A DNA stretch of 64,000 nt from an uncultured Eubacteriales bacterium (GTDB lineage: Bacteria; Bacillota; Clostridia; RUG12999), in contig CAZQDP010000002.1 of assembly GCA_964592375.1 (NCBI GenBank), forward strand, positions 10,369-74,368. Reading direction: 5' to 3'. How positions within the stretch are numbered: position 1 is the first letter of the stretch; each line of letters starts with the position of its first letter. Position numbers and translations under genes: made by a program. The notes beneath the pieces were generated by a model. The model saw nothing but the letters and a program-made list of their open reading frames with translations, was not told where the DNA came from and ran no database searches. Shown piece by piece: positions 1 through 64,000 of this stretch.

Positions 1-735
1 ATAAGGATGGACTTTCCTACTATTCCCAAATCTCCTGTGACGATCATATCATAATCCTGCGGACCAAACGAAGTATCCTGAAAATGCTGATACATCGTAT
101 CCACGGCAGCGGGGGCCATGGCTGCGCCCATATTGCTTTCGTTTTTAATCCCCATATCAAGAATTCTGCCGGTTGTAATATGTGTTATATAGGGACCTGC
201 ACCCACAGCGGAAAGCACTAGAGATCCGGCACCCGTTACAGTCCATTGCGCCGTGGGAGCACGTTGTCCGCCGTATTCGAGCGGCAGTCTGAACTGCTTT
301 TCTGCCGAACAGAAATGGCTTGAGGTTGCCGCTAGTGCATAATTTGCAAATCCACCATCAATTGTCATGGCTGCTAAACTCAGTGATTCTGCCATGGTCG
401 AGCATGCGCCGTAAAGACCGAAAAAAGAGCAGGGAAAGTCGCGCATGGCATAGTGGGATCCGACGCATTGATTAAGCAAATCGCCGGCAAAAATATAGTT
501 GATAGAGGAGAGGGGCACCGCTGATTTTTCTACTGCCTTGCGCACTGCGGTGGCAAGCAGCTTGCTTTCCGCCTTCTCCCATGTTTTTTCTCCGAAAAAG
601 GAATCGTCCAAGATGAAATCAAAATATTTACCAAGAGGACCTTCTCCTTCTTTTTTTCCTGCAATGGCCGCTTCCGCTACGATGCTGGGTGGGTTTGTGA
701 GTGCCACGGTGTAGGCACCAAGTCTTTTTGTCATA
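1..735 (-). CDS. spoVAD: Stage V sporulation protein AD (SpoVAD), partial. The N-terminus is at 735 and the C-terminus runs off the window start.
   Basis: The reverse-strand translation from the ATG complement at 733-735 (RBS GAGGAGG upstream) reads MTKRLGAYTVA...GDLLNQCVGSHYA...GLYGACSTMAESL...GGFANYALAATSSH. These blocks align with B. subtilis SpoVAD (thiolase/KAS-like fold) as I remember it. The ORF track lacks it because it is open at the window edge. Confidence 0.8.
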
Positions 736-822
736 AATCCTCCTCAGTGGAGTGCAAAGGGCAGATACAAGAATGAAAATGACCTGCCGGCAAGGCTCTG
801 CACCGGAAAAGTGTGCACACTT

Positions 823-1254
823 TTATTTTAATAGAAAATAAATAATGCCTGCCAAAACAGAGGAAAGCGTTCCATATACCAATACAGGCCCTGCAATAAC
901 AAACATTTTCGCGCCAATTCCCATCACAAGCCCCTCGCTTTTAAATTCAATAGCGGGAGATACAATGGAATTAGCAAAGCCGGTAATGGGGACGATGGTA
1001 CCGGCACCGGCGTATTTGGCAATATCATCGTATAATCCAAGACCCGTGAGCAGACCTCCTAAAAAAATCATGATAATAGTAGTGGCCGCTCCACCTTGTT
1101 CCACGGTAAATCCACGAGTGCGAAAGTATACAGAGATAATTTCGCCGAGTACGCATATGATGCCCCCCACAACAAATGCCATCAGCATATTTTTTACAAG
1201 ACTTGAAGGGGGAGCTTTTGTTTCGGCATACTTCTTATATTCTTCTTTATTCAC
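823..1254 (-). CDS. spoVAC: Stage V sporulation protein AC (SpoVAC), a mechanosensitive-channel-like spore membrane protein.
   Basis: 143 aa and hydrophobic with about four TM segments. The motif VGGIICVLGEII...GGAATTIIMIFLGG is typical of SpoVAC/SpoVAEb-family proteins. It lies immediately upstream of spoVAD on the same strand. The start at 1254 is a GTG directly after the SASP stop. Confidence 0.75.
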   Translation of the reverse strand: MNKEEYKKYAETKAPPSSLVKNMLMAFVVGGIICVLGEIISVYFRTRGFTVEQGGAATTIIMIFLGGLLTGLGLYDDIAKYAGAGTIVPITGFANSIVSPAIEFKSEGLVMGIGAKMFVIAGPVLVYGTLSSVLAGIIYFLLK

Positions 1255-1482
1255 TCAAGTAGGTGAGGTGACGCTCCTAATCATACGCCTCACCATTTCA
1301 CCTCCTATGGGCCCTCCCTGCAAGCCATTTTCCTTGGCGGAAAGATCACCCTTATAGTGGTCATTGTTTTCTTTGCAATACTGGGAAATGCCAAGCTCAG
1401 AGGCAACCTCTAATTTAAACTTCGTCATGGCATCATAACTGCCGGGCTCTAAGAGTCTACTTTTGCGATAATTTTTACCCAT
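1255..1482 (-). CDS. Alpha/beta-type small acid-soluble spore protein (SASP).
   Basis: 75 aa. It carries the two conserved SASP blocks (KFKLEVASELGI and KENGLQGGPIGGEMVRRMI, compare B. subtilis SspA/SspB motifs EIASEFGV and ANGSVGGEITKRLV). The RBS aggtg lies before the ATG at 1482. Confidence 0.8.
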   Translation of the reverse strand: MGKNYRKSRLLEPGSYDAMTKFKLEVASELGISQYCKENNDHYKGDLSAKENGLQGGPIGGEMVRRMIRSVTSPT

Positions 1483-1679
1483 GTTACACCTCTTTCTTTT
1501 TGTACTATTTAAAATTGCTAGTTGGTAATTACTACTGCGCTAATAATATCTTTCCCATAAATTTAAAAATATTCCGTAGAAAAATGTGGAATATTCCGGC
1601 GCTTATGGCAGGAAAGATTACATGCTTTTTTAGTCTTTGTAGCGAGATTTTTTATCAAGCAATTTCATACTTTGCTTTT

Positions 1680-1892
1680 CTATTCATTCATCTCGTCTTG
1701 CAGTTCTTTCCGAAGAGCCTCCAGTGCACTATTTCTTCTTGCAGTTTTATCCTTTAGTATGCCTTGCAACTTTTCATCCTGGGCCAAGCTTATCAGTTCA
1801 TCTGCAAATTCCATTTGATGCAGTGTATGATTTGTGTTTTTCTGGACTTTGGTCGCGCCTTGTGCGCGATCATGCGCATTGCGTTTCATCAC
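1680..1892 (-). CDS. Hypothetical small charged helical protein (69-70 aa).
   Basis: The ORF has an AGGAG RBS and starts GTG-ATG at 1892/1889. The protein is predicted all-helical with a coiled-coil-like charged C-terminus (ALEALRKELQDEMNE). I recognise no family. Confidence 0.45.
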   Translation of the reverse strand: MMKRNAHDRAQGATKVQKNTNHTLHQMEFADELISLAQDEKLQGILKDKTARRNSALEALRKELQDEMNE

Positions 1893-2042
1893 TTCAATCT
1901 CTCCTTGCGTAAAAAATAGAAAATCTATTCACTAGTATGGTTGGATTTTCTGTAAATATGTAAAATTTTTATTCAAAGCGACTTTTTTTCTCACCATATT
2001 CATAAAGAAAAACACATGATTTACAAAAATTTCAAAAAACAC

Positions 2043-2071
2043 TTGCAATTCATCACAACATGTGTTATAAT
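2043..2071 (+). promoter_or_regulatory. Sigma-A-like promoter (TTGCAA-N17-TATAAT) upstream of the zinc-ribbon gene.
   Basis: Hexamers ttgcaa at 2043-2048 and tataat at 2066-2071 with a 17-nt spacer, leaving a leader of about 130 nt. Confidence 0.4.
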
Positions 2072-2202
2072 AAGAAACTGTAAGTCATCCAATGATGATG
2101 ACGATAAGGTTTATTTATTTTCAGACAGTCATCTCCTAAGTATATTTGGAGTCAGATGTGTAGGGAATTTTTAAATCCAATTTATTTAGGAGGTAATTTA
2201 AT

Positions 2203-2490
2203 ATGGCAGACAAGACATTGGCATGCAAAGATTGCGGAGCGGATTTCGTTTTCACTGAAAACGAGCAGGCGTTCTATCAGGAAAAGGGCTTTGAGAACGA
2301 ACCCGGCAGATGCCCAGATTGCAGAGCAGCTAAAAAGGCTCAGTCCAGAGGCGGCAGCAGAGGCGGCGCTCAAAGAGAAATGTTCCCGGCTGTATGTGCT
2401 GAATGTGGCAAGTCCACAACAGTTCCTTTCCAGCCCAACGGCGAAAAACCAGTATACTGCAGAGAGTGCTACACACCTCGCAGCAGATAA
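2203..2490 (+). CDS. Double zinc-ribbon protein (2x CxxC...CxxC), function unknown.
   Basis: 95 aa with CKDC...CPDC and CAEC...CREC pairs. The RBS ggaggt lies 8 nt upstream and a strong terminator follows. Confidence 0.6.
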   Translation: MADKTLACKDCGADFVFTENEQAFYQEKGFENEPGRCPDCRAAKKAQSRGGSRGGAQREMFPAVCAECGKSTTVPFQPNGEKPVYCRECYTPRSR

Positions 2491-2540
2491 TCATTTGAAT
2501 TTTATCTAATTAAATTATTAGATGTTTTAGATGACGAGTA

Positions 2541-2580
2541 AAGACCACCTACAGCATTTGAGCTTAGGTGGTCTTTTTTT
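2541..2580 (+). terminator. Rho-independent terminator.
   Basis: Stem aagaccacct / aggtggtctt followed by a T7 run. Confidence 0.7.
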
Positions 2581-2680
2581 CACTTTTTTACATATTTATG
2601 CGTATAATGCAGGCTTATCTATGCCATGATATGAATAAGTTGTCTTTTCACCTTACATCTGCAAAGGAGATTCTTTAAAA

Positions 2681-3769
2681 ATGGGGAATATGCAAAGCTT
2701 AATCATTGGTCATTTAAAGGCACACCTTCCCATTGTGCAAGGCGGAATGGGGGTTGGGGTTTCACTCTCTTCTTTGGCTTCAAGTGTAGCCAACGAGGGG
2801 GGCATCGGTGTGATTGCCGCTGCGGGCATTGGAATGTTTGAAACGGATGCATATTCAAATTATTTGCAGGCCAATATCAGGGCCCTCAAGATGGAAATCA
2901 GAAAAGCAAGAGAAAAAACCAAGGGAATTCTTGGTGTGAATATTATGGTTGCACTATCCAACTTTGGCGAACTGGCCAAGGCAGCCATAGAAGAAGGCAT
3001 TGACATTATCTTTTCCGGAGCAGGTTTGCCACTGCATTTACCTTCCTATTTACAAGGGTCGGTAAAAACCAAGCTGGTGCCCATTGTATCCTCGGGCAGA
3101 GCGGCTAGAATTATTGCAAAAAAATGGTTTGACCATTATCAGTATATCCCGGATGCCATTGTGGTTGAGGGGCCAAAAGCCGGCGGCCATCTTGGGTTTA
3201 AACCGGAACAACTGGAGGATGAAGCATTTTCGCTTGCTAATCTGCTCAGCGAAGTGACCCAGGCGATGAGTCCTTTTGTTTTGCAACATCAAAAGCCAAT
3301 CCCCATCATTGTGGGTGGTGGCGTATATACCGGTGCAGACATACGGCACTATATGGAGCTCGGTGCGAACGGCGTGCAAATGGGATCGCGATTTGTCACC
3401 ACCATAGAATGTGATGCCTCGCAGGAATTTAAAAATGTATATCTTCGTGCCTCAAAAGAAGACATTACCATTATCAAAAGCCCTGTGGGAATGCCCGGAA
3501 GAGCCATCAACAACAGCTATATTCAGGAGGTAGCGGAAGGGCATAAAATGCCGTATAAATGCCCCTATCATTGTATTATAACCTGCGATCATCTGCATAG
3601 TCCGTACTGCATAGCACTGGCGCTGATCAATGCCCAACGGGGCAATTTCAAAGGCGGATTTGCTTTTGCCGGTACCAATGCCTATCGCGCGGATAAAATT
3701 ATCAGCGTATCAGAGCTTATTCGTGATATAAAAAATGAATATGCCATGGATGGAAACTTTTTTTCATAG
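2681..3769 (+). CDS. FMN-dependent nitronate monooxygenase / enoyl-ACP reductase II (NPD/FabK family) oxidoreductase with a Cys-rich C-terminal extension.
   Basis: N-terminus PIVQGGMGVGVS with GIGVIAAAG and VGGGVYTGAD blocks typical of the NMO/FabK TIM barrel. RBS aaaggag. The C-terminal roughly 60 aa carry CPYHCIITCDHLHSPYC. Confidence 0.7.
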   Translation: MGNMQSLIIGHLKAHLPIVQGGMGVGVSLSSLASSVANEGGIGVIAAAGIGMFETDAYSNYLQANIRALKMEIRKAREKTKGILGVNIMVALSNFGELAKAAIEEGIDIIFSGAGLPLHLPSYLQGSVKTKLVPIVSSGRAARIIAKKWFDHYQYIPDAIVVEGPKAGGHLGFKPEQLEDEAFSLANLLSEVTQAMSPFVLQHQKPIPIIVGGGVYTGADIRHYMELGANGVQMGSRFVTTIECDASQEFKNVYLRASKEDITIIKSPVGMPGRAINNSYIQEVAEGHKMPYKCPYHCIITCDHLHSPYCIALALINAQRGNFKGGFAFAGTNAYRADKIISVSELIRDIKNEYAMDGNFFS

Positions 3770-3810
3770 CATGAAAAAGTAATCACGATACCAGTAATCA
3801 TACAAATAGC

Positions 3811-3840
3811 AGGGGACGAACCAAAGTTCGCCCCCTTTAT
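3811..3840. terminator. Bidirectional hairpin terminator between convergent genes.
   Basis: Stem aggggacgaa / ttcgccccct with one mismatch and T-rich flanks. Confidence 0.5.
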
Positions 3841-3853
3841 GATATCATATAGA

Positions 3854-5020
3854 TTATTCCGAAGCTGGCGTTGACCTTGCGTTTCTGTGCTCGCTCATAA
3901 TCTGCCCCTTAAACAAAGTTTTGCCTTCTATTTTAATATGGAAGGCTTTTTCGTATGCTTTGATAAGAGACATCTCTTGCGGCGTTATGATGGATATGGC
4001 CAGTGCACTTTGTCCGTCTCTACCGGCACGACCAACGCGGTGGAGGTAATCATTGGGACTCTGAGGGATGCTGATATTAATAATACACGTAATGCCTTCC
4101 ATGTGTAGCCCTCTAGCGCCGATATCTGAAGCAATCAGATATTTGAGCTTACCGCTCGCAAAGTCATCCATGGTTTTCTTTCTGCGCAGTTTGTCGTTTG
4201 CTCCGTGGATACTGTCCACAGCAAATCCGTGGTATTTTAACTTTTCCACCTCTCGCTCAATGATGGTAGGTTGATTGATAAACACCATGGCCTTGGGCGG
4301 TTCTAGCGCACGCAGTAGCTTTCTGAGCAGCTCTGTTTTATCTCGCATTTCTGCGATGAAATAGAGATGCGATATATTGGATGGAATGGATGTGGTGGCG
4401 GCAGAAACAACTTCTGGATTTTTCATCATCTCCCTTGCGGCGGCAGTTGCCTCTTTGGAAATGGAGGCAGAAAAGAGCATCAATTGCCGCTCCTTTAAGG
4501 TGCACTTGATTACTGCTTTCACAGAAGCAATATTGTTTTTATCCATCATTTTATCCGCCTCGTCCACCACGATGGTGCTTACCGTATGGGCGGAGATTTT
4601 TTTCATTTGAATGAGCTCTAAAATTCTTCCAGGACTGCCAACAATGAGCTGGGGCTTTTCCTTTAATTTTTCAACCTGCCTTTTGATATTGACGTTGCCT
4701 ATCACGCACGCGCTAAAAAGCGCAAGGCCCGAATGAACGCGAAGCTGTTCAATCTGCCGATGAACCTGCAAGGCCAGCTCATGGGTAGGCACAAGAATAA
4801 TGGCTCTATTTTGCTTCGAAACGTCTTGTAAGTGCTGGAAAATGGGCAAAAGATAAGCCAAGGTCTTCCCCGTGCCGGTCTGCGATTGCACAATGAGATC
4901 TTTATGCTCCAGTGCCTTTGGGATGACAAGCTTCTGAATGTCAGTGGGAGCGAGGATGTTCTCCTTGGCAAGTGCCAAAACAAGTGAAGGCAAAAGCATC
5001 AATTGGTCAAAACTTTTCAT
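3854..5020 (-). CDS. DEAD-box ATP-dependent RNA helicase.
   Basis: Motif I SQTGTGKT, motif II VDEAD, SAS, and motif VI HRVGRAGRDG. Confidence 0.9.
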   Translation of the reverse strand: MKSFDQLMLLPSLVLALAKENILAPTDIQKLVIPKALEHKDLIVQSQTGTGKTLAYLLPIFQHLQDVSKQNRAIILVPTHELALQVHRQIEQLRVHSGLALFSACVIGNVNIKRQVEKLKEKPQLIVGSPGRILELIQMKKISAHTVSTIVVDEADKMMDKNNIASVKAVIKCTLKERQLMLFSASISKEATAAAREMMKNPEVVSAATTSIPSNISHLYFIAEMRDKTELLRKLLRALEPPKAMVFINQPTIIEREVEKLKYHGFAVDSIHGANDKLRRKKTMDDFASGKLKYLIASDIGARGLHMEGITCIINISIPQSPNDYLHRVGRAGRDGQSALAISIITPQEMSLIKAYEKAFHIKIEGKTLFKGQIMSEHRNARSTPASE

Positions 5021-5074
5021 TTATTGTTCTCCCGTCATCTTTAATGGGGTTTTTGCGTAAAGGCATCCATATTT

Positions 5075-6427
5075 CTACCCACGAGAGCGAGGGGTTCTCT
5101 TCGGCCTCTGGCCAGGGCCCTTCGCATTTCTGCTACTCGCACTCTGCCCTCTTTGCGCACCGCCTTTTGCGCTCTGGCCCTGATGCGTAACACTCTGCTC
5201 TCTGCCCCACTCGCCCCTTGCGCTCTGGCCTCTGCGCCCGGCACCTTCTGTGCCCTTTGGACTGCGACCTACGCCTCTTGTGCTCTGCGGCTTGCGGCCT
5301 GCTTCCTGCGCACCCTTATCTGCAGGTCCTTGCAAACGCCGTATGTTCACGCCAATTGCTTTCTCAATCGTATTCATCGTTGCCCTGTCTCTGGGGGATA
5401 CAAAGGTCACAGCAATGCCCTTTTGCCCTGCGCGGCCGGTTCTGCCAATCCGATGAATATAATCCTTGGCGTCACGTGGCATATCGTAATTAAAGATATG
5501 CGTTACACCTTCAATATCTAGCCCTCTTGCGGCAACATCCGTTGCAACCAGCAAAGGGATTTGCAGCTTGCGAAAGGAAGACAATACCTTTTCACGCTTT
5601 GCTTGGCTCAGATCCCCATGAAGCTCCTCGGCTTTATATCCTTGCGCCTGCAATGCGCTGCATAGTGCAGTAACCCTATGCTTTGTACGGCAGAAGATGA
5701 TGGACATAAAGGGACGATAAGTTTCGAGCATTTTCAGTAGTGCACCTTGCTTCCCACGATCGGTGGTGTCCATTGCAAGCTGAGATATTTCAGATAAGGT
5801 CACTTGCTTGCCTTGGATGCGAATTTGGATGGGGTTCTTCATATATTTTTCGGCCAGCGCTACGATGGCGGTGGATATGGTGGCGGAAAACAAAAGTGTT
5901 TGGCGTTGCGGAGGTGTTTTCCCCAATATTTGTGCAACATCGGGCAGAAACCCCAAATCAAGCATTTGGTCTGCTTCGTCTAGCACCAACATGGACAGCT
6001 TGTCCAAATGGATGGCCTTTCTGTGAATATGGTCAAGGAGCCGCCCCGGCGTGCCCACCACCAATTGCACGGACCCATTTAATCTGCGTGCCTGTGCAAG
6101 CACATCTTGGCCTCCGTATGCGGATAAGATATGGATGTCCCGTGTTAGCTTTTTGGCCTCTGCCGTAATTTGAATGGCAAGCTCACGGGTGGGGGTAATC
6201 ACAAGCGCCTGTACAGAAGGATCTTGTGGGTTAATGCGTTCTAAGATAGGCAGTAGAAAGGCAAGGGTTTTTCCTGTGCCTGTTTGAGCCTGGGCAATCA
6301 CATCCCGCCCCGCCATTACCGGTCCGATGGCTTGCTCTTGAACAGGTGTTGGTTGCGTAATTTTATTTTTTTCAAGTATTCCGGCAAGCGCTGAGCTTAT
6401 GCCGAGCAGTTCAAATTTCGTTTTCAT
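5075..6427 (-). CDS. DEAD-box ATP-dependent RNA helicase with an RG-rich, basic, low-complexity C-terminal tail (CshA/DeaD-like).
   Basis: AQTGTGKT, LDEAD, SAT and HRIGRTGRAG. The last roughly 90 aa (RGVGRSPKG...RGQSARGEWGR...QRGQSAS...RTPRSRG) are encoded by degenerate GC-rich repeat DNA at 5075-5330. Confidence 0.9.
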   Translation of the reverse strand: MKTKFELLGISSALAGILEKNKITQPTPVQEQAIGPVMAGRDVIAQAQTGTGKTLAFLLPILERINPQDPSVQALVITPTRELAIQITAEAKKLTRDIHILSAYGGQDVLAQARRLNGSVQLVVGTPGRLLDHIHRKAIHLDKLSMLVLDEADQMLDLGFLPDVAQILGKTPPQRQTLLFSATISTAIVALAEKYMKNPIQIRIQGKQVTLSEISQLAMDTTDRGKQGALLKMLETYRPFMSIIFCRTKHRVTALCSALQAQGYKAEELHGDLSQAKREKVLSSFRKLQIPLLVATDVAARGLDIEGVTHIFNYDMPRDAKDYIHRIGRTGRAGQKGIAVTFVSPRDRATMNTIEKAIGVNIRRLQGPADKGAQEAGRKPQSTRGVGRSPKGTEGAGRRGQSARGEWGREQSVTHQGQSAKGGAQRGQSASSRNAKGPGQRPKRTPRSRG

Positions 6428-6495
6428 AAGAACCTCAATTCCTTTTATTTCTTTTACATATGGACTAATTCATGGGGTGGTGGTAAATAAATATA

Positions 6496-6918
6496 TTAAG
6501 TTTTTTTGATAAATATCTCTTTGCATATCGGGCAGTTCACGCTAAGCGTACCTTTTCGCTTTGGCAGTCGAAGGGTGTTTTTACAAGCAGGACACCGTAC
6601 AAATGCAAAATCCTTACTCTGCCGCAGTCTTGTGGTTTGCTCTGTCATTTTTTTAAAAGCGGCCTTGAGAGCTCCTGCAATTGCGCTCAATGCCGGTGCG
6701 AAAAAGCTGGCAATCCGGACTGTTAGCTGATTGTACAGCGCAAGCTCCTGCAGTCTGCGCGCTTTATTCTTTGAGAGCATGCGAAAAAGTGCATAGCATA
6801 TAAGAACCACTCCGAGCGGCCATACGATTTTTCTACTAACAAATATTGCTGAAATAAGCATCAAAATAAAAGATAAATGATCTGACCCGTATCTGCCATG
6901 AAAAAAGCTTTTCCACAT
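6496..6918 (-). CDS. Hypothetical membrane protein with a C-terminal zinc ribbon.
   Basis: Two predicted TM helices at the N-terminus. The C-terminus carries CPACKNTLRLPKRKGTLSVNCPICKEIF. Confidence 0.5.
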   Translation of the reverse strand: MWKSFFHGRYGSDHLSFILMLISAIFVSRKIVWPLGVVLICYALFRMLSKNKARRLQELALYNQLTVRIASFFAPALSAIAGALKAAFKKMTEQTTRLRQSKDFAFVRCPACKNTLRLPKRKGTLSVNCPICKEIFIKKT

Positions 6919-7125
6919 TTTTGCTCACCCATCTTCATATAGAATATAGTTTAAGTTTAACCGATATTTTCAGTTTATGCAAGTAAAAGTATGAAAAAAT
7001 GATCAAAAGTATCAAAATGCACATATTCTGTTGACAAGCACATTAAGATAATATATATTATTTTTATATATAAGTGGGTCTTATGGATCCATGCATGAAA
7101 CTTGATTGTGCCAGGAGGTTTATTG

Positions 7126-8478
7126 ATGGGCTTTGTAAGTGATTTTGTATGGGGGACTGCCACTGCTTCTTATCAAGTAGAAGGTGCCCATCTTCAAGAT
7201 GGGAAAGGATTATCCATATGGGACATGGTGGTGCAAAAAGGCGGATTTGTGCTAAATGGTGATACGGGTGATATCGCATGTGACCATTACAACCGCTACC
7301 GGGAGGACATTGCCATGATGAAAGAAATCGGGGTGAAAGGGTATCGATTTTCACTTTCATGGCCTCGCATTATGCCGGATGGCGTTGGGAAAATTAACGC
7401 TAAGGGCCTTGATTTTTACGACAACCTGGTGGATGCTTTGCTGGAAAACGGCATTGAGCCATATATTACTCTCTTCCACTGGGATTATCCTTTGGCGTTA
7501 TTTCAACAAGGGGGCTGGCTCAGTCCCGATAGTCCAAAATGGTTTGCAGAATATACCAAGGTGGTTGTGGATAGGTTATCGGATAAAATCACCCATTGGA
7601 TGACGTTAAACGAACCCCAGTGCTTTGTTGGGCTTGGGCATTTCACAGGTGTGAATGCGCCTGGGCTAAAACTTGACTTTTCACAGATGTTAACCGTCGG
7701 TCATCATGCGATGCTAGCGCATGGTATGGCGGTGGAGGTTATACGAAAGCACAGTAAACTCCCTGCGCAAATCGGCTATGCGCCGGTGGGCGTGGTACGC
7801 ACCCCTGCCACCAATTGTGCCGGTGATATAAAGGCCGCAAGAGAGGCCACCTTTTCAATCAAGGATAAGCACTTTTGGAACAATACATGGTGGATGGATC
7901 CGATATTTCTTGGGCAATATCCTGAGGATGGGTTGAAACTCTTTGAGGCCGATATGCCAAAGATAGGACAGGATGACCTCAAAATCATCAGCCAGCCTAT
8001 TGATTATTTTGGTGTGAATATTTACAATAGCGTGGCAGTTAAATGTAAGGAAAACGGCGAAGTTGCTTTCCCTTCCCGTTTGGCAGGCTATGCCAAAACC
8101 GCATATCACTGGAGTGTAACGCCCGAATCTCTCTATTGGGGACCGCGATTTTTCTACGAACGATATCAGAAGCCCATCATCATTACAGAAAACGGAATGT
8201 CAAACTGCGATTGGGTGAGCCTTGATGGAAAGGTGCATGACCCACAGCGCATCGATTTTGTGAGTAGATATTTAATGGAGCTAAAAAGAGCTGCACAGGA
8301 GGGCATCCCAATAAAAGGATACTTCTTATGGACCTTAATGGATAATTTTGAGTGGGCTGAAGGGTATAATCAGCGGTTTGGACTGGTGCATGTTGATTTT
8401 CAATCTCAAAAGAGAACGCCAAAGGATTCTGCCTATTGGTACCAACAAATCATTGCAACAAATGGGGAAATGTTATAG
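7126..8478 (+). CDS. GH1 beta-glucosidase / 6-phospho-beta-glucosidase.
   Basis: FVWGTATASYQVEG N-terminus, TLNEP acid/base and ITENG nucleophile motifs. The RBS aggagg precedes the ATG at 7126, and the track ORF start at 7102 lies upstream in the same frame. Confidence 0.9.
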   Translation: MGFVSDFVWGTATASYQVEGAHLQDGKGLSIWDMVVQKGGFVLNGDTGDIACDHYNRYREDIAMMKEIGVKGYRFSLSWPRIMPDGVGKINAKGLDFYDNLVDALLENGIEPYITLFHWDYPLALFQQGGWLSPDSPKWFAEYTKVVVDRLSDKITHWMTLNEPQCFVGLGHFTGVNAPGLKLDFSQMLTVGHHAMLAHGMAVEVIRKHSKLPAQIGYAPVGVVRTPATNCAGDIKAAREATFSIKDKHFWNNTWWMDPIFLGQYPEDGLKLFEADMPKIGQDDLKIISQPIDYFGVNIYNSVAVKCKENGEVAFPSRLAGYAKTAYHWSVTPESLYWGPRFFYERYQKPIIITENGMSNCDWVSLDGKVHDPQRIDFVSRYLMELKRAAQEGIPIKGYFLWTLMDNFEWAEGYNQRFGLVHVDFQSQKRTPKDSAYWYQQIIATNGEML

Positions 8479-8857
8479 AAACATTCCACGCCCTTATGTA
8501 CATGGCCACATTCAACGCAAGACCAAAAGGTTCTCTTACCATACAAAAAAGAAAAAATAACTCCTTTGTATTGCGAGAATGCACCGGGATGAAACGTAAG
8601 GGATATTGACAGAATAAAGAATATGCCGTACAATATGCATATGGGAGCCACGGCGAAAAGCCTTGGCCTTGTAAAAAATTATGCATAATTAAATGCAAGT
8701 GTCAATACACTAAAGCATATAGATGTGACTCAAACCCCGTGCATTTTTCCATATAGATTTGTTGGTGCCGGCACGTTTATGGAGCGCATAGTATACAATA
8801 TATGGCATGTATTGTGGCATTTTTAAGCGCTTGCTTGCGGTTGTGGGAGGGAGTAAA

Positions 8858-9508
8858 ATGGATTTTTTTACGCTTGAATATTGGATGATGCTATTGCGGC
8901 TTGTAGTGGCAGTGATACTGGGGGGTGTAATTGGCTTTGAGCGTGCTGAAAATAAGCATGATGCAGGGCTTCGAACACATATTTTGGTATGCCTTGGCTC
9001 TGCACTGATTATGGTCATCAGCGAGCACCTGATTACCACAAGAAGCCTGCAAAGCGATATGATGCGCATGGGTGCACAGGTTATTAGCGGCATCGGCTTT
9101 TTGGGAATTGGGTGTATTATTACGAATGGCGATAAAATTAAGGGACTGACCACTGCGGCTGGGCTGTGGACCACTGCGGGCGTGGGCCTTTGTGTGGGAA
9201 TTGGCTATTATTCCATTGCGGTCACTACGGTTGTCCTTATGCTGATTGTTATGGCCTATTTGCGCCCCCTTGCCATAAGGCTGAAAAATAGGGATTTGAC
9301 CGTGCAAATCAAGGTGAGTAGCAGAGTGCAGGTAAGTGGGATTTTGGATTTACTTTCTGAAAAAAGCATTCATGTGAATACGGTTAAAATGACCGAAAAA
9401 GGCGAGCATACCTATGCCACGGTTTGCATTCAATTGCAACATACCAACAATTACAGCCAAGTACTCAGCGAGCTGACGGCGATGGAAGGCGTAACGGAAA
9501 TCCATTAG
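8858..9508 (+). CDS. MgtC/SapB family membrane protein.
   Basis: LEYWMMLLRLVVAVILGGVIGFER...GLRTHILVCLGSALIM is the classic MgtC N-terminal domain, and an ACT-like C-terminus follows. RBS gggaggg; the track ORF start 8807 is probably too far upstream. Confidence 0.8.
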   Translation: MDFFTLEYWMMLLRLVVAVILGGVIGFERAENKHDAGLRTHILVCLGSALIMVISEHLITTRSLQSDMMRMGAQVISGIGFLGIGCIITNGDKIKGLTTAAGLWTTAGVGLCVGIGYYSIAVTTVVLMLIVMAYLRPLAIRLKNRDLTVQIKVSSRVQVSGILDLLSEKSIHVNTVKMTEKGEHTYATVCIQLQHTNNYSQVLSELTAMEGVTEIH

Positions 9509-9552
9509 CGGATTGTAAAACGAAAATTCAAACATTAAAAAGACCAAAATCA

Positions 9553-9581
9553 TTGACAAATTAGATAAAATGGGTTACAAT
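9553..9581 (+). promoter_or_regulatory. Sigma-A promoter (TTGACA-N17-TACAAT) driving the THF riboswitch and folT.
   Basis: Hexamers at 9553-9558 and 9576-9581. Confidence 0.55.
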
Positions 9582-9594
9582 AAACACATACTTT

Positions 9595-9695
9595 GAGGTA
9601 GAGTAGGTATTGTGCGTCAAGTGTCAAAGGATGGGAAGTTGCCTTTGAACGAAGAATGCGTTTGCATTTGCGGTACAATATCGCTTCCGTTACCA
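9595..9695 (+). promoter_or_regulatory. THF (tetrahydrofolate) riboswitch aptamer.
   Basis: GAGGUAGAGUAGGUAUUGUGCGUCAAGUG...GGAUGGGAAGUUGCC...GAACGAAG...GCGGUACAAUAUCGCUUCC matches the conserved THF-I blocks (AGAGUAG, GCGUnAAGUG, GGAUGGGAuGU, CGAAG, 3' CGCUCC). It resembles the crystallised E. siraeum aptamer as I recall it. It lies in the expected place upstream of folT. Confidence 0.8.
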
Positions 9696-9770
9696 TTTTT
9701 TTATGCCTAAAAGCAAGCTTGCAGGCAATCATTTGGTAACATCCTCTCATTTTGAAAGGATGTATGAAAA

Positions 9771-10301
9771 TTGAACAGAAGTAGTGTTTTTTCAACCAGA
9801 AGGCTTGTGCTGATGTCTGTTTTGGTGGCCATTAGCATTGTGCTGACCAGGTATGCTTCCATCATGCTGTTTGGTGGAACCGTGCGGCTTGGCTTTGGCA
9901 ACATTCCCATTATTTTTGCCGGTCTTCTCCTTGGCCCGTGGGCAGGCGCGCTCACCGGCATTGTATCCGACCTTATTGGCGTGATGTTAAATCCCCAAGG
10001 TACGTTTCATTTAGGATTTACCCTTAGTTCCGCACTTACCGGTATCATACCCGGGCTTGTGGCCATGTTTTTTCGAAGGAAAAGCTTTCGCTGTATTTTG
10101 ATTTCCAATTTACTTGTATATCTTGTCGTTTCCTTGTTGCTGAATACCTTATGGCTTTCGCAGCTGTATGGCAAAGCCTTTTTGGTGCTTCTGCCGGGGC
10201 GTATACTTACCCATGGAATGACCAGTGCCATTAGCATTGCAATGATCACGTTTCTGATGATAAGCATAAAACACATCAATATTGACGATGAAATAAAGTA
10301 A
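9771..10301 (+). CDS. folT: Folate ECF-transporter substrate-binding S component (FolT).
   Basis: About 170 aa, multi-TM, downstream of a THF riboswitch. The track start is TTG at 9771 (RBS aaagga); an alternative ATG start is at 9813. Confidence 0.75.
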   Translation: MNRSSVFSTRRLVLMSVLVAISIVLTRYASIMLFGGTVRLGFGNIPIIFAGLLLGPWAGALTGIVSDLIGVMLNPQGTFHLGFTLSSALTGIIPGLVAMFFRRKSFRCILISNLLVYLVVSLLLNTLWLSQLYGKAFLVLLPGRILTHGMTSAISIAMITFLMISIKHINIDDEIK

Positions 10302-10315
10302 GGTGAACAAATGCG

Positions 10316-11611
10316 CTATTTGCCTTTTTTGCATATGGCCTTTACCGCCCTTTTCGCTGAAGGCACAAGGGACAGAGAGCCGCAAATCACAACAGCTCCC
10401 GTTTTTTGGCTGATCGAAAATGCTGTGGTCACGGCCTCTTGCATGCTTTTTGCCATAAGTGCTTTCATCCCGAGATTTTTGGCCTCGTTAAATAAAAGCG
10501 CTGCTGGCAGTGCGCGTGCATGCTCCGGGGTTACGGCAATAAGCATATCACATGCGGGCGCCAAATGGGCAAGTATTTTCGCATACTCTTTGTCTGCAAA
10601 TATGCCTACAATCATCACGAGCGGACGGCGCCTTACATGAGTGGCCAAAAAATTTGCCAATGCATGTGCACCGTGAGGATTATGTGCTCCATCTAAAAGC
10701 ACAAGTGGGGATTGACACAAGACCTCTTGACGTCCAGGGTGACGGGCGCGAAATAGCCCCTCTGCCAAAACCTGATCACTGATGGCATATCCAAATGAGT
10801 GGCGCAGTACATTTGCCGCCACCACGGCGGTCATGGCATTGTAGACTTGGTGTCTGCCGGAAAGGCGAATTTGCAATTGATGCCCGTCATACCAAAAAGT
10901 CGAACCGGAAATGCGCTCCTTGCATATAAAAAGCTTTGATATATCAGGATAAATTGAGCGGCAGCCCTCACGCGTTGCCTTGTCGTGAAGTACGCCCATC
11001 ACCTCCTTTTCCTGCAAAGGATAAATAACCACAACACCATCTTTTTTAATAATGCCGCTTTTTTCCTCGGCAATCTTTTCAATGTGCGTGCCTAACATTT
11101 TCATGTGGTCAAAAGAAATAGCGGTAATGACGCTGATGAGCGGCGTATCAATGACATTTGTGGTATCCTGCCGTCCACCCATGCAAGCTTCCAGCACCAC
11201 AATATCGCAGCCTGCCTTTTCAAAGGCAACAAAGGCAAGTGCAGTTAAAATTTCATATTCCGTTGGAGGGTCTGCCATTTTTTCCATTTGCTGCACGGCG
11301 TTTTTGATTTCATCACAAGCTGTGGCAAAGGCACTTTGACTTATTTTTCGGCCGTTGGTGCGAATACTCTCTCGCATGCTCTCAAGATATGGAGAGGTAA
11401 AAAGCCCTGTTTTATATCCTGCGCGCTTTAAAATGCAGGCCAACATCACCGCAGTACTTCCTTTGCCGTTTGTTCCCGCAATATGGACAAATTTCAACCT
11501 TTTTTGCGGATTGCAAAGAAGCGCACAAAGGCAAGTCATGCGGGAAAGGCCGGGTTTCGAGCCCAAATACCGATAGGAAGCGATAAAATCAAGAGCCTGT
11601 TTTTCATTCAA
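10316..11611 (-). CDS. folC: Bifunctional folylpolyglutamate synthase / dihydrofolate synthase.
   Basis: Mur-ligase P-loop HIAGTNGKGST and overall FolC architecture. It is convergent with folT. Confidence 0.9.
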   Translation of the reverse strand: MNEKQALDFIASYRYLGSKPGLSRMTCLCALLCNPQKRLKFVHIAGTNGKGSTAVMLACILKRAGYKTGLFTSPYLESMRESIRTNGRKISQSAFATACDEIKNAVQQMEKMADPPTEYEILTALAFVAFEKAGCDIVVLEACMGGRQDTTNVIDTPLISVITAISFDHMKMLGTHIEKIAEEKSGIIKKDGVVVIYPLQEKEVMGVLHDKATREGCRSIYPDISKLFICKERISGSTFWYDGHQLQIRLSGRHQVYNAMTAVVAANVLRHSFGYAISDQVLAEGLFRARHPGRQEVLCQSPLVLLDGAHNPHGAHALANFLATHVRRRPLVMIVGIFADKEYAKILAHLAPACDMLIAVTPEHARALPAALLFNEAKNLGMKALMAKSMQEAVTTAFSISQKTGAVVICGSLSLVPSAKRAVKAICKKGK

Positions 11612-11756
11612 AGCGGTTCACTCCGTTTAATTTAAATGGCATATAATAACATATAATCCTATTTTCAATTGGTGATAATTTGTGAATATTGTACATTGAA
11701 AAATGGATAAAAATATGGTAACATAAAATTTGATGTATCTTATATGGAGGTTTCGT

Positions 11757-12917
11757 ATGCAATATCTGCATCAACTTGGCGTTGTGAATATGCATGCACT
11801 CGGTGTTGCAATCCTAGCTTTGGTCATTTTCAACATCAAAAGTGCCATAGGTCAGGATCGTTCGCTGTATTTACTGATGCTATCAATGATTTGGGTGACC
11901 GTGGTCAGCATATGTGCTGATGCGGCCTCTTGGCTGTTTAACGGGCTTAGTAACCCTTCGGCGTATTATATCGTATATATCAGCAGTGTTGTTTTTTATA
12001 TGACCATGCCGCTCATTGGCATCAGTTGGTATTTTATCTCTGTTTATATGGCGAATAGGCAGCAGGCATTTATTAAAAAAAGGCTATTATTTGCATCCGC
12101 AGTATATTTGTTAGTCATTGTAATGGCAGTGACTAATTCGCACACCAAGCTTCTTTTTTTCGTCGACGCTCAAAATACATATCAAAGAGGGCCGCTATTT
12201 TTTTCTTTTGACATTATTGTGCTTATCTTTCTTGTGCTATCACTTTTTCGTGTCTATGCGCACAAAGCCGACTATGTGTTTGAGACATTGGCCTCTCAAT
12301 ATTTTTGGTTTCCACCGGTTTTTGGCGGTATTATCCAAGCATTCGTTTATGGACTGAACTTCATCTTGGTCGGGATTGTGATATCTATTCTTATGATTTA
12401 TATTGGATTTCAATCCAAAAGCACTCGGCTAGATTATTTAACGGGAATTCACAACAGAAGATATTGCGACAGTATTCTGCAAGCAAGAACAAGGGAAAGA
12501 AAGTTTTCCCTTATTTTAATTGATATCGATAAATTCAAAATGATCAATGATACTTATGGACATACAACGGGGGATATGGTGCTTATTGATATTGCGGCCA
12601 TGCTTAGGATGTCCCTTGGAAAAAATGATTTTATATCACGCTATGGGGGCGACGAATTCTTAATTATTCCCGAAACAGCAGATAAGTATAAGCTTGAAGA
12701 GCTAACACGGCATATTCATCAAATGATAGGGCAGTTCAATGAGGACAGCGCATTTCCCTTCGTTCTATCGGTAAGCGTAGGCTTCGATGTGATGAAGGCA
12801 GGGCAGTACAGAACACCTTCCGGGTTTTTGCATCATGTTGACCAGCTGATGTATATTGAAAAACGAACCAAGCCGCCTAGTCTTGTATTAAAGCAACAAG
12901 ACCAGATTTCTCAATAA
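11757..12917 (+). CDS. Diguanylate cyclase (GGDEF) with an N-terminal integral-membrane sensor domain of 6-8 TM.
   Basis: The C-terminus carries HNRRY...DIDKFKMINDTYGHTTGD...RYGGDEFLII (A-site GGDEF). RBS ggaggt before the ATG at 11757. Confidence 0.85.
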   Translation: MQYLHQLGVVNMHALGVAILALVIFNIKSAIGQDRSLYLLMLSMIWVTVVSICADAASWLFNGLSNPSAYYIVYISSVVFYMTMPLIGISWYFISVYMANRQQAFIKKRLLFASAVYLLVIVMAVTNSHTKLLFFVDAQNTYQRGPLFFSFDIIVLIFLVLSLFRVYAHKADYVFETLASQYFWFPPVFGGIIQAFVYGLNFILVGIVISILMIYIGFQSKSTRLDYLTGIHNRRYCDSILQARTRERKFSLILIDIDKFKMINDTYGHTTGDMVLIDIAAMLRMSLGKNDFISRYGGDEFLIIPETADKYKLEELTRHIHQMIGQFNEDSAFPFVLSVSVGFDVMKAGQYRTPSGFLHHVDQLMYIEKRTKPPSLVLKQQDQISQ

Positions 12918-12983
12918 AACAGAGCGTATCACTTAGTCATTTTCTACATATTGCATGAACTTTTCCTATCAACTGTTTGCTCT

Positions 12984-15395
12984 TTATTTTACCACAAGAT
13001 TAATTAGCTTGCCGGGTACGGCGATAATCTTCACAAGCTGCTTGCCTGCCAAGAGCGCTTCTAGAACACCTTCATTTTGAAGGTGTTCTTGTAATTGCTG
13101 CGCATCAAGTCCCGCATTTACCATCGCTTTGCCGCGAATTTTCCCGCCGACCTGAAGCACAATTTCTACCTGTGCATCAACCGTTTTTTCAATATCATAT
13201 TCAGGCCATGACGTATTGGCAATCTGCCCTTGAAAACCGGAGAGTTGCCACATTTCTTCTGTCATATGGGGAGCAGTGGGATTGAGCAGAACAAGGAAAG
13301 TTTTTAGCTCGCCCTTCGTAATACTGCCTTTTTTATAAAACTCATTGATGAGCGACATGAGCGCCGCAATGGCGGTATTAAATTTCATCCGCTCAATATC
13401 TTCGCCGACTTTTTTAACAGTCTTGTGCATTTCGCTCTCGAGCTCCATGGAGTATCCATCGCCGCCCCTAACCATTTCCTGCAAATTCCAAACGCGTTCC
13501 AAAAATCTGTAGCACCCCTTCACGCCCTGCATGGACCAAGGAGTTGCCTGATCAAAAGCACCGATAAACATTTCATAGGTTCTAAAAGCATCTGCACCAA
13601 AGCTTTTTACAATGTCATCCGGATTAACCACATTGCCACGAGATTTGGACATTTTCTCGTTATTTTCGCCCAAGATCATACCATGAGAGGTACGCTTGCT
13701 ATAAGGCTCAGACGTAGGCACAACACCAATATCAAATAAAAACTTATGCCAAAAGCGAGAATAGAGCAAATGAAGCGTAGTATGTTCCATGCCGCCATTG
13801 TACCAGTTCACCGGCATCCAGTAATCTAAATTTTCCTTTGAGGCGAGCGCATCCCCATTGTGAGGATCCGTGTATCTTAAAAAATACCAAGAGGAACCGG
13901 CCCACTGAGGCATGGTATCCGTTTCCCGACGTGCAGAGCCGCCGCAGGTTGGGCAGGTGGTACTTACCCAGGATTCAATTTTAGAAAGAGGGGATTCCCC
14001 TGTATCGGAAGGTTCATAGTTTTCTACCTCCGGCAAAATGAGAGGTAACTGGCTTTCAGGGATGGGAACATAGCCACAGCAAGGGCAGTGAACCAGAGGA
14101 ATAGGCTCACCCCAGTAGCGCTGGCGGGAGAACACCCAGTCTCTTAGTTTATAATTTACCTTTCTTGTGCCAATACCTTTTTCTTCCAAAAATGAAGTGA
14201 TGGCATTAATGGCTTCTTTTACCTGCATCCCATTTAAAAAACCGGAATTGATCATTTCTCCCGAAGATACATCCGTATAAGCACCATTGGCAAGATCATC
14301 CCCTCCTGAGACCACCTCGCGGATGGGAAGAGAAAACTTTTTGGCAAATTCATAATCTCGCTCGTCATGGGCAGGAACTGCCATGATAGCACCTGTTCCG
14401 TAGGTTGTTAGTACATAATCGGAAATCCATATGGAAATTTCATCGTTATTGACAGGGTTGATGGCTTTAATGCCTTTGAGCTCCACACCTGTTTTGTCCT
14501 TGACAAGCTCGGTGCGCTCAAATTCGGATTTTTTAGCCGCTGCTTCTTTATAGGCATTTATTTCATCGATGTTCAAAAGCTTATCACTGAGCTGACCTAA
14601 GAGTGCATGCTCGGGTGACAATACCATATAGGTTGCCCCAAAGAGCGTGTCCGGCCTAGTAGTATACACTCTCACCACATGCTCGGTTCCGGCGATGGTG
14701 AAATCCACCTCAGCACCTTCTGAGCGGCCAATCCAATTCTTTTGCTGAAGTTTTACCTTTTCAATATACTGCAAATCATCCAAATCGTCAATCAGCCTTT
14801 GGGCATAGGCGGTGATTTTCAGCATCCATTGGCTTTTGTTCTTTTGCACAACCTCGCTTTGACAGCGTTCACATTTGCCGGCGATAACCTCTTCGTTTGC
14901 AAGCCCGGCTTTGCAAGAGGGGCACCAATTTACCGGCATTTCCTGCTTATAAGCAAGTCCGCGCTCAAATAGCCGAAGGAAAATCCACTGTGTCCATTTA
15001 TAGTATTCAGGATCCGTTGTATTGATCTCTCTTGACCAATCAAAGGAAAACCCAAGACTTTTGAGCTGACGCTTGAAATTGGCAATATTGTCTGCAGTGA
15101 TTTTTTTGGGGTGCACCTTGTTTTTGATGGCGAAATTTTCAGTGGGCAGACCAAACGCATCCCACCCCATGGGGTAGAGTACATTCTGACCATCTAGTCT
15201 TCTTTTTCTTGCCAGTATGTCAAGTGCAGTATAGCTTCTGGGATGGCCCACGTGCAGGCCCTGCCCCGAAGGATATGGGAATTCCACCAAAAGATAGCAT
15301 TTGGGTTTACTGTGATCGTTTGATACTGCAAAAGTTCCTTCATCCTCCCAAATCTGCTGCCACTTTTTTTCGATATTAGAAAATTGATAATTCAT
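12984..15395 (-). CDS. leuS: Leucine--tRNA ligase.
   Basis: HVGHP (HIGH) and KMSKS motifs, about 803 aa, starting [13 protein letters not shown]. Confidence 0.95.
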
Positions 15396-15408
15396 TTTAG
15401 ACACCCTT

Positions 15409-15750
15409 TCATTGTACTTGCACCGCATCTGCCCATAACCGTTCTAAAGAATAGAATTCATGGGCTTCTTTGGTAAATATATGAACAGCAAAACTGCCGT
15501 AATCCATGAGTATCCAGCTGGCACTGCGGTATCCCTCACTGTGCGAGGCTACGATATTTTGGGCTGCAAGCTTTTCATAAACCTCATCACACAGCGCTTT
15601 GATATGTGTGGAGGAGCTACCGCTGCAAATAACAAAATAATCTGCAATGCTGGTGAGATTTTCCACGCACAGCACCTTCACATCCAATGCTTTCTTATCC
15701 GTTAAAATAGTTGCCGCCAAAAGGGCAATATCCCTTGAGGTATATTCCAT
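15409..15750 (-). CDS. rsfS: Ribosome silencing factor RsfS (Iojap).
   Basis: About 113 aa. [17 protein letters not shown]...[17 protein letters not shown] is typical of RsfS. Confidence 0.85.
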
Positions 15751-15784
15751 ATGCAAAGTCCTCCTTGTATGCAATTGATATTCC

Positions 15785-16372
15785 TTATGTTATCTTAGCG
15801 CTTCGTTTCTGTTCAATCAGCTCGTTGCGCGCAGCTATTGTAAGTGGATGAATGGTAAGTCCCCGTTCAATTAAGGATTTTAGCGTAAAATCAATGGTGA
15901 TGAGTATCCCCGCATCCAGCTCGCGCAGCGTTTGCGCTCGCACGCCTGCAACCCATGGATATTCGCAGTCTCTGCCGCATTCCACCATATCCGCTACGTA
16001 AATCACTTTGGTAAGCAGGGACATTTGAGGCTTTCCCACCGTGTGGTAATAAATTGCATCATAAATATCTGCGTCACAAGCTTCAAAATCCATTGCGGCA
16101 AGCTCAGCACCCAGCGGCGCATGCCACAGACCTTTTTCCCGTAGCATCATGGGATCAATGCGTTCTTTGCAAGTCTGTAAAAGCGCTTCCCGCTCACTGC
16201 CTGTCAGTTCCTTAGCGCAATCGTGCAGAAGTCCTGCCACCGCCGCCTTCTCGGGATCTGCCCCGAATGTTTTTGCTAAACAAATTGCCATATCCATCAC
16301 ACCAAGCGAGTGGATATAACGCTCGGAGGAGAGCATATCGGACAGTTTTTTCTTCATTTCCTTGATGGTCAC
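15785..16372 (-). CDS. yqeK: HD-domain bis(5'-nucleosyl)-tetraphosphatase YqeK.
   Basis: HSLGV...LLHDCAK HD motif, in the conserved position after nadD. Confidence 0.8.
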   Translation of the reverse strand: MTIKEMKKKLSDMLSSERYIHSLGVMDMAICLAKTFGADPEKAAVAGLLHDCAKELTGSEREALLQTCKERIDPMMLREKGLWHAPLGAELAAMDFEACDADIYDAIYYHTVGKPQMSLLTKVIYVADMVECGRDCEYPWVAGVRAQTLRELDAGILITIDFTLKSLIERGLTIHPLTIAARNELIEQKRSAKIT

Positions 16373-16431
16373 TTTACAATATCTTTCCTTTCAGCAGCCT
16401 TTGCAAGGCAAAGTCCGCTCCTGAAAATTTT

Positions 16432-17034
16432 TCAGGTATTTTGATATAAATGATGCTTCGAAATATATGCCATCACCGCTTGCGGCACATAGGGAGAAAT
16501 GTCTTGACCTTGTGCAACCTTGCGGCGAATGGTGGTGGAGGAAATGTCCACCGGAAGTATATCCAAAAACAAAATATTAGCAGAGAATTTTTCTGCAAGC
16601 ACATGGGCCTTTTGCAGCATAGCACCATCATCATAACCACTGCGAGGCGCCACCGCCACGGTACACAGGTGGAAAATACGCTCAGGCTCTGCCCAAAGAG
16701 CCATATAATCAAGTGAATCAGCACCCACAAGAAAAATCAGCTCCGCATCAGGGTATTTTTCTGCGAAAAATTCGAGTGTTTGATAGGTGTAGGAGGTGCT
16801 GTCTTTATCCAGCTCATAGCTACTGATTAAAAATCCCCACTCATCTGCTACCAAATGCAGCATATTCAATCGATGGGTTTTGCAGACAAAGCCGCCCCCC
16901 TCTTTGTGAGGGGGCCGGCCTGCAGGTACAAATATCATTTGGTCAAGCCCGAGTAAGGCTTTTGACTGCTTGGCGATCACCATATGTCCGTTATGCACAG
17001 GGTCAAAGGTGCCTCCGAAAATACCGATTTTCAT
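16432..17034 (-). CDS. nadD: Nicotinate-nucleotide adenylyltransferase.
   Basis: MKIGIFGGTFDPVHNGH (HxGH nucleotidyltransferase). Confidence 0.9.
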   Translation of the reverse strand: MKIGIFGGTFDPVHNGHMVIAKQSKALLGLDQMIFVPAGRPPHKEGGGFVCKTHRLNMLHLVADEWGFLISSYELDKDSTSYTYQTLEFFAEKYPDAELIFLVGADSLDYMALWAEPERIFHLCTVAVAPRSGYDDGAMLQKAHVLAEKFSANILFLDILPVDISSTTIRRKVAQGQDISPYVPQAVMAYISKHHLYQNT

Positions 17035-17085
17035 GTATGCATCCCCTTGCAAACCAGAAGTATTCTGCCCCAAGTCCTGCGAATT

Positions 17086-17382
17086 TTAGGGCAGCACAAT
17101 CCTTCGTTTGTCCTTATCCCGTGCCATGCGGTAGAGCACAAATTTAAGACCAATGGACTGTACCGGCTCTGCACCGGCAAGGCGAGCTAATTCATTGCAA
17201 GCCTCCTTGGCAGTGAGTAGCGCAGTATCGAGCACGGTAACTTTAATGATCTCTCGTGCCTCCAACGCCTCATCAATCTGGGCTACCAAATTGTCGTTTA
17301 TTCCGTTTTTACCGATTTGCAAAATGGGGTCTATACCATTTGCAAGCCCACGAAGGTAGGCCCTTTGTTTGGTTGTTATCAA
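17086..17382 (-). CDS. yhbY: RNA-binding protein YhbY (CRS1/YhbY ribosome-assembly factor).
   Basis: TTKQRAYLRGLANGIDPILQIGKNGI...IIKV is the CRS1_YhbY domain. Confidence 0.85.
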   Translation of the reverse strand: MITTKQRAYLRGLANGIDPILQIGKNGINDNLVAQIDEALEAREIIKVTVLDTALLTAKEACNELARLAGAEPVQSIGLKFVLYRMARDKDKRRIVLP

Positions 17383-17473
17383 TTCAACACATCCCTGCCT
17401 TATTTTGGGTATATTATAATACTCTTTTCATAAAAAAGCAAGAGAAAAACACAAGGGAAGCAGAAATCTTGCT

Positions 17474-19132
17474 TTACATGTGGTTGATGGCACTGACAAG
17501 TGCTGTAACCGAAGCAGTGATAATATCCGTATCCATCCCTGCACCCCAGTGCATTTTTCCATTTTCATCGGTAATGCCAACATAAGCTACCGCACTAGAG
17601 TCCGACCCTTTTGTAAGGGCGTGTTCGTAATATTGAGAAATATCATATGAGAGATGAAGAGCGGATTTGATGGCATGACTCACGGCATCCAAACGACCAT
17701 TGCCTTCACCTTTTGCACGGTAGCATGTAGCATCCATTTCCATTTCCACATCGGCGCTAAATCGAGAAGCGCCATTGCCCGTGGTTTCATAGTTTAAGAG
17801 GGAGAGGCGTCCCTTTATGTGAATATATTCCGCCATAAAGATATCCAAAATCTCCTGAGGCACAAGCTCCTTGTGCAACTTGTCGGACACAGCCTTTACC
17901 TTATAGCCAAAGTCCTCACGCATATTTGCCGGCAGAATAAAGCCGTAGTTCTTTTCAAGCAGATAACCGATACCGCCCTTGCCCGACTGACTGTTGATGC
18001 GAATGACATCTTTATCATACTGCCGCCCCACATCCGCAGGGTCAATGGGAAGATATGGCACGTTCCAAGTCGTAATTCCCTTCTCTTTGTGGTATGCCAT
18101 GCCTTTGGCAATGGCATCCTGATGAGATCCGGAAAAAGCGGCATAAACCAGTCGTCCTGCATAGGGCTGCCTGTCATACACCGGCATATCGGTGAGTCTT
18201 TCATACGTATCCACCACCTCGGGCAGATTGGTAAAATCAAGGCCGGGATTGATGCCTTGCGCATACATATTCAGCGCAAGGGTCACAATATCCACATTGC
18301 CCGTTCTCTCACCGTTACCAAACAGTGTGCCCTCCACCCTGTCGGCACCTGCAAGTAGTCCCATTTCCGTTGCGGCAACCGCACAGCCTCTGTCATTATG
18401 GGGGTGCAAGGAAATGATGACGTGTTCCCGATATTTCATATGGGTCGACATGTATTCCACTTGGCTGGCATACACATGCGGCATGGATACCTCAACAGTG
18501 GCTGGAAGGTTAATAATCACCTTGTTCTTGGCAGAAGGTTGCAGGACATCCAGTACATGAGAGCAAATTTCAAGGGCAAAATCCATCTCGGTACCCGTAA
18601 AGCTTTCTGGCGAGTATTCAAACAAAAAGTTTCCTTTTTTTTCCTTCGCACATTGCTTAGCGATTTGCGCACCGGATACCGCAATATCTATGATTTCCTG
18701 TTTTGACTTTTTAAATACCTGCTCACGCTGTGCGATAGAGGTGGAATTGTATAAATGCACAACTGCCCTCGGAGCACCTTCAATGGCCTCAAAGGTCTTT
18801 TCAATAATGTGCTTTCTGGACTGAGTCAGCACTTGAATGGTGACATCCTCCGGGATAAGCTTGTCATCAATGAGGCGGCGCACAAACTGATACTCCGTAT
18901 CGGAAGCTGCAGGAAAGCCCACCTCAATTTCTTTGAAGCCTATCTTCACAAGAAACACAAAAAACTGTATTTTTTCATCCAGCGACATGGGAATGATCAA
19001 GGACTGATTTCCATCTCGAAGGTCAACACTGCACCAAATAGGTGGGCCCTCTACAGATTGCTTCTGCATCCATGTTGTACTGGTGGTGGGTGGCATAAAA
19101 TAACATTTGGAATACTTTTTCACGTTTTTCAT
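17474..19132 (-). CDS. leuA: 2-isopropylmalate synthase, long (type 2) form.
   Basis: PIWCSVDLRDGNQS (HMGL-like) with HPHNDRG and a LeuA dimerisation C-terminus, about 552 aa. RBS aaggag 9 nt before the ATG at 19130-19132; the track start 19183 is upstream in frame. Confidence 0.85.
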   Translation of the reverse strand: MKNVKKYSKCYFMPPTTSTTWMQKQSVEGPPIWCSVDLRDGNQSLIIPMSLDEKIQFFVFLVKIGFKEIEVGFPAASDTEYQFVRRLIDDKLIPEDVTIQVLTQSRKHIIEKTFEAIEGAPRAVVHLYNSTSIAQREQVFKKSKQEIIDIAVSGAQIAKQCAKEKKGNFLFEYSPESFTGTEMDFALEICSHVLDVLQPSAKNKVIINLPATVEVSMPHVYASQVEYMSTHMKYREHVIISLHPHNDRGCAVAATEMGLLAGADRVEGTLFGNGERTGNVDIVTLALNMYAQGINPGLDFTNLPEVVDTYERLTDMPVYDRQPYAGRLVYAAFSGSHQDAIAKGMAYHKEKGITTWNVPYLPIDPADVGRQYDKDVIRINSQSGKGGIGYLLEKNYGFILPANMREDFGYKVKAVSDKLHKELVPQEILDIFMAEYIHIKGRLSLLNYETTGNGASRFSADVEMEMDATCYRAKGEGNGRLDAVSHAIKSALHLSYDISQYYEHALTKGSDSSAVAYVGITDENGKMHWGAGMDTDIITASVTALVSAINHM

Positions 19133-19199
19133 ACTGCATAACTCCTTTCGTGTACAAAGCGTATGGTTTCTTTTAAAACCCATTTTTGTAGTGCGTTGC

Positions 19200-19480
19200 C
19201 TTAAAAACTACATAGGCGGCGAAAGGTCGACACGCAAAAAAGCCTTTCGTCTCCTTTAGAGACGAAAGGCTAAGCAAGCTTTCCGCGGTACCACTCTAAT
19301 TCATTTCCAAAAGGAAATGCGCTCTTTGCAGATACGGACCGATTTTACGATCTTATATCCTTCTGCGATCACGGGCAGATGCCGTCCCAACCTACTATGA
19401 TTTCAGCGGGCTACTCCAAGGCCAGTTCAAATATCCATCGGCGACTGCCTTGCACCACCCGGCAGCTCTCTGACACCTTG
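19200..19480 (-). promoter_or_regulatory. T-box riboswitch leader (Leu-type) with an intrinsic terminator, upstream of leuA.
   Basis: The minus-strand RNA contains AAUUAGAGUGGUACCGCGG (T-box consensus AAUUAGGGUGGNACCGCG) at 19287-19305. It is followed by the terminator gccuuucgucuc-uaaa-ggagacgaaaggc-UUUUUU at 19235-19269. The Stem I region has a candidate specifier GAA-CUG-G (Leu). Confidence 0.8.
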
Positions 19481-19538
19481 CGAATACTCTACTATTCCTT
19501 TTCACAGTATTTCTATGAACGAATATGAAATTATACTT

Positions 19539-19568
19539 TATTATACACCCTGAGCAAATGATTTGTCA
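19539..19568 (-). promoter_or_regulatory. Sigma-A promoter (TTGACA-N18-TATAAT) for the T-box/leuA transcript.
   Basis: Reverse complement of 19563-19568 is TTGACA and of 19539-19544 is TATAAT. Confidence 0.5.
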
Positions 19569-19683
19569 ACACATTTTTTCCCACATGCCGTTTTTAGCAA
19601 ATGATGTTCATTTTAAGAAAACAAAAAACAAGAAGATTAGTTTTGCATAAACAGAATGAGCATTGCTTCCTTTTGCGGCTTTA

Positions 19684-22600
19684 TTATTTTTTTGTGACGA
19701 AGATATTGTCCCAATAGACCTTTGTATTGGTGGCCGCAATCGAGGAACCTAAGAAGATATCCTTCATATCTTTCAGGTTCATGCTCGGATCTTCCCATAG
19801 TCGGAAGGATGCATTTTCAAGCACAAGCTGTCCGTCGATATATACATTCGATGTGAGGGTCTGTGGATTAGCTTCGATTTTAAAATTGTACCATTTTCCA
19901 CTTTGAGTTTGCGCGATATCCTTCGTTATGCTGCCGTCCATGTAGCAAATATTGTTCCTATTCGCCCATATGGACAGATTGTATCGATTTTGCGAGTTTC
20001 TTGTATAAAATACCTGAACACTGCCCGCGGCGGTAGCATCAACCGGAAAATCCACCTTGAAATCTGCTTCAATGGTTACGGGCTCGGTGATAAGGGGAGA
20101 TAGGGAATATACAAAGGTGGACGCTACCGCGGGGTCGTTGTCATACAATTCAAGTGCCTGATCCTCTACGCCGAGGCTTTTCCCCTTTGCTTTTACGTAG
20201 GAGCCTCCCGCGCTCGGCGCTGTTATCGTCCAGCCATTAATCTTATCTGTTTCTCCGTAGCTGTCAAAGTTTTCATACATGACAATAGGGTTTTCCCGTG
20301 TACTTCGAACGGGAAGTGATGCAGTAAGTGTTCTGCCGTCCACAACCACCTCGCCGAAAATCACGGACTCTCCTTCGCTTACGCCGCAAATCCTATTATC
20401 ACTATTCACGCTAACAGCGGCAGAGGAGCTGGTATACCGAAGGCCTTCTTGAGAAAGATTGATGCGTGTGCCGTCCTCTAGCAGTAGGGAAGGCTCTATG
20501 GTGCCAATTTGCCCAAACTCCAATATACTGCTTTTGGTATAGAGCTGCAAGGCTTTGATAGGCTTTCCAAGCAAAAGTCCTCTCTTTTGCAAGGAACCCT
20601 CCCCAACCAAATAGTTAGCCACAAAAGTAGCCGGAAGCGCGATGGCCTTCTCTCGATTGCCTTGCGTATAGATAAGAAAATGGTCGCTTGTTTTTTCAAT
20701 ACATACCTCCATTGCATCATCCAAAGTCACGGAGGTAACGGGAGCATGGGGTTTTAGCTTATAGGTAAGGATGTGATTTGCCACTGCAATGTAGCTCGAA
20801 AACTCATAGCGGTTTTCTCGCAGCATCAGTCCTTCTTTGGCACTTCCCGTTGCGAGAAAGCCCATTAGCGCGGTTGCCTCTGTCGGCGTGACCTTGGCTG
20901 TTTGCATTTGATAATCTACACTGAATTTCTCCACCATCTGGCTTACTAAATCCGCTTCTCTTTCGGGGTCGGCCACAAAAGGATTTGCGGAAATAAGGAT
21001 AAGCCCACGATCATCCCAGAACACATATTTTCCAAGACTCTCTGCCAGTGCACGCAGTGGAAGAAGCGTACGACCCTCTTTTATCATTACAGGAACATCA
21101 ATGGTTTTTTCTTTGCCGTCTATTTTCATCACATGGCTGTTTTCCTGCATTTGGATGGTTTTGCCCTGATATCGCACGGTAACGGTTCGCGTTATCTCAT
21201 CCCAATCTACCGTAGCACCCAGTGCCTCTACAATAAACCGAACAGGAAGGAGGGTTCTGTCTTGATATACAATGGGAACAACCAAAGGATTTGCAGGGTC
21301 AATGGGCACCTTGCTGCCGGCTTTGAGCGCAATGTTTCTATCTACAAATAGTGCAAGGCTATTGCACAGCCGATTGTGCACCAGGTCAAATTCTTTTGGA
21401 AAGGACGGAGAAAGACCGATTTTTTCATAGGCCATTTTACGATCATCAAAGCCCGGCATCCAGCTGCAATTTTCCAGTACCATAAGGCCGGAACGATTCA
21501 TGCGGAAATAGTCGCCAAGATAATTGCCCTGAACATTTGATATTTTTACATTCTTAAACTGCTGTTTAAAAGTATTGTAGTCAAGGAATATACCATTCGG
21601 CCCCAAATCCTTCATGGAAGGATGAGCATAAATATTATCCACAAGTATTTGCTCGAAATAGTTGACATGTGTCATCACGCCCGGAATATCTCTTGTAATG
21701 CCCGCTTCGTGCAGGGCGCCCGTATCACCGCTGTCTTGATTGGTGCTATACACCTTTACATATTTGGTCACATTGCCACGGGCAACACCGTAAGAGGGAC
21801 CACTGCCTGCTTGCGCAGTGGTGCCTCTATAGCTTAAGCCATAGCGGGGACTATTAAAAATCTCACAATAGGAAACCATGTTACGAGTAGCATTGTACAT
21901 ATTGACACCGGCACTGTCGGTACTGCACTCGCCCACATCATTAATTCTGGTATTCGTAATGAGGTTTTGATAAAGAACCTCGCCGGCTTCGCTTCGCAGA
22001 ATAATACCGCTCACACCGATTTTTTCAAACCAACAGCCGCTGATGGTATTATTGGTATTGGCGCTGAGCATAAAAAGACCAATCAGCCCGCTATTTCTAA
22101 AATGGCAATTCTGAACCGTAATATTATCAGTGTTTGTCATATCCACCATGCCTTTTCTGGAATCAGGGGAGCCGTACCAGGCAAACATCTGATCAATAAA
22201 ATCGCTGTATTCAAAACGTAGCCCGTCGAGCACCATGTTTTTGGTACGCTCAGCAGGACTCTTGCCATGAATACTCACGAGTTTTTGCAAAGTGGGAATG
22301 ACAATATCCTGCTCATTGGGATTGCCATATCGAGGAATGTAATACAAGGTGCCGCCTGCCACATCCATATAGAATTCACCCGGTGCATCCAGCAGCTCGT
22401 ACACACCCTCCACATAGTAGCGTGCATTTGTATCAATGAGCGTGCCATCACCCTTTTGTATGGTAATGGTACGTGTGGCGGAATCTATTGTTTGAATGGG
22501 ACTTGCCCAACGATTCCAATCGCACTTTCCCCAAGGCCATACAATGAGGCTTGCAGTAGAGGTGTCTTTCCACTCCCGAGGGTCAAGGTCACCCTCTTTG

Positions 22601-23310
22601 TAAACCAGAGCGGTGTCTGTGCCGCTTGCAGATAGCAAATAGGGTGCACCGGATTTGGGGAAATTCACATCAAATACATAATTGGGATATCTCGCTCTCA
22701 TGGCTCTTTCGCCATTTTCCCACATGGTATAAAAACGAGTGCCCACAGGAATTTTTGCCTTCCATACTTTATCATTTTCCTTCTCCCAGCCGACAATCTT
22801 TTTGCCGCCCATAATGCGTGCCTTGTCAATGCCGTCTGCGCTACGCAAAATGACATGATAGCCATTGGTGCCGCTCATCTCGGAGGTAAGATCGATGGTT
22901 CTTTCGAGATAATAGTCACCTTCTTTCACATTAACAACGATATTGCCGGTCATATTTCCTGCAATTTTGCTAACCTGCGCGAGGGCTTTTTCAATGGTTT
23001 GAAAAGGAGACGATTCGCTTCCGTCCCCGCTGTCATTGCCGGTGGTGGATACAAAAAAGGCTTTCATGATCGGTGCGGCGGAATGAATTGGCTTTGCACC
23101 CACCTCATTATCCTGCACAGGAGGAACAGGCGAAGGCTGCTGTGCATCGGTAAGCTGCGCTACGATAGGAGAGTCCTTATCGGTTGCAGTTTGCATGGTG
23201 CCAACGGCGGAAATTGCGTCTTTTCCCCCCTTCAAAGTAGACATTTGCGCGGATTGTGCAAGGATGGATAGCATACAAAATACAAGCAGAAAGATGCAAC
23301 ATTTTTTCAT
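19684..23310 (-). CDS. Large secreted multidomain surface protein. Order: signal peptide, right-handed parallel beta-helix (pectate-lyase-like), two copper-amine-oxidase-N-like stalk repeats, an Ig-like domain, and a C-terminal jellyroll-like domain of unknown function.
   Basis: Start MKKCCIFLLVFCMLSILAQSA. Beta-helix repeats: NITVQNCHFRNSG...ISGCWFEKIG...VSYCEIFNSPRYG. CAO-N-like halves: DRTLLPVRFIVEALGATVDWD and GRTLLPLRALAESLGKYVFWD. The C-terminal roughly 190 aa (YENFDSY...WT...AGG.VK...DNDP...EADFKVD...WYNFKIEANP...YIDGQLV) are homologous to both termini of the 1616-aa protein. Confidence 0.75.
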   Translation of the reverse strand: MKKCCIFLLVFCMLSILAQSAQMSTLKGGKDAISAVGTMQTATDKDSPIVAQLTDAQQPSPVPPVQDNEVGAKPIHSAAPIMKAFFVSTTGNDSGDGSESSPFQTIEKALAQVSKIAGNMTGNIVVNVKEGDYYLERTIDLTSEMSGTNGYHVILRSADGIDKARIMGGKKIVGWEKENDKVWKAKIPVGTRFYTMWENGERAMRARYPNYVFDVNFPKSGAPYLLSASGTDTALVYKEGDLDPREWKDTSTASLIVWPWGKCDWNRWASPIQTIDSATRTITIQKGDGTLIDTNARYYVEGVYELLDAPGEFYMDVAGGTLYYIPRYGNPNEQDIVIPTLQKLVSIHGKSPAERTKNMVLDGLRFEYSDFIDQMFAWYGSPDSRKGMVDMTNTDNITVQNCHFRNSGLIGLFMLSANTNNTISGCWFEKIGVSGIILRSEAGEVLYQNLITNTRINDVGECSTDSAGVNMYNATRNMVSYCEIFNSPRYGLSYRGTTAQAGSGPSYGVARGNVTKYVKVYSTNQDSGDTGALHEAGITRDIPGVMTHVNYFEQILVDNIYAHPSMKDLGPNGIFLDYNTFKQQFKNVKISNVQGNYLGDYFRMNRSGLMVLENCSWMPGFDDRKMAYEKIGLSPSFPKEFDLVHNRLCNSLALFVDRNIALKAGSKVPIDPANPLVVPIVYQDRTLLPVRFIVEALGATVDWDEITRTVTVRYQGKTIQMQENSHVMKIDGKEKTIDVPVMIKEGRTLLPLRALAESLGKYVFWDDRGLILISANPFVADPEREADLVSQMVEKFSVDYQMQTAKVTPTEATALMGFLATGSAKEGLMLRENRYEFSSYIAVANHILTYKLKPHAPVTSVTLDDAMEVCIEKTSDHFLIYTQGNREKAIALPATFVANYLVGEGSLQKRGLLLGKPIKALQLYTKSSILEFGQIGTIEPSLLLEDGTRINLSQEGLRYTSSSAAVSVNSDNRICGVSEGESVIFGEVVVDGRTLTASLPVRSTRENPIVMYENFDSYGETDKINGWTITAPSAGGSYVKAKGKSLGVEDQALELYDNDPAVASTFVYSLSPLITEPVTIEADFKVDFPVDATAAGSVQVFYTRNSQNRYNLSIWANRNNICYMDGSITKDIAQTQSGKWYNFKIEANPQTLTSNVYIDGQLVLENASFRLWEDPSMNLKDMKDIFLGSSIAATNTKVYWDNIFVTKK

Positions 23311-23586
23311 CAAATTTTTTCCTTTCAAAGCGATATTTTTAATGAAGTTATTCTCTTTATTATATCGCACAATGCCTGCCGGTTACTACTGCATTTATCA
23401 CCAAAATTAATATTAGATTCTATGGAATATGCACAATTGTATTTACTCTCATCGCAAATGATAAACGAAAAAGGAAATTTTAATCAAATAGGAAAAGAAA
23501 AGCCAAACAAAATACAAAATAATGATAAAGACAGCAACCTAGAAAGTAGATATAATAAATATTGAGATAGATGGGAGGAGTCAGAT

Positions 23587-24312
23587 TTGGAAAAAAATAT
23601 TTTTGACAATTATGAGGCATTATCTGTATTTGCCGCCGAATTTATTGCAAAAGAGATACATCAAAAACGCGAATTTGTACTTGGACTGCCCACCGGCAGT
23701 ACACCAATTGGCATGTACCATGCACTTTGTGAGCTACACCAGCTTGGGAAACTGGATTTTTCAAATGTAAAGGTCTTTAATTTAGATGAGTATATTGGCA
23801 TTGACCGCTCACATCCTCAAAGCTATTATTCGTTTATGACTGAGCATTTGTACAGCCGAGTGAATTTGAAACCCGAAAATATTCATATACCCAGTGCCGA
23901 GGCTGGCGATCTTGCAGTGGAATGTGCACTATATGATAAAAAAATTGCCTGGGCAGGCGGAATTGATTTGATGGTATTAGGCGTTGGCGCCAACGGACAC
24001 ATTGGATTTAACGAGCCGGCGGATAAGCTGATGAGCCCCACACATGTCGTGGAGCTTACTAGAAGAACCATTGAAGACAATGCAAGGTTTTTTGAAGATG
24101 TTTCCTGCGTACCCGTGAAAGCGTTGACCATGGGAGTAGGCTCCATTTTAAAGGCGAAAAAAATTCTGATGCTCATCAGCGGCAAGGCAAAGCAACAGGT
24201 CGCCCGGGAGCTTTTATCCGGATATATTACCACCAAAAATCCGGCTACACTATTAATGCTCCATCCGGATGTCACCGTGATGATGGACAAAGATGCCGCC
24301 TGTGAGGACTAA
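23587..24312 (+). CDS. nagB: Glucosamine-6-phosphate deaminase.
   Basis: LGLPTGSTPIGMY...FNLDEY...GIDLMVLGVGANGHIGFNEP. TTG start with RBS gggaggag. Confidence 0.9.
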   Translation: MEKNIFDNYEALSVFAAEFIAKEIHQKREFVLGLPTGSTPIGMYHALCELHQLGKLDFSNVKVFNLDEYIGIDRSHPQSYYSFMTEHLYSRVNLKPENIHIPSAEAGDLAVECALYDKKIAWAGGIDLMVLGVGANGHIGFNEPADKLMSPTHVVELTRRTIEDNARFFEDVSCVPVKALTMGVGSILKAKKILMLISGKAKQQVARELLSGYITTKNPATLLMLHPDVTVMMDKDAACED

Positions 24313-24572
24313 GCAAGTCATAAGCACTGCAGTGCTGCGCTAAAAAAAACATCTTATAAACGAATACATTTGCAACTTGCAAGTTATCTTTTTTTGTCAT
24401 CCATTTTCTTTCATGCCAAAAAAATTACCTTATATTTGCACAAATGGAATAGGGGATAAGGATAGAATTTCTACATTTTAAGATAGGAATTTTACATTGA
24501 CTATTGGTGTAGCATATACTATAATAGCACTAGAATATACATTTTTCGCATGAATGAAAAATGGAATAGGAT

Positions 24573-26258
24573 GTGTGTATGATGAATAAACTCAAATGGT
24601 GGTTTGACAGCAAGCTGGGCATGTTTGTGCATTTCGGTCTGTATTCTCTATTGGCAGGAGAATATAAGGGACGCAAGGCCCCCGGCATATCCGAGTGGAT
24701 TATGAAGCGGCTTGAAATACCAAAGGATGAATATTTGCTTCTTGCCTCGCAGTTTAATCCGGTGAATTTTAGCGCCAAAACATGGGTTGATACTGCAAAA
24801 AAAATGGGTGCAAAATACATCACATTCACTGCAAAGCATCATGAAGGTTTTGCGCTTTACCATTCAAAGGTAAGTCCTTATAATGTAGTGGATATGACGC
24901 CTTATGGCAAAGATATTGTAAAAGAATTGGCAGACGAGTGCGCGATGCAGGGCATTGTGCTCTGTTTATATTATTCCCATGTGCAAGACTGGATTGAGGA
25001 AGGCGCCGTAGGAAATACATGGGATTTTTCGGGCGGCAGCTTTCGGGAATATCTTGATCGAAAGGTAAAACCACAGCTGAGCGAGCTACTCACACAATAT
25101 GGGAAAATTGGAATGATATGGTTTGACACGCCTTATGATATTACGCCCGAGGAAAGTAGTGAGCTTGCAGAGTATGTGCGCTCCTTGCAAGAGGACTGTT
25201 TGGTCAGCACTCGTGTGGGCAATGGATTTGGAGACTTTGAGGGATATGGAGATAATCAAGTGCCCTCTGGCACGATGGATGGATTTTGGGAGAGTATTGG
25301 TACACTCAATAATTCATGGGGCTTTAAGACGGTAGATGATAACTGGAAATCTCCGGAAATCATTATTCGTCTGTTTAGTGATATTATCAGTAAGGGTGGT
25401 GTATATACCCTCAATATCGGCCCCAAGGGAGATGGAAGTATTCCCACGCAAACGACAGATATTTTGTCCCAATTTGGAGACTTTGTCGCCAAAAATGGAG
25501 AAGCGTTTTATGGCTGTGAAAGAAATCCATACCCCTTTGAATTTCCATGGGGCGGTATTACCACCAAAGCAGATACCATCTACCTGCATGTGTTTGAAAA
25601 GGACGGTAGCATTTCCTTGTCCGGCCTTTTGTGTGATGTAAAAAAAGTGTATGCACTTCAAGACCAAAAGCCTCTTCCCTTTGTGATGAGTGAAGGGCCT
25701 TTTGGTACCAAAACACTTACCGTCGATTTTAAAAGAGATCAAAAAGAGCCTATGTATATCATCGCCGTAGAGACGGATGGAATGAAAGTCAACAAGCAAA
25801 TCATGCCACAGGACGGCGCTATTACGCTGGATGCCCAAAGCGGCACGATTTTAGGAAGTGCAGATGCAAAGCTATCTGAAGTCAAAATTATTGAGAACTG
25901 GAAGACTACGGAGAATCGTGTGAGCTGGCAGTTTTATGCGCCAAAAGGAGAGGTGGACCTTACACTTGTCACCATCGTTGAAAGACCGCACGACTGGGCA
26001 GATGAACTGACGGGCAAGTGGGAGGGCGGCCACAGAGTAGAGGTGGTATGCGAAAATCAGTCTGCCGAGTTCGACGTTGTGGAAGGGCACATTCAAAGCA
26101 ATGCTCGCTCATTATATTTTAAGGATATGTATTCACCCGGCTGCACAATCACGCTTGCGGAGGATGGCATACATACCATCGAACTTCGTGCAAAGAAAAT
26201 TGTAACGGAACTGGGCTATGGTCTTAGACTGAAAAACTTGACGCTGAAAGCAAAATAG
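24573..26258 (+). CDS. GH29 alpha-L-fucosidase with a C-terminal beta-sandwich domain.
   Basis: WWFDSKLGMFVHFGLYS...KYITFTAKHHEGFALYHS...GMIWFD are GH29 hallmarks. The real start is probably the ATG at 24579. Confidence 0.85.
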   Translation: MCMMNKLKWWFDSKLGMFVHFGLYSLLAGEYKGRKAPGISEWIMKRLEIPKDEYLLLASQFNPVNFSAKTWVDTAKKMGAKYITFTAKHHEGFALYHSKVSPYNVVDMTPYGKDIVKELADECAMQGIVLCLYYSHVQDWIEEGAVGNTWDFSGGSFREYLDRKVKPQLSELLTQYGKIGMIWFDTPYDITPEESSELAEYVRSLQEDCLVSTRVGNGFGDFEGYGDNQVPSGTMDGFWESIGTLNNSWGFKTVDDNWKSPEIIIRLFSDIISKGGVYTLNIGPKGDGSIPTQTTDILSQFGDFVAKNGEAFYGCERNPYPFEFPWGGITTKADTIYLHVFEKDGSISLSGLLCDVKKVYALQDQKPLPFVMSEGPFGTKTLTVDFKRDQKEPMYIIAVETDGMKVNKQIMPQDGAITLDAQSGTILGSADAKLSEVKIIENWKTTENRVSWQFYAPKGEVDLTLVTIVERPHDWADELTGKWEGGHRVEVVCENQSAEFDVVEGHIQSNARSLYFKDMYSPGCTITLAEDGIHTIELRAKKIVTELGYGLRLKNLTLKAK

Positions 26259-26337
26259 GCGATTGGCTTTTTGAAATCGTACAAATAGATGAAGGGTTTC
26301 ATTGTTTTTTGATTTACTAAAACAAGCTTACCGCGGC

Positions 26338-26508
26338 ATGCTATTTATCAACCTCTCTCTGATCTTCAGAGGGAGGTTTTTTGGCACAGGTTTTGCAGCA
26401 GCCACTACAGGAGCCGCAGCCTTCTCTTTTTGCGCTTTTTACAATATAGGTGATAATGGTAAATACGGAGAATATAACCAGCAAAATAAGCAAAATAATA
26501 TAAATCAT
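26338..26508 (-). CDS. FeoB-associated Cys-rich membrane microprotein (56 aa), not in the ORF track.
   Basis: Reverse-strand ATG at 26506-26508 overlaps the feoB TGA stop (ttATGA). The translation is MIYIILLILLVIFSVFTIITYIVKSAKREGCGSCSGCCKTCAKKPPSEDQREVDK*, one TM helix plus a CxxC-rich tail. The position and composition match the small Cys-rich proteins found after feoB in Firmicutes. Confidence 0.65.
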
Positions 26509-28490
26509 AAAAACAACCTTCCGATTTGAAATACAAGCAAAGAGGCTAGGTATGCAACAAAAGTCTGATAAAGGGCAGTGCCAATGGCAAAGCGATAGCT
26601 ACCCAGCTCTCTTTTAATGGTAGCAAAGGCGGCAATGCAAGGCATATATAGCAAAGAAAAGAGCATAAATGAAAATGCGGACAGGGGCGAAAAATTTGCA
26701 GCCAACGCAATTTCAAAATCCACGCCTCCATAGAGCACCGCCATGGAGGAAACCACAACCTCTTTGGCTACAATGCCGGCAATCAGTGCAACGGCGCTCT
26801 CCCACTGCCCAAAACCGAGTGGGGATAGAAGCGGAGCAACCAGCCTGCCAAGGTCTGCAATGATACTTTCTGCACTATTTTTCACGGGCACACCATGGAT
26901 AGTAAAGTTTTGCAAAAGCCACAGCACAACGCTCATGGATAAAATAATCGTACCCGCCTTGATTAAAAAGCCATAGACCTTTTCCCATGCCTGCCTTGCG
27001 ACACTTTGCAGGTGAGGCACACGATAAGGAGGAAGCTCTACCACAAAGGGAGAAAATACACCCTTAAACAAGGTGTTTTTTAGTAACAACCCACTGAGCA
27101 CCGCTACCAAAAGACCAACGAAATATAGCGTAAAGATAATTATTCCCCGATGATTCTTGAAAAAGATACCTGTAAAGAGTACATAAATCGGCATTCTGGC
27201 ACTGCAGGACATAAAGGGAGACAACATAATGGCCATTTGCCTGTCCTTTTCATTATCCAGTGTTCTTGCGGCCATCACCGCCGGAGTGGTACACCCAAAC
27301 CCCATCAGCAAGGGGACAAATGCCTTGCCGGACAAGCCAATTTTCTGAAGCAGCTTATCCAAAATAAAGGCCACGCGCGACATATATCCGCTGTCTTCAA
27401 TCAGGCTCAGGAGCAGAAATAAAATGGCGATTTGAGGTAAAAAAGCAATAATTCCACCCACACCGCCAATCATCCCTTCCACCACAAGCCGAATAATCCA
27501 AGAAGGCGCCCCGGAGGATACCATAGCCCCAGCGATGCTATCTGAAAAAAAGCCCGACAAAAATCCATCAATACCATCTTGAAAAAAGCGCCCAAAAGGC
27601 CCGAAAGTTATCTGAAAAACCAGTAGCATAATCCCTAAGAAGATGGGGATCGCCAAAAAGCGATTGGTCACAATCTTGTCAATTTTATCGGAGGTTTTGT
27701 GCATATTATGGTGTCTTTCCTGCAATAGGGTGGTCGCGAGCATATCCTCAATTAAAGTATACCGAGCATCCGCAATGTACGTATCCTCATCTTTGCTTGC
27801 GTGCGATTGAAGATAGATACTAATGAGCTCATGAATTTTGCGCATGCTTTCCTCTGGAATATGACATCTTTCAATCACATCCTGGTCATTTTCAAGAATT
27901 TTCATCAAAACAAAGGGTGAATACTTTTGTTTTAGCTGGGATTGCACCGATTGCTTTAATATCTCCAGCGCTTGTGAATAAATGAGGGGGCGAGGAGGCA
28001 CGGCAGAATGGACGAATTGGTGTAGCAGCGCAATCACGGCATCAATATTGAGTTTCTTTTTGGCGGAGATGGGGATCACGGGCACACCTATTTTTTCACT
28101 CAGCGCAGTAAAATCTATTTTAATGCACAGACGCTCCAATTCATCTACCATATTGATCACAACAACCATAGGAATTTGAAGCTCCAAGAGTTGAAGTGTT
28201 AAATACATATTGCGTTCAATGTTGGTGCCATCAATGATATTGATGATGAAATCCGGACGATCCTGCAAAATAAAATCTCGGGATACCTTCTCCTCTTGGG
28301 AGTATGGAGAGAGAGAATAAATGCCGGGAAGGTCCACCAGTTCTATATCTGTACCCAAAATCATTCCGCGTTTTTGATCCACCGTAATGCCGGGGAAATT
28401 AGCCACCTTTTGGTTGGAACCGGTGAGTATATTAAATAAAAGAGTCTTGCCGCAGTTGGGATTGCCGGCCAGAGCAGCAATATGTGCCAT
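26505..28490 (-). CDS. feoB: Ferrous iron transporter FeoB.
   Basis: G-domain GNPNCGKTLLFN...DLPGIYSL plus a long polytopic membrane domain. Confidence 0.95.
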   Translation of the reverse strand: MAHIAALAGNPNCGKTLLFNILTGSNQKVANFPGITVDQKRGMILGTDIELVDLPGIYSLSPYSQEEKVSRDFILQDRPDFIINIIDGTNIERNMYLTLQLLELQIPMVVVINMVDELERLCIKIDFTALSEKIGVPVIPISAKKKLNIDAVIALLHQFVHSAVPPRPLIYSQALEILKQSVQSQLKQKYSPFVLMKILENDQDVIERCHIPEESMRKIHELISIYLQSHASKDEDTYIADARYTLIEDMLATTLLQERHHNMHKTSDKIDKIVTNRFLAIPIFLGIMLLVFQITFGPFGRFFQDGIDGFLSGFFSDSIAGAMVSSGAPSWIIRLVVEGMIGGVGGIIAFLPQIAILFLLLSLIEDSGYMSRVAFILDKLLQKIGLSGKAFVPLLMGFGCTTPAVMAARTLDNEKDRQMAIMLSPFMSCSARMPIYVLFTGIFFKNHRGIIIFTLYFVGLLVAVLSGLLLKNTLFKGVFSPFVVELPPYRVPHLQSVARQAWEKVYGFLIKAGTIILSMSVVLWLLQNFTIHGVPVKNSAESIIADLGRLVAPLLSPLGFGQWESAVALIAGIVAKEVVVSSMAVLYGGVDFEIALAANFSPLSAFSFMLFSLLYMPCIAAFATIKRELGSYRFAIGTALYQTFVAYLASLLVFQIGRLFL

Positions 28491-28495
28491 AGATA

Positions 28496-28765
28496 CTATC
28501 CCTCCTTCATTTCGATGGTTTGCGCATCACTTTTTCGAAGGGAAAGCTCATACCCTCGCAGTGAGATTTCGATGGGATCGCCCAAGGGTGCAATGCGCCG
28601 CACCATAATTTTTGTGTCTGGAGTAATGCCCATATCCGACAGCTTGTGCTTCAGATGATGCTCCCCCACAAGCCGTAGCACAATGCCGCTTTGGCCCGGA
28701 TGAAACTGATTTAAGGTTTTCGTACCACTTTGCACTTTCCGTATCGGATGAATTTTGAAAAACAT
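28496..28765 (-). CDS. feoA: FeoA.
   Basis: 89 aa SH3-like FeoA domain (GQSGIVLRL...LSDMGITPDTKIMV...PLGDPIEI). Confidence 0.9.
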   Translation of the reverse strand: MFFKIHPIRKVQSGTKTLNQFHPGQSGIVLRLVGEHHLKHKLSDMGITPDTKIMVRRIAPLGDPIEISLRGYELSLRKSDAQTIEMKEG

Positions 28766-28808
28766 GGAACCCTCCTTGAAATGTTAGCTTTAACTAACTA
28801 TTAATTTG

Positions 28809-28837
28809 ATGATATCACATTTCCATTGATTTGTCAA
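28809..28837 (-). promoter_or_regulatory. Promoter (TTGACA-N17-TATCAT) for feoA, overlapped by the palindrome TGATATCA (candidate metalloregulator operator).
   Basis: Reverse complement of 28832-28837 is TTGACA and of 28809-14 is TATCAT. The spacer contains the perfect palindrome tgatatca. Confidence 0.45.
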
Positions 28838-29106
28838 TACAAAATTCAATTAATTCCTTCGAAAACCGCTACAAACTAAAACGCATGATCCACCGGAAAT
28901 GAGAAAATGCGTAAGCATTGTCACGATATTATCTTTAAAATAATACAATAAAAGAACGCACAAAAAAAACACCATAGCGACCTGTAAAATGGACTGCAAT
29001 GATAGAGAAAGTGGTCAAATTATATAAAAAAAAGATTTTCAAGGAATGAATTATTGTATGGATAGAAGATAATGATAGATAAAATAACAATATTTCATAG
29101 AATGCC

Positions 29107-29136
29107 TTGACAAATATACGATTGTCGAATTATAAT
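29107..29136 (+). promoter_or_regulatory. Sigma-A promoter (TTGACA-N18-TATAAT) for gltBD, followed by a roughly 200-nt leader.
   Basis: Hexamers at 29107-29112 and 29131-29136. Confidence 0.55.
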
Positions 29137-29340
29137 GTATAAGAAAGGTTATACCTTTTTTTCATTAAGTTTTACATAACAATGAAGTTCATGTAAAATT
29201 TCATATAGCAAACGCTATTATTAGTCGTCTTTTTAAAAAGAGTTCAAGAGAAGAATAGAAATTTACGAAACAAAGATGTTTTACTGTAAAGTTTCTAAAA
29301 TAAAAACATGTCACGATGTTTTTAGAAAGGTTGTAGTAAA

Positions 29341-32300
29341 ATGAATTTAAATTGCTTTCCACATAAACAGGGGCTTTATGACCCTACATACGAGCATGAT
29401 GCTTGTGGTATAGGTGTTGTTGCCAATATCAAAGGAATACAATCACACAAGATTATAGATGAGGCACTCAATATATTGGTTAAGCTCAATCATAGAGGTG
29501 GCAGTGGGGCTGAAGAAAATACGGGGGACGGTGCCGGTATTTTAATTCAAATTCCTCATGCGTTCTTTTCCAAAGCTTGTTCTATGGAGGGATTTTCTCT
29601 TCCGCAGGCAGGGTGTTACGGAGTTGGAATGCTCTTTCTTCCGCAGGAACTTCATATTCGGCAATTATGCGAGGAGATATTATGCAAAATCATCGCCGAA
29701 GAGGGGCAAATGCTTTTGGGTTTTCGAGATGTGCCTTTTCATGAAGATGGCCTAGGGCACTCAGCGAAAGGGTGCATGCCGTATATTCGTCAGGTCTTTA
29801 TCGGACGAAGTAAAGATATTACAGACGATGTGGCATTTGAGAGAAAGCTGTATGTCATTCGTAAACGCATGGAAAAAGAAAGTGAAAATTATTCATTTTA
29901 TGCGGCGAGCTTTTCTTCAAAGACCATTGTATATAAGGGAATGCTTACAGCAGAACAGGTGCGCACTTTTTATAAAGACCTGAGCGATCCTCATGTTGTG
30001 AGCGCTCTGGCTTTGGTGCACTCCAGGTATAGCACGAACACCTTCCCAAGCTGGGAGAGGGCACATCCAAACAGGTATATTATTCATAACGGCGAGATCA
30101 ATACGCTGCGGGGCAATGTAAACTGGATGCATGCACGTCAATCGCTACTTGAGAGTGAAATATTTGGAGATGATATGGAGAAAATTCTTCCCGTTATTCA
30201 AAAAGAGGGAAGCGATTCTGCCATTTTTGATAACTGTTTTGAATTTTTAACACTTTCCGGGCGCTCACTTGCACATAGCGCAATGATGATGATACCGGAA
30301 CCATGGTCCAAGGACAAGAGCATGAGTGATGAAAAAAGGGCATTCTATGAATATCATGCCATGCTGATGGAGCCATGGGACGGACCGGCAGCCATTGCCT
30401 TTACTGACGGCACGCGCATAGGCGCGGTGCTCGACAGAAATGGCCTTCGTCCCGCACGATACTATGTAACGAAGGATGACCTTGTGGTCTTATCTTCCGA
30501 GGTTGGGGTTCTTCCACTTGACCCTGAAAATGTGGTATGCAAAGAAAGACTACATCCGGGTAAGATGCTGCTCATTGATATGGAAAAAGGACAGATGCTG
30601 ACGGATCAGGAGCTGAAAGATGAAGCGGCCAGCGCACATCCATACCGCAAATGGCTTGCAAGCAATCTTGTAAAACTGAAGGATCTGCCGGAGGCAAAGA
30701 AAAGAGAACTTATCATAGATCAGCCGCTGATAAAGCGACAAAAGTTGTTTGGATATAGCTTTGAAGATATAAAGTCAGTGCTTTTACCGATGGCTAAGGA
30801 AGGCGTAGATCCCATTGGTGCCATGGGAAATGATACCCCGTTGGCGGTATTGTCGGAGAAACCCCAATTGCTATATAATTATTTCAAGCAGCTATTTGCA
30901 CAGGTCACAAATCCACCCATCGATGCGCTCCGAGAGGAAATTGTAACTGCAACGGAGGTATACTTGGGTACCAAGGGGAAGCTACTTTGCCCTACCCCTG
31001 AATGCTGCAAACAAATCAAATGCGATACTCCTATTTTAAGCAATGTGGAGTTAGCTAAAATATTGGAACTCCAAAGTGACGGCTTTCGCTCCGCTACCCT
31101 GCCCATCCTTTTTTCCGTAAAAGAAGGCGGTCCGGGGCTGGAAAAAGCAATGCAAGCACTGTTTGAACGGGCAGACAAAGAAATTGAAAACGGCAGCAAT
31201 ATATTGGTGCTGAGCGATAGGGGAGCAAATGAAAAGTTGGCGCCAATCCCTGCACTGCTTGCTGTTTCCGGTCTGCATCACCATCTTATCCGCCGTCGCA
31301 CAAGAACAAGGATGAGCATTATATTAGAATCCGGTGAACCTCGCGAAGTGCATCATTTTGCTTTGCTCATTGGCTATGGTGCTTCCTGCATCAATCCATA
31401 TCTTGCATTTGAGAGCATTGAAGGGCTCATTGATAGCGAAATGATAACGGGGGTTAAGCTCGATTATGCCATCAAAAAATATACAAAAGCGGCCGCAAAG
31501 GGAATTGTGAAGGTGTTGTCTAAAATGGGCATATCGACCATGCAAAGCTACCATGGTGCGCAGATATTTGAGGCAGTGGGCATTGGTAGCGATGTGATCG
31601 AAAAATACTTTTCGCGTACACCCTCTCGTATTGAAGGAATTGGTATGGAGGAAATTGCAAAGGAAGCTGGTATGCGTCACAATCAAGCATTCTTTGATCG
31701 GTTTGGCGATGAGGATACTTTGGATACAGGCGGCGACTATCAGTGGAGAGCAGACGGTGAGTATCACATGTTCAACCCCGAAACAATCCACAAGCTACAA
31801 ATTGCGTGTAGAAATAATGACTATTCGTTATTTAAAGAATATTCTGCAAGCATCGGGCAGCAAAGTCAAAAGCTTTGTACCCTACGTGGGCTGATGGATT
31901 TTGATCATGCGCAGCCGATTGCAATTGAGGAAGTGGAATCCGTCCAATCCATTTGCAAGCGATTTAAAACCGGTGCCATGTCTTATGGCTCCATTAGTCG
32001 TGAGGCTCATGAGAGTCTTGCCATTGCCATGAATCGTATTGGCGGCAAGAGCAATACGGGCGAGGGCGGCGAGGATCCCTTACGCTTTTTGCCAATGGAA
32101 AATGGGGATTCAAAATGCAGTGCAATCAAGCAGGTTGCCTCAGGTAGGTTTGGGGTAACCAGCCATTATCTTGTAAATGCAAAGGAAATTCAAATAAAGA
32201 TGGCACAGGGTGCAAAGCCTGGTGAGGGCGGCCAGTTGCCCGGGCGAAAGGTGTATCCGTGGATTGCCCATACCAGGCATTCCACACCGGGTGTTGGGCT

Positions 32301-33918
32301 CATTTCTCCCCCGCCTCACCATGATATTTATTCCATCGAGGATTTGGCAGAGCTGATACACGATTTAAAAAATGCCAATCGTCATGCAAGTATCAGTGTC
32401 AAGCTGGTGTCGGAGGTAGGAGTGGGAACCATTGCTGCCGGCGTTGCCAAAGGCCGTGCAGACGGGATTGTGATTAGCGGATATGACGGAGGCACCGGTG
32501 CTTCTCCACGCACAAGTATTCGTCATGCAGGATTGCCTTGGGAGCTTGGCTTATCCGAAGCACATCAAACCTTGGTCATGAACCACTTAAGGTCCAGAGT
32601 AAAGCTTGAAACGGACGGAAAACTGCTTACCGGTCGAGATATTGCCATTGCCGCGCTTTTGGGTGCGGAGGAATTTGCTTTTGCAACCACTCCTCTTATT
32701 GTTTTAGGCTGCGTGATGATGCGCGTATGTAATTTAGATACTTGTCCGGTTGGGGTTGCAACTCAAAATCCCGAGCTGAGAAAGAAATTTTCAGGTGATC
32801 CTTCGCACGTTGTGAATTTCATGCACTTTTTGGCGCAGGAGCTGCGAGAATATATGGCGCAAATAGGATTTAGAACTGTAGACGAAATGGTAGGCAGAAG
32901 CGATAAGCTAAAAATGAATGCTGACATTTCCCATTGGAAAGCAAAGGGCCTTGATTATTCAACCATATTCTTTCAGCCGGAAGAAGCCAAAAACAGTCCG
33001 CTTTATTGCCAAACCAGTCAGGACCATGGTCTTGATGAATCATTGGATATGAAGGTGCTGTTACAGGCATGTGCTCCTGCGATTGAAAATGGACAATCCG
33101 TATCCGTTACGCTTCCCATTTATAATACAAATCGTGTGGTTGGCACCATTTTGGGTAGCGAAGTAACCAGGAAACATGGTCCGGAAGGTCTACCGGAGGA
33201 CACCATTCGGCTTTTCTTTCACGGTTCTGCCGGCCAAAGTCTTGGCGCATTTGTGCCAAAGGGGATGACCATTTCCTTGGAGGGAGATGCGAATGATTAT
33301 ATTGGCAAGGGATTGTCCGGTGGTAAGATGATGGTATTCCCCCCAAAAAATGCGACCTACGCTGCGGAGGATAATATTATTGTAGGAAATGTGGCGTTTT
33401 ATGGCGCAACGGGTGGGCAGGCCTATATCTGCGGTGCGGCTGGAGAGCGTTTTTGTGTACGAAACAGCGGGCTTCATGCCGTTGTTGAAGCGGTGGGGGA
33501 CCATGGCTGCGAATATATGACAGGCGGCAAGGTTGTTGTCTTAGGGAAAACCGGGCGTAATTTTGCGGCGGGTATGTCGGGAGGCGTTGCATATGTACTG
33601 GACACCGCGGGTGACTTTGAACAAAAATGCAACCAAGAAATGGTAGACATAGGCCCCGTAGAGAGCCCGCAGGAAATACAAGAGTTGCGTAGCCTCATTG
33701 AGAAGCATGTGGAATATACCGGAAGCAGCAATGGGAAGCGAGTGCTGAAAGATTTTGAAAAACTGATTACGAAATTCATTCAGGTTATGCCAAGGGATTA
33801 TAAACGAATGATGGATGCCATTGAAAATGCTAAGAGCATGGGTTTATCGGGCGATGATGCGCTGATGGATGCCTTTGATAGAAACTTTAATGATGGCGCT
33901 CGAAAGAGCGGAAATTAG
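29341..33918 (+). CDS. gltB: Glutamate synthase large subunit.
   Basis: N-terminal amidotransferase [11 protein letters not shown] followed by FMN and GXGXG domains, 1525 aa. Confidence 0.95.
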
Positions 33919-33937
33919 GGAAGGAGGTAGATGGATA

Positions 33938-35410
33938 ATGGGTAAAGCAACAGGATTTATGGAATTTCAAAGACAATTGCCAGCAGATCGTTTACCTCTT
34001 GACAGAATAAAGGACTGGGGAGAATTTCATCTGCATTTATCGGAAGAGGAACAAAAGCGGCAAGGGGCTCGTTGTATGGACTGCGGAATACCCTTTTGCC
34101 ACAGTGGTATTCTCATAGCAGGAGCCGCCTCGGGTTGTCCGATTAACAATCTTATTCCCGAATGGAATCATCTCATTTATAAAGGGCTTTGGAAACAGGC
34201 ATTAGCAAGACTTTTAAAAACCAACAATTTTCCGGAGTTTACTGGCAGAGTATGCCCGGCACCCTGTGAGGGTTCCTGCACAATAGGCATCAATGCTCCT
34301 CAGGTTACCATCAAAACAAATGAATGCGCCATTATTGACAGAGCCTTTTCAGAAGGGATGATTAAGCCCTGCCCGCCAAAGACAAGAACAGGCAAAAAGG
34401 TGGCCGTGGTGGGTTCCGGCCCTTCAGGACTTGCCTGTGCATCACAGCTGAACAAAGCAGGGCATTCGGTTACGGTGTATGAGCGTGCGGATCGCATTGG
34501 CGGCCTTTTGATGTATGGTATTCCCAATATGAAACTGGATAAAAAAGAAATTGTTGAGCGTAGAGTGAACTTGATGACCCAGGAAGGCATTACATTTATA
34601 ACAAATACAGAGGTGGGTAAAGACTACAGCTGCGAAGAGCTTATGGCACAGTATGACGCGGTGGTTCTTTGTGTGGGCGCTACAAAACCGCGAGACCTAC
34701 CGGCCACGGGCAGGGAGCTTTCCGGTATTCATTTTGCCATGGATTTTTTAAGTGCCAATACAAAAAGCCTCTTAGACTCTAATCTGGAAGATGGTGCGTA
34801 TCTATCTGCTAAAGGGAAGGATGTTGTGGTTATCGGTGGAGGAGATACCGGCACGGACTGCGTGGGCACCTCTATTCGGCATGGTTGTAAAAGCATTCTG
34901 CAGCTTGAAATCATGCCAAACGCTCCCATGGAAAGAGGGGCGGATAATCCATGGCCGCAGTGGCCTCGCATCTATAAAATGGATTATGGCCAGGAGGAGG
35001 CCGAAGCGGTCTTTGGCAGTGACCCCAGAGAATACTGCATTACCACAAAGGAATTTATTGGGGATGAAAATGGTCATGTGAAAGCACTGCGCACCGTGAA
35101 GATAGAATGGGTAAAAGATGAGATGGGTCGCATGAATATGCAAGAAATTCCCGATAGTGAAAAAATTATTCCAACGCAGATGGTGCTACTGGCGATGGGC
35201 TTTTTAGGGCCGGAGGATCAGCTACTTTCACAGCTTGGCATCGAGAGGGATGCGCGCTCTTGCGCAAAGGCCGAGTACGGCCGTTTTACTACCTCAGTGC
35301 CAAAGGTGTTTGCCGCCGGAGACATGCGAAGAGGCCAGAGCTTGGTGGTTTGGGCCATTAGCGAAGGCAGAGCCGCAGCAAAAGCTTGTGATGCTTTTTT
35401 AATGGAATAA
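33938..35410 (+). CDS. gltD: Glutamate synthase small subunit (NADPH).
   Basis: Fe-S N-terminus, Rossmann motif [15 protein letters not shown]-terminal FAD/NAD domain. RBS aggagg before the ATG at 33938, overlapping the gltB end. Confidence 0.9.
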
Positions 35411-35448
35411 GAATGTGTGAACAAATTGTAAAAAATACAAAAAATAGA

Positions 35449-35476
35449 TTGACAAAAAGACATGGTGAGTTATAAT
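35449..35476 (+). promoter_or_regulatory. Sigma-A promoter (TTGACA-N16-TATAAT) for hsp20.
   Basis: Hexamers at 35449-54 and 35471-76. No CIRCE or CtsR box is seen. Confidence 0.45.
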
Positions 35477-35538
35477 AAAATTAGCGCCAAGGGAGCGGGA
35501 GTATCAATATATAAAACTGAATAAAGGAGTTGTTCATC

Positions 35539-35985
35539 ATGGCCGGACTCATTCCCTTCAATGGAAACAAGCCTCGCAAAAGAGAAACCGGATTCGATGT
35601 TTTGTGCAACATACTTGACAGTTTTGCAAATGATGCATTTCTCCCTGTAGGTACTATTTTTGGAGACTCCTTTAAAGTTGATATTCGAGAGGGCAAAAAG
35701 GAGTACACCATTGAAGCAGAGCTGCCCGGTTTCCAAAAGGATGAAATCAGGGTGAATTTAAAGGATGGCATACTCACCATTGTTGCGTTTCACGAAGATA
35801 CCGTTGAGGAGCGGGGGGATGAATATGTGCATCGTGAGCGGCGCTTGGGATCTTTGCAACGTTCATTGTATCTGGCAGATGCACTGCAGGAGGGTGTCAG
35901 TGCTAAATTAGAGGATGGATTGCTTAAAATCACTGTTCCAAGAGAAGAAAAGCAGGATGATAACGATCAAATTGATATTCAATAA
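35539..35985 (+). CDS. Hsp20/alpha-crystallin small heat-shock protein.
   Basis: Alpha-crystallin domain (VDIREGKKEYTIEAELPGFQKDEIRV...GILTIV). RBS aaaggag. Confidence 0.85.
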   Translation: MAGLIPFNGNKPRKRETGFDVLCNILDSFANDAFLPVGTIFGDSFKVDIREGKKEYTIEAELPGFQKDEIRVNLKDGILTIVAFHEDTVEERGDEYVHRERRLGSLQRSLYLADALQEGVSAKLEDGLLKITVPREEKQDDNDQIDIQ

Positions 35986-36134
35986 AGTAACATAAACAGT
36001 AGTAGCAAAGCACATTGGTTCGCTCCCCCAATGTGCTTTTTATATTTATTTGCAATAGAGAAAGCAGTGTTAAGCAGGGGCACAAGGTATCGCAAAATCG
36101 AAAGATAAAAAATGAGAATTCATGGGGGAAAATC

Positions 36135-37202
36135 ATGGAATATATCATGGATAAGCAAAGAGCAATAAGGCTGCAAAAAGCGCTACTTGGCTGGTATGAT
36201 GAGAATAAGCGTGACCTGCCTTGGCGGCATACGACAGAGCCATATCAAATATGGGTTTGCGAAGTAATGGCACAGCAGACGAAAATAAATGCGCTTCTGC
36301 CTTACTTCAGGCGTTTCATGCTACGTTTTCCTACCGTGGAGCTGCTGGCAAATGCAAAGGAAGAGGAAGTGCTAAAGGTATGGGAAGGCCTCGGGTATTA
36401 TGCAAGAGCGAAAAATCTTCATAAGGCATCGATGCGAGTGATGAAGGATTTTGGTGGGCGCATTCCAAGCACAAAGCAGGAGCTACTTAGCATAGAAGGG
36501 ATTGGCGAATATACTGCAGGCGCAATTTTAAGCATTGCCTTTGGGCAAAGAGCTCCGGCAGTAGACGGAAATGTACTGAGAATATTTGCAAGAATTGAAA
36601 GTAGCGCACTTGACATTGCCCTTGCACATGCAAAGGATATTGCCGGCGGGTTTGTTTTATCCATGATGCCGTCGGTGCGTACCGGCTGTTTTACGCAGGC
36701 CCTTATGGAGATTGGCGCACTGGTGTGCACCCCCAAAAACCCAAACTGCACTGCTTGTCCGGCGCAGAGGTTATGCAGAGCATATGCAAAAGGTATGCAA
36801 CACAAGCTGCCGATTAAATCCAAAAAAGCGCCACCCCGACACCTGGAAAAAACAGTCCTGATTATCCGTAATGAGGCGGGGCAAGTATTGCTTAAGAAGC
36901 GTACCGAAAAGTTACTTGGCGGTCTATGGGAATATTATATTGTTGAAAGAAAAATGGATAGTAAAAAGGCAAAGCAGTTTGTTAAAGCACTGGGGTATAT
37001 TGTGGAAAGTGTCGTCCCAATCGGGCCGGCACAGCACGTATTTACCCATTTGGTCTGGCACATGGAGGGGTATTATTGCAAGGTCAAGGGAAATGACCTG
37101 CCGCCCGATTATGTGTTTTTAGATTTAGAAGTGCTTGATGAAATTCCCATGCCAACGGCACTTTCCGTGTATACCAATTATCTCAGCCGGAATTTAGAAT
37201 AG
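36135..37202 (+). CDS. mutY: A/G-specific adenine DNA glycosylase.
   Basis: HhH-GPD (EVMAQQTK...LGYYARA), a 4Fe-4S loop CTPKNPNCTACPAQRLC, and a C-terminal MutT-like domain. Confidence 0.9.
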   Translation: MEYIMDKQRAIRLQKALLGWYDENKRDLPWRHTTEPYQIWVCEVMAQQTKINALLPYFRRFMLRFPTVELLANAKEEEVLKVWEGLGYYARAKNLHKASMRVMKDFGGRIPSTKQELLSIEGIGEYTAGAILSIAFGQRAPAVDGNVLRIFARIESSALDIALAHAKDIAGGFVLSMMPSVRTGCFTQALMEIGALVCTPKNPNCTACPAQRLCRAYAKGMQHKLPIKSKKAPPRHLEKTVLIIRNEAGQVLLKKRTEKLLGGLWEYYIVERKMDSKKAKQFVKALGYIVESVVPIGPAQHVFTHLVWHMEGYYCKVKGNDLPPDYVFLDLEVLDEIPMPTALSVYTNYLSRNLE

Positions 37203-37224
37203 CGGAGATTAGTATAAAACAAAA

Positions 37225-37250
37225 GGCGGACGATAAACATCGTCCGCCTC
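37225..37250. terminator. Bidirectional hairpin terminator between mutY and the giant gene.
   Basis: Stem ggcggacg-ataaacat-cgtccgcc. Confidence 0.6.
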
Positions 37251-37364
37251 ATCATAACCACATATCCCATCATGGGGTTTTGAATGCGAAACATGAAAAT
37301 TTCGCATTCTTTTTACTATTCATAACAGAGTATAAAATGCCAAAGGCTTTTTTGCGAAAATATT

Positions 37365-40300
37365 TTACTGATCATATACCTTTACATTATCAATATACAA
37401 ATCCGTATTAGAGCCTAAGGTAAATGTGCCGAATGCAATCTGACTTAGTGATTTCGTAGGATTTCTAAATGATTTATCGGAAACCTTCAGCACACCATCC
37501 ACATACCAATCCGTAGTATTGTCTACAATATTGGCAACAACCTTTATTTTATACCATCGATTTTTTGATGTTGAAGACATGATGGTATAATACGTTGAAT
37601 CCATCTGAATAGACGTAATAGAGTTTGAAATGAAGGAAGATACATTATAGCCTTCCCCGTTTAGATACACCAGCTTACCGCCAGCTCTATCATACATAAA
37701 GTCAAATTCCACCACTGCAGTATCTGTTAGCCGCTGGAAGTTTGCGGTGATATCCACACTGCCCGGGTCATTGTCTACCTTGATGTGTACGCACTGTCCC
37801 GATTCCGTATTCGCAGGAGCACCGGTGGGTCTTGGAATAATCTTCACAAAGCCGCCGGCAGGGGCAGTTCCAACAGTCCACTTGGTGGAGTTGAAAGCTT
37901 CGTTTGCAGTATAGCTTTCAAAGGTCTCATCAAATACACTTATCTTATCAAGAACGGAAATATTCGCCGTGAGAACCTTGTTGCCACCGGTGGCCGGTAT
38001 TGTAACGGTAAGGGTTGTGTCACCCTGTGCAATTCCTTTGATGCTAGAAGCACTTGGTAGCTGCATCACCGCGGTGTTTCCTGAGCTGAGGGTATACATA
38101 TCCGGAGTGATAACCGTATTTTTGCCGTCAATCACCGCCATGACAGTCATAGACATGACTTGATTGATTTTTAAGGTAAGAGGAGTGGACGGATTAAAGG
38201 ACACGGTTCCGATGCGATCAAGGCTCAGCTGCTTCGCCTGCTGCGTTACCGTAAGTCCAAGGATCACAGCAGTAGCCGCATTTGCGCTATCCCCTGAGAA
38301 CACAAAGCTGCCGACAGTGGCTTGCCCAAAAACGATACTTACACTTTGTCCCACACTCGTCCATGTGATGCCGTTCGCAGAAGTATAGGCATATATGGCA
38401 CTGCCGACTTTGGCAATTTTTAAGTAGGGATTGGTGGTATAGCCTAAATCAACACTCGTCGTGCTCACATTGGTTGTTGCGCGGTATTCTAGGAAGAGTT
38501 TTCCATCTGTTCTTTTGCGAAGTGCGGCAAAGATTGCATTGGTTGCCGGACCCTCTCTTACCATCACGCCGCCACCGGTGCCCAATGGGCCTTCCAGCCG
38601 CTCTACAGCAGCAGATACGCTGTAATCTCGAAGCATTGGCGAGTCAATGTACTTATACGCATAGGTGAGGCTATCCTGCTTGCCTGAGTCGTTTTGCGTA
38701 TAGGTATTCATGCCTTTTCCGGTAGACTTCATCAAAATTCTGCCGCCTTCCATCATGGCACTGCCGGTGGGAGCGGGGTTACCTACATTGAATGCCGAAT
38801 ATTCCTTTGGAAGAATAAAGCTTCCACGCTCGTTTTGGGCACGCTTTGTAAAGGAAATGATAGCCCATTCTGCCATGCTGTCAATCGACGCGCTATACTT
38901 ACCCGAGGCAAAGCCAAGCGTAAGCTTTTGAGGTGTTTTGCCGGGACGATACAGCCATGCTTCGGGGTTTTCCGGAACAAATGCTGAAGATATGGAAACG
39001 GATAAATTTTCAGGCTTGCTATATCCGTCGTTACTGATGATATGCAGTGAGGTATCCCCGTTTTGCGCTCTGCGAACCACGCTATACACATCCGAAGCAC
39101 CCAGTACCGTGGCAGCATCTCGTGCACTAATAAAGGTACTGTTCACGCTACCTTTGTCTACAAGCGTAGCACCGCAGCCTTGCACCGCAGCCTTATCCTC
39201 TGCAGAGAAGGAATTGATATCGGAATAGGTGAGCACATAGTCAAGTCCCCCAAGCTGTTCTTTTTGAATAGTATAAAGCGGATAATCCGAATTATAGTTG
39301 GCCATGAGCAGTTTAAAGGGAACACCGGCATTAAACAAATTCATCACAAAATCCTTGATGGCACCTGTATTGGTAACGGTAATATCTGCCCAGTTAACCA
39401 AAACGCCTACCTTTGCGGGAATTTCTCTACCGTCGAACAAAGTAGCATTTTCGCGAATAAACTGATATATATCGCCGTACTCTTCTATTGTGCCAAAATA
39501 TCGTGGCACATCGGTTCCCGGAAGCCATATATCCCAAGGAACCAACATATATTGCCCCATAGCATACGCCTGCGCAATCGCTGGGCGCACCAGTTCTTTG
39601 GTTCTTTGCGTAACAACCGGAGAGATGATAATCGGCGTTCCGATACTTGTTCGAATGCTGCCGCCTGTTACAATATTGGTCAGGCTGTGTGCGCCTTCGT
39701 TGTGCTCGGTAATGCCGTAATCAAAGGATTGCCCCATATACTGATCCGTAAGAATAATGTCATTGACAGACATGGCATTCATATTGACAGACAAAGTAAT
39801 ATTTCTACCGGCATAGGCATTCATGGCACTGCGCAAATTTGCGTAGTACTGCTCGGAGGTATACATTTGAAACTTCTTAAACCACGTGTTGGTAGCCCCA
39901 AGCGTAGTGGTGCGCTGAGATGTATAATCGTTATTGGTGGTAATTCCTTTTACAAGGATAAACTGCTTATAATCAAATGTATCAATATCTGTAATGCCAA
40001 GTTCGGTAATTTGTGCGGAAGTTAAATTGCTTTTTAAATAATTTCGAAATCCAGTGATGCAATCAGGGCAGAAGCATCCCGGCGCCCAACCTATCATCCC
40101 ATAGTTGCCTGCCGCATCGTCATGCTGGAATTCTGTGGCACCTGCATCAATGGTCGTTTTGGCGATAGCTAAAGCAGCATTGTAATAAGCAGGTCTGCTC
40201 AGGCAGCCCCAGTAAGAAGGGGGTGTCCACGTCATCCACGGAGCGACAATCTTCGTGCCTTCCAAGCTAAGAGCCCAACCATCTGTTACTTGATTGATGG

Positions 40301-42215
40301 TGTTGAGTGAGCCTTGAAAACTCACGCCCAGTGCAGTGATGTTTTGGATTTGCGTATTATTTGTAATATAGGACCATTTATCTCCTGTTGCCATAAAGCG
40401 CTTGATGGCATCGAGTGAATTGATGTCTCCACCGTAGTCACCTGGATTTGTTCTGTACCATCTATTGGACAAAAATACAGCGGAGTAAGGGTTCGCCGCT
40501 ACTTTGGTTTGTGCAAGTGGGATTGGAGAGGAAAAAGAATTATCCCAAAGCATCACGGAGATGCTGTATCTCCCTTTGTGGGTTGGCATATTAAGGGATA
40601 TTGAGCTCAAATTCGAGATGCCAGAAACGACATTTACACTTCGCATAATTTTAATATCTTCCACCTTTGTGCCGTTACGCACAATGGCAATGAGTGCTGC
40701 GGTAAGCGCTTTGCCGGTGGTGTTGGCAGCGGTGGTGGTCAGCGTGACGGACGAGGAGCTTGCCAAAAGTCCGGAAGCCACCGAGGAGAGCGTTACACCC
40801 TTTTTTGCAACATCCAAAGGCTCACCGGCATAGACCATGAAGTTATCAAAACTGCCTCTGAAGGCACCAGATCCGGCGGGAGTGGATACAACAATGCCTT
40901 TGAGCGTAGCGGCTGCTGCCGCATTGGTATAAGGCAGAGGAGAAGCATTACACTTCACGCCGCCAATATACATATCATAAACGGACAAGCTTTTGCTAAT
41001 TCTGATTTGAACGGTATTAAAATCCGTAATGCTACCTAAGGAATATCCCTTGATTGTTGTAGCCTCTAATGGCAGCGATATGATATTTACTTCAGGGCCT
41101 GTGCCACCTGCACTTCCCTTGACGTTAAAGTAAAAGGGGCTGGTGGTAGAGGCCGGCTTATAATCAAAGGAAACGGTTGTAATATCATTGCTCGAAGAAA
41201 ACGGAATGGTAAGCAGATTTTTGGAAGTAGCATTTGTATTTACTTCAATATATGTATTAAATGCATCCTGCTTTCGTACAAACATACCGGTATCACTGCC
41301 TAGGCTACCGCTATATACGGTATCGGCAAGCTGCAACGGCAGGTTAAGCGGCTCGTACACGGTATATCCGGCCGGAGGCGCAGGGGTTGGCACAAGCACC
41401 GGTGCCTGTGTTGAAAAAGGGGTGGGCGAGGGTGAAGGAGTGGGAGTAACATAAAGGGCAGGGTTATACATGATCAGATTATCAATATAAAAAACACCAG
41501 CGCCTGCAGCATTGCCACTGCCAATAGAGGTTTTATAAATTTTGGCATGAAGAACAGGTGGAACAGGTGGAACAGCTGTGCTTGGTCTGAACAGTATCCA
41601 ATCGGAATTAGATGAGCCGTCCACAGAAAAGCGGTATTTTTGATTTGGTACATCCGTCTCAATTTTTGCTCGATGCCATTGGCCGATGACTGCGGCGCGA
41701 TTAATATCCGTGCCGCTACCGGTGGGAGCGACAACAGGCGCCACATTGCCGCCATTTGTAGCGCTAACACCTACCGGATACGGCCAGCTCACTTCTCTGC
41801 TGTACATCATCACATTTCCGGTCGTCTGGGATGCAGTATCCATATAAAAATCATATTCGGTGATAAAAATGCCGCTTTGGTCGGCATAGCTACTGGTAGC
41901 AAGATTAGCCATGGCTTGAATAAGAGGCGCGGTACCCGTTGGAGGCGGCGTTGTGCCCAAATGCTCAATTCGCAACACCTTTCCGCGGGAGGAGTCGCCT
42001 GGGTCATTGGCGATGGTTACCTTTGAAAGCGCGGAAACGGTAGAACCATTTGACCATGGTGCCTGCACGTTACCGACCGTGTAGGTTTCAAACTTTTCTT
42101 CATAAATCACGCCGGGAGCTGCGGCAAAGCTTTCCTCGCTACCAAAAAGGCCGGGGAACGCTGCCAATTGCACCGCAAAAACAAACAATAAAACCAAAAA
42201 GATTTTTCTAAGCAT
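37365..42215 (-). CDS. Giant secreted protein (1616 aa). Order: signal peptide, N-terminal copy of an unknown jellyroll-like domain, PT-rich linker, large central glycosidase-like catalytic region of unassigned family, beta-sandwich and Ig-like (Big_2-like) domains, and a C-terminal second copy of the same domain.
   Basis: Start MLRKIFLVLLFVFAVQLAAFPG. Linker TPTPSPSPTPFSTQAPVLVPTPAPPAG. Central region with HDDAAGNYGMIGWAPGCFCPDC. Big_2-like TLKINQVMSMTVMAVIDG...TLTVTI. The N-terminus (YEEKFETY...W...IANDPGD...EYDFYMD...YRFSVDG) and C-terminus (FDETFESY...WTVGTAPAGGFVKI...VDNDPGS...EFDFMYD...WYKIKV...WYVDGVLKV) are homologous to each other and to the C-terminus of the 1228-aa protein. Confidence 0.75.
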   Translation of the reverse strand: MLRKIFLVLLFVFAVQLAAFPGLFGSEESFAAAPGVIYEEKFETYTVGNVQAPWSNGSTVSALSKVTIANDPGDSSRGKVLRIEHLGTTPPPTGTAPLIQAMANLATSSYADQSGIFITEYDFYMDTASQTTGNVMMYSREVSWPYPVGVSATNGGNVAPVVAPTGSGTDINRAAVIGQWHRAKIETDVPNQKYRFSVDGSSNSDWILFRPSTAVPPVPPVLHAKIYKTSIGSGNAAGAGVFYIDNLIMYNPALYVTPTPSPSPTPFSTQAPVLVPTPAPPAGYTVYEPLNLPLQLADTVYSGSLGSDTGMFVRKQDAFNTYIEVNTNATSKNLLTIPFSSSNDITTVSFDYKPASTTSPFYFNVKGSAGGTGPEVNIISLPLEATTIKGYSLGSITDFNTVQIRISKSLSVYDMYIGGVKCNASPLPYTNAAAAATLKGIVVSTPAGSGAFRGSFDNFMVYAGEPLDVAKKGVTLSSVASGLLASSSSVTLTTTAANTTGKALTAALIAIVRNGTKVEDIKIMRSVNVVSGISNLSSISLNMPTHKGRYSISVMLWDNSFSSPIPLAQTKVAANPYSAVFLSNRWYRTNPGDYGGDINSLDAIKRFMATGDKWSYITNNTQIQNITALGVSFQGSLNTINQVTDGWALSLEGTKIVAPWMTWTPPSYWGCLSRPAYYNAALAIAKTTIDAGATEFQHDDAAGNYGMIGWAPGCFCPDCITGFRNYLKSNLTSAQITELGITDIDTFDYKQFILVKGITTNNDYTSQRTTTLGATNTWFKKFQMYTSEQYYANLRSAMNAYAGRNITLSVNMNAMSVNDIILTDQYMGQSFDYGITEHNEGAHSLTNIVTGGSIRTSIGTPIIISPVVTQRTKELVRPAIAQAYAMGQYMLVPWDIWLPGTDVPRYFGTIEEYGDIYQFIRENATLFDGREIPAKVGVLVNWADITVTNTGAIKDFVMNLFNAGVPFKLLMANYNSDYPLYTIQKEQLGGLDYVLTYSDINSFSAEDKAAVQGCGATLVDKGSVNSTFISARDAATVLGASDVYSVVRRAQNGDTSLHIISNDGYSKPENLSVSISSAFVPENPEAWLYRPGKTPQKLTLGFASGKYSASIDSMAEWAIISFTKRAQNERGSFILPKEYSAFNVGNPAPTGSAMMEGGRILMKSTGKGMNTYTQNDSGKQDSLTYAYKYIDSPMLRDYSVSAAVERLEGPLGTGGGVMVREGPATNAIFAALRKRTDGKLFLEYRATTNVSTTSVDLGYTTNPYLKIAKVGSAIYAYTSANGITWTSVGQSVSIVFGQATVGSFVFSGDSANAATAVILGLTVTQQAKQLSLDRIGTVSFNPSTPLTLKINQVMSMTVMAVIDGKNTVITPDMYTLSSGNTAVMQLPSASSIKGIAQGDTTLTVTIPATGGNKVLTANISVLDKISVFDETFESYTANEAFNSTKWTVGTAPAGGFVKIIPRPTGAPANTESGQCVHIKVDNDPGSVDITANFQRLTDTAVVEFDFMYDRAGGKLVYLNGEGYNVSSFISNSITSIQMDSTYYTIMSSTSKNRWYKIKVVANIVDNTTDWYVDGVLKVSDKSFRNPTKSLSQIAFGTFTLGSNTDLYIDNVKVYDQ

Positions 42216-42297
42216 AACTCACACTTCTTTCTTGAATACAGCATTTACTTAGAGAAGAGAAAAAGAAATTGGTAAACGCTTGCATACTTTTTATGAC

Positions 42298-43650
42298 TTA
42301 TATAATAATTCCATTATTTTTAATGACATCACGATACCAGTGTGCACTGCGCTTTAAGGTGCGCTTTTGGGTTTCGTAATCCACATGCACAATGCCAAAG
42401 CGTTTTGTATACCCAAAGCCCCATTCAAAATTGTCCATCAGAGACCACAAATAGTATGAATCCACATTGGCGCCATCTTCAATGGCTTGATGCATGGCCA
42501 AAATATGCTTATGAATATAATCAATGCGTCCGTCATCCTCAATATTTCCGTTGCGATTGATAATATCACGTACACACGCGCCGTTTTCCATAATGCGCAC
42601 AGGAATATTATTATAATTATTTTTGAGGCTAATTAGTAAATCATACAAAGCCTCAGGCCATATTTCTCCTCCGGTTTCTATTCTGTCTCTTCCCTGAGAC
42701 ACATTGGCACCTTCTAAGGGCCATGCCGAGGGTTCATGACGAATGTAAGCACAGGTATAATAGTTTATGCCCAAAAAGTCTGTGGGAGTGGATATGATTT
42801 TCATATCCTCCGCCTTCACTTCTGGCAATATAATCCCCTTTTTCTCATACCACTGCCATGTATCTTGAGGATAAGCTCCTTTTAAAACCGGATCGCAGAA
42901 CCATCTATTAGCAAAGCCGTCTTCTCTTTTGGCGGCGGCAATATCCTCCGGCGCATCGGAGGCCGCATAGCGTGGCAACATGGCATTGCATATGCCGATT
43001 TCAGCCTTTTTCCCGCTTTGTCTTAAGGCTTGCACCGCTTTACCATGAGACAAAAGCAAATGATGGGCAACCTGTAGGGCTTCGGAAAAATCCTTGTGGG
43101 CAGGTGCAATATATCCGTACCAATGCCCCGTAAAGGTGGTTACCCTCGGTTCATTGTGGGTGAGCCACAAAGGAACCATATCCCCAAGCTCTTTGTACAT
43201 CAAAGCGGCATATTCCTGAAAATAATCACAAATATCTCTGTTTGCCCATCCGCCCTTATCCTGCAAAGCTTGCGGAAGATCCCAATGGTACAAGGTCACC
43301 GCCGGCTTGATGCCGTTTTTAAGTAGTGTTTCGGTCAGTTTTTTATAAAAGTCAATGCCCTTTTGATTGACCTGTCCAAAGCCGGAGGGCATGACTCTTG
43401 GCCAAGATATGGAATAACGGTAGGCTTGAAGGCCAATCTGCTTCATGATGGCCACATCTTCTTCATAAAGGTGATAGTGATCACAAGCGACATCGCCGGT
43501 TTTTCCGTCCTCTATTTTGCCGGGCATATGGGTAAATCTGTCCCAAATAGATTCGCCTTTTCCATCTTCATTCCATCCGCCTTCTATTTGGTAGGAGGCA
43601 GTGGCACTTCCCCAAGTAAATCCTTTCGGAAAGTTCTTTTGCATACTCAA
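42298..43650 (-). CDS. GH1 beta-glucosidase (second copy).
   Basis: [19 protein letters not shown] and IMENG motifs. Confidence 0.9.
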
Positions 43651-43686
43651 AAATCATCACTCTTCCTTATATTGTTATTTTTGTAT

Positions 43687-44367
43687 TTATATAATTTCTT
43701 CTTCATTCTGCCTTTGCATGGCGGGGCGAAACTGCGAAAAAGCAAGGTGCAAGAGTTTTCTTACGGCAAGCAGTCCAAGATCCAGCATTAGGATAAGGAT
43801 AAGACAGCCATTCATCATAAATGGAGCGAGTTTGCCGTGATTGGCTTTTGCAAATATTTGAGGCACATAGCGTGCTACCTCCCAACGATACACATAAAAT
43901 GAAGGAATGGCAGAGGAGGTGCCCGCTATTTGATCAATTGACCATAATTTACCATATACAATAAACCGACATTTGTTGGTAATGGCATGGTAAAAATGGT
44001 CAAAAGGGTTGTTGCCTACAAGAGACAGTCTCTCTGGGTCTATTTGCAGTTTGGCCGGGAATAACCCTGTTAAAGCTTCCATGCCGCCAATCACCTTTGC
44101 ATTGGAATATTTCGGAGCGTATTCGATAAGAAGCTTGCGCTCATTAAATTCCCCTGAGGATTCAGAAGACCATTGCACAGGCAAAAGACCCCATGCCAAA
44201 AAGGTTAAAGACAGCGCCCAGAGTAGTAGCCGTGCCGCCACGACCTTTCTTTGCAGTACAAACACAAGCATGCACTTTAGGCAAGGCACTATCTTTTTGA
44301 AAAATGACACTGCCGTTTTGATTTTTATGTACAAAGAATTCTTCTGCATAGTCAATTGGAATATCAT
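43687..44367 (-). CDS. Hypothetical membrane-anchored protein (N- and C-terminal TM segments), family not recognised.
   Basis: 226-aa ORF lying between the CE4 deacetylase and GH1 on the same strand with gaps of 46 and 36 nt. Confidence 0.45.
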   Translation of the reverse strand: MIFQLTMQKNSLYIKIKTAVSFFKKIVPCLKCMLVFVLQRKVVAARLLLWALSLTFLAWGLLPVQWSSESSGEFNERKLLIEYAPKYSNAKVIGGMEALTGLFPAKLQIDPERLSLVGNNPFDHFYHAITNKCRFIVYGKLWSIDQIAGTSSAIPSFYVYRWEVARYVPQIFAKANHGKLAPFMMNGCLILILMLDLGLLAVRKLLHLAFSQFRPAMQRQNEEEII

Positions 44368-44413
44368 TCCTTCTGCTTTGGTTTTCTATGGTAAAAAACG
44401 CACGCTATATCAG

Positions 44414-45295
44414 TTACGGAATAATAACACCGAAAACAAAGCCTACGTTTTTAAGATATTCAATGCAATAGTCTAAGGTTTCTACCGTGTACATATGCGC
44501 CATGGTATCATGCATCAGTACCACGACATCTTCTTTCGCACTACAAGTGGAAACCAAGCTTTCAATAACCCGATCTTGGGAGGCGGGTTTGCCGTCCGAA
44601 TCGCTGTTGACAGCGTTCCAGTCCAAATACGCATAGTCTGTTGTAGGAAGTAGCTGCCGAAAGTGTGCTTTTTTTTGTTCAAAAGAGCCGCCGGGAAAAC
44701 GAAAAAGCTTCACAATATTCTCTCGTCCGATTACCTCTGCCAGGGTATCTTCGCAGGCTTGCAATTCATATAAAAAGCTTTTTGTACTTGCGTATACATT
44801 GCCATAACGATGAGAAAAAGAGTGGTTGGCAATCAGGTGACCTTCGGCATAAGCCCTTTTTGTGATTTCGGGATATAGCTTTACCTGGCTTCCCACACAG
44901 AAAAAAGTGGCACGAATATGGTGCTTTGCCAATATATCAAGGATGGGTGCTGTATTGGGTGTGGGGCCATCGTCAAATGTCAGATAAGCTACTTTTATGC
45001 CATCCCCCTCGCTGATACAGCTTGGGAGCAGATCTGCCTGCATAGCTGAGGATACACGAACGACCATCAAGGGGGTAGGGGATGGCAATAGCAGGGGTGG
45101 AATATTTTGCTCATATTCAGCGCGTGGATTTTCCGATAAAAAATCAGTTGCATGTGCGCTTGTGGGAATGGGAAGGCTGATGGTATAGACCACAATCATC
45201 GCAACAGCGGATAGGGAAACCAGACCATATATCGCTGTACTCAATATATTGACCATGTGCCGGCCAGGCTGCAAGAAATCACAGATATATTTCAT
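44414..45295 (-). CDS. Membrane-anchored polysaccharide deacetylase (CE4 / NodB homology).
   Basis: N-terminal TM, then AYLTFDDGPTPNT...RATFFCVG...HSFSH (NodB motifs TFDDG, H-x-x-x-H). Confidence 0.85.
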   Translation of the reverse strand: MKYICDFLQPGRHMVNILSTAIYGLVSLSAVAMIVVYTISLPIPTSAHATDFLSENPRAEYEQNIPPLLLPSPTPLMVVRVSSAMQADLLPSCISEGDGIKVAYLTFDDGPTPNTAPILDILAKHHIRATFFCVGSQVKLYPEITKRAYAEGHLIANHSFSHRYGNVYASTKSFLYELQACEDTLAEVIGRENIVKLFRFPGGSFEQKKAHFRQLLPTTDYAYLDWNAVNSDSDGKPASQDRVIESLVSTCSAKEDVVVLMHDTMAHMYTVETLDYCIEYLKNVGFVFGVIIP

Positions 45296-45502
45296 TTTTT
45301 GTCCTTTACATGTATGGATTACCCCAAATGCTGATGTTAATAAACCTTTTGTAAAGGCAAGTGACGTAGCTGAGCGACTTTGGGCATAATTTAACTTTTA
45401 TTATTCATATAATTATAAATAGAATACTCCAATGTTATTATACACAATATTATATGAAAAATCAAGAGGAAAACGTTGAAAAATACAATATAATTTATTA
45501 TA

Positions 45503-46426
45503 ATGGAGTTGAAAGGATGGGTGAACCCATTGAAGAAGATGTTATCGCTATTTTTAGCATTGCTACTAAGCACAGGATGCATGCCTCATTCGCTAAGTGA
45601 CCAAAAGTCCAAAGAGGATTTGTCAAAGGCGATGCCCCAAAGCACGGCAAATTCGCCTATGCCACCTAACACACCTTCTACTGCCTTGCCACAGCGCACA
45701 AATACTCCGACTTCCTCTCTGGCACCTTCAGTAAAGCTGAGCAACGCCAAAATCGGATGGGGAATGAAAAAGAACAAGGGGGCGGCCCCGGAGGTATCTT
45801 CCTCCCTCGCTCAGATGCTGAAGAAATATGATGCATATTACATAGGACAAACAAATGAAAAGGTACTGTATTTGACCTTTGATGAAGGATACGAAAATGG
45901 CTATACATCGCAGATACTGGACACGCTGAAAAGCAATCGGGTCCCTGCCGCATTTTTCATTACAGGACCGTACTTAAAAAAAGAAAAAGAGCTTGTGCGA
46001 CGTATGGTTGAGGAGGGTCATGTCGTTGGGAACCACACAGTCAATCATCCGAGCATGCCCGATATTTCCCAGATGAAGATGGAGGATGAATTGCTACTGC
46101 TGGATAGAACCTTCAAAGAATATTTTGGGCAGGATATGGACTATGTGCGCCCTCCCAAGGGGGAATTTAGCGAGCGTACGCTCAGCGATACCCGAGAGCT
46201 TGGCTATCAAACAATTCTGTGGAGCTTCGCATATGCCGATTGGGATACAAAGACGCAAAAAGGGGCGGATTATGCCTATCGCGAGGTCATGGATTATTTG
46301 CACCCCGGTGCGATCATCCTACTTCATGCCGTATCATCGGATAATGCGGGTGCACTGGATAAAATTATCAAAGATGCACAAGGCCTTGGCTACACATTTA
46401 AAAGCCTAGACAATCTGTCGCAATAG
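45503..46426 (+). CDS. Lipoprotein polysaccharide deacetylase, PdaA-like (delta-lactam-biosynthetic de-N-acetylase family).
   Basis: Lipobox LLSTGC. LTFDEGYENGYTSQILDTLK...AAFFITG...VGNHTVNHP closely resembles PdaA-type CE4 enzymes. An alternative ATG start is at 45539. Confidence 0.75.
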   Translation: MELKGWVNPLKKMLSLFLALLLSTGCMPHSLSDQKSKEDLSKAMPQSTANSPMPPNTPSTALPQRTNTPTSSLAPSVKLSNAKIGWGMKKNKGAAPEVSSSLAQMLKKYDAYYIGQTNEKVLYLTFDEGYENGYTSQILDTLKSNRVPAAFFITGPYLKKEKELVRRMVEEGHVVGNHTVNHPSMPDISQMKMEDELLLLDRTFKEYFGQDMDYVRPPKGEFSERTLSDTRELGYQTILWSFAYADWDTKTQKGADYAYREVMDYLHPGAIILLHAVSSDNAGALDKIIKDAQGLGYTFKSLDNLSQ

Positions 46427-46455
46427 AAGCGAAAAATAAGTGAAAATAGACCCAT

Positions 46456-46497
46456 AATCAAACATGAGCCCACGTGCTAGGGCTCATGTTTGATTAT
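46456..46497 (+). terminator. Rho-independent terminator after the pdaA-like gene.
   Basis: Stem aatcaaacatgagccc / gggctcatgtttgatt. Confidence 0.65.
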
Positions 46498-46544
46498 TAA
46501 AGCCATATTCAAAGAAGTAAAATAGCGAATTTTAAAAAAAAATC

Positions 46545-46574
46545 TTGAAATATGCTATTTAAATGTGCTATAAT
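46545..46574 (+). promoter_or_regulatory. Sigma-A promoter (TTGAAA-N18-TATAAT) for glmM-glmS.
   Basis: Hexamers at 46545-50 and 46569-74. Confidence 0.5.
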
Positions 46575-46617
46575 GATTTTAATATAAAAGATGAAAGAAA
46601 TATAAAGGAGTGTTCAC

Positions 46618-47970
46618 ATGGGGATATTGTTTGGAACGGATGGAGTGAGAGGGATTGCCAATACCGAACTAACACCCGAACTCGCTTTTAAGCTTGGTAG
46701 GTACGGCGCACATGTACTGACAGGGCATTTAAGCCATAAACCTCGTATTATTGTTGGCAGGGATACTCGTATATCGGGAGATATGTTAGAGTCTGCATTG
46801 GTTGCAGGGATATTATCGGCAGGCGCTCATGCGGATGTTTTAGGCGTTGTGCCAACACCGGCTGTTTCGTATCTTACTAGAAAATATAATGCGGATGCAG
46901 GGGTGGTTATTTCTGCTTCGCACAATTCAGCCCAATATAACGGAATAAAATTTTTCAATGCGGATGGCTTTAAGCTCAGTGATGCCATGGAGGATGAAAT
47001 TGAGACCTATGTGCTCGGTCAAAAGGAAATGGAGGAAATTCCTTGGGGAGCGAATATCGGGCGTAAAACTCGTATGCCGTCCGATGCAGAGGAAGACTAT
47101 GTGGCCTTTGCCATTTCCACTGCACCCTGCTCACTTTCTGGATTAAAGGTGGCGGTGGACTGTGCCAACGGAGCGGCATATCGAGTGGCAACGCAGGCAC
47201 TTACAAGACTTGGAGCGGAGATTTCAATTATTTTCAATGACCCCGATGGGATCAATATCAATGAGGACTGTGGCTCAACACATACCAAAAGGCTAAAAAG
47301 CTTTGTGGTAGAAACAGGAAGTGATATCGGCATTGCTTTTGATGGAGACGCAGACCGGCTTATCGCCATTGATGAAACCGGAAAAACTATTAATGGAGAT
47401 ACCATTATGGGTCTTTGTGCCATGCAGCTCAAAGAAAAAGGCAATCTCAAAGGCGCCCTGGTGGCTACGGTGATGAGTAATTTGGGCCTCAGCTTGGCTT
47501 GTGAGCAACAGGAAATTGAAGTGGTGCAAGCAAAGGTGGGCGATCGGTATGTGCTGGAGGAAATGGTTGCAAGAGGATGTAATTTAGGCGGAGAGCAGTC
47601 GGGGCACATTATCTTTTTGGATTACAATACCACGGGGGACGGCCTCATTACCGCTATTCAGCTTTTGTGCATGCTCAAAGAAAAGGGGATGCCAGCTTCC
47701 CAAATGGCAAAGAGGATTTCTATTTTGCCTCAGGTGCTGGTCAATGTGAAAATTCAAAACAAATATAAAGAGTCCATGATGTTAGATCCCGAGGTGGCGG
47801 CCTTTATCAGCCGGTTGGACCGCAAATACGATGGGACAGGCAGAGTGCTGGTCAGACCTTCCGGAACGGAGCCACTTGTCCGCATTATGATAGAAGGACA
47901 GGATAAGGATGAAATGAAAGAGGATGCTTACAATTTGGGGCAGCTTCTGGAAAATAAATTTGGTCAATAA
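46618..47970 (+). CDS. glmM: Phosphoglucosamine mutase.
   Basis: GTDGVRG and the active-site SASHNS, 450 aa. Confidence 0.95.
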   Translation: MGILFGTDGVRGIANTELTPELAFKLGRYGAHVLTGHLSHKPRIIVGRDTRISGDMLESALVAGILSAGAHADVLGVVPTPAVSYLTRKYNADAGVVISASHNSAQYNGIKFFNADGFKLSDAMEDEIETYVLGQKEMEEIPWGANIGRKTRMPSDAEEDYVAFAISTAPCSLSGLKVAVDCANGAAYRVATQALTRLGAEISIIFNDPDGININEDCGSTHTKRLKSFVVETGSDIGIAFDGDADRLIAIDETGKTINGDTIMGLCAMQLKEKGNLKGALVATVMSNLGLSLACEQQEIEVVQAKVGDRYVLEEMVARGCNLGGEQSGHIIFLDYNTTGDGLITAIQLLCMLKEKGMPASQMAKRISILPQVLVNVKIQNKYKESMMLDPEVAAFISRLDRKYDGTGRVLVRPSGTEPLVRIMIEGQDKDEMKEDAYNLGQLLENKFGQ

Positions 47971-47997
47971 CAGTAACAGAAAGGAACGTGACAAAAC

Positions 47998-49824
47998 ATG
48001 TGCGGAATAGTAGGATACATAGGAAAAAAGCAGGCTGCACCCATACTACTGAGTGGTCTTAAAAAACTGGAATACAGAGGATATGATTCTGCCGGCGTTG
48101 CCATCTTATCGGACAAAAAGATTGTGGTAGAAAAAACAAAAGGACGACTGAGCGTTTTAGATGAGAAACTAGATGGCGGAAAATTAATTTCCGGCAACAT
48201 TGGCATTGGCCATACCCGTTGGGCAACGCATGGAGCACCTTCAGATGTCAATTCTCATCCGCATTTATCAAAAAAAGGCACCATTGCAGTTGTGCATAAT
48301 GGCATTATCGAAAATTATTTAAGGCTGAAGGGTTTTTTAATTGAGAATGGATATACTTTTTTATCGGATACAGACACAGAGGTTATCTCGCATTTGATGG
48401 ATTATTACTACGAAGGCGATATTGTGGATGCCCTCATTAAGACCATCGGCAAGCTGGAAGGCTCGTATGCGCTTGGTATTGTATCCTCCGATCATCCCGG
48501 CGAGATGGTTGCCGTGAGAAAAGACAGTCCGCTCATTGTTGGAATTGGGGAGACGGAAAACTATATAGCCTCTGATATTCCGGCAGTTTTGGAATACACA
48601 AGGGACGTTTATCTGCTGGAAGACAAGGAGATTGTGCGTTTTGTCGGCAGTGAAATTACCATCATGGACCTTGATAAAAAGGTCATTCAAAAAGAAATAT
48701 TTAAGGTCAATTGGGATGTATCTGCTGCTGAAAAGGGTGGCTATGAGCATTTTATGTTTAAAGAAATTATGGAACAGCCCAAGGCTATTCGAGATACCAT
48801 CAGCCCTCGCATTCAAGATGGGAAAATTGTACTTGATAATATCAGCCTCACGGATGAGGATATTACCGCCATTGAGCGTGTGTTTATTGTGGGTTGCGGC
48901 TCCGCATACCATGTTGGTGTGGTGGGAAAATATGTTATTGAAAAACTCGCCCGTATTCCGGTGGAAGTGGATTTGGCTTCGGAATTCAGATACAGAGAGC
49001 CTATTGTGGGGAAAGACGATTTGGTCATTATCATCAGCCAGTCGGGCGAAACGGCAGATACACTGGCGGCACTCAGAGAAGCGAAAAGACGCGGAGCGAG
49101 AATTTTATCCATCATCAATGTGGTGGGCAGCTCCATTGCAAGAGAATCGGATGATGTGCTCTATACTTGGGCCGGACCTGAAATTGCCGTAGCCACCACC
49201 AAGGCTTACAGCACCCAGATGGACGCCCTGTTCCTCATTGCAATGCACCTTGGTAAAAGCAGAAAAACCATGTCGATAGCGCTGGAAGAGGAGCTCATTC
49301 GTGAGCTTGTGCTCCTTCCAGAAAAAATATCCCGGATTGTTGATAATCAGACCGAACTTCAAGAATATGCAGCCAAGCATTTTAATGTGAAGGATGTATT
49401 CTTCTTAGGTCGTGGACTGGACTTCTGCGTTGCACTTGAAGGCTCGCTCAAGCTGAAGGAAATCTCCTACATCCATTCGGAGGCCTATGCGGCAGGAGAG
49501 TTGAAGCATGGTACGATCTCGCTGATTGAAGAAGGCACAATGGTGATTGCGCTTGCAACCCAACCAAACCTTTTTGATAAAATGCTCAGTAATATTAAAG
49601 AGGTAAAGGCAAGAGGTGCCATGGTACTTGCCATTGCCATTGAGGGAAATACAGAAATGGAAAAAGAAGCGGATTTTGTATATTATATACCTAAAACCCA
49701 CGAACTCATCGCACCGGCCATTGCGGTTGTGCCACTGCAAATTTTTGCGTATTACATGTCCGTGAATAAGGGCTGTGATGTGGATAAACCTCGTAATCTT
49801 GCGAAATCGGTTACAGTTGAGTAA
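47998..49824 (+). CDS. glmS: Glutamine--fructose-6-phosphate aminotransferase.
   Basis: MCGIVGY N-terminal nucleophile followed by two SIS domains, 608 aa. Confidence 0.95.
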   Translation: MCGIVGYIGKKQAAPILLSGLKKLEYRGYDSAGVAILSDKKIVVEKTKGRLSVLDEKLDGGKLISGNIGIGHTRWATHGAPSDVNSHPHLSKKGTIAVVHNGIIENYLRLKGFLIENGYTFLSDTDTEVISHLMDYYYEGDIVDALIKTIGKLEGSYALGIVSSDHPGEMVAVRKDSPLIVGIGETENYIASDIPAVLEYTRDVYLLEDKEIVRFVGSEITIMDLDKKVIQKEIFKVNWDVSAAEKGGYEHFMFKEIMEQPKAIRDTISPRIQDGKIVLDNISLTDEDITAIERVFIVGCGSAYHVGVVGKYVIEKLARIPVEVDLASEFRYREPIVGKDDLVIIISQSGETADTLAALREAKRRGARILSIINVVGSSIARESDDVLYTWAGPEIAVATTKAYSTQMDALFLIAMHLGKSRKTMSIALEEELIRELVLLPEKISRIVDNQTELQEYAAKHFNVKDVFFLGRGLDFCVALEGSLKLKEISYIHSEAYAAGELKHGTISLIEEGTMVIALATQPNLFDKMLSNIKEVKARGAMVLAIAIEGNTEMEKEADFVYYIPKTHELIAPAIAVVPLQIFAYYMSVNKGCDVDKPRNLAKSVTVE

Positions 49825-49924
49825 TCAGATAGGCGCATTTGCACTTTCACAATGTAGAAGGGTCGGATTGTCCGGCCCTTCTTTTTGAATTCATCCAGGA
49901 ATAAATAGGAAGAAGGTGAGGATA

Positions 49925-51892
49925 ATGAGAAAAAGAGCACCATATATTGCTATTATTTTTATGATGGCGTTGCAGTTTTTTGCTTTGATACCGACCATGG
50001 CAGCGGAGCTACCGGGTGCCTTCTGGAAGGTCAATGACCTGTATGCGGCAGCGGTGGAACAAAAAAATGATGAAAAAATTCTTTACTATGCACAGCAGGA
50101 ACTGGATCTGCTCCGTCCCCTGTCAAAAACAGAGCAGATAGTGGAGATTTTAGCCTCACGACTGGATCAAATGGGACTTGCCGCAGAACGGCTTGGCAGG
50201 CATCGGGAAGCGGCCGTTTACCTGCAAGAATACCTCCCCTATGCACAGCAAAAGGGCTGGGCGGATGGGGTGAAGATTGCAAAAGCTAAAATATTGCAAT
50301 ACACCCCTGTGCTGGACTTGTATACCACAACAGGGGAGCCTCAAAAGGTTTACGGTGCAAAAGGAGAACCAAAATCCGGCGTTCTCTTTGGCACAACATC
50401 GGACAGTAGCCTGCAGGGAGGCTCTTTAAATGAAAGTATGATACTCCTATACATGGAATTTGGTAATAATGATACAAGGTGGCTTGAAAAATGTCTTTTG
50501 GAGGCGAAGGCGCATGGCAAGGCGGTAGAATTGGCGCTTAACGTGCCGGGCGAGGGTACTCAAATTCCGGAGGTTACAAGCAAAGCGGAGTATGTTGCCA
50601 GTATTTTGAAGCTCATCAACGCCCATCCGGACGTGCAGGTATATCTGCGGTTTGGGGCAGAAATGAATATTTGGAACACCCTTGCAGAGCCAAAAGCATA
50701 CATTGAGGCATTTCGTTTTATCGCTACGCTTGCCCATGAAATAGCACCCAACGTGGCCATGGTATGGAGCGTGAACCAATGCTCTATGTGGAATGTGGAG
50801 ATGAACGATTATTATCCGGGGGATGAATATGTGGACTGGGTAGGCGTATCCGCATATATGCAGAAGTATTTTTTGGGAAGAAACAACTGGGCGGAAGAAG
50901 AACGGTTTAATGAAGTGGTTTTTTTGACGGGAAATAATGCAGATCCCGTCAAAGCTTTAAGCGAGGTCATTGCGAAATATGCAGATAGAAAACCCATCAT
51001 GCTTGCAGAATCAGGAAGTGCTCACTTTGTGCGCACGGTGGGAGAGGATACAACGCAGTGGGCCATTGACTACCTACATAGAATGTATCACTATATCCCC
51101 ATGGTATACCCGGAGGTGAAGCTCATTGCCTATTTTGATAAGGTGATGCCAAACGAGGTAAACGATTATGCACTCTCGTCAAATGAAAGACTCACCGATG
51201 CGTATCAAGCGCTGACTGCTCTACCCACCTTTATTCATGGTACTTGGCAAAATAGCCCTGAGGTTATTTATCAAAAGTGCCCTCCTGTCATTGAAGTAGA
51301 GGATAACACGAAGCCATTGCCAATTGGTGCCTATGTGCACCTATATGGCATTCAAAAGCCAAAAATTGATTATTATATTGATGATCAGTGGGTAGGAGGC
51401 CAAAACGAAGTACCATATAGCCAACAAATCAATTTAACCTCGTTTTCAGAAGGGTCACACAGCCTGCGAGTGAGAGCAGAATACAATAAAGACATTTTAC
51501 TGGAAAAGAACTATACGCTCCAAATCCACAGTGCGTCTCCAATTCGAATTGTGCTAAACGGGAAGCCGGTTAACACAGACGTTGCACCGATTACGGAAAA
51601 TGACAGGACCTTGGTACCCGTTCGAGTGATTTCCGAGGCATTAGGCTTTGTGGTGGAGTGGAAGGGGTCAGAACAAAAAATCACCATTACCAATAATCAA
51701 AAAGAAATTGTACTTATGGTGGGAAGCCTACGGGCGATGGTGGACCAAAAGCAAATCATGATGGATGTGCCGCCAATATTAAAAAAGGATAGAACAATGG
51801 TGCCCATTCGGTTTATTGCCGAAAATATGGGCTGTGAGGTTTCTTGGGATGCACCGTCGCGTTCGGTTCTCATTATAAAGCCTATCACATAG
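49925..51892 (+). CDS. Secreted GH26-like glycoside hydrolase (mannanase-like) with two C-terminal copper-amine-oxidase-N-like stalk repeats.
   Basis: Signal peptide MRKRAPYIAIIFMMALQFFALIPTMAA. LRFGAEMN (GH26 acid/base region R-F/P-G-H/A-E-M-N) and MLAESG (nucleophile region). C-terminal repeats DRTLVPVRVISEALGFVVEW and DRTMVPIRFIAENMGCEVSW. Confidence 0.65.
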   Translation: MRKRAPYIAIIFMMALQFFALIPTMAAELPGAFWKVNDLYAAAVEQKNDEKILYYAQQELDLLRPLSKTEQIVEILASRLDQMGLAAERLGRHREAAVYLQEYLPYAQQKGWADGVKIAKAKILQYTPVLDLYTTTGEPQKVYGAKGEPKSGVLFGTTSDSSLQGGSLNESMILLYMEFGNNDTRWLEKCLLEAKAHGKAVELALNVPGEGTQIPEVTSKAEYVASILKLINAHPDVQVYLRFGAEMNIWNTLAEPKAYIEAFRFIATLAHEIAPNVAMVWSVNQCSMWNVEMNDYYPGDEYVDWVGVSAYMQKYFLGRNNWAEEERFNEVVFLTGNNADPVKALSEVIAKYADRKPIMLAESGSAHFVRTVGEDTTQWAIDYLHRMYHYIPMVYPEVKLIAYFDKVMPNEVNDYALSSNERLTDAYQALTALPTFIHGTWQNSPEVIYQKCPPVIEVEDNTKPLPIGAYVHLYGIQKPKIDYYIDDQWVGGQNEVPYSQQINLTSFSEGSHSLRVRAEYNKDILLEKNYTLQIHSASPIRIVLNGKPVNTDVAPITENDRTLVPVRVISEALGFVVEWKGSEQKITITNNQKEIVLMVGSLRAMVDQKQIMMDVPPILKKDRTMVPIRFIAENMGCEVSWDAPSRSVLIIKPIT

Positions 51893-51912
51893 CAAATCGC
51901 ACGCAAACAGTA

Positions 51913-51940
51913 AAAAGCACCCGCAATAAACGGGTGCTTT
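51913..51940. terminator. Bidirectional terminator between the GH26-like gene and rpmB.
   Basis: Stem aaagcacccg-caataaa-cgggtgcttt. Confidence 0.7.
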
Positions 51941-51989
51941 CATACCTTAAGTCATATTCAATATAAGCACTGACAATGAAAAATCAGGT

Positions 51990-52178
51990 TTACACCGCTC
52001 TTTGCACTTTGCCGGAACGAAGGCAACGAGAGCACACCTTTACTTTTTTTGGTGTACCGTTAACCAAAGCCTTCACACTGCGTATATTTGCCTTCCACAT
52101 GCGATTGGATCTTCTGTGGGAATGGCTGACCTGAATACCGAATGAAACACCTTTGCCGCAAACTTCACATTTTGCCAT
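51990..52178 (-). CDS. rpmB: 50S ribosomal protein L28.
   Basis: MAKCEVCGKG...SHSHRRSNRMWKANI, 62 aa. Confidence 0.95.
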   Translation of the reverse strand: MAKCEVCGKGVSFGIQVSHSHRRSNRMWKANIRSVKALVNGTPKKVKVCSRCLRSGKVQRAV

Positions 52179-52473
52179 TGATTTCTACCTCCTATGTTGA
52201 AAAGCAATTATGAACCATCAAAAACTGCTCAACTGCATGATTGTTAAACATATGTGATATATTTTAACAGAATTTCTCGTCTTTTGCAATAGGTTTTGAA
52301 AACTTTTTTATTTTTTTTATCAAATGCTTCTATTTTTAGCAATTTTCAATAATAAATGCATGAAAAAGCAAATAAAATTATAGAATATTTTCTAAAAAAG
52401 ATATTTAATTTAAATTTTTTATAGTATATAATATAATTAGCGTGTATACTCATGAAAAAAAACGCTGGGCACA

Positions 52474-53454
52474 ATGAAAGGAATGAAGGAAGCAATGAAT
52501 AAATTTTCCATTCAGCTCTCGAAGCTAATAGCGGATTTACATTTAGAGAAAATTCATTATCTGCCCGAAATGGATGAGGTGGAAGTAAGCTCTGCAGATG
52601 TGAACAGACCGGGACTGCAACTCATCGGATTTTTCGACTATTTTGATCCTTCGCGTATTCAAATTATTGGAAAGGTGGAAACCACATATCTCTCCGGACT
52701 TTCACCCGAGGATCGCTGTCGTTTTATCAATCCTTTGTTTTCAAAAGGAATTCCTGCGGTGATTATCACCCGAGGAATGGAAATATCCTCCGAGGTGCTG
52801 GAATCTGCACGTGCAAACAATGTTCCTTTGCTTCGAACGGAGGATGTCAGCAGTCGATTTATGAGCACACTCATTAGCTACTTGAATGTGCTACTGGCGC
52901 CACGCATTACTTGTCATGGGGTTTTGGTTGAGGTATATGGCGAAGGTCTGCTATTGCTAGGAGAGAGTGGTGTGGGCAAAAGTGAAACTGCCATTGAGCT
53001 ACTCAAGCGTGGACATCGGTTGGTTGCGGATGATGCGGTCGAGGTGAAGCGTGTATCGGATAAGACGCTTGTAGGCTCAGCACCGGACGTGATTCGTCAT
53101 TTTATTGAGCTCCGAGGCATTGGGATTATCAATGTTAAAAATATATTTGGTATGGGCGCTGTGAAGGAAACAGAGAAAATTGACCTTGTGGTGCAGCTGG
53201 AGCCCTGGGAAGACAATAAGGAATACGACAGGCTGGGCATGGATACGGAGTATACCACCTTGCTGGATGTAAAAATTCCATCCATCACCATACCGGTGAG
53301 GCAGGGGAGAAACCTTGCCGTCATCATGGAGGTGGCTGCCATGAACAACCGCCAGAAAAAGATGGGCTTTAATGCGGCACAGGAGCTGAATGCAAGGCTT
53401 ATTAAGGACACATCGCAGGATGAAGTTAAACCCGAAAGGACGGAAAAGTTTTGA
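52474..53454 (+). CDS. hprK: HPr kinase/phosphorylase.
   Basis: Walker A GESGVGKSETA and the HprK C-terminal domain. An alternative start is at 52495. Confidence 0.9.
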   Translation: MKGMKEAMNKFSIQLSKLIADLHLEKIHYLPEMDEVEVSSADVNRPGLQLIGFFDYFDPSRIQIIGKVETTYLSGLSPEDRCRFINPLFSKGIPAVIITRGMEISSEVLESARANNVPLLRTEDVSSRFMSTLISYLNVLLAPRITCHGVLVEVYGEGLLLLGESGVGKSETAIELLKRGHRLVADDAVEVKRVSDKTLVGSAPDVIRHFIELRGIGIINVKNIFGMGAVKETEKIDLVVQLEPWEDNKEYDRLGMDTEYTTLLDVKIPSITIPVRQGRNLAVIMEVAAMNNRQKKMGFNAAQELNARLIKDTSQDEVKPERTEKF

Positions 53455-54179
53455 ATATCATATCGGATATGCATATGCATACTGTGGCATCCACTCATGC
53501 TTATGGCACGCTCAGCGAGATGGCGGCTGCGGCAGAAAAAGCAGGACTTTTGGCCATCGCCATTACTGATCATGGGCCGGCACTTCCTGATTCACCCCAT
53601 ATTTGGCATTTTGACAATATGAAGGTTATTCCAAGGGAAATTGGCTCTGTTAAAATACTTCGGGGCATTGAAGCCAATGTCCTTGGCCCCGATGGAAAGA
53701 TTGACATTGAGCATTTCACTTTCAGCATGCTGGATTGGGTTATTGCCAGCATGCATACGCCGGTGTTTGAACCAATGGACGAAGAGGCGCACACCGATGC
53801 ATGGCTCAGCGTCATTGATAATCCCTGGGTGGATGTTTTAGGTCATACCGGCGATGGGCGCTTTCCATTTGATTATGACAGGGTTATTGCAAAGGCGGCG
53901 AGGGCTGGCAAGCTCATAGAGATCAACAGCGCATCTTTTGCCTTGCGAAAGGGTAGCATTTCCAACTGCCGCACAATAGCCCAAAAGTGTATGCAATACG
54001 GTGCGAAAATTGTGGTCAACTCCGATGCGCACACGCCGTGGACCGTAGGACGGTTTGAAAGGGCACTGGAAGTGTTAGAGGATATTGCTTTTCCATGCGA
54101 GCTTGTTGTCAATTCCTCTGTGGAACGGCTTATGGCATATTTGAATAACAGACCCTCAGAGAGAAGGATAGAATGGTAA
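53451..54179 (+). CDS. PHP-domain metal-dependent phosphatase (histidinol-phosphatase-like / YcdX-like).
   Basis: SDMHMHTVAS...ITDHG...SDAH are PHP motifs. Confidence 0.75.
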   Translation: MNIISDMHMHTVASTHAYGTLSEMAAAAEKAGLLAIAITDHGPALPDSPHIWHFDNMKVIPREIGSVKILRGIEANVLGPDGKIDIEHFTFSMLDWVIASMHTPVFEPMDEEAHTDAWLSVIDNPWVDVLGHTGDGRFPFDYDRVIAKAARAGKLIEINSASFALRKGSISNCRTIAQKCMQYGAKIVVNSDAHTPWTVGRFERALEVLEDIAFPCELVVNSSVERLMAYLNNRPSERRIEW

Positions 54180-54192
54180 GGGAGGACATATA

Positions 54193-55131
54193 ATGTATAT
54201 AGGAATTGATTTGGGCGGAACCAATATTGCGGCGGGCTTGGTGTCTTTGGAGGGAAAGATAATTCATAAACTTTCTGTTCCTACCGGAGCCACTCGTCAT
54301 TACACCGAGATATTAAAGGATATGGCACATGTGGCAATCGAAGTGGTCGCGCAGGCGGGCTATACCATGGAGGATGTTATCAGCATAGGCATTGGAAGCC
54401 CCGGCAATTGCGACAGTCAAAACGGCATTTTGGTGTACACAAACAACATTAACTTTTCAAATGTACCGATGCGCGCAGAAATACAAAAATATATTAACAA
54501 ACCGGTGTTTTTAAGCAATGATGCCAACTGCGCCGCGCTTGGAGAATATTTTGCAATCGGAAAGCCAATGAGCAGCTTTATTGCCATCACACTGGGTACG
54601 GGTGTTGGCGGCGGTATTATATTAGATGGCAAGGTATATGCAGGCGCTAACGGTGCAGGAGGGGAACTGGGCCATACGGTTATTGTCCATGGGGGAGAGC
54701 CATGTACCTGCGGCAGGTACGGATGCTGGGAAACCTATGCATCGGCCACGGCGCTTGTTCGGCAAACACGAATAGAAATGGCGAGAAATCCTTTCTCACT
54801 CATGTGCGAGCTGACAGAGAACAATTTGGAGCGTGCAGGCGGAAAAACGGCATTTACTGCCGCGCGTGCAGGAGATCCTTCAGGGCAAAAGGTGGTAGAC
54901 CAATATATTGAATATGTTGCACTTGGTATTGTGAATATCATTAATATATTCCAGCCTGATATGCTGGTCATCGGCGGGGGCGTTTGCAAAGAGGGCGATT
55001 ATCTACTTCATCCCATTCGGGAATTTGCTGCAAAAGAGACATATAAGCATAACATGAGCCCCACGCAAATTGCTATTGCCACACTGGGCAATGATGCAGG
55101 GATTATCGGCGCAGCACTGCTGGGGAAATAG
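54193..55131 (+). CDS. glcK: ROK-family glucokinase.
   Basis: GIDLGGTNIAAG and the zinc motif CTCGRYGCWE. Confidence 0.85.
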   Translation: MYIGIDLGGTNIAAGLVSLEGKIIHKLSVPTGATRHYTEILKDMAHVAIEVVAQAGYTMEDVISIGIGSPGNCDSQNGILVYTNNINFSNVPMRAEIQKYINKPVFLSNDANCAALGEYFAIGKPMSSFIAITLGTGVGGGIILDGKVYAGANGAGGELGHTVIVHGGEPCTCGRYGCWETYASATALVRQTRIEMARNPFSLMCELTENNLERAGGKTAFTAARAGDPSGQKVVDQYIEYVALGIVNIINIFQPDMLVIGGGVCKEGDYLLHPIREFAAKETYKHNMSPTQIAIATLGNDAGIIGAALLGK

Positions 55132-55139
55132 GAGGAGCA

Positions 55140-56045
55140 ATGGTTTATCGGGAGGATTTTTTAGCATCTCTTACCGCACTGGCGGGCAAAGCATATGAAA
55201 ATTATCCGATGTCACGATGCACCACCATGAAAACCGGTGGCAATGCGGACATTTATATTATTCCAAATTCCTCGCAGGCGCTAATGAAGTGCATCGGGTT
55301 ATGCCGCGAACACAACATTCCATATTATGTTATCGGCAACGGCTCAAACCTACTGGTTTCGGATAAAGGAGTTCGAGGGGTCGTGCTGGCAACCGCCGGG
55401 CTTGATCGTTTGTCCTGCAATGGCCGTAGCATTGAAGCGGGCAGTGGGGTTTTGCTCTCTCGCATTGCATCCTTGGCACTGGCAAATGACCTTGCCGGAT
55501 TTGAGTTTGCTGCCGGCATTCCCGGATCACTCGGTGGAGCCGTTGTCATGAATGCAGGTGCGTACGGAGGAGAGATGAAGAATGTGATTTCCTTCGTGCA
55601 TGCATATGTTATGGACGAGGGAAAAACGGTTGACGTAGAAAACTGTCATTTTTCATATCGCAATAGCATATTTGATGAAAACAAGGCGATCGTGCTTGGT
55701 GCTACCATTTCGCTCTCTAAAGGAAATCACGAGGAAATTGCATGTAAAATGAAAGAGTATGCAATCGCTCGCAGAGAAAAGCAGCCTCTCGAATATCCCA
55801 GCAGTGGCAGTATATTTAAGCGTCCTCCGGGGCATTTTGCAGGTGCGCTTATTGAACAGGCAGGACTTGGAGGCTTTGCCATTGGGGGGGCACAGGTATC
55901 GGAAAAGCATTGTGGTTTTATTATTAATATTGGTGGCGCAACCACGCAGGATGTACTTTCTCTCATGGCATATATTGAAGAGAAGGTAGAAGCACAAGCA
56001 GGAGTAAAGCTACAGCCGGAGGTAAGGGTTGTAGGTGAATTTTAG
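55140..56045 (+). CDS. murB: UDP-N-acetylenolpyruvoylglucosamine reductase.
   Basis: FAD-binding N-terminus and C-terminal MurB domain, 301 aa. Confidence 0.9.
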   Translation: MVYREDFLASLTALAGKAYENYPMSRCTTMKTGGNADIYIIPNSSQALMKCIGLCREHNIPYYVIGNGSNLLVSDKGVRGVVLATAGLDRLSCNGRSIEAGSGVLLSRIASLALANDLAGFEFAAGIPGSLGGAVVMNAGAYGGEMKNVISFVHAYVMDEGKTVDVENCHFSYRNSIFDENKAIVLGATISLSKGNHEEIACKMKEYAIARREKQPLEYPSSGSIFKRPPGHFAGALIEQAGLGGFAIGGAQVSEKHCGFIINIGGATTQDVLSLMAYIEEKVEAQAGVKLQPEVRVVGEF

Positions 56046-56059
56046 AAAGGAATTGCCAT

Positions 56060-56920
56060 ATGAGATTTGTAATTATAACGGGGATGTCCGGAGCAGGAAA
56101 GAGTAGTGCTATCAAGGCCATGGAGGACATGGGCTTTTATTGTGTAGACAATATGCCGCCTGCACTCATTCCTAAATTTATCGAAATCTGCAAGCAGTCC
56201 GGCGGGAAAATAGAAAATGCCGCACTGGTTGTTGATTTGCGAGGCGGCGAGCTGTTCAATCAGCTTTTTGACACCTTACCCGAAATACAAGCCACCGGCG
56301 TGGAATACGAAATATTATTTTTGGACTGCAATGATGAAGTATTGGTTCAGCGGTATAAGGAAACCAGGCGCAACCATCCACTCTCGAGTGGAGGCTCCAT
56401 TCTTACCGGTATCCTCATGGAGCGGCAATTGCTCTTTGAAATTCGTTCGCGTTCAAAATATATTATTGATACCACCAAGCTTGCCGGTGCGCAGCTCAAG
56501 AGCGAGATTACAAAAATCTTCATGGCACAAGCCAAATACAAAGGAATTGTGATTAATGTTGTATCCTTTGGATTTAAATATGGCATTCCAATCGATGCGG
56601 ATTTGATTTTTGATGTGCGTTTTCTGCCAAATCCCTATTATATTCCGGAACTGAAGCATAAAACGGGCATGAATGAAGAGGTTAAAAAATATGTATTTTC
56701 CCATAAGCAAACAGGCGAGTTTATGGGTAAGCTCACAGATATGATTGAATTTTTAATTCCTCATTATATTGAAGAGGGCAAAAACCAGCTTATTATTGCC
56801 ATCGGTTGCACCGGCGGTAAGCACAGAAGCGTGGCCATTGCCACGGAACTGTATCAGTTTCTTGATAGTCGTGATCACCAGGTGATTGTACAGCACAGAG
56901 ATTATAGCAAGGACAAATAA
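56060..56920 (+). CDS. rapZ: RNase adapter protein RapZ (YvcJ).
   Basis: MRFVIITGMSGAGKSSA Walker A and overall RapZ length. Confidence 0.9.
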   Translation: MRFVIITGMSGAGKSSAIKAMEDMGFYCVDNMPPALIPKFIEICKQSGGKIENAALVVDLRGGELFNQLFDTLPEIQATGVEYEILFLDCNDEVLVQRYKETRRNHPLSSGGSILTGILMERQLLFEIRSRSKYIIDTTKLAGAQLKSEITKIFMAQAKYKGIVINVVSFGFKYGIPIDADLIFDVRFLPNPYYIPELKHKTGMNEEVKKYVFSHKQTGEFMGKLTDMIEFLIPHYIEEGKNQLIIAIGCTGGKHRSVAIATELYQFLDSRDHQVIVQHRDYSKDK

Positions 56921-56936
56921 GAAAGGTCATCCATCC

Positions 56937-57854
56937 ATGTCATTTACCAAAACCATCAAGGACGAGCTACTAAAAAAAGAGCACGAACAAAGCTGCTGTC
57001 AATATGCAGAGCTAGCCGGCATCGTTGGGTATGCCGGTGTCGTTCTGCAAGAAAAAGGGGATTTTATTATCAAAGCCTCTACAGAAAATGCAGCACTGGC
57101 GCGGCGACTGATTACGCTTTCACGAAGATTGTTTGGCTGCACCGTCAATGTGCAGATAAAGCAACACAAAAATGAAAAGGCGTTTCATAATTATGTCATT
57201 CGCCTCTCGGGGGCGGGGGACATGCTGCGTAGTATTGGCATGCTCAGCGGTGCATCGCCCGCATTTCGGGTGCCGACAGAATTCGCTTCGTATGACTGTT
57301 GCAGCGGTGCGTATATCAAAGGTGCATTTTTGGGGGGTGGCTCCATTGCCAATCCTGAAAAGCGGTATCATCTTGAGTTTGTTACCGGGCATTATCTTCT
57401 CAGTCGTGATTTTAAAGAGATTTTCGTCAAATTTGGGATAACGGCCAAAACCGTGGAGAGAAAATCAAACTATGTCACGTATTTTAAAGACAGTGAAACA
57501 ATCTGCGATGTATTGGCTGCCATGGGCGCACACAATGCGGTGATGAGCATATACAATGTGAAAATTCTAAAGGAAGTAAAAAATCAGGTCAATCGTGTCA
57601 ATAATTTTGAAAAAGCAAATATCGATAAAATGGTCAATGCATATTTATATCAAGCGGAGGCGATACGAAAAATCGATCGTGAAATGGGGCTTGAAAATTT
57701 ACCGAGGCACTTGCAACAGGTTGCTGCGCTTCGTCTTGCAAATACGGATGCCAGCTTGCAGGAGCTGGGCCAAATGCTTAGCCCTCCGGTGGGGAAATCA
57801 TGTATTAATCACCGCCTGAGAAGCATCATGAAAATAGCGGATAAAATGGAATAA
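56937..57854 (+). CDS. whiA: Sporulation/cell-division DNA-binding regulator WhiA.
   Basis: LAGLVGY-type LAGLIDADG-like N-domain and a C-terminal HTH. RBS gaaagg. It starts 16 nt after the rapZ stop. Confidence 0.85.
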   Translation: MSFTKTIKDELLKKEHEQSCCQYAELAGIVGYAGVVLQEKGDFIIKASTENAALARRLITLSRRLFGCTVNVQIKQHKNEKAFHNYVIRLSGAGDMLRSIGMLSGASPAFRVPTEFASYDCCSGAYIKGAFLGGGSIANPEKRYHLEFVTGHYLLSRDFKEIFVKFGITAKTVERKSNYVTYFKDSETICDVLAAMGAHNAVMSIYNVKILKEVKNQVNRVNNFEKANIDKMVNAYLYQAEAIRKIDREMGLENLPRHLQQVAALRLANTDASLQELGQMLSPPVGKSCINHRLRSIMKIADKME

Positions 57855-57916
57855 CTTCTGCTGTAAAAAACCATTTTTCGATATTGATGCAGAAAAATAT
57901 AAAGGGAGAGTGTACC

Positions 57917-58726
57917 ATGAATATTCCTCTTTGGGAGAAAGAAGCCCCATTTTTTGATATAAAGATAGGGCAGGAAGCCCCTTCGCTCACAAGCTTTCGA
58001 TTAGGCTCATCTGCAAGGCGCGGGGCAGTCATCGTTCTGCCGGGCGGCGGATATCAAATGCGTGCGGAGCATGAAGGAAGACCGGTTGCAAAATTATTCA
58101 ACAATGCAGGCTTCCATGCGTTTGTTTTAAATTACCGCTTTGCACCGTATCGGCATCCCGCCGCACTGCTTGACATTCAGCGGAGCATTCGCCTCTTGCG
58201 AAGCCGTGCAGAGGAGCTTTGCATTATTCCGGATAAGATTTTTGTCATAGGATTTTCCGCAGGTGGTCATCTATGCGCCGCTTCAGCGCTCATGCCGGGT
58301 GAACCGCTTCCTTTTACAGATGAAATAGATACTACCTCTTGCAGGCCGGATGCCGCGATTTTGTGCTATCCGGTTATTGATATGGCCTCGAAATGGGCAC
58401 ATAAGGGCTCGGCGGCCAATCTTTTGGGCGCAAATGCGAGCATGGAAGCACTCACTTTTCACAGCATGCAAAATCGAGTCACTGCGGATGCACCACCTTT
58501 CTTCATTTGGCATACAGCCGACGATAATGCGGTGCCCGTAGAAAATTCTCTCTTGCTTGCAAATGCATTATCGGAAAAGAGCATACCCTACGAAATGCAT
58601 ATATTCCCAAATGGCCCTCATGGCCTTGGTCTCGCACAGCAGACCGCCGGTGCATGTCTGTGGCCGGATTTGTCCATTGGCTTCCTAAACTATCTGGAAG
58701 AGGCAAAAAGCCAAAAATCAGAGTAA
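57917..58726 (+). CDS. Alpha/beta-hydrolase fold esterase / acetyl esterase.
   Basis: GFSAGGHL nucleophile elbow and an HGGG-like VLPGGGY motif. Confidence 0.75.
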   Translation: MNIPLWEKEAPFFDIKIGQEAPSLTSFRLGSSARRGAVIVLPGGGYQMRAEHEGRPVAKLFNNAGFHAFVLNYRFAPYRHPAALLDIQRSIRLLRSRAEELCIIPDKIFVIGFSAGGHLCAASALMPGEPLPFTDEIDTTSCRPDAAILCYPVIDMASKWAHKGSAANLLGANASMEALTFHSMQNRVTADAPPFFIWHTADDNAVPVENSLLLANALSEKSIPYEMHIFPNGPHGLGLAQQTAGACLWPDLSIGFLNYLEEAKSQKSE

Positions 58727-58766
58727 GTGTTATTGGATACTCCTTGAGAGTTTTGGAGGTTTTATC

Positions 58767-59648
58767 ATGGCGAACAGAAGCAGATTTCATTTCGATTTGG
58801 TATACGAAGGCAAAAAGCAGCGGTATGGAGACATCATTTTGCTGCAAGCAGGGGATTTAAGCTGTGAGGCAGATTATAATGTGGGTCTTCACCGCCAATG
58901 GGGATATGAAATTACATATGTGGTATCGGGAAGAGGAAAATGCCAAATCGATGGTTTGCAATGCGATCTTGTGAAGGGAGACGTGCAGTACAGCCATATG
59001 TCGGAGATCCACAATATTATGTCGGATAGCAAGGATCCTATTCGGTTTTTTTATATCGCCTTTGATCTTGTGCCGGAGCAGACCGGGGCACTTGGGGAAA
59101 TGCTTCAATACCTTGAAAAAACGCCTCGCAGAATTGTGAAGGAACGATTTGACCTTTACGCTAAATTTACCGCCATATTTGGCGAGTTGATTGACAATCA
59201 CCCATATAGCAGCACAGTGCTCCATCATCTCATTGAAAATATTATCATCTATACATACCGAAGCTTTTTTCTTGATCAAAATCATCTGTATAATCCCAAG
59301 GCCTACAAAGGGAGTATTGCATATGATATTATGCATTACATCGACTGCAATATCGAGAAGGTGCAAAAACTTTCCGATGTTACCGCAGAGTTCGGATACA
59401 ATTATAGTTATATTTCTCGTCTTTTTTCAAAAATCACCGGTTTCTCGCTGAAGGAATATGTGGAAACACGCAAATTTTCAAAGGCGAAGGATATGCTGGT
59501 GGGCAGTGACCTATCCATTACCGACATCAGCGAGCAGCTGGGTTTTGGCTCTTTGCATATCTTTAGCCGTGCTTTCACGCGCCATTGTGGCATATCTCCT
59601 TCGGGCTACCGAAAAAAGGCCGTGATTTCTGATGTAAAGAAAAAATAA
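58767..59648 (+). CDS. AraC-family transcriptional regulator (cupin sensor plus HTH).
   Basis: C-terminal AraC HTH signature (ISRLFSKITGFSLKEY...FGSLHIFSRAFTRHCGISPSGYRK). Confidence 0.85.
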   Translation: MANRSRFHFDLVYEGKKQRYGDIILLQAGDLSCEADYNVGLHRQWGYEITYVVSGRGKCQIDGLQCDLVKGDVQYSHMSEIHNIMSDSKDPIRFFYIAFDLVPEQTGALGEMLQYLEKTPRRIVKERFDLYAKFTAIFGELIDNHPYSSTVLHHLIENIIIYTYRSFFLDQNHLYNPKAYKGSIAYDIMHYIDCNIEKVQKLSDVTAEFGYNYSYISRLFSKITGFSLKEYVETRKFSKAKDMLVGSDLSITDISEQLGFGSLHIFSRAFTRHCGISPSGYRKKAVISDVKKK

Positions 59649-59735
59649 TCAAATAGAAATATAATGTACATGGATTTTTACATTAGCAATTGTTATAATG
59701 ATAATATACTGATATAGAGAGGAATGAATAAAACC

Positions 59736-60935
59736 ATGAAAAGAGCACGAACTCTATTGATGGTGCTTGCATTCGTTTTTTATGTATCCCCCGTTTTGGC
59801 GTATGATATAGGCCCCCGAATGATGGTGAATGATGCCGAGGTAAAGGTTGGCGCTAACTCCGTATGGATTGGTGAGGTGGCATATTATCCCGTGCGTCTT
59901 CTCTGTTGGGAAATAGGTGCCATGGTGCGATATGTGGCTGAAGAAAATATGGTGGAAATAAAAAAGGGCAATATCACCTTGCAATACTATCCCAATTTGG
60001 GTATTAGCAATACGGAGAAAAATGGAGAGAAAATTCAGGAAAATGTGTATACTGAGGTGCAAAATGGCAGGCTTTTTGTCCCTGTGGAGTATACAGCAAG
60101 AGCCCTTGGTTGCATTACTGCATATGATAGGGCAGAGAATATGCAAATCATTATTGATTTTGAAGCGCTTTGGAAGCGAGTAGAAAAAAAGAGCCCCATT
60201 TTATGGAGTCGTCTTTCTGGAACCATTCCATATGTGCAAAGCAATACTTTTGATTTTTCATATATTCAGTCCGTTATATTGGGGCAAGGGAATGATACTT
60301 CCTCCTTTGACCGCATGTCCTTTACATTAAAGGGCATTTGTGAAGGAAATAATGCAAATATGCATATGGAGCAAAAGTCATATGAGACTGACCGCACAGC
60401 GGATGCTTCGGTGGACCTTACACTCAAAGAGGGCCTTTTGCATCTTGAAGCAGATGGAAAAATCAAGACTGCTCCCCCCCCTACCGGGGTGATGCAGATG
60501 CTTGCTTCAGAAAAAAGTGCAAAGGATATCATCGATGCACTTCTGCAATACTATTTTGAACAGCATCCCCCCAAAAAGGCAGAAGGTTTGCTGATGGGCG
60601 ATGTATTTTCCAACTTCCAAGTCTTATACAAAGCGGTTGCGAAGGAATATGTAGGATCAAGCGGGTCTGTTGGCACATATGTAACCATTACAGCCAATCG
60701 GCTGGGCGAGGCATTGCAGCAGGGAGATTTTGAGATGAGCTCGAAACGATATTATTTTGAAAATATCATGTATAATCCGCTTGAAATCAAAGCAGATATT
60801 CTGCAATATCCCGACTCCAGAACCGATATCAATATGATCTTGGACACTACTTATAATATTCCCTCTAGTATTGAGGAGCAAACGATTATTGCAACGGACC
60901 GTACCTCTGTGAGCGTAAAGATAAGGCCTTCGTAG
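59736..60935 (+). CDS. Secreted hypothetical protein with an N-terminal copper-amine-oxidase-N-like stalk domain.
   Basis: Signal peptide MKRARTLLMVLAFVFYVSPVLA. Repeat halves AYYPVRLLCWEIGAMVRY and RLFVPVEYTARALGCITAY. The remaining roughly 280 aa are unrecognised. Confidence 0.6.
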   Translation: MKRARTLLMVLAFVFYVSPVLAYDIGPRMMVNDAEVKVGANSVWIGEVAYYPVRLLCWEIGAMVRYVAEENMVEIKKGNITLQYYPNLGISNTEKNGEKIQENVYTEVQNGRLFVPVEYTARALGCITAYDRAENMQIIIDFEALWKRVEKKSPILWSRLSGTIPYVQSNTFDFSYIQSVILGQGNDTSSFDRMSFTLKGICEGNNANMHMEQKSYETDRTADASVDLTLKEGLLHLEADGKIKTAPPPTGVMQMLASEKSAKDIIDALLQYYFEQHPPKKAEGLLMGDVFSNFQVLYKAVAKEYVGSSGSVGTYVTITANRLGEALQQGDFEMSSKRYYFENIMYNPLEIKADILQYPDSRTDINMILDTTYNIPSSIEEQTIIATDRTSVSVKIRPS

Positions 60936-61127
60936 ATATTCTTTGGCTTTTTTAGCAGGAAGCATTTTTGCACCGGTGGGCGAGGTTATATGCTTGCCCA
61001 TTTTGTTTTGTTTTTAAAAAAAGAGGGAAGCGACAAGGATTTTACACAAAAAAACAAATATTTATGTTGCAATTTTCCATGGAAAGTAGTATAATAATGA
61101 TTATTTTGCGAAAAAGGAATGTTTCAA

Positions 61128-62348
61128 ATGTCTACGCTTGATTATATCATGGAGCTTGATGAAAAATACTATATGAACACCTTTGGAAAGCGTACACCGG
61201 TATGCTTTGAATACGGCAAGGGGATTTACTTAGTTGATACAGAGGGCAGAGAATATATCGATTTCTTTTCCGGCATTGCGGTAAACGCTTTGGGGCACGC
61301 TCATCCATCTATGGTGCATGCCTTGCAGGATCAAGCCGCAAAGCTTTTGCATACATCCAATGTGTATTATATTAAGAACCAAGCGCCTTTGGTAGAAAAA
61401 ATCGTTCAAAGCTCCTGTGCAGATCGCGTGTTTATTTGCAGTACAGGTGCCGAGGCAAACGAAGGTGCATATAAGCTTGCAAAAATATATTTTTATAAAA
61501 AGGGCGAAAAAAACCGATATAAAATTATTTCACTGAATGGTTCCTTTCACGGGCGTACCTTGGCAAACGTTGCCGCAACGGGGCAGCCCAAATACCAAAA
61601 GCCCTATCATCCGCTGACGCCGGGATTTATGCAAGTTCCTATTAATGATATGCAGGCACTTATGCAGGCTGCCGATCAGGATACCGCGGCGATTATCTTG
61701 GAGGTAATACAAGGCGAGTGCGGAGTGCATCCGGCGGGGCAGACCTATCTTGAGCAGGTACGGCAGTTGTGTGATGAAAAAGGAATTCTACTGATCATCG
61801 ATGAGGTGCAAACCGGAATGGGCCGCACCGGCAAACTGTTTGGGTATGAACGATTTGGCATAGAGCCGGATATCTTTACACTCGCAAAGGCCCTCGGCGG
61901 TGGAATTCCCATCGGAGCCATCTGTGCAAAAGAGCATGTTGCGATGGCGTTTGAACCGGGGGATCACGGCACCACCTTTGGGGGCAATCCGCTTGCCTGC
62001 AGGGCCGCGCTTTGCGTGTTTGATATCTTTGAAAAAGAAGGCCTTGTACAAAATGCATATCAAATGGGCGAGTACTTAAAAGAAAAGCTTATTCAGCTGC
62101 AAAAGGTGCACGAAGCCATTGTCGATGTGCGTGTTTTCGGTCTGATGGCAGGCGTAGACTTTGATTTTGGCAAAGGCGCACTGGTGCAAAGTGCAATGCT
62201 GAAAAATGGCTATTTAACCGGATGTGTGGCAGGAACAACACTGCGCATTTTGCCGCCGCTTATCATCAATTCCCAGGATATTGACGGCTTTATTGCCACT
62301 TTAGATAAGGTAATTTCCCAAGAATTATGCACACCTGCATCGATTTAG
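61128..62348 (+). CDS. argD: Acetylornithine aminotransferase (class III PLP aminotransferase).
   Basis: GIAVNALGHAHP...DEVQTGMGRTGK...TFGGNPLAC. Confidence 0.9.
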   Translation: MSTLDYIMELDEKYYMNTFGKRTPVCFEYGKGIYLVDTEGREYIDFFSGIAVNALGHAHPSMVHALQDQAAKLLHTSNVYYIKNQAPLVEKIVQSSCADRVFICSTGAEANEGAYKLAKIYFYKKGEKNRYKIISLNGSFHGRTLANVAATGQPKYQKPYHPLTPGFMQVPINDMQALMQAADQDTAAIILEVIQGECGVHPAGQTYLEQVRQLCDEKGILLIIDEVQTGMGRTGKLFGYERFGIEPDIFTLAKALGGGIPIGAICAKEHVAMAFEPGDHGTTFGGNPLACRAALCVFDIFEKEGLVQNAYQMGEYLKEKLIQLQKVHEAIVDVRVFGLMAGVDFDFGKGALVQSAMLKNGYLTGCVAGTTLRILPPLIINSQDIDGFIATLDKVISQELCTPASI

Positions 62349-62379
62349 CACCAATATAGAAGAGAGGACATATACGGAC

Positions 62380-63300
62380 ATGAAAGATTTCATATCCCTA
62401 CAGGATATATCAACCAAGGAAATATTATCGCTTTTATCATTCGCGCAGGAGCTGAAGGCAGAACAAAAAGCAGGGCGCAAGAATAAAAGCTTAAAGGGCA
62501 AAACAATAGGACTCATTTTCACGAAATCCTCCACAAGAACTCGTGTTTCCTTCGAAACGGGCATTTTTCAAATGGGAGGCTATCCGCTTTTTTTAAGCTC
62601 TGCCGATATTCAGCTGGGCAGAGGAGAGAGCATTTACGATACAGCGAAAACACTTTCCCGTTATTTGGACGGCATTATGATTCGCACCTTTGCACATAGT
62701 GATGTGACGCTTCTGGCGGAGCATGCAAGCATTCCGGTCATCAACGGGCTGACGGATCTATTGCATCCATGCCAGGTGCTTGCCGATTTATTGACCATAC
62801 AGGAGCAAAAAGGGACCTTCAAAGGCCTAAAAATGTGCTACGCAGGCGATGGGAATAACATGGCAAATACATTGTTGCAAGGCTGTGCAAAGGTGGGAAT
62901 GGATCTATTCGTTGCAACGCCAAAAGGATATGAGCCGGATGCAAATATTGCCGGCATGGCCATGCAAACTGCAAAAGAGATGGGTAGCAAAATTGTTTTG
63001 ACGCAGGATTTGACCTCTGCAATGGAGCAGGCAGATGTGGTCTATACAGACACATGGGTCAGCATGGGGCAGGAAAACGAAAAACAGGAGCGGTTAGCCC
63101 AATTTAGTGGGTATCAAATAAATGGTGAGAACATGATGCTGGCAAAAAAAGATGCAATTTTTCTGCATTGCCTACCGGCATATAGGGGATATGAAGTGAC
63201 AGCGGATGTCATTGACGGCCCCAGGTCTGTCGTATTTGACGAAGCGGAAAACAGGCTACACGCGCAAAAAGCCATTATGGCGAAACTTTTAAAAGACTAA
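62380..63300 (+). CDS. argF: Ornithine carbamoyltransferase.
   Basis: STRTRVSFE carbamoyl-phosphate site and HCLPA ornithine site. Confidence 0.95.
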   Translation: MKDFISLQDISTKEILSLLSFAQELKAEQKAGRKNKSLKGKTIGLIFTKSSTRTRVSFETGIFQMGGYPLFLSSADIQLGRGESIYDTAKTLSRYLDGIMIRTFAHSDVTLLAEHASIPVINGLTDLLHPCQVLADLLTIQEQKGTFKGLKMCYAGDGNNMANTLLQGCAKVGMDLFVATPKGYEPDANIAGMAMQTAKEMGSKIVLTQDLTSAMEQADVVYTDTWVSMGQENEKQERLAQFSGYQINGENMMLAKKDAIFLHCLPAYRGYEVTADVIDGPRSVVFDEAENRLHAQKAIMAKLLKD

Positions 63301-63327
63301 GCAAAGTCGAAAGGAATGAAAGTAAAT

Positions 63328-63996
63328 ATGAAAAAAGGACTATTATGCCTCAGCCTTGTCGCCTGCCTCTGTGCAACGCTATTTGCAGGATGTACAGGCA
63401 CGGTAACAAACGAGAAAATCCGTGAACTGCTTCACAAGGGGAACACCATTCAAACGGTTTCCTACACATTTACCTACACGGACAGCACCTCCACAAACCC
63501 ATATACCGAACTGTTCTTCATCGACGGAGAAAAATACAAAAGAGAAATTACCGACCAACAGGGACAAAAGTTCTTTGTTATCGGAGATGGTACGGCTGAT
63601 GTCGTGTATTCCCCTGAACAGATGACGGGTACAAAGTATCCTTCAAACGGCCAGCGCTCTTTGCAGGGCGGCATTCCCGATATGGAAATCGACAAAAACA
63701 GCTTTACCTTTGTGAAAAAGGAAACCGTTGGTGATTTACGCTGCATAGCAGTAACGCTGGATAATATGACCGATGGCAGAACCATTACCTTATGGATTAG
63801 CGAAAAATATGGTTTGATTGTAAAGCAAGAAATGAAAAATGAAGGATCTACAGGCGTATTTGTGATATCCGGTGTTTCAACAAAGCCCATTGCTCCCGAG
63901 ACGTTTGTCGTACCGGCTGAGGTGGTTATTGAAGAGGACATGTCTAATATAACAGAAGAAGAAGCGCCACAGACCACTGAAAAACCTGCACAATAA
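63328..63996 (+). CDS. Hypothetical lipoprotein.
   Basis: Lipobox LFAGC after the signal MKKGLLCLSLVACLCA. The C-terminus is acidic. The track start at 63316 sits directly on the RBS. Confidence 0.55.
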   Translation: MKKGLLCLSLVACLCATLFAGCTGTVTNEKIRELLHKGNTIQTVSYTFTYTDSTSTNPYTELFFIDGEKYKREITDQQGQKFFVIGDGTADVVYSPEQMTGTKYPSNGQRSLQGGIPDMEIDKNSFTFVKKETVGDLRCIAVTLDNMTDGRTITLWISEKYGLIVKQEMKNEGSTGVFVISGVSTKPIAPETFVVPAEVVIEEDMSNITEEEAPQTTEKPAQ

Positions 63997-64000
63997 AGTC

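Follow-up and report, generated by a model that had tools for sequence, protein, structure and literature searches.

Alpha-agarase is the only activity that we found described in the literature for glycoside hydrolase family GH96, and the sole solved structure of the family (PDB 9m0b, released March 2026) is that of the Catenovulum maritimum enzyme Cm-AGA. The catalytic pair was determined by mutagenesis as Asp994/Glu1129 in Cm-AGA (PMC11311870) and as D333/E468 in AgaB (PMC10740060). Earlier reported alpha-agarases bear three to four CBM6 domains. As for GH96 in Firmicutes, the literature yielded only an isolated rumen metagenome count and a misprint of GH94, which is neutral with regard to CAZy membership. 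Two other described systems are relevant here: the GH141 alpha-L-fucosidase BT_1002 and the enzyme BT_1020 of Bacteroides thetaiotaomicron (PDB 5mqr/5mqs), which has an internal concanavalin-A-like (ConA-like) domain.

We have analysed two large and probably secreted proteins, A (1616 aa) and B (1228 aa), encoded in the window (the whole stretch of DNA under study, 64,000 nt). A module repeated in the two proteins and an odd core in A had been noticed in a reading of the sequence alone, and this observation was confirmed overall. Its interpretation stood in part: the module is of the LamG/CBM-like type, but neither the module nor the core is new in kind. A and B are an uncharacterized branch of known families. 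The best explanation, to which we assign a probability of about 0.7, is that A is a module-bearing GH96-related glycosidase with a probable substrate other than agar, and that B ends in the same cassette.

Organization of the two proteins

Both genes lie exactly where the sequence-only reading had placed them (Table 1). A would be a secreted, multi-modular glycoside hydrolase of roughly 175 kDa; three ConA-like modules (two N-terminal and one C-terminal) and Ig-like spacers flank its core.

Table 1. Features of proteins A and B, with positions in the window
Feature	Position	Strand	Basis or remark
Protein A, 1616 aa	37365..42215	-
Probable Sec signal peptide, A 1-31	42123..42215	-	MLRK, hydrophobic stretch and AAA, judged by eye from the translation
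ConA-like/LamG module copy 1 (N-type), A 40-252	41460..42098	-	Leave-out profile; counterparts in homologues exceed Laminin_G_3 threshold
Pro/Thr-rich linker, A 253-292			Between module copies 1 and 2
ConA-like/LamG module copy 2 (N-type, most diverged), A 293-464	40824..41339	-	Leave-out profile
Segment without assignment, A 470-574	40494..40808	-	Between N-terminal modules and core; no Pfam match
GH96-like catalytic region, A 575-1130	38826..40493	-	Interpreted as a barrel-type domain with alpha/beta and beta-rich parts C-terminal to it
Cys cluster C671, C714, C716, C719 (WGC ... GCFCPDC)	40059..40205	-	Putative GH42-type structural metal site
D699 codon, predicted catalytic Asp (HDD motif)	40119..40121	-	Conservation and alignment to 9m0b D323
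E837 codon, predicted catalytic Glu (GITEH motif)	39705..39707	-	Conservation and MAFFT alignment to 9m0b E458
Probable ConA-like beta-sandwich (DUF1349 / GH43_C2-like), weakly supported, A 1135-1330	38226..38813	-	Sub-threshold Pfam matches in homologues
Ig-like (Big_2-type) spacer, A 1335-1425	37941..38213	-	Placed by position, from homologues
ConA-like/LamG module copy 3 (C-type), A 1430-1616	37368..37928	-	Leave-out profile
Terminator-like hairpin downstream of A	37223..37250	-	Consensus scan; 12-bp stem, then T run
Protein B, 1228 aa	19684..23370	-
GH141-like right-handed beta-helix catalytic region, B 96-514	21829..23085	-	PDB 9rx2, 5mqp; Pfam Beta_helix, DUF1565
Cu_amine_oxidN1 domain, B 697-788	21007..21282	-	Pfam PF07833, 105.4 bits, E 2e-30
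End of Ig-like spacer common to A, B 994-1032	20275..20391	-	Start of the A/B BLASTP alignment, N-terminal to the module
ConA-like/LamG module copy 4 (C-type), B 1033-1228	19687..20274	-	Leave-out profile; BLASTP to C-terminus of A

Several rows of the table draw on homologues of A (given P numbers below). The Ig-like spacer produced no direct Pfam match in A itself; Big_2 is above threshold just N-terminal to the C-terminal module in P0005, P0007, P0010, P0011 and P0017. The counterparts of A 1135-1330 gave sub-threshold Pfam matches only, to GH43_C2 in P0007 (E 3.5e-4) and to DUF1349 in P0016 (E 2e-3); P0003, a DUF1349-containing protein, matches 12% of A. The position of A 470-574 is occupied by Cu_amine_oxidN1 in six homologues. 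A degenerate Cu_amine_oxidN1 domain in this segment of A was considered and rejected, there being no match.

The beta-helix of B is significantly similar to GH141 proteins: the PDB search gave 9rx2 (E 1.2e-24) and BT_1002 (5mqp, E 2.4e-18), the Pfam models Beta_helix and DUF1565 are above threshold, and GH141_M scored 25.7 against a cut-off of 27. Beyond the GH141 beta-helix, B has extra Cu_amine_oxidN1, Ig-like and ConA-like modules. The first of these had been absent from the earlier description of the protein.

Neither protein had been seen to carry an LPXTG motif, an SLH domain or a dockerin, and we found none either: the Pfam SLH and dockerin models gave no match at E up to 1, and no LPXTG is present at the C-termini. 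A loose LPXTG pattern matched A at internal positions only (LPYTN at 427 and NPYSA at 575) and B nowhere.

When the region was scanned with promoter and terminator consensus sequences, the number of sites did not rise above that in shuffles. Since the total of terminator-like sites does not exceed that in shuffles, the case for a terminator hairpin after A is made by its position and stem length only.

A lectin-like module present in four copies

The cassette common to A and B, as delimited by BLASTP, consists of the Ig-like spacer and the C-type module: A 1392-1613 aligns with B 994-1225 at 27% identity (E 1.6e-12). The same program did not align the two ends of A with each other, nor did it detect the N-terminal copy that the sequence-only reading had claimed; because BLASTP is blind to this similarity, the claim was tested with profiles. 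A leave-out family profile was built from 51 module instances of homologues, with A, B and P0002 (a 69% identical homologue) excluded. It scored 53.5 bits on A 40-252, 23.0 bits on A 292-464, 112.0 bits on A 1430-1616 and 128.9 bits on B 1033-1228; among 4000 shuffled copies of A and B the best reached 7.9 bits. When N-type copies of other proteins were compared with C-type ones, profile to profile, they matched with a probability of 99.9% (E 2.3e-31). Pairwise identity among the four copies in the window is 12-26%.

Thus, homologous copies do occur at the N- and C-termini of A and at the C-terminus of B, as had been proposed; the count is four rather than three because the second N-terminal copy (A 293-464) had been overlooked. 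A strong second copy is found at the same position in P0004, P0007, P0010, P0014, P0015 and P0016. About 25 long relatives of the A core bear the module at both termini; it is present once or twice N-terminally, with up to seven copies in one protein. A search of the other ORFs in the window found no further copy.

Taken alone, the window copies remain below the cut-off of 27 for Pfam PF22585 (Sialidase-like_CBM), with 17.8 bits in A and 17.2 bits in B, and they do not match Laminin_G_3 (PF13385). Among 40 module instances scanned singly, 19 match Laminin_G_3 (best E 5.8e-8) and 18 match PF22585 (best E 7.9e-7); the CBM40 model PF02973 touched a single one (E 0.03). In scans of whole homologues, Laminin_G_3 reached 42 bits in P0004 and 52.7 bits in P0007, in both of which the second N-type copy matched best; in P0021 it reached 51.9 bits. 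With PF22585, the C-terminal copies of P0004, P0005, P0011 and P0016 scored 29-35 bits; in P0014 the score was 50.9 bits, and it was the N-terminal copy (residues 69-181) that matched best. As homologous copies exceed the threshold of one or the other Pfam model in seven proteins (P0004, P0005, P0007, P0011, P0014, P0016 and P0021), membership of the window copies holds at the superfamily level by transitivity.

Searched against the PDB, the module family profile found laminin alpha-2 LG (E 3e-5), BT_1020, CBM40-type domains and the lectin domains of the Vibrio cholerae sialidase. The module has the fold of a ConA-like beta-sandwich; for A 1430-1616, an AlphaFold2 model (from a 40-sequence alignment) has a pLDDT of 91.6 and is all-beta. 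The earlier guess of a LamG/CBM-like beta-sandwich was therefore right, given the Pfam and PDB matches of the family and the all-beta model, while the statement that the module could not be placed is superseded by the Laminin_G_3 and PF22585 matches in homologues: the module is a diverged member of the ConA-like superfamily, situated between these two Pfam families. Its closest structural and sequence relatives are the domain of BT_1020, the V. cholerae and Akkermansia sialidase lectin domains, CBM66 and domain 4 of AbnA. Identity to the BT_1020 domain is only 14-16%, and that domain is internal in an enzyme of different architecture.

The core of A is a distant relative of GH96 alpha-agarases

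The central region of A with HDDAAGNYGMIGWAPGCFCPDC (residues 698-719), singled out earlier as catalytic-looking, is present and has no Pfam or NCBIfam assignment. Nothing in A exceeded the Pfam or NCBIfam thresholds, and no Pfam model covered the core in A or in the 16 homologues scanned. An exhaustive search yielded 863 representative relatives of the central region, each representing a cluster at 50% identity.

Within the PDB, a sequence search with the core gave one clear match, alpha-agarase 9m0b (phmmer E 1.5e-16). A profile of 26 family cores matched the same protein with E 1.7e-52 (182 bits), and the homology spans nearly the full length of the core (profile positions 67-542 versus chain residues 261-769 of 9m0b). 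The AlphaFold2 model of A 575-1130 is of high confidence (pLDDT 92.4, pTM 0.91), and Foldseek placed 9m0b first (E 3e-33, TM 0.76, 19% identity). The next matches, to GH42, GH151, GH66 and other glycosidase structures, begin at about 1e-13, so that 9m0b leads them by twenty orders of magnitude. The core and GH96 have in common significant sequence similarity, the fold and a conserved catalytic Asp and Glu. Hence the core, for which the sequence-only reading had found no GH family, is distantly related to the GH96 alpha-agarases.

These results bear on the view that neither module nor core belongs to a described family, the former being a new carbohydrate-binding or anchoring family and the latter a new glycosidase family without kinship to any named one. 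The view draws on the Pfam and NCBIfam results for A and the homologues given above and on a word-index search, which returned only one close homologue. It is largely refuted by the Pfam matches in homologues, the profile and Foldseek matches to 9m0b and the known relatives of the module, and we consider it very improbable. Both module and core essentially belong to known families, a placement reached via remote-homology methods only.

The second-best structural matches, the GH42 beta-galactosidases and the GH151 fucosidase (E about 1e-13, TM 0.58), do not show significant sequence similarity to the core (profile E 0.06-1, limited to the Cys-motif stretch). GH42 enzymes and the core do have the Cys-cluster motif in common, at an equivalent place in the sequence, and the weak matches of the core profile to GH42 beta-galactosidases fall on this stretch. 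Each of the four cluster positions is Cys in 19-20 of the 26 family members. We consider the cluster to be a probable structural metal site of the GH42 type. In GH42-type enzymes the catalytic Glu is expected right after a conserved Asn. GH42 membership of A was rejected, since the invariant N811 has no conserved Glu right after it in the core-family consensus, where the conserved carboxylates are D699 and E837; the similarity to GH42 is at the fold level only.

Predicted catalytic pair and clade-specific residues

The chain index of 9m0b plus 671 gives the Cm-AGA numbering, and hence D323 and E458 of the chain are Asp994 and Glu1129. A MAFFT alignment with bridging sequences puts these two residues on D699 and E837 of A, both of which are invariant in the family (26 of 26 sequences). 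The HMMER alignment agrees on the Asp but pairs the Glu with D832, five residues before E837. The identification of D699 as the predicted catalytic Asp is secure, whereas that of E837 as the predicted Glu hinges on which alignment is used. Asp and Glu are 138 residues apart in A versus 135 in both Cm-AGA and AgaB.

In the AlphaFold2 model D699, E837, D895 and R905 are situated in predicted beta-strands, with D699 at the very end of its strand, and N811 comes immediately after one. The active site of a barrel-type glycosidase is expected at such strand positions. D699 and E837 would be the catalytic carboxylates of A, at one face of the predicted barrel, and the core would most likely hydrolyse a glycosidic bond.

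In the clade of A, residues D700, N811, D895 (of a PWD motif) and R905 are invariant or near-invariant; their counterparts in 9m0b are T, S, N and T, and the Cys4 cluster is missing there (GGDFSPYAM at that stretch). The absence of the four residues and of the Cys4 cluster from the alpha-agarase suggests that agarose is probably not the substrate of A. We also weighed whether A could itself be an alpha-agarase (EC 3.2.1.158), splitting the alpha-1,3 bonds in agarose as a terrestrial or gut equivalent of the marine enzymes. The matching fold and the conservation of both catalytic residues speak for it, as do relatives in Paenibacillus and Cohnella, genera with known agar degraders (PMC5069468, PMC9008576). 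Still, identity of the core to 9m0b is only 19-23% and does not exceed 26% for any of the best 150 of the 863 representatives, and no CBM6, CBM2 or thrombospondin-type repeats were detected in A by Pfam, ConA-like modules standing in their place. Of glycosidase families, Pfam revealed only GH1, GH29, GH26 and GHL6 in 20 ORFs of the window and 10 ORFs of three related loci (a scan not aimed specifically at GH50, GH86 or GH117). The differing conserved residues, together with the taxonomic distribution (characterized agarases come from marine genera, the relatives of A from Paenibacillus, Cohnella, Clostridia and Armatimonadia), argue against a specificity identical to that of alpha-agarase. With the low identity added, a strict alpha-agarase function appears distinctly unlikely.

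Possible role of the modules

Under the preferred reading of A as a module-bearing GH96-related glycosidase, the modules would hold the enzymes on a polysaccharide, and the cassette of Ig-like spacer and module would target the unrelated GH141-like enzyme B as well. Judged by their relatives and by their attachment to two different glycosidases, the modules would most likely act as non-catalytic, multivalent carbohydrate-binding modules. We know of no demonstrated ligand for the ConA-like domain of BT_1020.

A different role, cell-surface retention or protein-protein assembly, might substitute for the absent LPXTG, SLH and dockerin elements. The absence of any recognized anchor from A and B agrees with such a role, as does the fact that two unrelated enzymes both end in the Ig-like spacer and the module; among the structural neighbours of the module are also lectin-like domains from botulinum neurotoxin and NTNHA complexes. 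However, the closest relatives of the module belong to glycan-active enzymes, the N-terminal copies and the number reached in one protein are typical of CBM multivalency, and Cu_amine_oxidN1 offers another candidate for surface association, both in the genome under study and in A homologues. Retention or assembly as the function of the modules is, in our estimate, unlikely.

Distribution and gene neighbourhoods

Relatives of the core in sequenced genomes were found in several species of Paenibacillus and in Cohnella fermenti; others come from uncultured Bacillota and Clostridia (one of them from a goat caecum), from Armatimonadia and from Candidatus Zipacnadia. The family is large, and its members have the alpha-agarase fold and catalytic pair and, in the 17 proteins scanned, no matching Pfam model. 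It extends over soil-associated genera (Paenibacillus, Cohnella) and gut and uncultured bacteria, has conserved residues of its own, and in one sub-clade displays a fixed architecture of lectin-like (BT_1020-type) modules.

We put forward, tentatively and at slightly less than even odds, that A and its long, module-flanked Firmicute relatives make up a branch of the GH96 superfamily with a new function, which may merit a GH family or subfamily of its own. Its members might act on a non-agar terrestrial or gut glycan by means of D700, N811, D895 and R905, most of them, A included, with a GH42-like Cys4 metal site, and the BT_1020-type modules might constitute a CBM family that has yet to be defined experimentally. 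A single characterized member would give function to hundreds of giant secreted proteins now called 'hypothetical', and could reveal a new glycosidase specificity along with a new type of CBM. No concept is overturned by this, as multi-modular CAZymes with LamG-like CBMs are commonplace.

Neighbouring genes were scanned at three related loci (10 ORFs), with twelve other loci left out. The Paenibacillus locus is flanked by genes for a histidine kinase, an AraC-type response regulator and an ABC solute-binding protein (L001); the neighbour at the goat-caecum Clostridia locus encodes a GHL6 protein (L012), and two neighbours at a locus from a Bacillota metagenome-assembled genome have SLH domains (L010). 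In the window itself, a GH1 gene, an ORF without a Pfam match and a CE4 deacetylase gene are situated upstream of A on the same strand. Besides GH1, GH29 and a GH26-like protein, no other glycosidase family was found among the 20 ORFs scanned, which lie from position 15400 onward. Judged by its gene content (HprK, MurB, WhiA and Cu_amine_oxidN1 proteins) and its GC content of 44.7%, the window is probably part of a Bacillota/Clostridia chromosome; a glutamate synthase is also encoded. The wider window mixes housekeeping genes with secreted glycosidases.

Gene context and core of the GH96-like protein

The gene for protein A (1616 aa, with a GH96-like core between ConA-like/LamG modules) is the last of four same-strand genes spaced by 36–82 bp, preceded, in this order, by a CE4 deacetylase gene, a 226-aa ORF without a Pfam match and a GH1 gene. 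A consensus scan, whose counts were not above those in shuffled sequences, placed promoter-like sites upstream of the CE4 deacetylase gene and a terminator-like hairpin with a 12-bp stem at the end of the run. The four genes may form one operon.

Features discussed in the text, with their positions in the window
Feature	Position	Strand
GH29 and NagB-like genes with protein B gene	19684-26258	
Cu_amine_oxidN1, protein B	21007-21282	-
Leader of protein B as called	23308-23370	-
Four-gene run	37223-45295	-
Terminator-like hairpin	37250-37223	-
Cysteine cluster, protein A	40059-40205	-
Residues 470-574, protein A	40494-40808	-
GH1 gene	42298-43650	-
226-aa ORF	43687-44367	-
CE4 deacetylase gene	44414-45295	-
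GH26-like protein	49916-51892	+
403-aa protein	59724-60935	+

In the core, four cysteines (C671, C714, C716 and C719; WGC ... GCFCPDC) make a cluster retained by about three-quarters of the core family and absent from the solved α-agarase (PDB 9m0b, GH96). The weak sequence matches of the core family to GH42 β-galactosidases coincide with this cluster.

Family searches with residues 470-574 of protein A (∼105 aa) produced no matches; the segment follows the N-terminal modules and precedes the core, the position at which six homologues carry Cu_amine_oxidN1. This domain, present in three secreted-looking proteins of the window (protein B, a GH26-like protein and a 403-aa protein), may be a surface-association or stalk module of the source lineage.

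N-terminus and possible substrate of protein B

Protein B was called from an upstream GTG start, with a 20-aa leader preceding a signal peptide of textbook type, MKKCCIFLLVFCMLSILAQSAQ. Met21 is probably the true start, giving a real length of ∼1208 aa, which would account for the absence of the exact 1228-aa sequence from the protein collection.

The catalytic part of protein B resembles BT_1002 (GH141), and the module it shares with protein A resembles a domain of BT_1020; we take both to be parts of the Bacteroides thetaiotaomicron rhamnogalacturonan-II degradation system. Together with the adjoining genes for a GH29 α-L-fucosidase and a NagB-like protein, these similarities hint that the substrate is either complex pectin or fucosylated glycans of the host.

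Multiplicity of the shared module

In a Clostridia MAG from goat caecum (locus L012, 2-17635), each of four adjacent ORFs carries the ConA-like module, in three, three, one and two copies, the second three-copy ORF being the GH96-like protein; a GHL6 protein is situated among them. The presence of the module in four adjacent ORFs suggests a locus built around it. An extreme example of module multivalency is a representative protein of 2537 aa (P0027), with seven copies, six N-terminal to the GH96-like core and one C-terminal.

Follow-up and report, generated by a model that had tools for sequence, protein, structure and literature searches.

[quoted passage not shown] In C. difficile, pdaA is dependent on sigma-G, and three CE4 genes of this organism, CD1319, CD3248 and CD3257, are under the control of sigma-E (PMC3789822). 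SwsB, a second protein with a CE4 fold, partners PdaA in cortex synthesis; an Asn replaces its catalytic Asp and it carries an extra N-terminal domain (PMC12444981). For GH96, the closest described systems are the α-agarases AGA of Catenovulum maritimum (structure 9m0b) and AgaB, in which the acidic residues D333 and E468 are essential (PMC10740060). Members or relatives of the PdaA, CE4 and GH96 families are encoded at positions 37365–46426 of the 64,000-nucleotide stretch of DNA analysed here (the window).

Five genes make up the locus. Four lie on the minus strand and encode, in the direction of transcription, a CE4 deacetylase (44414–45295; 293 aa), ORF3 (43687–44367; 226 aa), a GH1 β-glucosidase (42298–43650) and a giant glycoside hydrolase of 1616 aa (37365–42215). 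Facing them on the plus strand is pdaA, whose longest ORF runs from ATG 45503 to 46426. The ORF coordinates give gaps of 46, 36 and 82 nt between the minus-strand genes, and a divergent spacer of 207 nt between the CE4 gene and pdaA when the ATG 45503 start is taken; the five ORFs and the gaps of the initial annotation are thus borne out. That annotation saw in them a module for remodelling the cell wall or spore polysaccharide. We consider instead, with a probability of roughly 0.6, that two functionally separate units lie side by side at the locus by chance. The first would be a conserved pair of head-to-head genes for secreted CE4 enzymes that act on peptidoglycan, the PdaA lipoprotein and a membrane-anchored CE4 protein, placed just upstream of the glmM–glmS precursor genes. 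The second would comprise lineage-specific genes added downstream of CE4, those of the cytoplasmic GH1 and the secreted giant. The giant would most likely bind an extracellular polysaccharide via its LamG/CBM-like modules and then cut it with a TIM-barrel active site, in which D699/D700, E837 and D895 are candidate catalytic residues; a transporter encoded elsewhere would take up the oligosaccharides, and GH1 would complete their breakdown. Here and below, we infer the substrate of every enzyme at the locus, as well as the cooperation of GH1 with the giant.

The labels given earlier to the CE4, GH1 and PdaA-like lipoprotein genes agree with the Pfam and TIGR scores, the motifs and the lipobox. 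The plus-strand gene is a PdaA equivalog, scoring 314.4 bits against the TIGR02884 cut-off of 298, and its lipobox (LFLALLLSTGC) marks the product as a lipoprotein. While the family assignment holds, the start does not: the annotated protein of 301 aa begins at GTG 45521 (public annotation), the 307-aa form beginning at ATG 45503 has no entry in the public protein collection, and this ATG overlaps the −10 box of a sigma-A-like promoter. The minus-strand CE4 protein matches Polysacc_deac_1 (PF01522; 1.8e-28, 99.4 bits against 23.1), and motif alignment reveals all five catalytic and metal motifs intact (YLTFDDGP, NHSFSH, FRFPGG, YLDWNA and VLMHD). Hydropathy places an N-terminal membrane anchor at aa 14–46, followed by an extracytoplasmic catalytic domain. 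The best non-self homologue is 46–48% identical. Several named families were considered and rejected for this protein: PdaB (TIGR02764; 100.1 against 237.4), the PgdA equivalogs (NF045820-22), with PgdA2 at 109.2/400, PgdA1 at 67.6/400 and Streptococcus PgdA at 86.3/800, PdaA itself (88 against 298), and YlxY, which we take to be SwsB (TIGR02873; 51.2 against 391.5, with TFDDG kept). The protein would most likely N-deacetylate peptidoglycan sugars in the assembly of the wall or spore wall; that it serves Clostridia as a dedicated spore-wall deacetylase, as yet unnamed, is a weaker possibility.

The pairing of these two genes is kept across deeply diverged Clostridia. In three other such lineages (L004/L005, L006/L015 and L007/L008) a CE4 homologue lies head-to-head with a PdaA equivalog scoring 315–316 bits against the TIGR02884 cut-off of 298. 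Identities are no more than 53–62% for the PdaAs and 40–47% for the CE4 proteins, and the window PdaA shares 57–62% with the partners in L004, L006, L007 and L015. As in the window, glmM follows pdaA in L006/L015, and spoIVB adjoins in L004 and L014. What comes after the CE4 gene in all three is shikimate kinase or a convergent aroB, and no ORF3, GH1 or GH96-like gene is found beside CE4 homologues in five independent contexts. Conservation of gene order, a matter raised in the initial annotation, did not emerge: CE4–ORF3–GH1–giant is absent from these five contexts and from two independent contexts of GH96-like genes. None of the top 120 CE4 matches lies on a contig of 45,689 nt, the size of that bearing the giant's closest homologue. 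The identical contigs in Logan all derive from the same organism. Because its head-to-head position with pdaA is kept, CE4 is a reasonable candidate for an extra modification step of spore or wall peptidoglycan, beside CwlD, PdaA and SwsB. Against the two-unit reading, the pair is missing in two of the five lineages (L013 and L014).

The CE4 gene and pdaA diverge from a control region (45296–45520) that is AT-rich, with 72–74% A+T. As judged from motifs, the only clear promoter signal at the locus would be the sigma-A-like one before pdaA (45476–45504, plus strand; TTGAAA-17-TATAAT), which scores 11/12 and was equalled in 3 of 300 shuffles. The sigma-A-like promoter of the CE4 gene (45465–45437, minus strand; TTGATT-17-TATAAT) scores 10/12, a value equalled in 50 of 300 shuffles. 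A marginal sporulation-sigma match (GCATA-N17-CATATAA) lies 137 nt before GTG 45521; the best sigma-G-like site before pdaA reaches 10/11, but 43 of 300 shuffles attain the same score. No promoter motif is conserved among the orthologous CE4/pdaA spacers. On the far side of pdaA, an 18-bp palindromic hairpin (46454–46497) probably insulates it from glmM–glmS, which have a sigma-A-like promoter of their own at 46545–46574.

Neither a terminator-like hairpin nor a convincing promoter was found in the 46-, 36- and 82-nt gaps of the minus-strand block. Its only convincing terminator is an intrinsic-terminator-like hairpin (37223–37250, minus strand; 12-bp stem, 7 G-C pairs, T-run) 115 nt past the stop of the giant gene. 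CE4, ORF3, GH1 and the giant therefore have the layout of an operon, on the same strand with short gaps and no internal terminator, and may form one transcript with expression thereby coupled; transcription of the second unit by read-through from the CE4 promoter is possible. The terminator-free gaps count against the two-unit reading; chance alone could produce four same-strand genes so closely spaced. ORF3, the second gene of the block, is a predicted bitopic or two-pass membrane protein with hydrophobic segments at aa 42–65 and 179–210 (hydropathy), and its coding status is uncertain. It is called in the public annotation as a protein of 222 aa. No Pfam or NCBIfam match was obtained even at E<=10, nor any homologue in the loci compared, and the AF2 model is poor (pLDDT 51.7). 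Its coding signal is weak, at 0.060 per codon on a scale where confident genes span 0.084–0.368 and antisense ORFs −0.167 to −0.032, with codons 1–75 at or below zero. The significance of ORF3 is doubtful.

The short terminator-free gaps would also suit a catabolic operon of CE4, ORF3, GH1 and giant, in which CE4 deacetylates an exogenous polysaccharide for the giant to cut and pdaA is a mere neighbour. Acetylxylan esterases and chitin deacetylases are among the members of the CE4 family (PMC5855634), and the window protein falls below every peptidoglycan-deacetylase equivalog cut-off. This reading is unlikely, however, given that the CE4 gene lies head-to-head with pdaA in three lineages devoid of GH1 and giant, that the closest NCBIfam models of CE4 are all peptidoglycan or sporulation deacetylases, and that GH96-like clusters elsewhere do without CE4.

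In the two-unit reading, which we prefer, the genes for GH1 and the giant would form the second unit. GH1 (PF00232, 4.7e-175) is a β-glucosidase (BGL) equivalog, scoring 608.7 bits against 478.5 for TIGR03356, and both catalytic Glu motifs are present, the acid/base in NEP (166–168, E167) and the nucleophile in MENG. An assignment as 6-phospho-glycosidase was rejected (models at 209–381 against cut-offs of 561–686). The protein has no signal peptide by hydropathy, making it cytoplasmic, and so cannot act on the wall. The window holds a second GH1 gene. Codon usage is native in both the GH1 and giant genes, the latter having a coding signal of 0.231, typical of the genome.

The giant begins with a signal peptide (42117–42215, minus strand; aa 1–33, ending in SFAAA, hydrophobic segment aa 1–26). 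An N-terminal accessory region follows (40494–42116; aa 34–574), beta-rich with a Pro/Thr linker, which has no Pfam match and is unconserved in most relatives, BLAST alignments mostly beginning near aa 575. The catalytic part (38841–40493; aa 575–1125) comprises a GH96-like (beta/alpha)8 barrel with alpha/beta and beta-sandwich domains. The C-terminal accessory modules (37368–38840) are a jelly-roll (aa 1126–1318), a Big_2-like module (1319–1420) and a LamG/Sialidase-like-CBM-like module (1421–1616), and the C-terminus gives a weak match to PF22585 at aa 1536–1597. Relatives have Laminin_G_3, Big_2 and Sialidase-like_CBM at corresponding places, and aa ~1392–1613 are 27% identical to the C-terminus of another ORF of the window (19684–23370). 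The giant had been described as a surface glycosidase-like enzyme: it is glycosidase-like and secreted, but a surface location receives no support, as no anchor was detected (SLH and Cu_amine_oxidN1 by Pfam; C-terminal LPXTG).

No Pfam model covers the catalytic domain. With the GH96 α-agarase 9m0b_A, the core of the giant gives a phmmer E of 1.5e-16 over aa 713–1122, and a 17-sequence profile (A1) gives 4e-49 and 171 bits over 9m0b residues 265–767. The AF2 model of the core (pLDDT 88.6, pTM 0.88) has 9m0b as its top Foldseek match (E=8.3e-32, TMq 0.77), the runners-up, GH42/GH66, lying about 19 orders of magnitude behind at ~1e-12. Judged by alignment and model, the giant is a GH96-like hydrolase. 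Its GH96-like relatives number 865 at E<=1e-3 among 1.84 billion representatives, and the architecture of aa 575–1613, a module of roughly 1040 aa, is common to about 20 representative proteins of 27–34% identity, while a single close homologue (P0002; 69% identity, 1618 aa) exists among 5.8 billion proteins. The acidic residues D699 and D700 (QHDD), E837 (GITE; GxxE) and D895 (VPWD) are invariant across the family, all of whose invariant residues are retained in the giant, and a cysteine cluster, GCFCPDC, follows the QHDD motif. D699 aligns with D323 of 9m0b (MFD motif), which by numbering offset, rather than by alignment of an AgaB sequence, probably corresponds to AgaB D333. The 'GE' of 9m0b (E458) aligns 5 residues off G836-E837, at a point where the alignment is ambiguous.

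Two relatives of the giant, 37–41% identical to it, are found in two independent contexts, each a catabolic cluster with ABC sugar transporters and LacI/AraC regulators, together with sugar-acid or oxidoreductase functions. One (L002/L010) contains LacI, an HpcH aldolase, a 2-hydroxyacid dehydrogenase, SLH proteins, two permeases, an SBP and a second GH96-like giant; the other (L009) contains an AraC-type regulator, two permeases, an SBP, a BNR/LamG protein, an amidohydrolase and three GFO/IDH/MocA oxidoreductases. No CE4 or GH1 gene occurs within 10 kb in either context. Since the clusters contain no recognisable agar-pathway genes, the substrate of the giant is probably not agarose. Within 37365–46426 no transporter or regulator gene was found, as the initial annotation correctly stated, an AraC-family gene at 58767–59648 being the closest regulator. 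Here GH1 and the giant thus differ from the relatives, a point against the two-unit reading.

The lack of a transporter or regulator, together with the tight co-directional spacing free of terminators, speaks for all five genes as one module, in which the two CE4 enzymes would remove acetyl groups from a glycan of the wall or spore, the giant would trim it outside and GH1 would recycle the fragments. A genuine PdaA with a conserved CE4 partner, and the wall-precursor genes glmM, glmS and murB nearby, would fit this as well. Gene order is nevertheless unconserved past the CE4/pdaA pair, the giant's relatives belong to transporter and regulator clusters without CE4 or GH1, and no sporulation-type promoter stands out. 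GH1 is moreover cytoplasmic and a generic β-glucosidase equivalog, and β-glucosides are not peptidoglycan fragments. We therefore give the single module little credence: the two CE4 genes do belong together, as their pairing in three lineages indicates, whereas membership of GH1 and the giant is not supported. While a spore-wall remodelling module would have represented a novel type of system, the locus resolves on the evidence into ordinary parts. That GH1 and the giant are a decaying remnant of a polysaccharide-utilisation cluster with little present function, its transporter and regulator lost and ORF3 degraded to a weak coding signal with no homologues and a poor model, is just as improbable, because the 4.85-kb giant ORF and GH1 are intact with native codon usage, every family-invariant residue is kept, the 69% identical homologue is of matching length and the second GH1 shows β-glucoside use to be active in the genome.

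Under the two-unit reading, each part can be set beside a known system. The window PdaA resembles PdaA of B. subtilis and PdaA1 of C. difficile (CD1430) in exceeding the TIGR02884 cut-off, in being exported and in its CE4 motifs, including TFDEGYENGYT. Unlike these it has a lipobox and a long Pro/Ser/Thr linker, and unlike C. difficile pdaA its gene is preceded by a near-consensus sigma-A-like promoter, with no clear sigma-G promoter. The CE4 protein is like the PgdA-type peptidoglycan GlcNAc deacetylases, and the products of the sigma-E-controlled CE4 genes of C. difficile, in being membrane-anchored and extracytoplasmic with a full set of catalytic motifs. Among NCBIfam models it comes closest to PgdA2 and PdaB, though it reaches no equivalog cut-off, and several genomes show its linkage to the sporulation genes pdaA and spoIVB. 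It forms a clade of its own, at ~40–48% identity, defined mainly by the head-to-head position with pdaA. As the second CE4-fold partner of PdaA, SwsB offers an attractive analogy, but the window protein retains the catalytic TFDDG and is not a member of that group.

The second unit recalls Gram-positive polysaccharide-utilisation clusters, in that a secreted multidomain depolymerase adjoins a cytoplasmic GH1. The relatives in L002 and L009 lie in exactly such clusters, with regulator and ABC transporter; the window pair, by contrast, has neither and is joined head-to-tail to a wall-deacetylase gene. With the GH96 α-agarases the giant shares the layout of barrel and C-terminal beta-sandwich, as well as secretion and accessory modules of carbohydrate-binding type. 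Identity is merely 19–25%, however, and the family-invariant D895 (VPWD) is Asn in 9m0b, where GDFSPYA also takes the place of GCFCPDC. Accessory modules of the LamG, Big_2 and Sialidase-like-CBM types stand in the giant where the α-agarases have CBM6 or CBM2, and its host is not a marine proteobacterium but a spore-forming bacterium of clostridial type. It is a tentative proposal, a little short of even odds, that the clade of the giant is an uncharacterised GH96 relative cleaving a non-agarose polysaccharide, and thus a new glycosidase specificity or subfamily. The secreted GH96-like enzymes of Gram-positives to which the giant belongs form a large clade that lacks a Pfam model and whose only characterised relatives are the marine α-agarases.

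The locus is probably a composite of two units, a reading to which we assign a probability of about 0.6. The first would be a conserved pair of envelope or spore peptidoglycan deacetylases adjoining glmM-glmS, encoded by the divergent pdaA (45503-46426, plus strand) and CE4 (44414-45295, minus) genes. The second would be a lineage-specific catabolic pair made up of a secreted GH96-like depolymerase, the product of the giant gene (37365-42215, minus), and a cytoplasmic GH1 enzyme (42298-43650, minus). ORF3 (43687-44367, minus) lies between the two units and its status is uncertain.

All five ORFs were found exactly where the initial annotation had placed them, the gaps of 46, 36 and 82 nt between the four minus-strand genes were reproduced, and a spacer of 207 nt separates the CE4 gene from pdaA in the ORF listing. 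The family labels are equally sound. The CE4 protein matches PF01522 (1.8e-28), PdaA passes the TIGR02884 equivalog (314.4 against a cut-off of 298), and the GH1 protein passes the TIGR03356 beta-glucosidase equivalog (608.7 against 478.5) and fails every 6-phospho-glycosidase model. No Pfam or NCBIfam model matches ORF3 or the 1616-aa giant protein, even with the threshold relaxed to E<=10. Hydropathy and motif checks place a signal peptide on the giant protein, none on the GH1 protein, an N-terminal membrane anchor on the CE4 protein and a lipobox in PdaA; ORF3 has two hydrophobic segments by hydropathy. The coding score of ORF3 (0.060) is borderline: it falls in the gap between all antisense ORFs (-0.167 to -0.032) and all confident genes (0.084 to 0.368). 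Its single-sequence AlphaFold2 model (pLDDT 51.7) was unusable for a fold search. In its longest form pdaA starts at ATG 45503, a codon that overlaps the -10 box of a sigma-A-like site close to consensus (TTGAAA-17-TATAAT, within 45476-45530); the public protein collection contains the form starting at GTG 45521 (301 aa) and lacks the ATG form. An alternative start at TTG 45530 would give MKKML..., matching the MKK... N-termini of orthologues.

Conservation of gene order separates the two units. Apart from itself, the CE4 protein has no homologue closer than 46-48% identity, and five independent contexts of its homologues were read. In three lineages (loci L004/L005, L006/L015 and L007/L008) the CE4 homologue is divergent from a gene which passes the PdaA cut-off (315-316 bits). 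L006 and L015 represent a single lineage (95% and 89% identity); across lineages, identity is 53-62% for PdaA and 40-47% for CE4. As in the window, glmM follows pdaA in L006 and L015. On the 3' side of the CE4 gene the relatives carry shikimate kinase or a convergent aroB, and none of those read has ORF3, GH1 or the giant hydrolase downstream. Thus the order proposed for the whole locus holds for pdaA and CE4, but not for ORF3-GH1-giant, and since the pair is kept and the downstream genes are not, the conserved unit is pdaA-CE4. ORF3-GH1-giant is specific to the lineage of the window. Outside the pair, Clostridium cylindrosporum (L013) has its CE4 gene beside a LytR-CpsA-Psr gene instead of pdaA. 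In L004 the pair is flanked by spoIVB (Peptidase_S55; 4705-5961), and in L014, which lacks pdaA, spoIVB (3553-4791) is head-to-head with the CE4 homologue; this adjacency is a further tie of the CE4 clade to sporulation genes.

The delta-lactam pathway includes a second protein of CE4 fold, SwsB, in which Asn replaces the catalytic Asp and which has an extra N-terminal domain (PMC12444981). The window CE4 protein keeps the motifs YLTFDDGP, NHSFSH, FRFPGG, DWN and LMHD. Its retained catalytic Asp, together with a score of 51 bits (cut-off 391.5) on the YlxY model, taken here to represent SwsB, rules out that identity, and PdaB and PgdA are ruled out by missed NCBIfam equivalog cut-offs. Its motifs and predicted anchor mark it as a membrane-anchored CE4 protein with its catalytic motifs intact, in a clade of its own. 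By analogy, a sporulation role for it is plausible, since C. difficile expresses pdaA under sigma-G and three further CE4 genes under sigma-E (PMC3789822).

Regular-expression and mismatch-scored searches with B. subtilis-type sigma-F, -G, -E and -K consensus sequences gave no match that stands out from shuffled sequence, and they speak neither for nor against sporulation-specific control. One marginal site upstream of pdaA, GCATA-N17-CATATAA, was equalled by 43 of 300 shuffles (sigma-G) or 14 of 300 (sigma-E); the mismatch-scored search found none upstream of the CE4 gene, and none is conserved. No motif is common to the window and the orthologous pdaA/CE4 spacers, which on alignment have diverged too far for conserved motifs to show. 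A simple scan gave 22 promoter-like sites against 21.5 in shuffles and 13 terminator-like sites against 10.5, no excess in either case. The sole clear outlier is the sigma-A-like site before pdaA (equalled by 3 of 300 shuffles). Strong hairpins were seen at two places only, one following the giant gene (37250-37223) and the other separating pdaA from glmM (46454-46497). The simple scan found no terminator in the three junctions between the minus-strand genes, and on these sequences co-transcription of the four is possible, if unproven. The locus has no cre (CcpA) site, and across the whole window such sites do not exceed chance expectation. Rfam searches (gathering and E<=1) found no riboswitch, glmS ribozyme or leader in 37000-48200. 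The glmS gene begins 27 nt after glmM, and no glmS ribozyme was detected in 46427-47997 at those thresholds; in the 191 nt upstream of glmM there is the hairpin, a sigma-A-like promoter whose -10 is extended, and nothing else.

The locus is set among plus-strand housekeeping genes: gltB, gltD, hsp18 and mutY upstream, and glmM, glmS, a GH26-like secreted protein, hprK, a ROK kinase, murB, rapZ and whiA downstream. GC skew is positive across the region, so the four minus-strand genes run against the prevailing gene orientation. Neither codon usage nor GC content supports recent horizontal acquisition of the GH1 and giant genes. When some 15 billion proteins are clustered at 90% identity, GlmS, GlmM, HprK, MurB and GltB each stand alone, and the organism therefore comes from a very sparsely sampled lineage, otherwise unseen apart from identical DNA in two Logan assemblies (SRR12261223 and SRR12261224). 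Genome-contig scans with the giant protein and PdaA recovered neither this genome nor a close relative, their only yield being a 28%-identical Gemmatimonadales CE4. Elsewhere in the window are a second GH1 paralogue (7102-8478, plus; 41% identical to that of the locus) and a small glycan-related pair without a transporter, a glucosamine-6-P isomerase/6-phosphogluconolactonase-like gene followed by an alpha-L-fucosidase (GH29; 23587-26258, plus). Three more secreted proteins carry a Cu_amine_oxidN1 'stalk' domain (19684-23370, minus; 49916-51892, plus; 59724-60935, plus); of these, one also has a beta-helix, one is GH26-like and one has no further domain. At its C-terminus (19696-20391) the first shares 27% identity with the LamG/CBM-like C-terminal module of the giant protein, a module thus common to large secreted proteins of the genome. 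A T-box leader (124 bits; 19255-19514, minus) precedes an isopropylmalate-synthase-like gene (17474-19183), and a THF riboswitch (75.8 bits; 9597-9694, plus) precedes ORF 9771-10301.

A metagenome scan with a giant-core alignment (A2) returned two loci. One relative, P0133 (37% identical; JGI contig, L002/L010), neighbours a LacI regulator, a second GH96-like giant, two SLH proteins and two ABC permeases with a solute-binding protein, as well as an HpcH/HpaI aldolase and a 2-hydroxyacid dehydrogenase. Another, P0124 (41% identical; L009), is flanked on one side by an AraC-type regulator, two permeases and a solute-binding protein, and on the other by a BNR/LamG protein, an amidohydrolase and three GFO/IDH/MocA oxidoreductases. 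Both loci are typical of polysaccharide-utilisation clusters in Gram-positive bacteria, and tblastn found no GH1, CE4 or ORF3 homologue in either. On the JGI contig the two giants (7483-10482 and 18582-20482) flank the two SLH-domain proteins and the ABC transporter, an arrangement suggesting a role for the family in multi-enzyme degradation systems associated with the cell surface.

Other readings of the locus stay alive mainly because a transporter and a regulator are missing from it (no sugar transporter lies within the 64-kb window) and because terminators are absent between its four genes. A four-gene catabolic operon, with the CE4 enzyme deacetylating the substrate, is unlikely; it would suit the uninterrupted junctions, but in three lineages the CE4 gene stays with pdaA. 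The five-gene module for remodelling cell-wall or spore polysaccharide, favoured in the initial annotation, is less likely still: order is conserved for pdaA and CE4 only, and the relatives of the giant protein sit in polysaccharide-utilisation clusters. A decaying cluster remnant, with which the missing transporter and regulator would agree, is no better placed beside a giant enzyme predicted to be active.

The sole close homologue of the giant protein among 5.8 billion clustered proteins, P0002, is 69% identical and 1618 aa long; none of the best 120 CE4 matches lies on a contig of 45,689 nt, the size of that carrying P0002. An alignment-based search found three proteins only, and exhaustive HMMER with aa 560-1130 found 865 relatives at E<=1e-3, of which 124 reach E<=1e-30; the best are 37-42% identical and 1000-1770 aa long. 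In BLAST, about 20 of these relatives match residues 575-1613 over the full stretch at 27-34% identity, so the module of about 1040 aa is a conserved architecture; the N-terminal 575 aa are variable. Relatives carry Laminin_G_3, Big_2, Sialidase-like_CBM or Cu_amine_oxidN1 around a core without a Pfam domain. The single PDB entry matched by phmmer was 9m0b, the Catenovulum maritimum alpha-agarase (E=1.5e-16, aa 713-1122), and a 17-sequence core profile matched it at E=4e-49 (171 bits); the same profile matches GH42 beta-galactosidases weakly around a QxDD...GGCFCxxC stretch. An AlphaFold2 model of the core built with that alignment (pLDDT 88.6, pTM 0.88) again retrieved 9m0b first among PDB entries in Foldseek (E=8.3e-32, TMq 0.77), followed by GH42, GH66 and fucosidase barrels at about 1e-12.

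Invariant residues of the family lie at strand ends (D699/D700, N811, E837 and D895). D699 aligns with D323 of 9m0b, which probably corresponds to D333 of AgaB; mutating that residue or one other, E468, abolishes activity (PMC10740060). E468 maps within 5 residues of E837, where the alignment is ambiguous. We conclude that the giant protein is a secreted hydrolase of GH96-like type and is probably active. Agarose is an unlikely substrate, and no non-marine GH96 enzyme was found in the literature. Every part of the locus is of a known kind (CE4, PdaA, GH1, GH96-like), and it is not a new system. The conserved head-to-head pdaA/CE4 pair is of some interest. The GH96-like clade is moderately interesting, being uncharacterised, without a Pfam model and different in its active site from the alpha-agarases, where the D895 of the giant protein is aligned with Asn in 9m0b.
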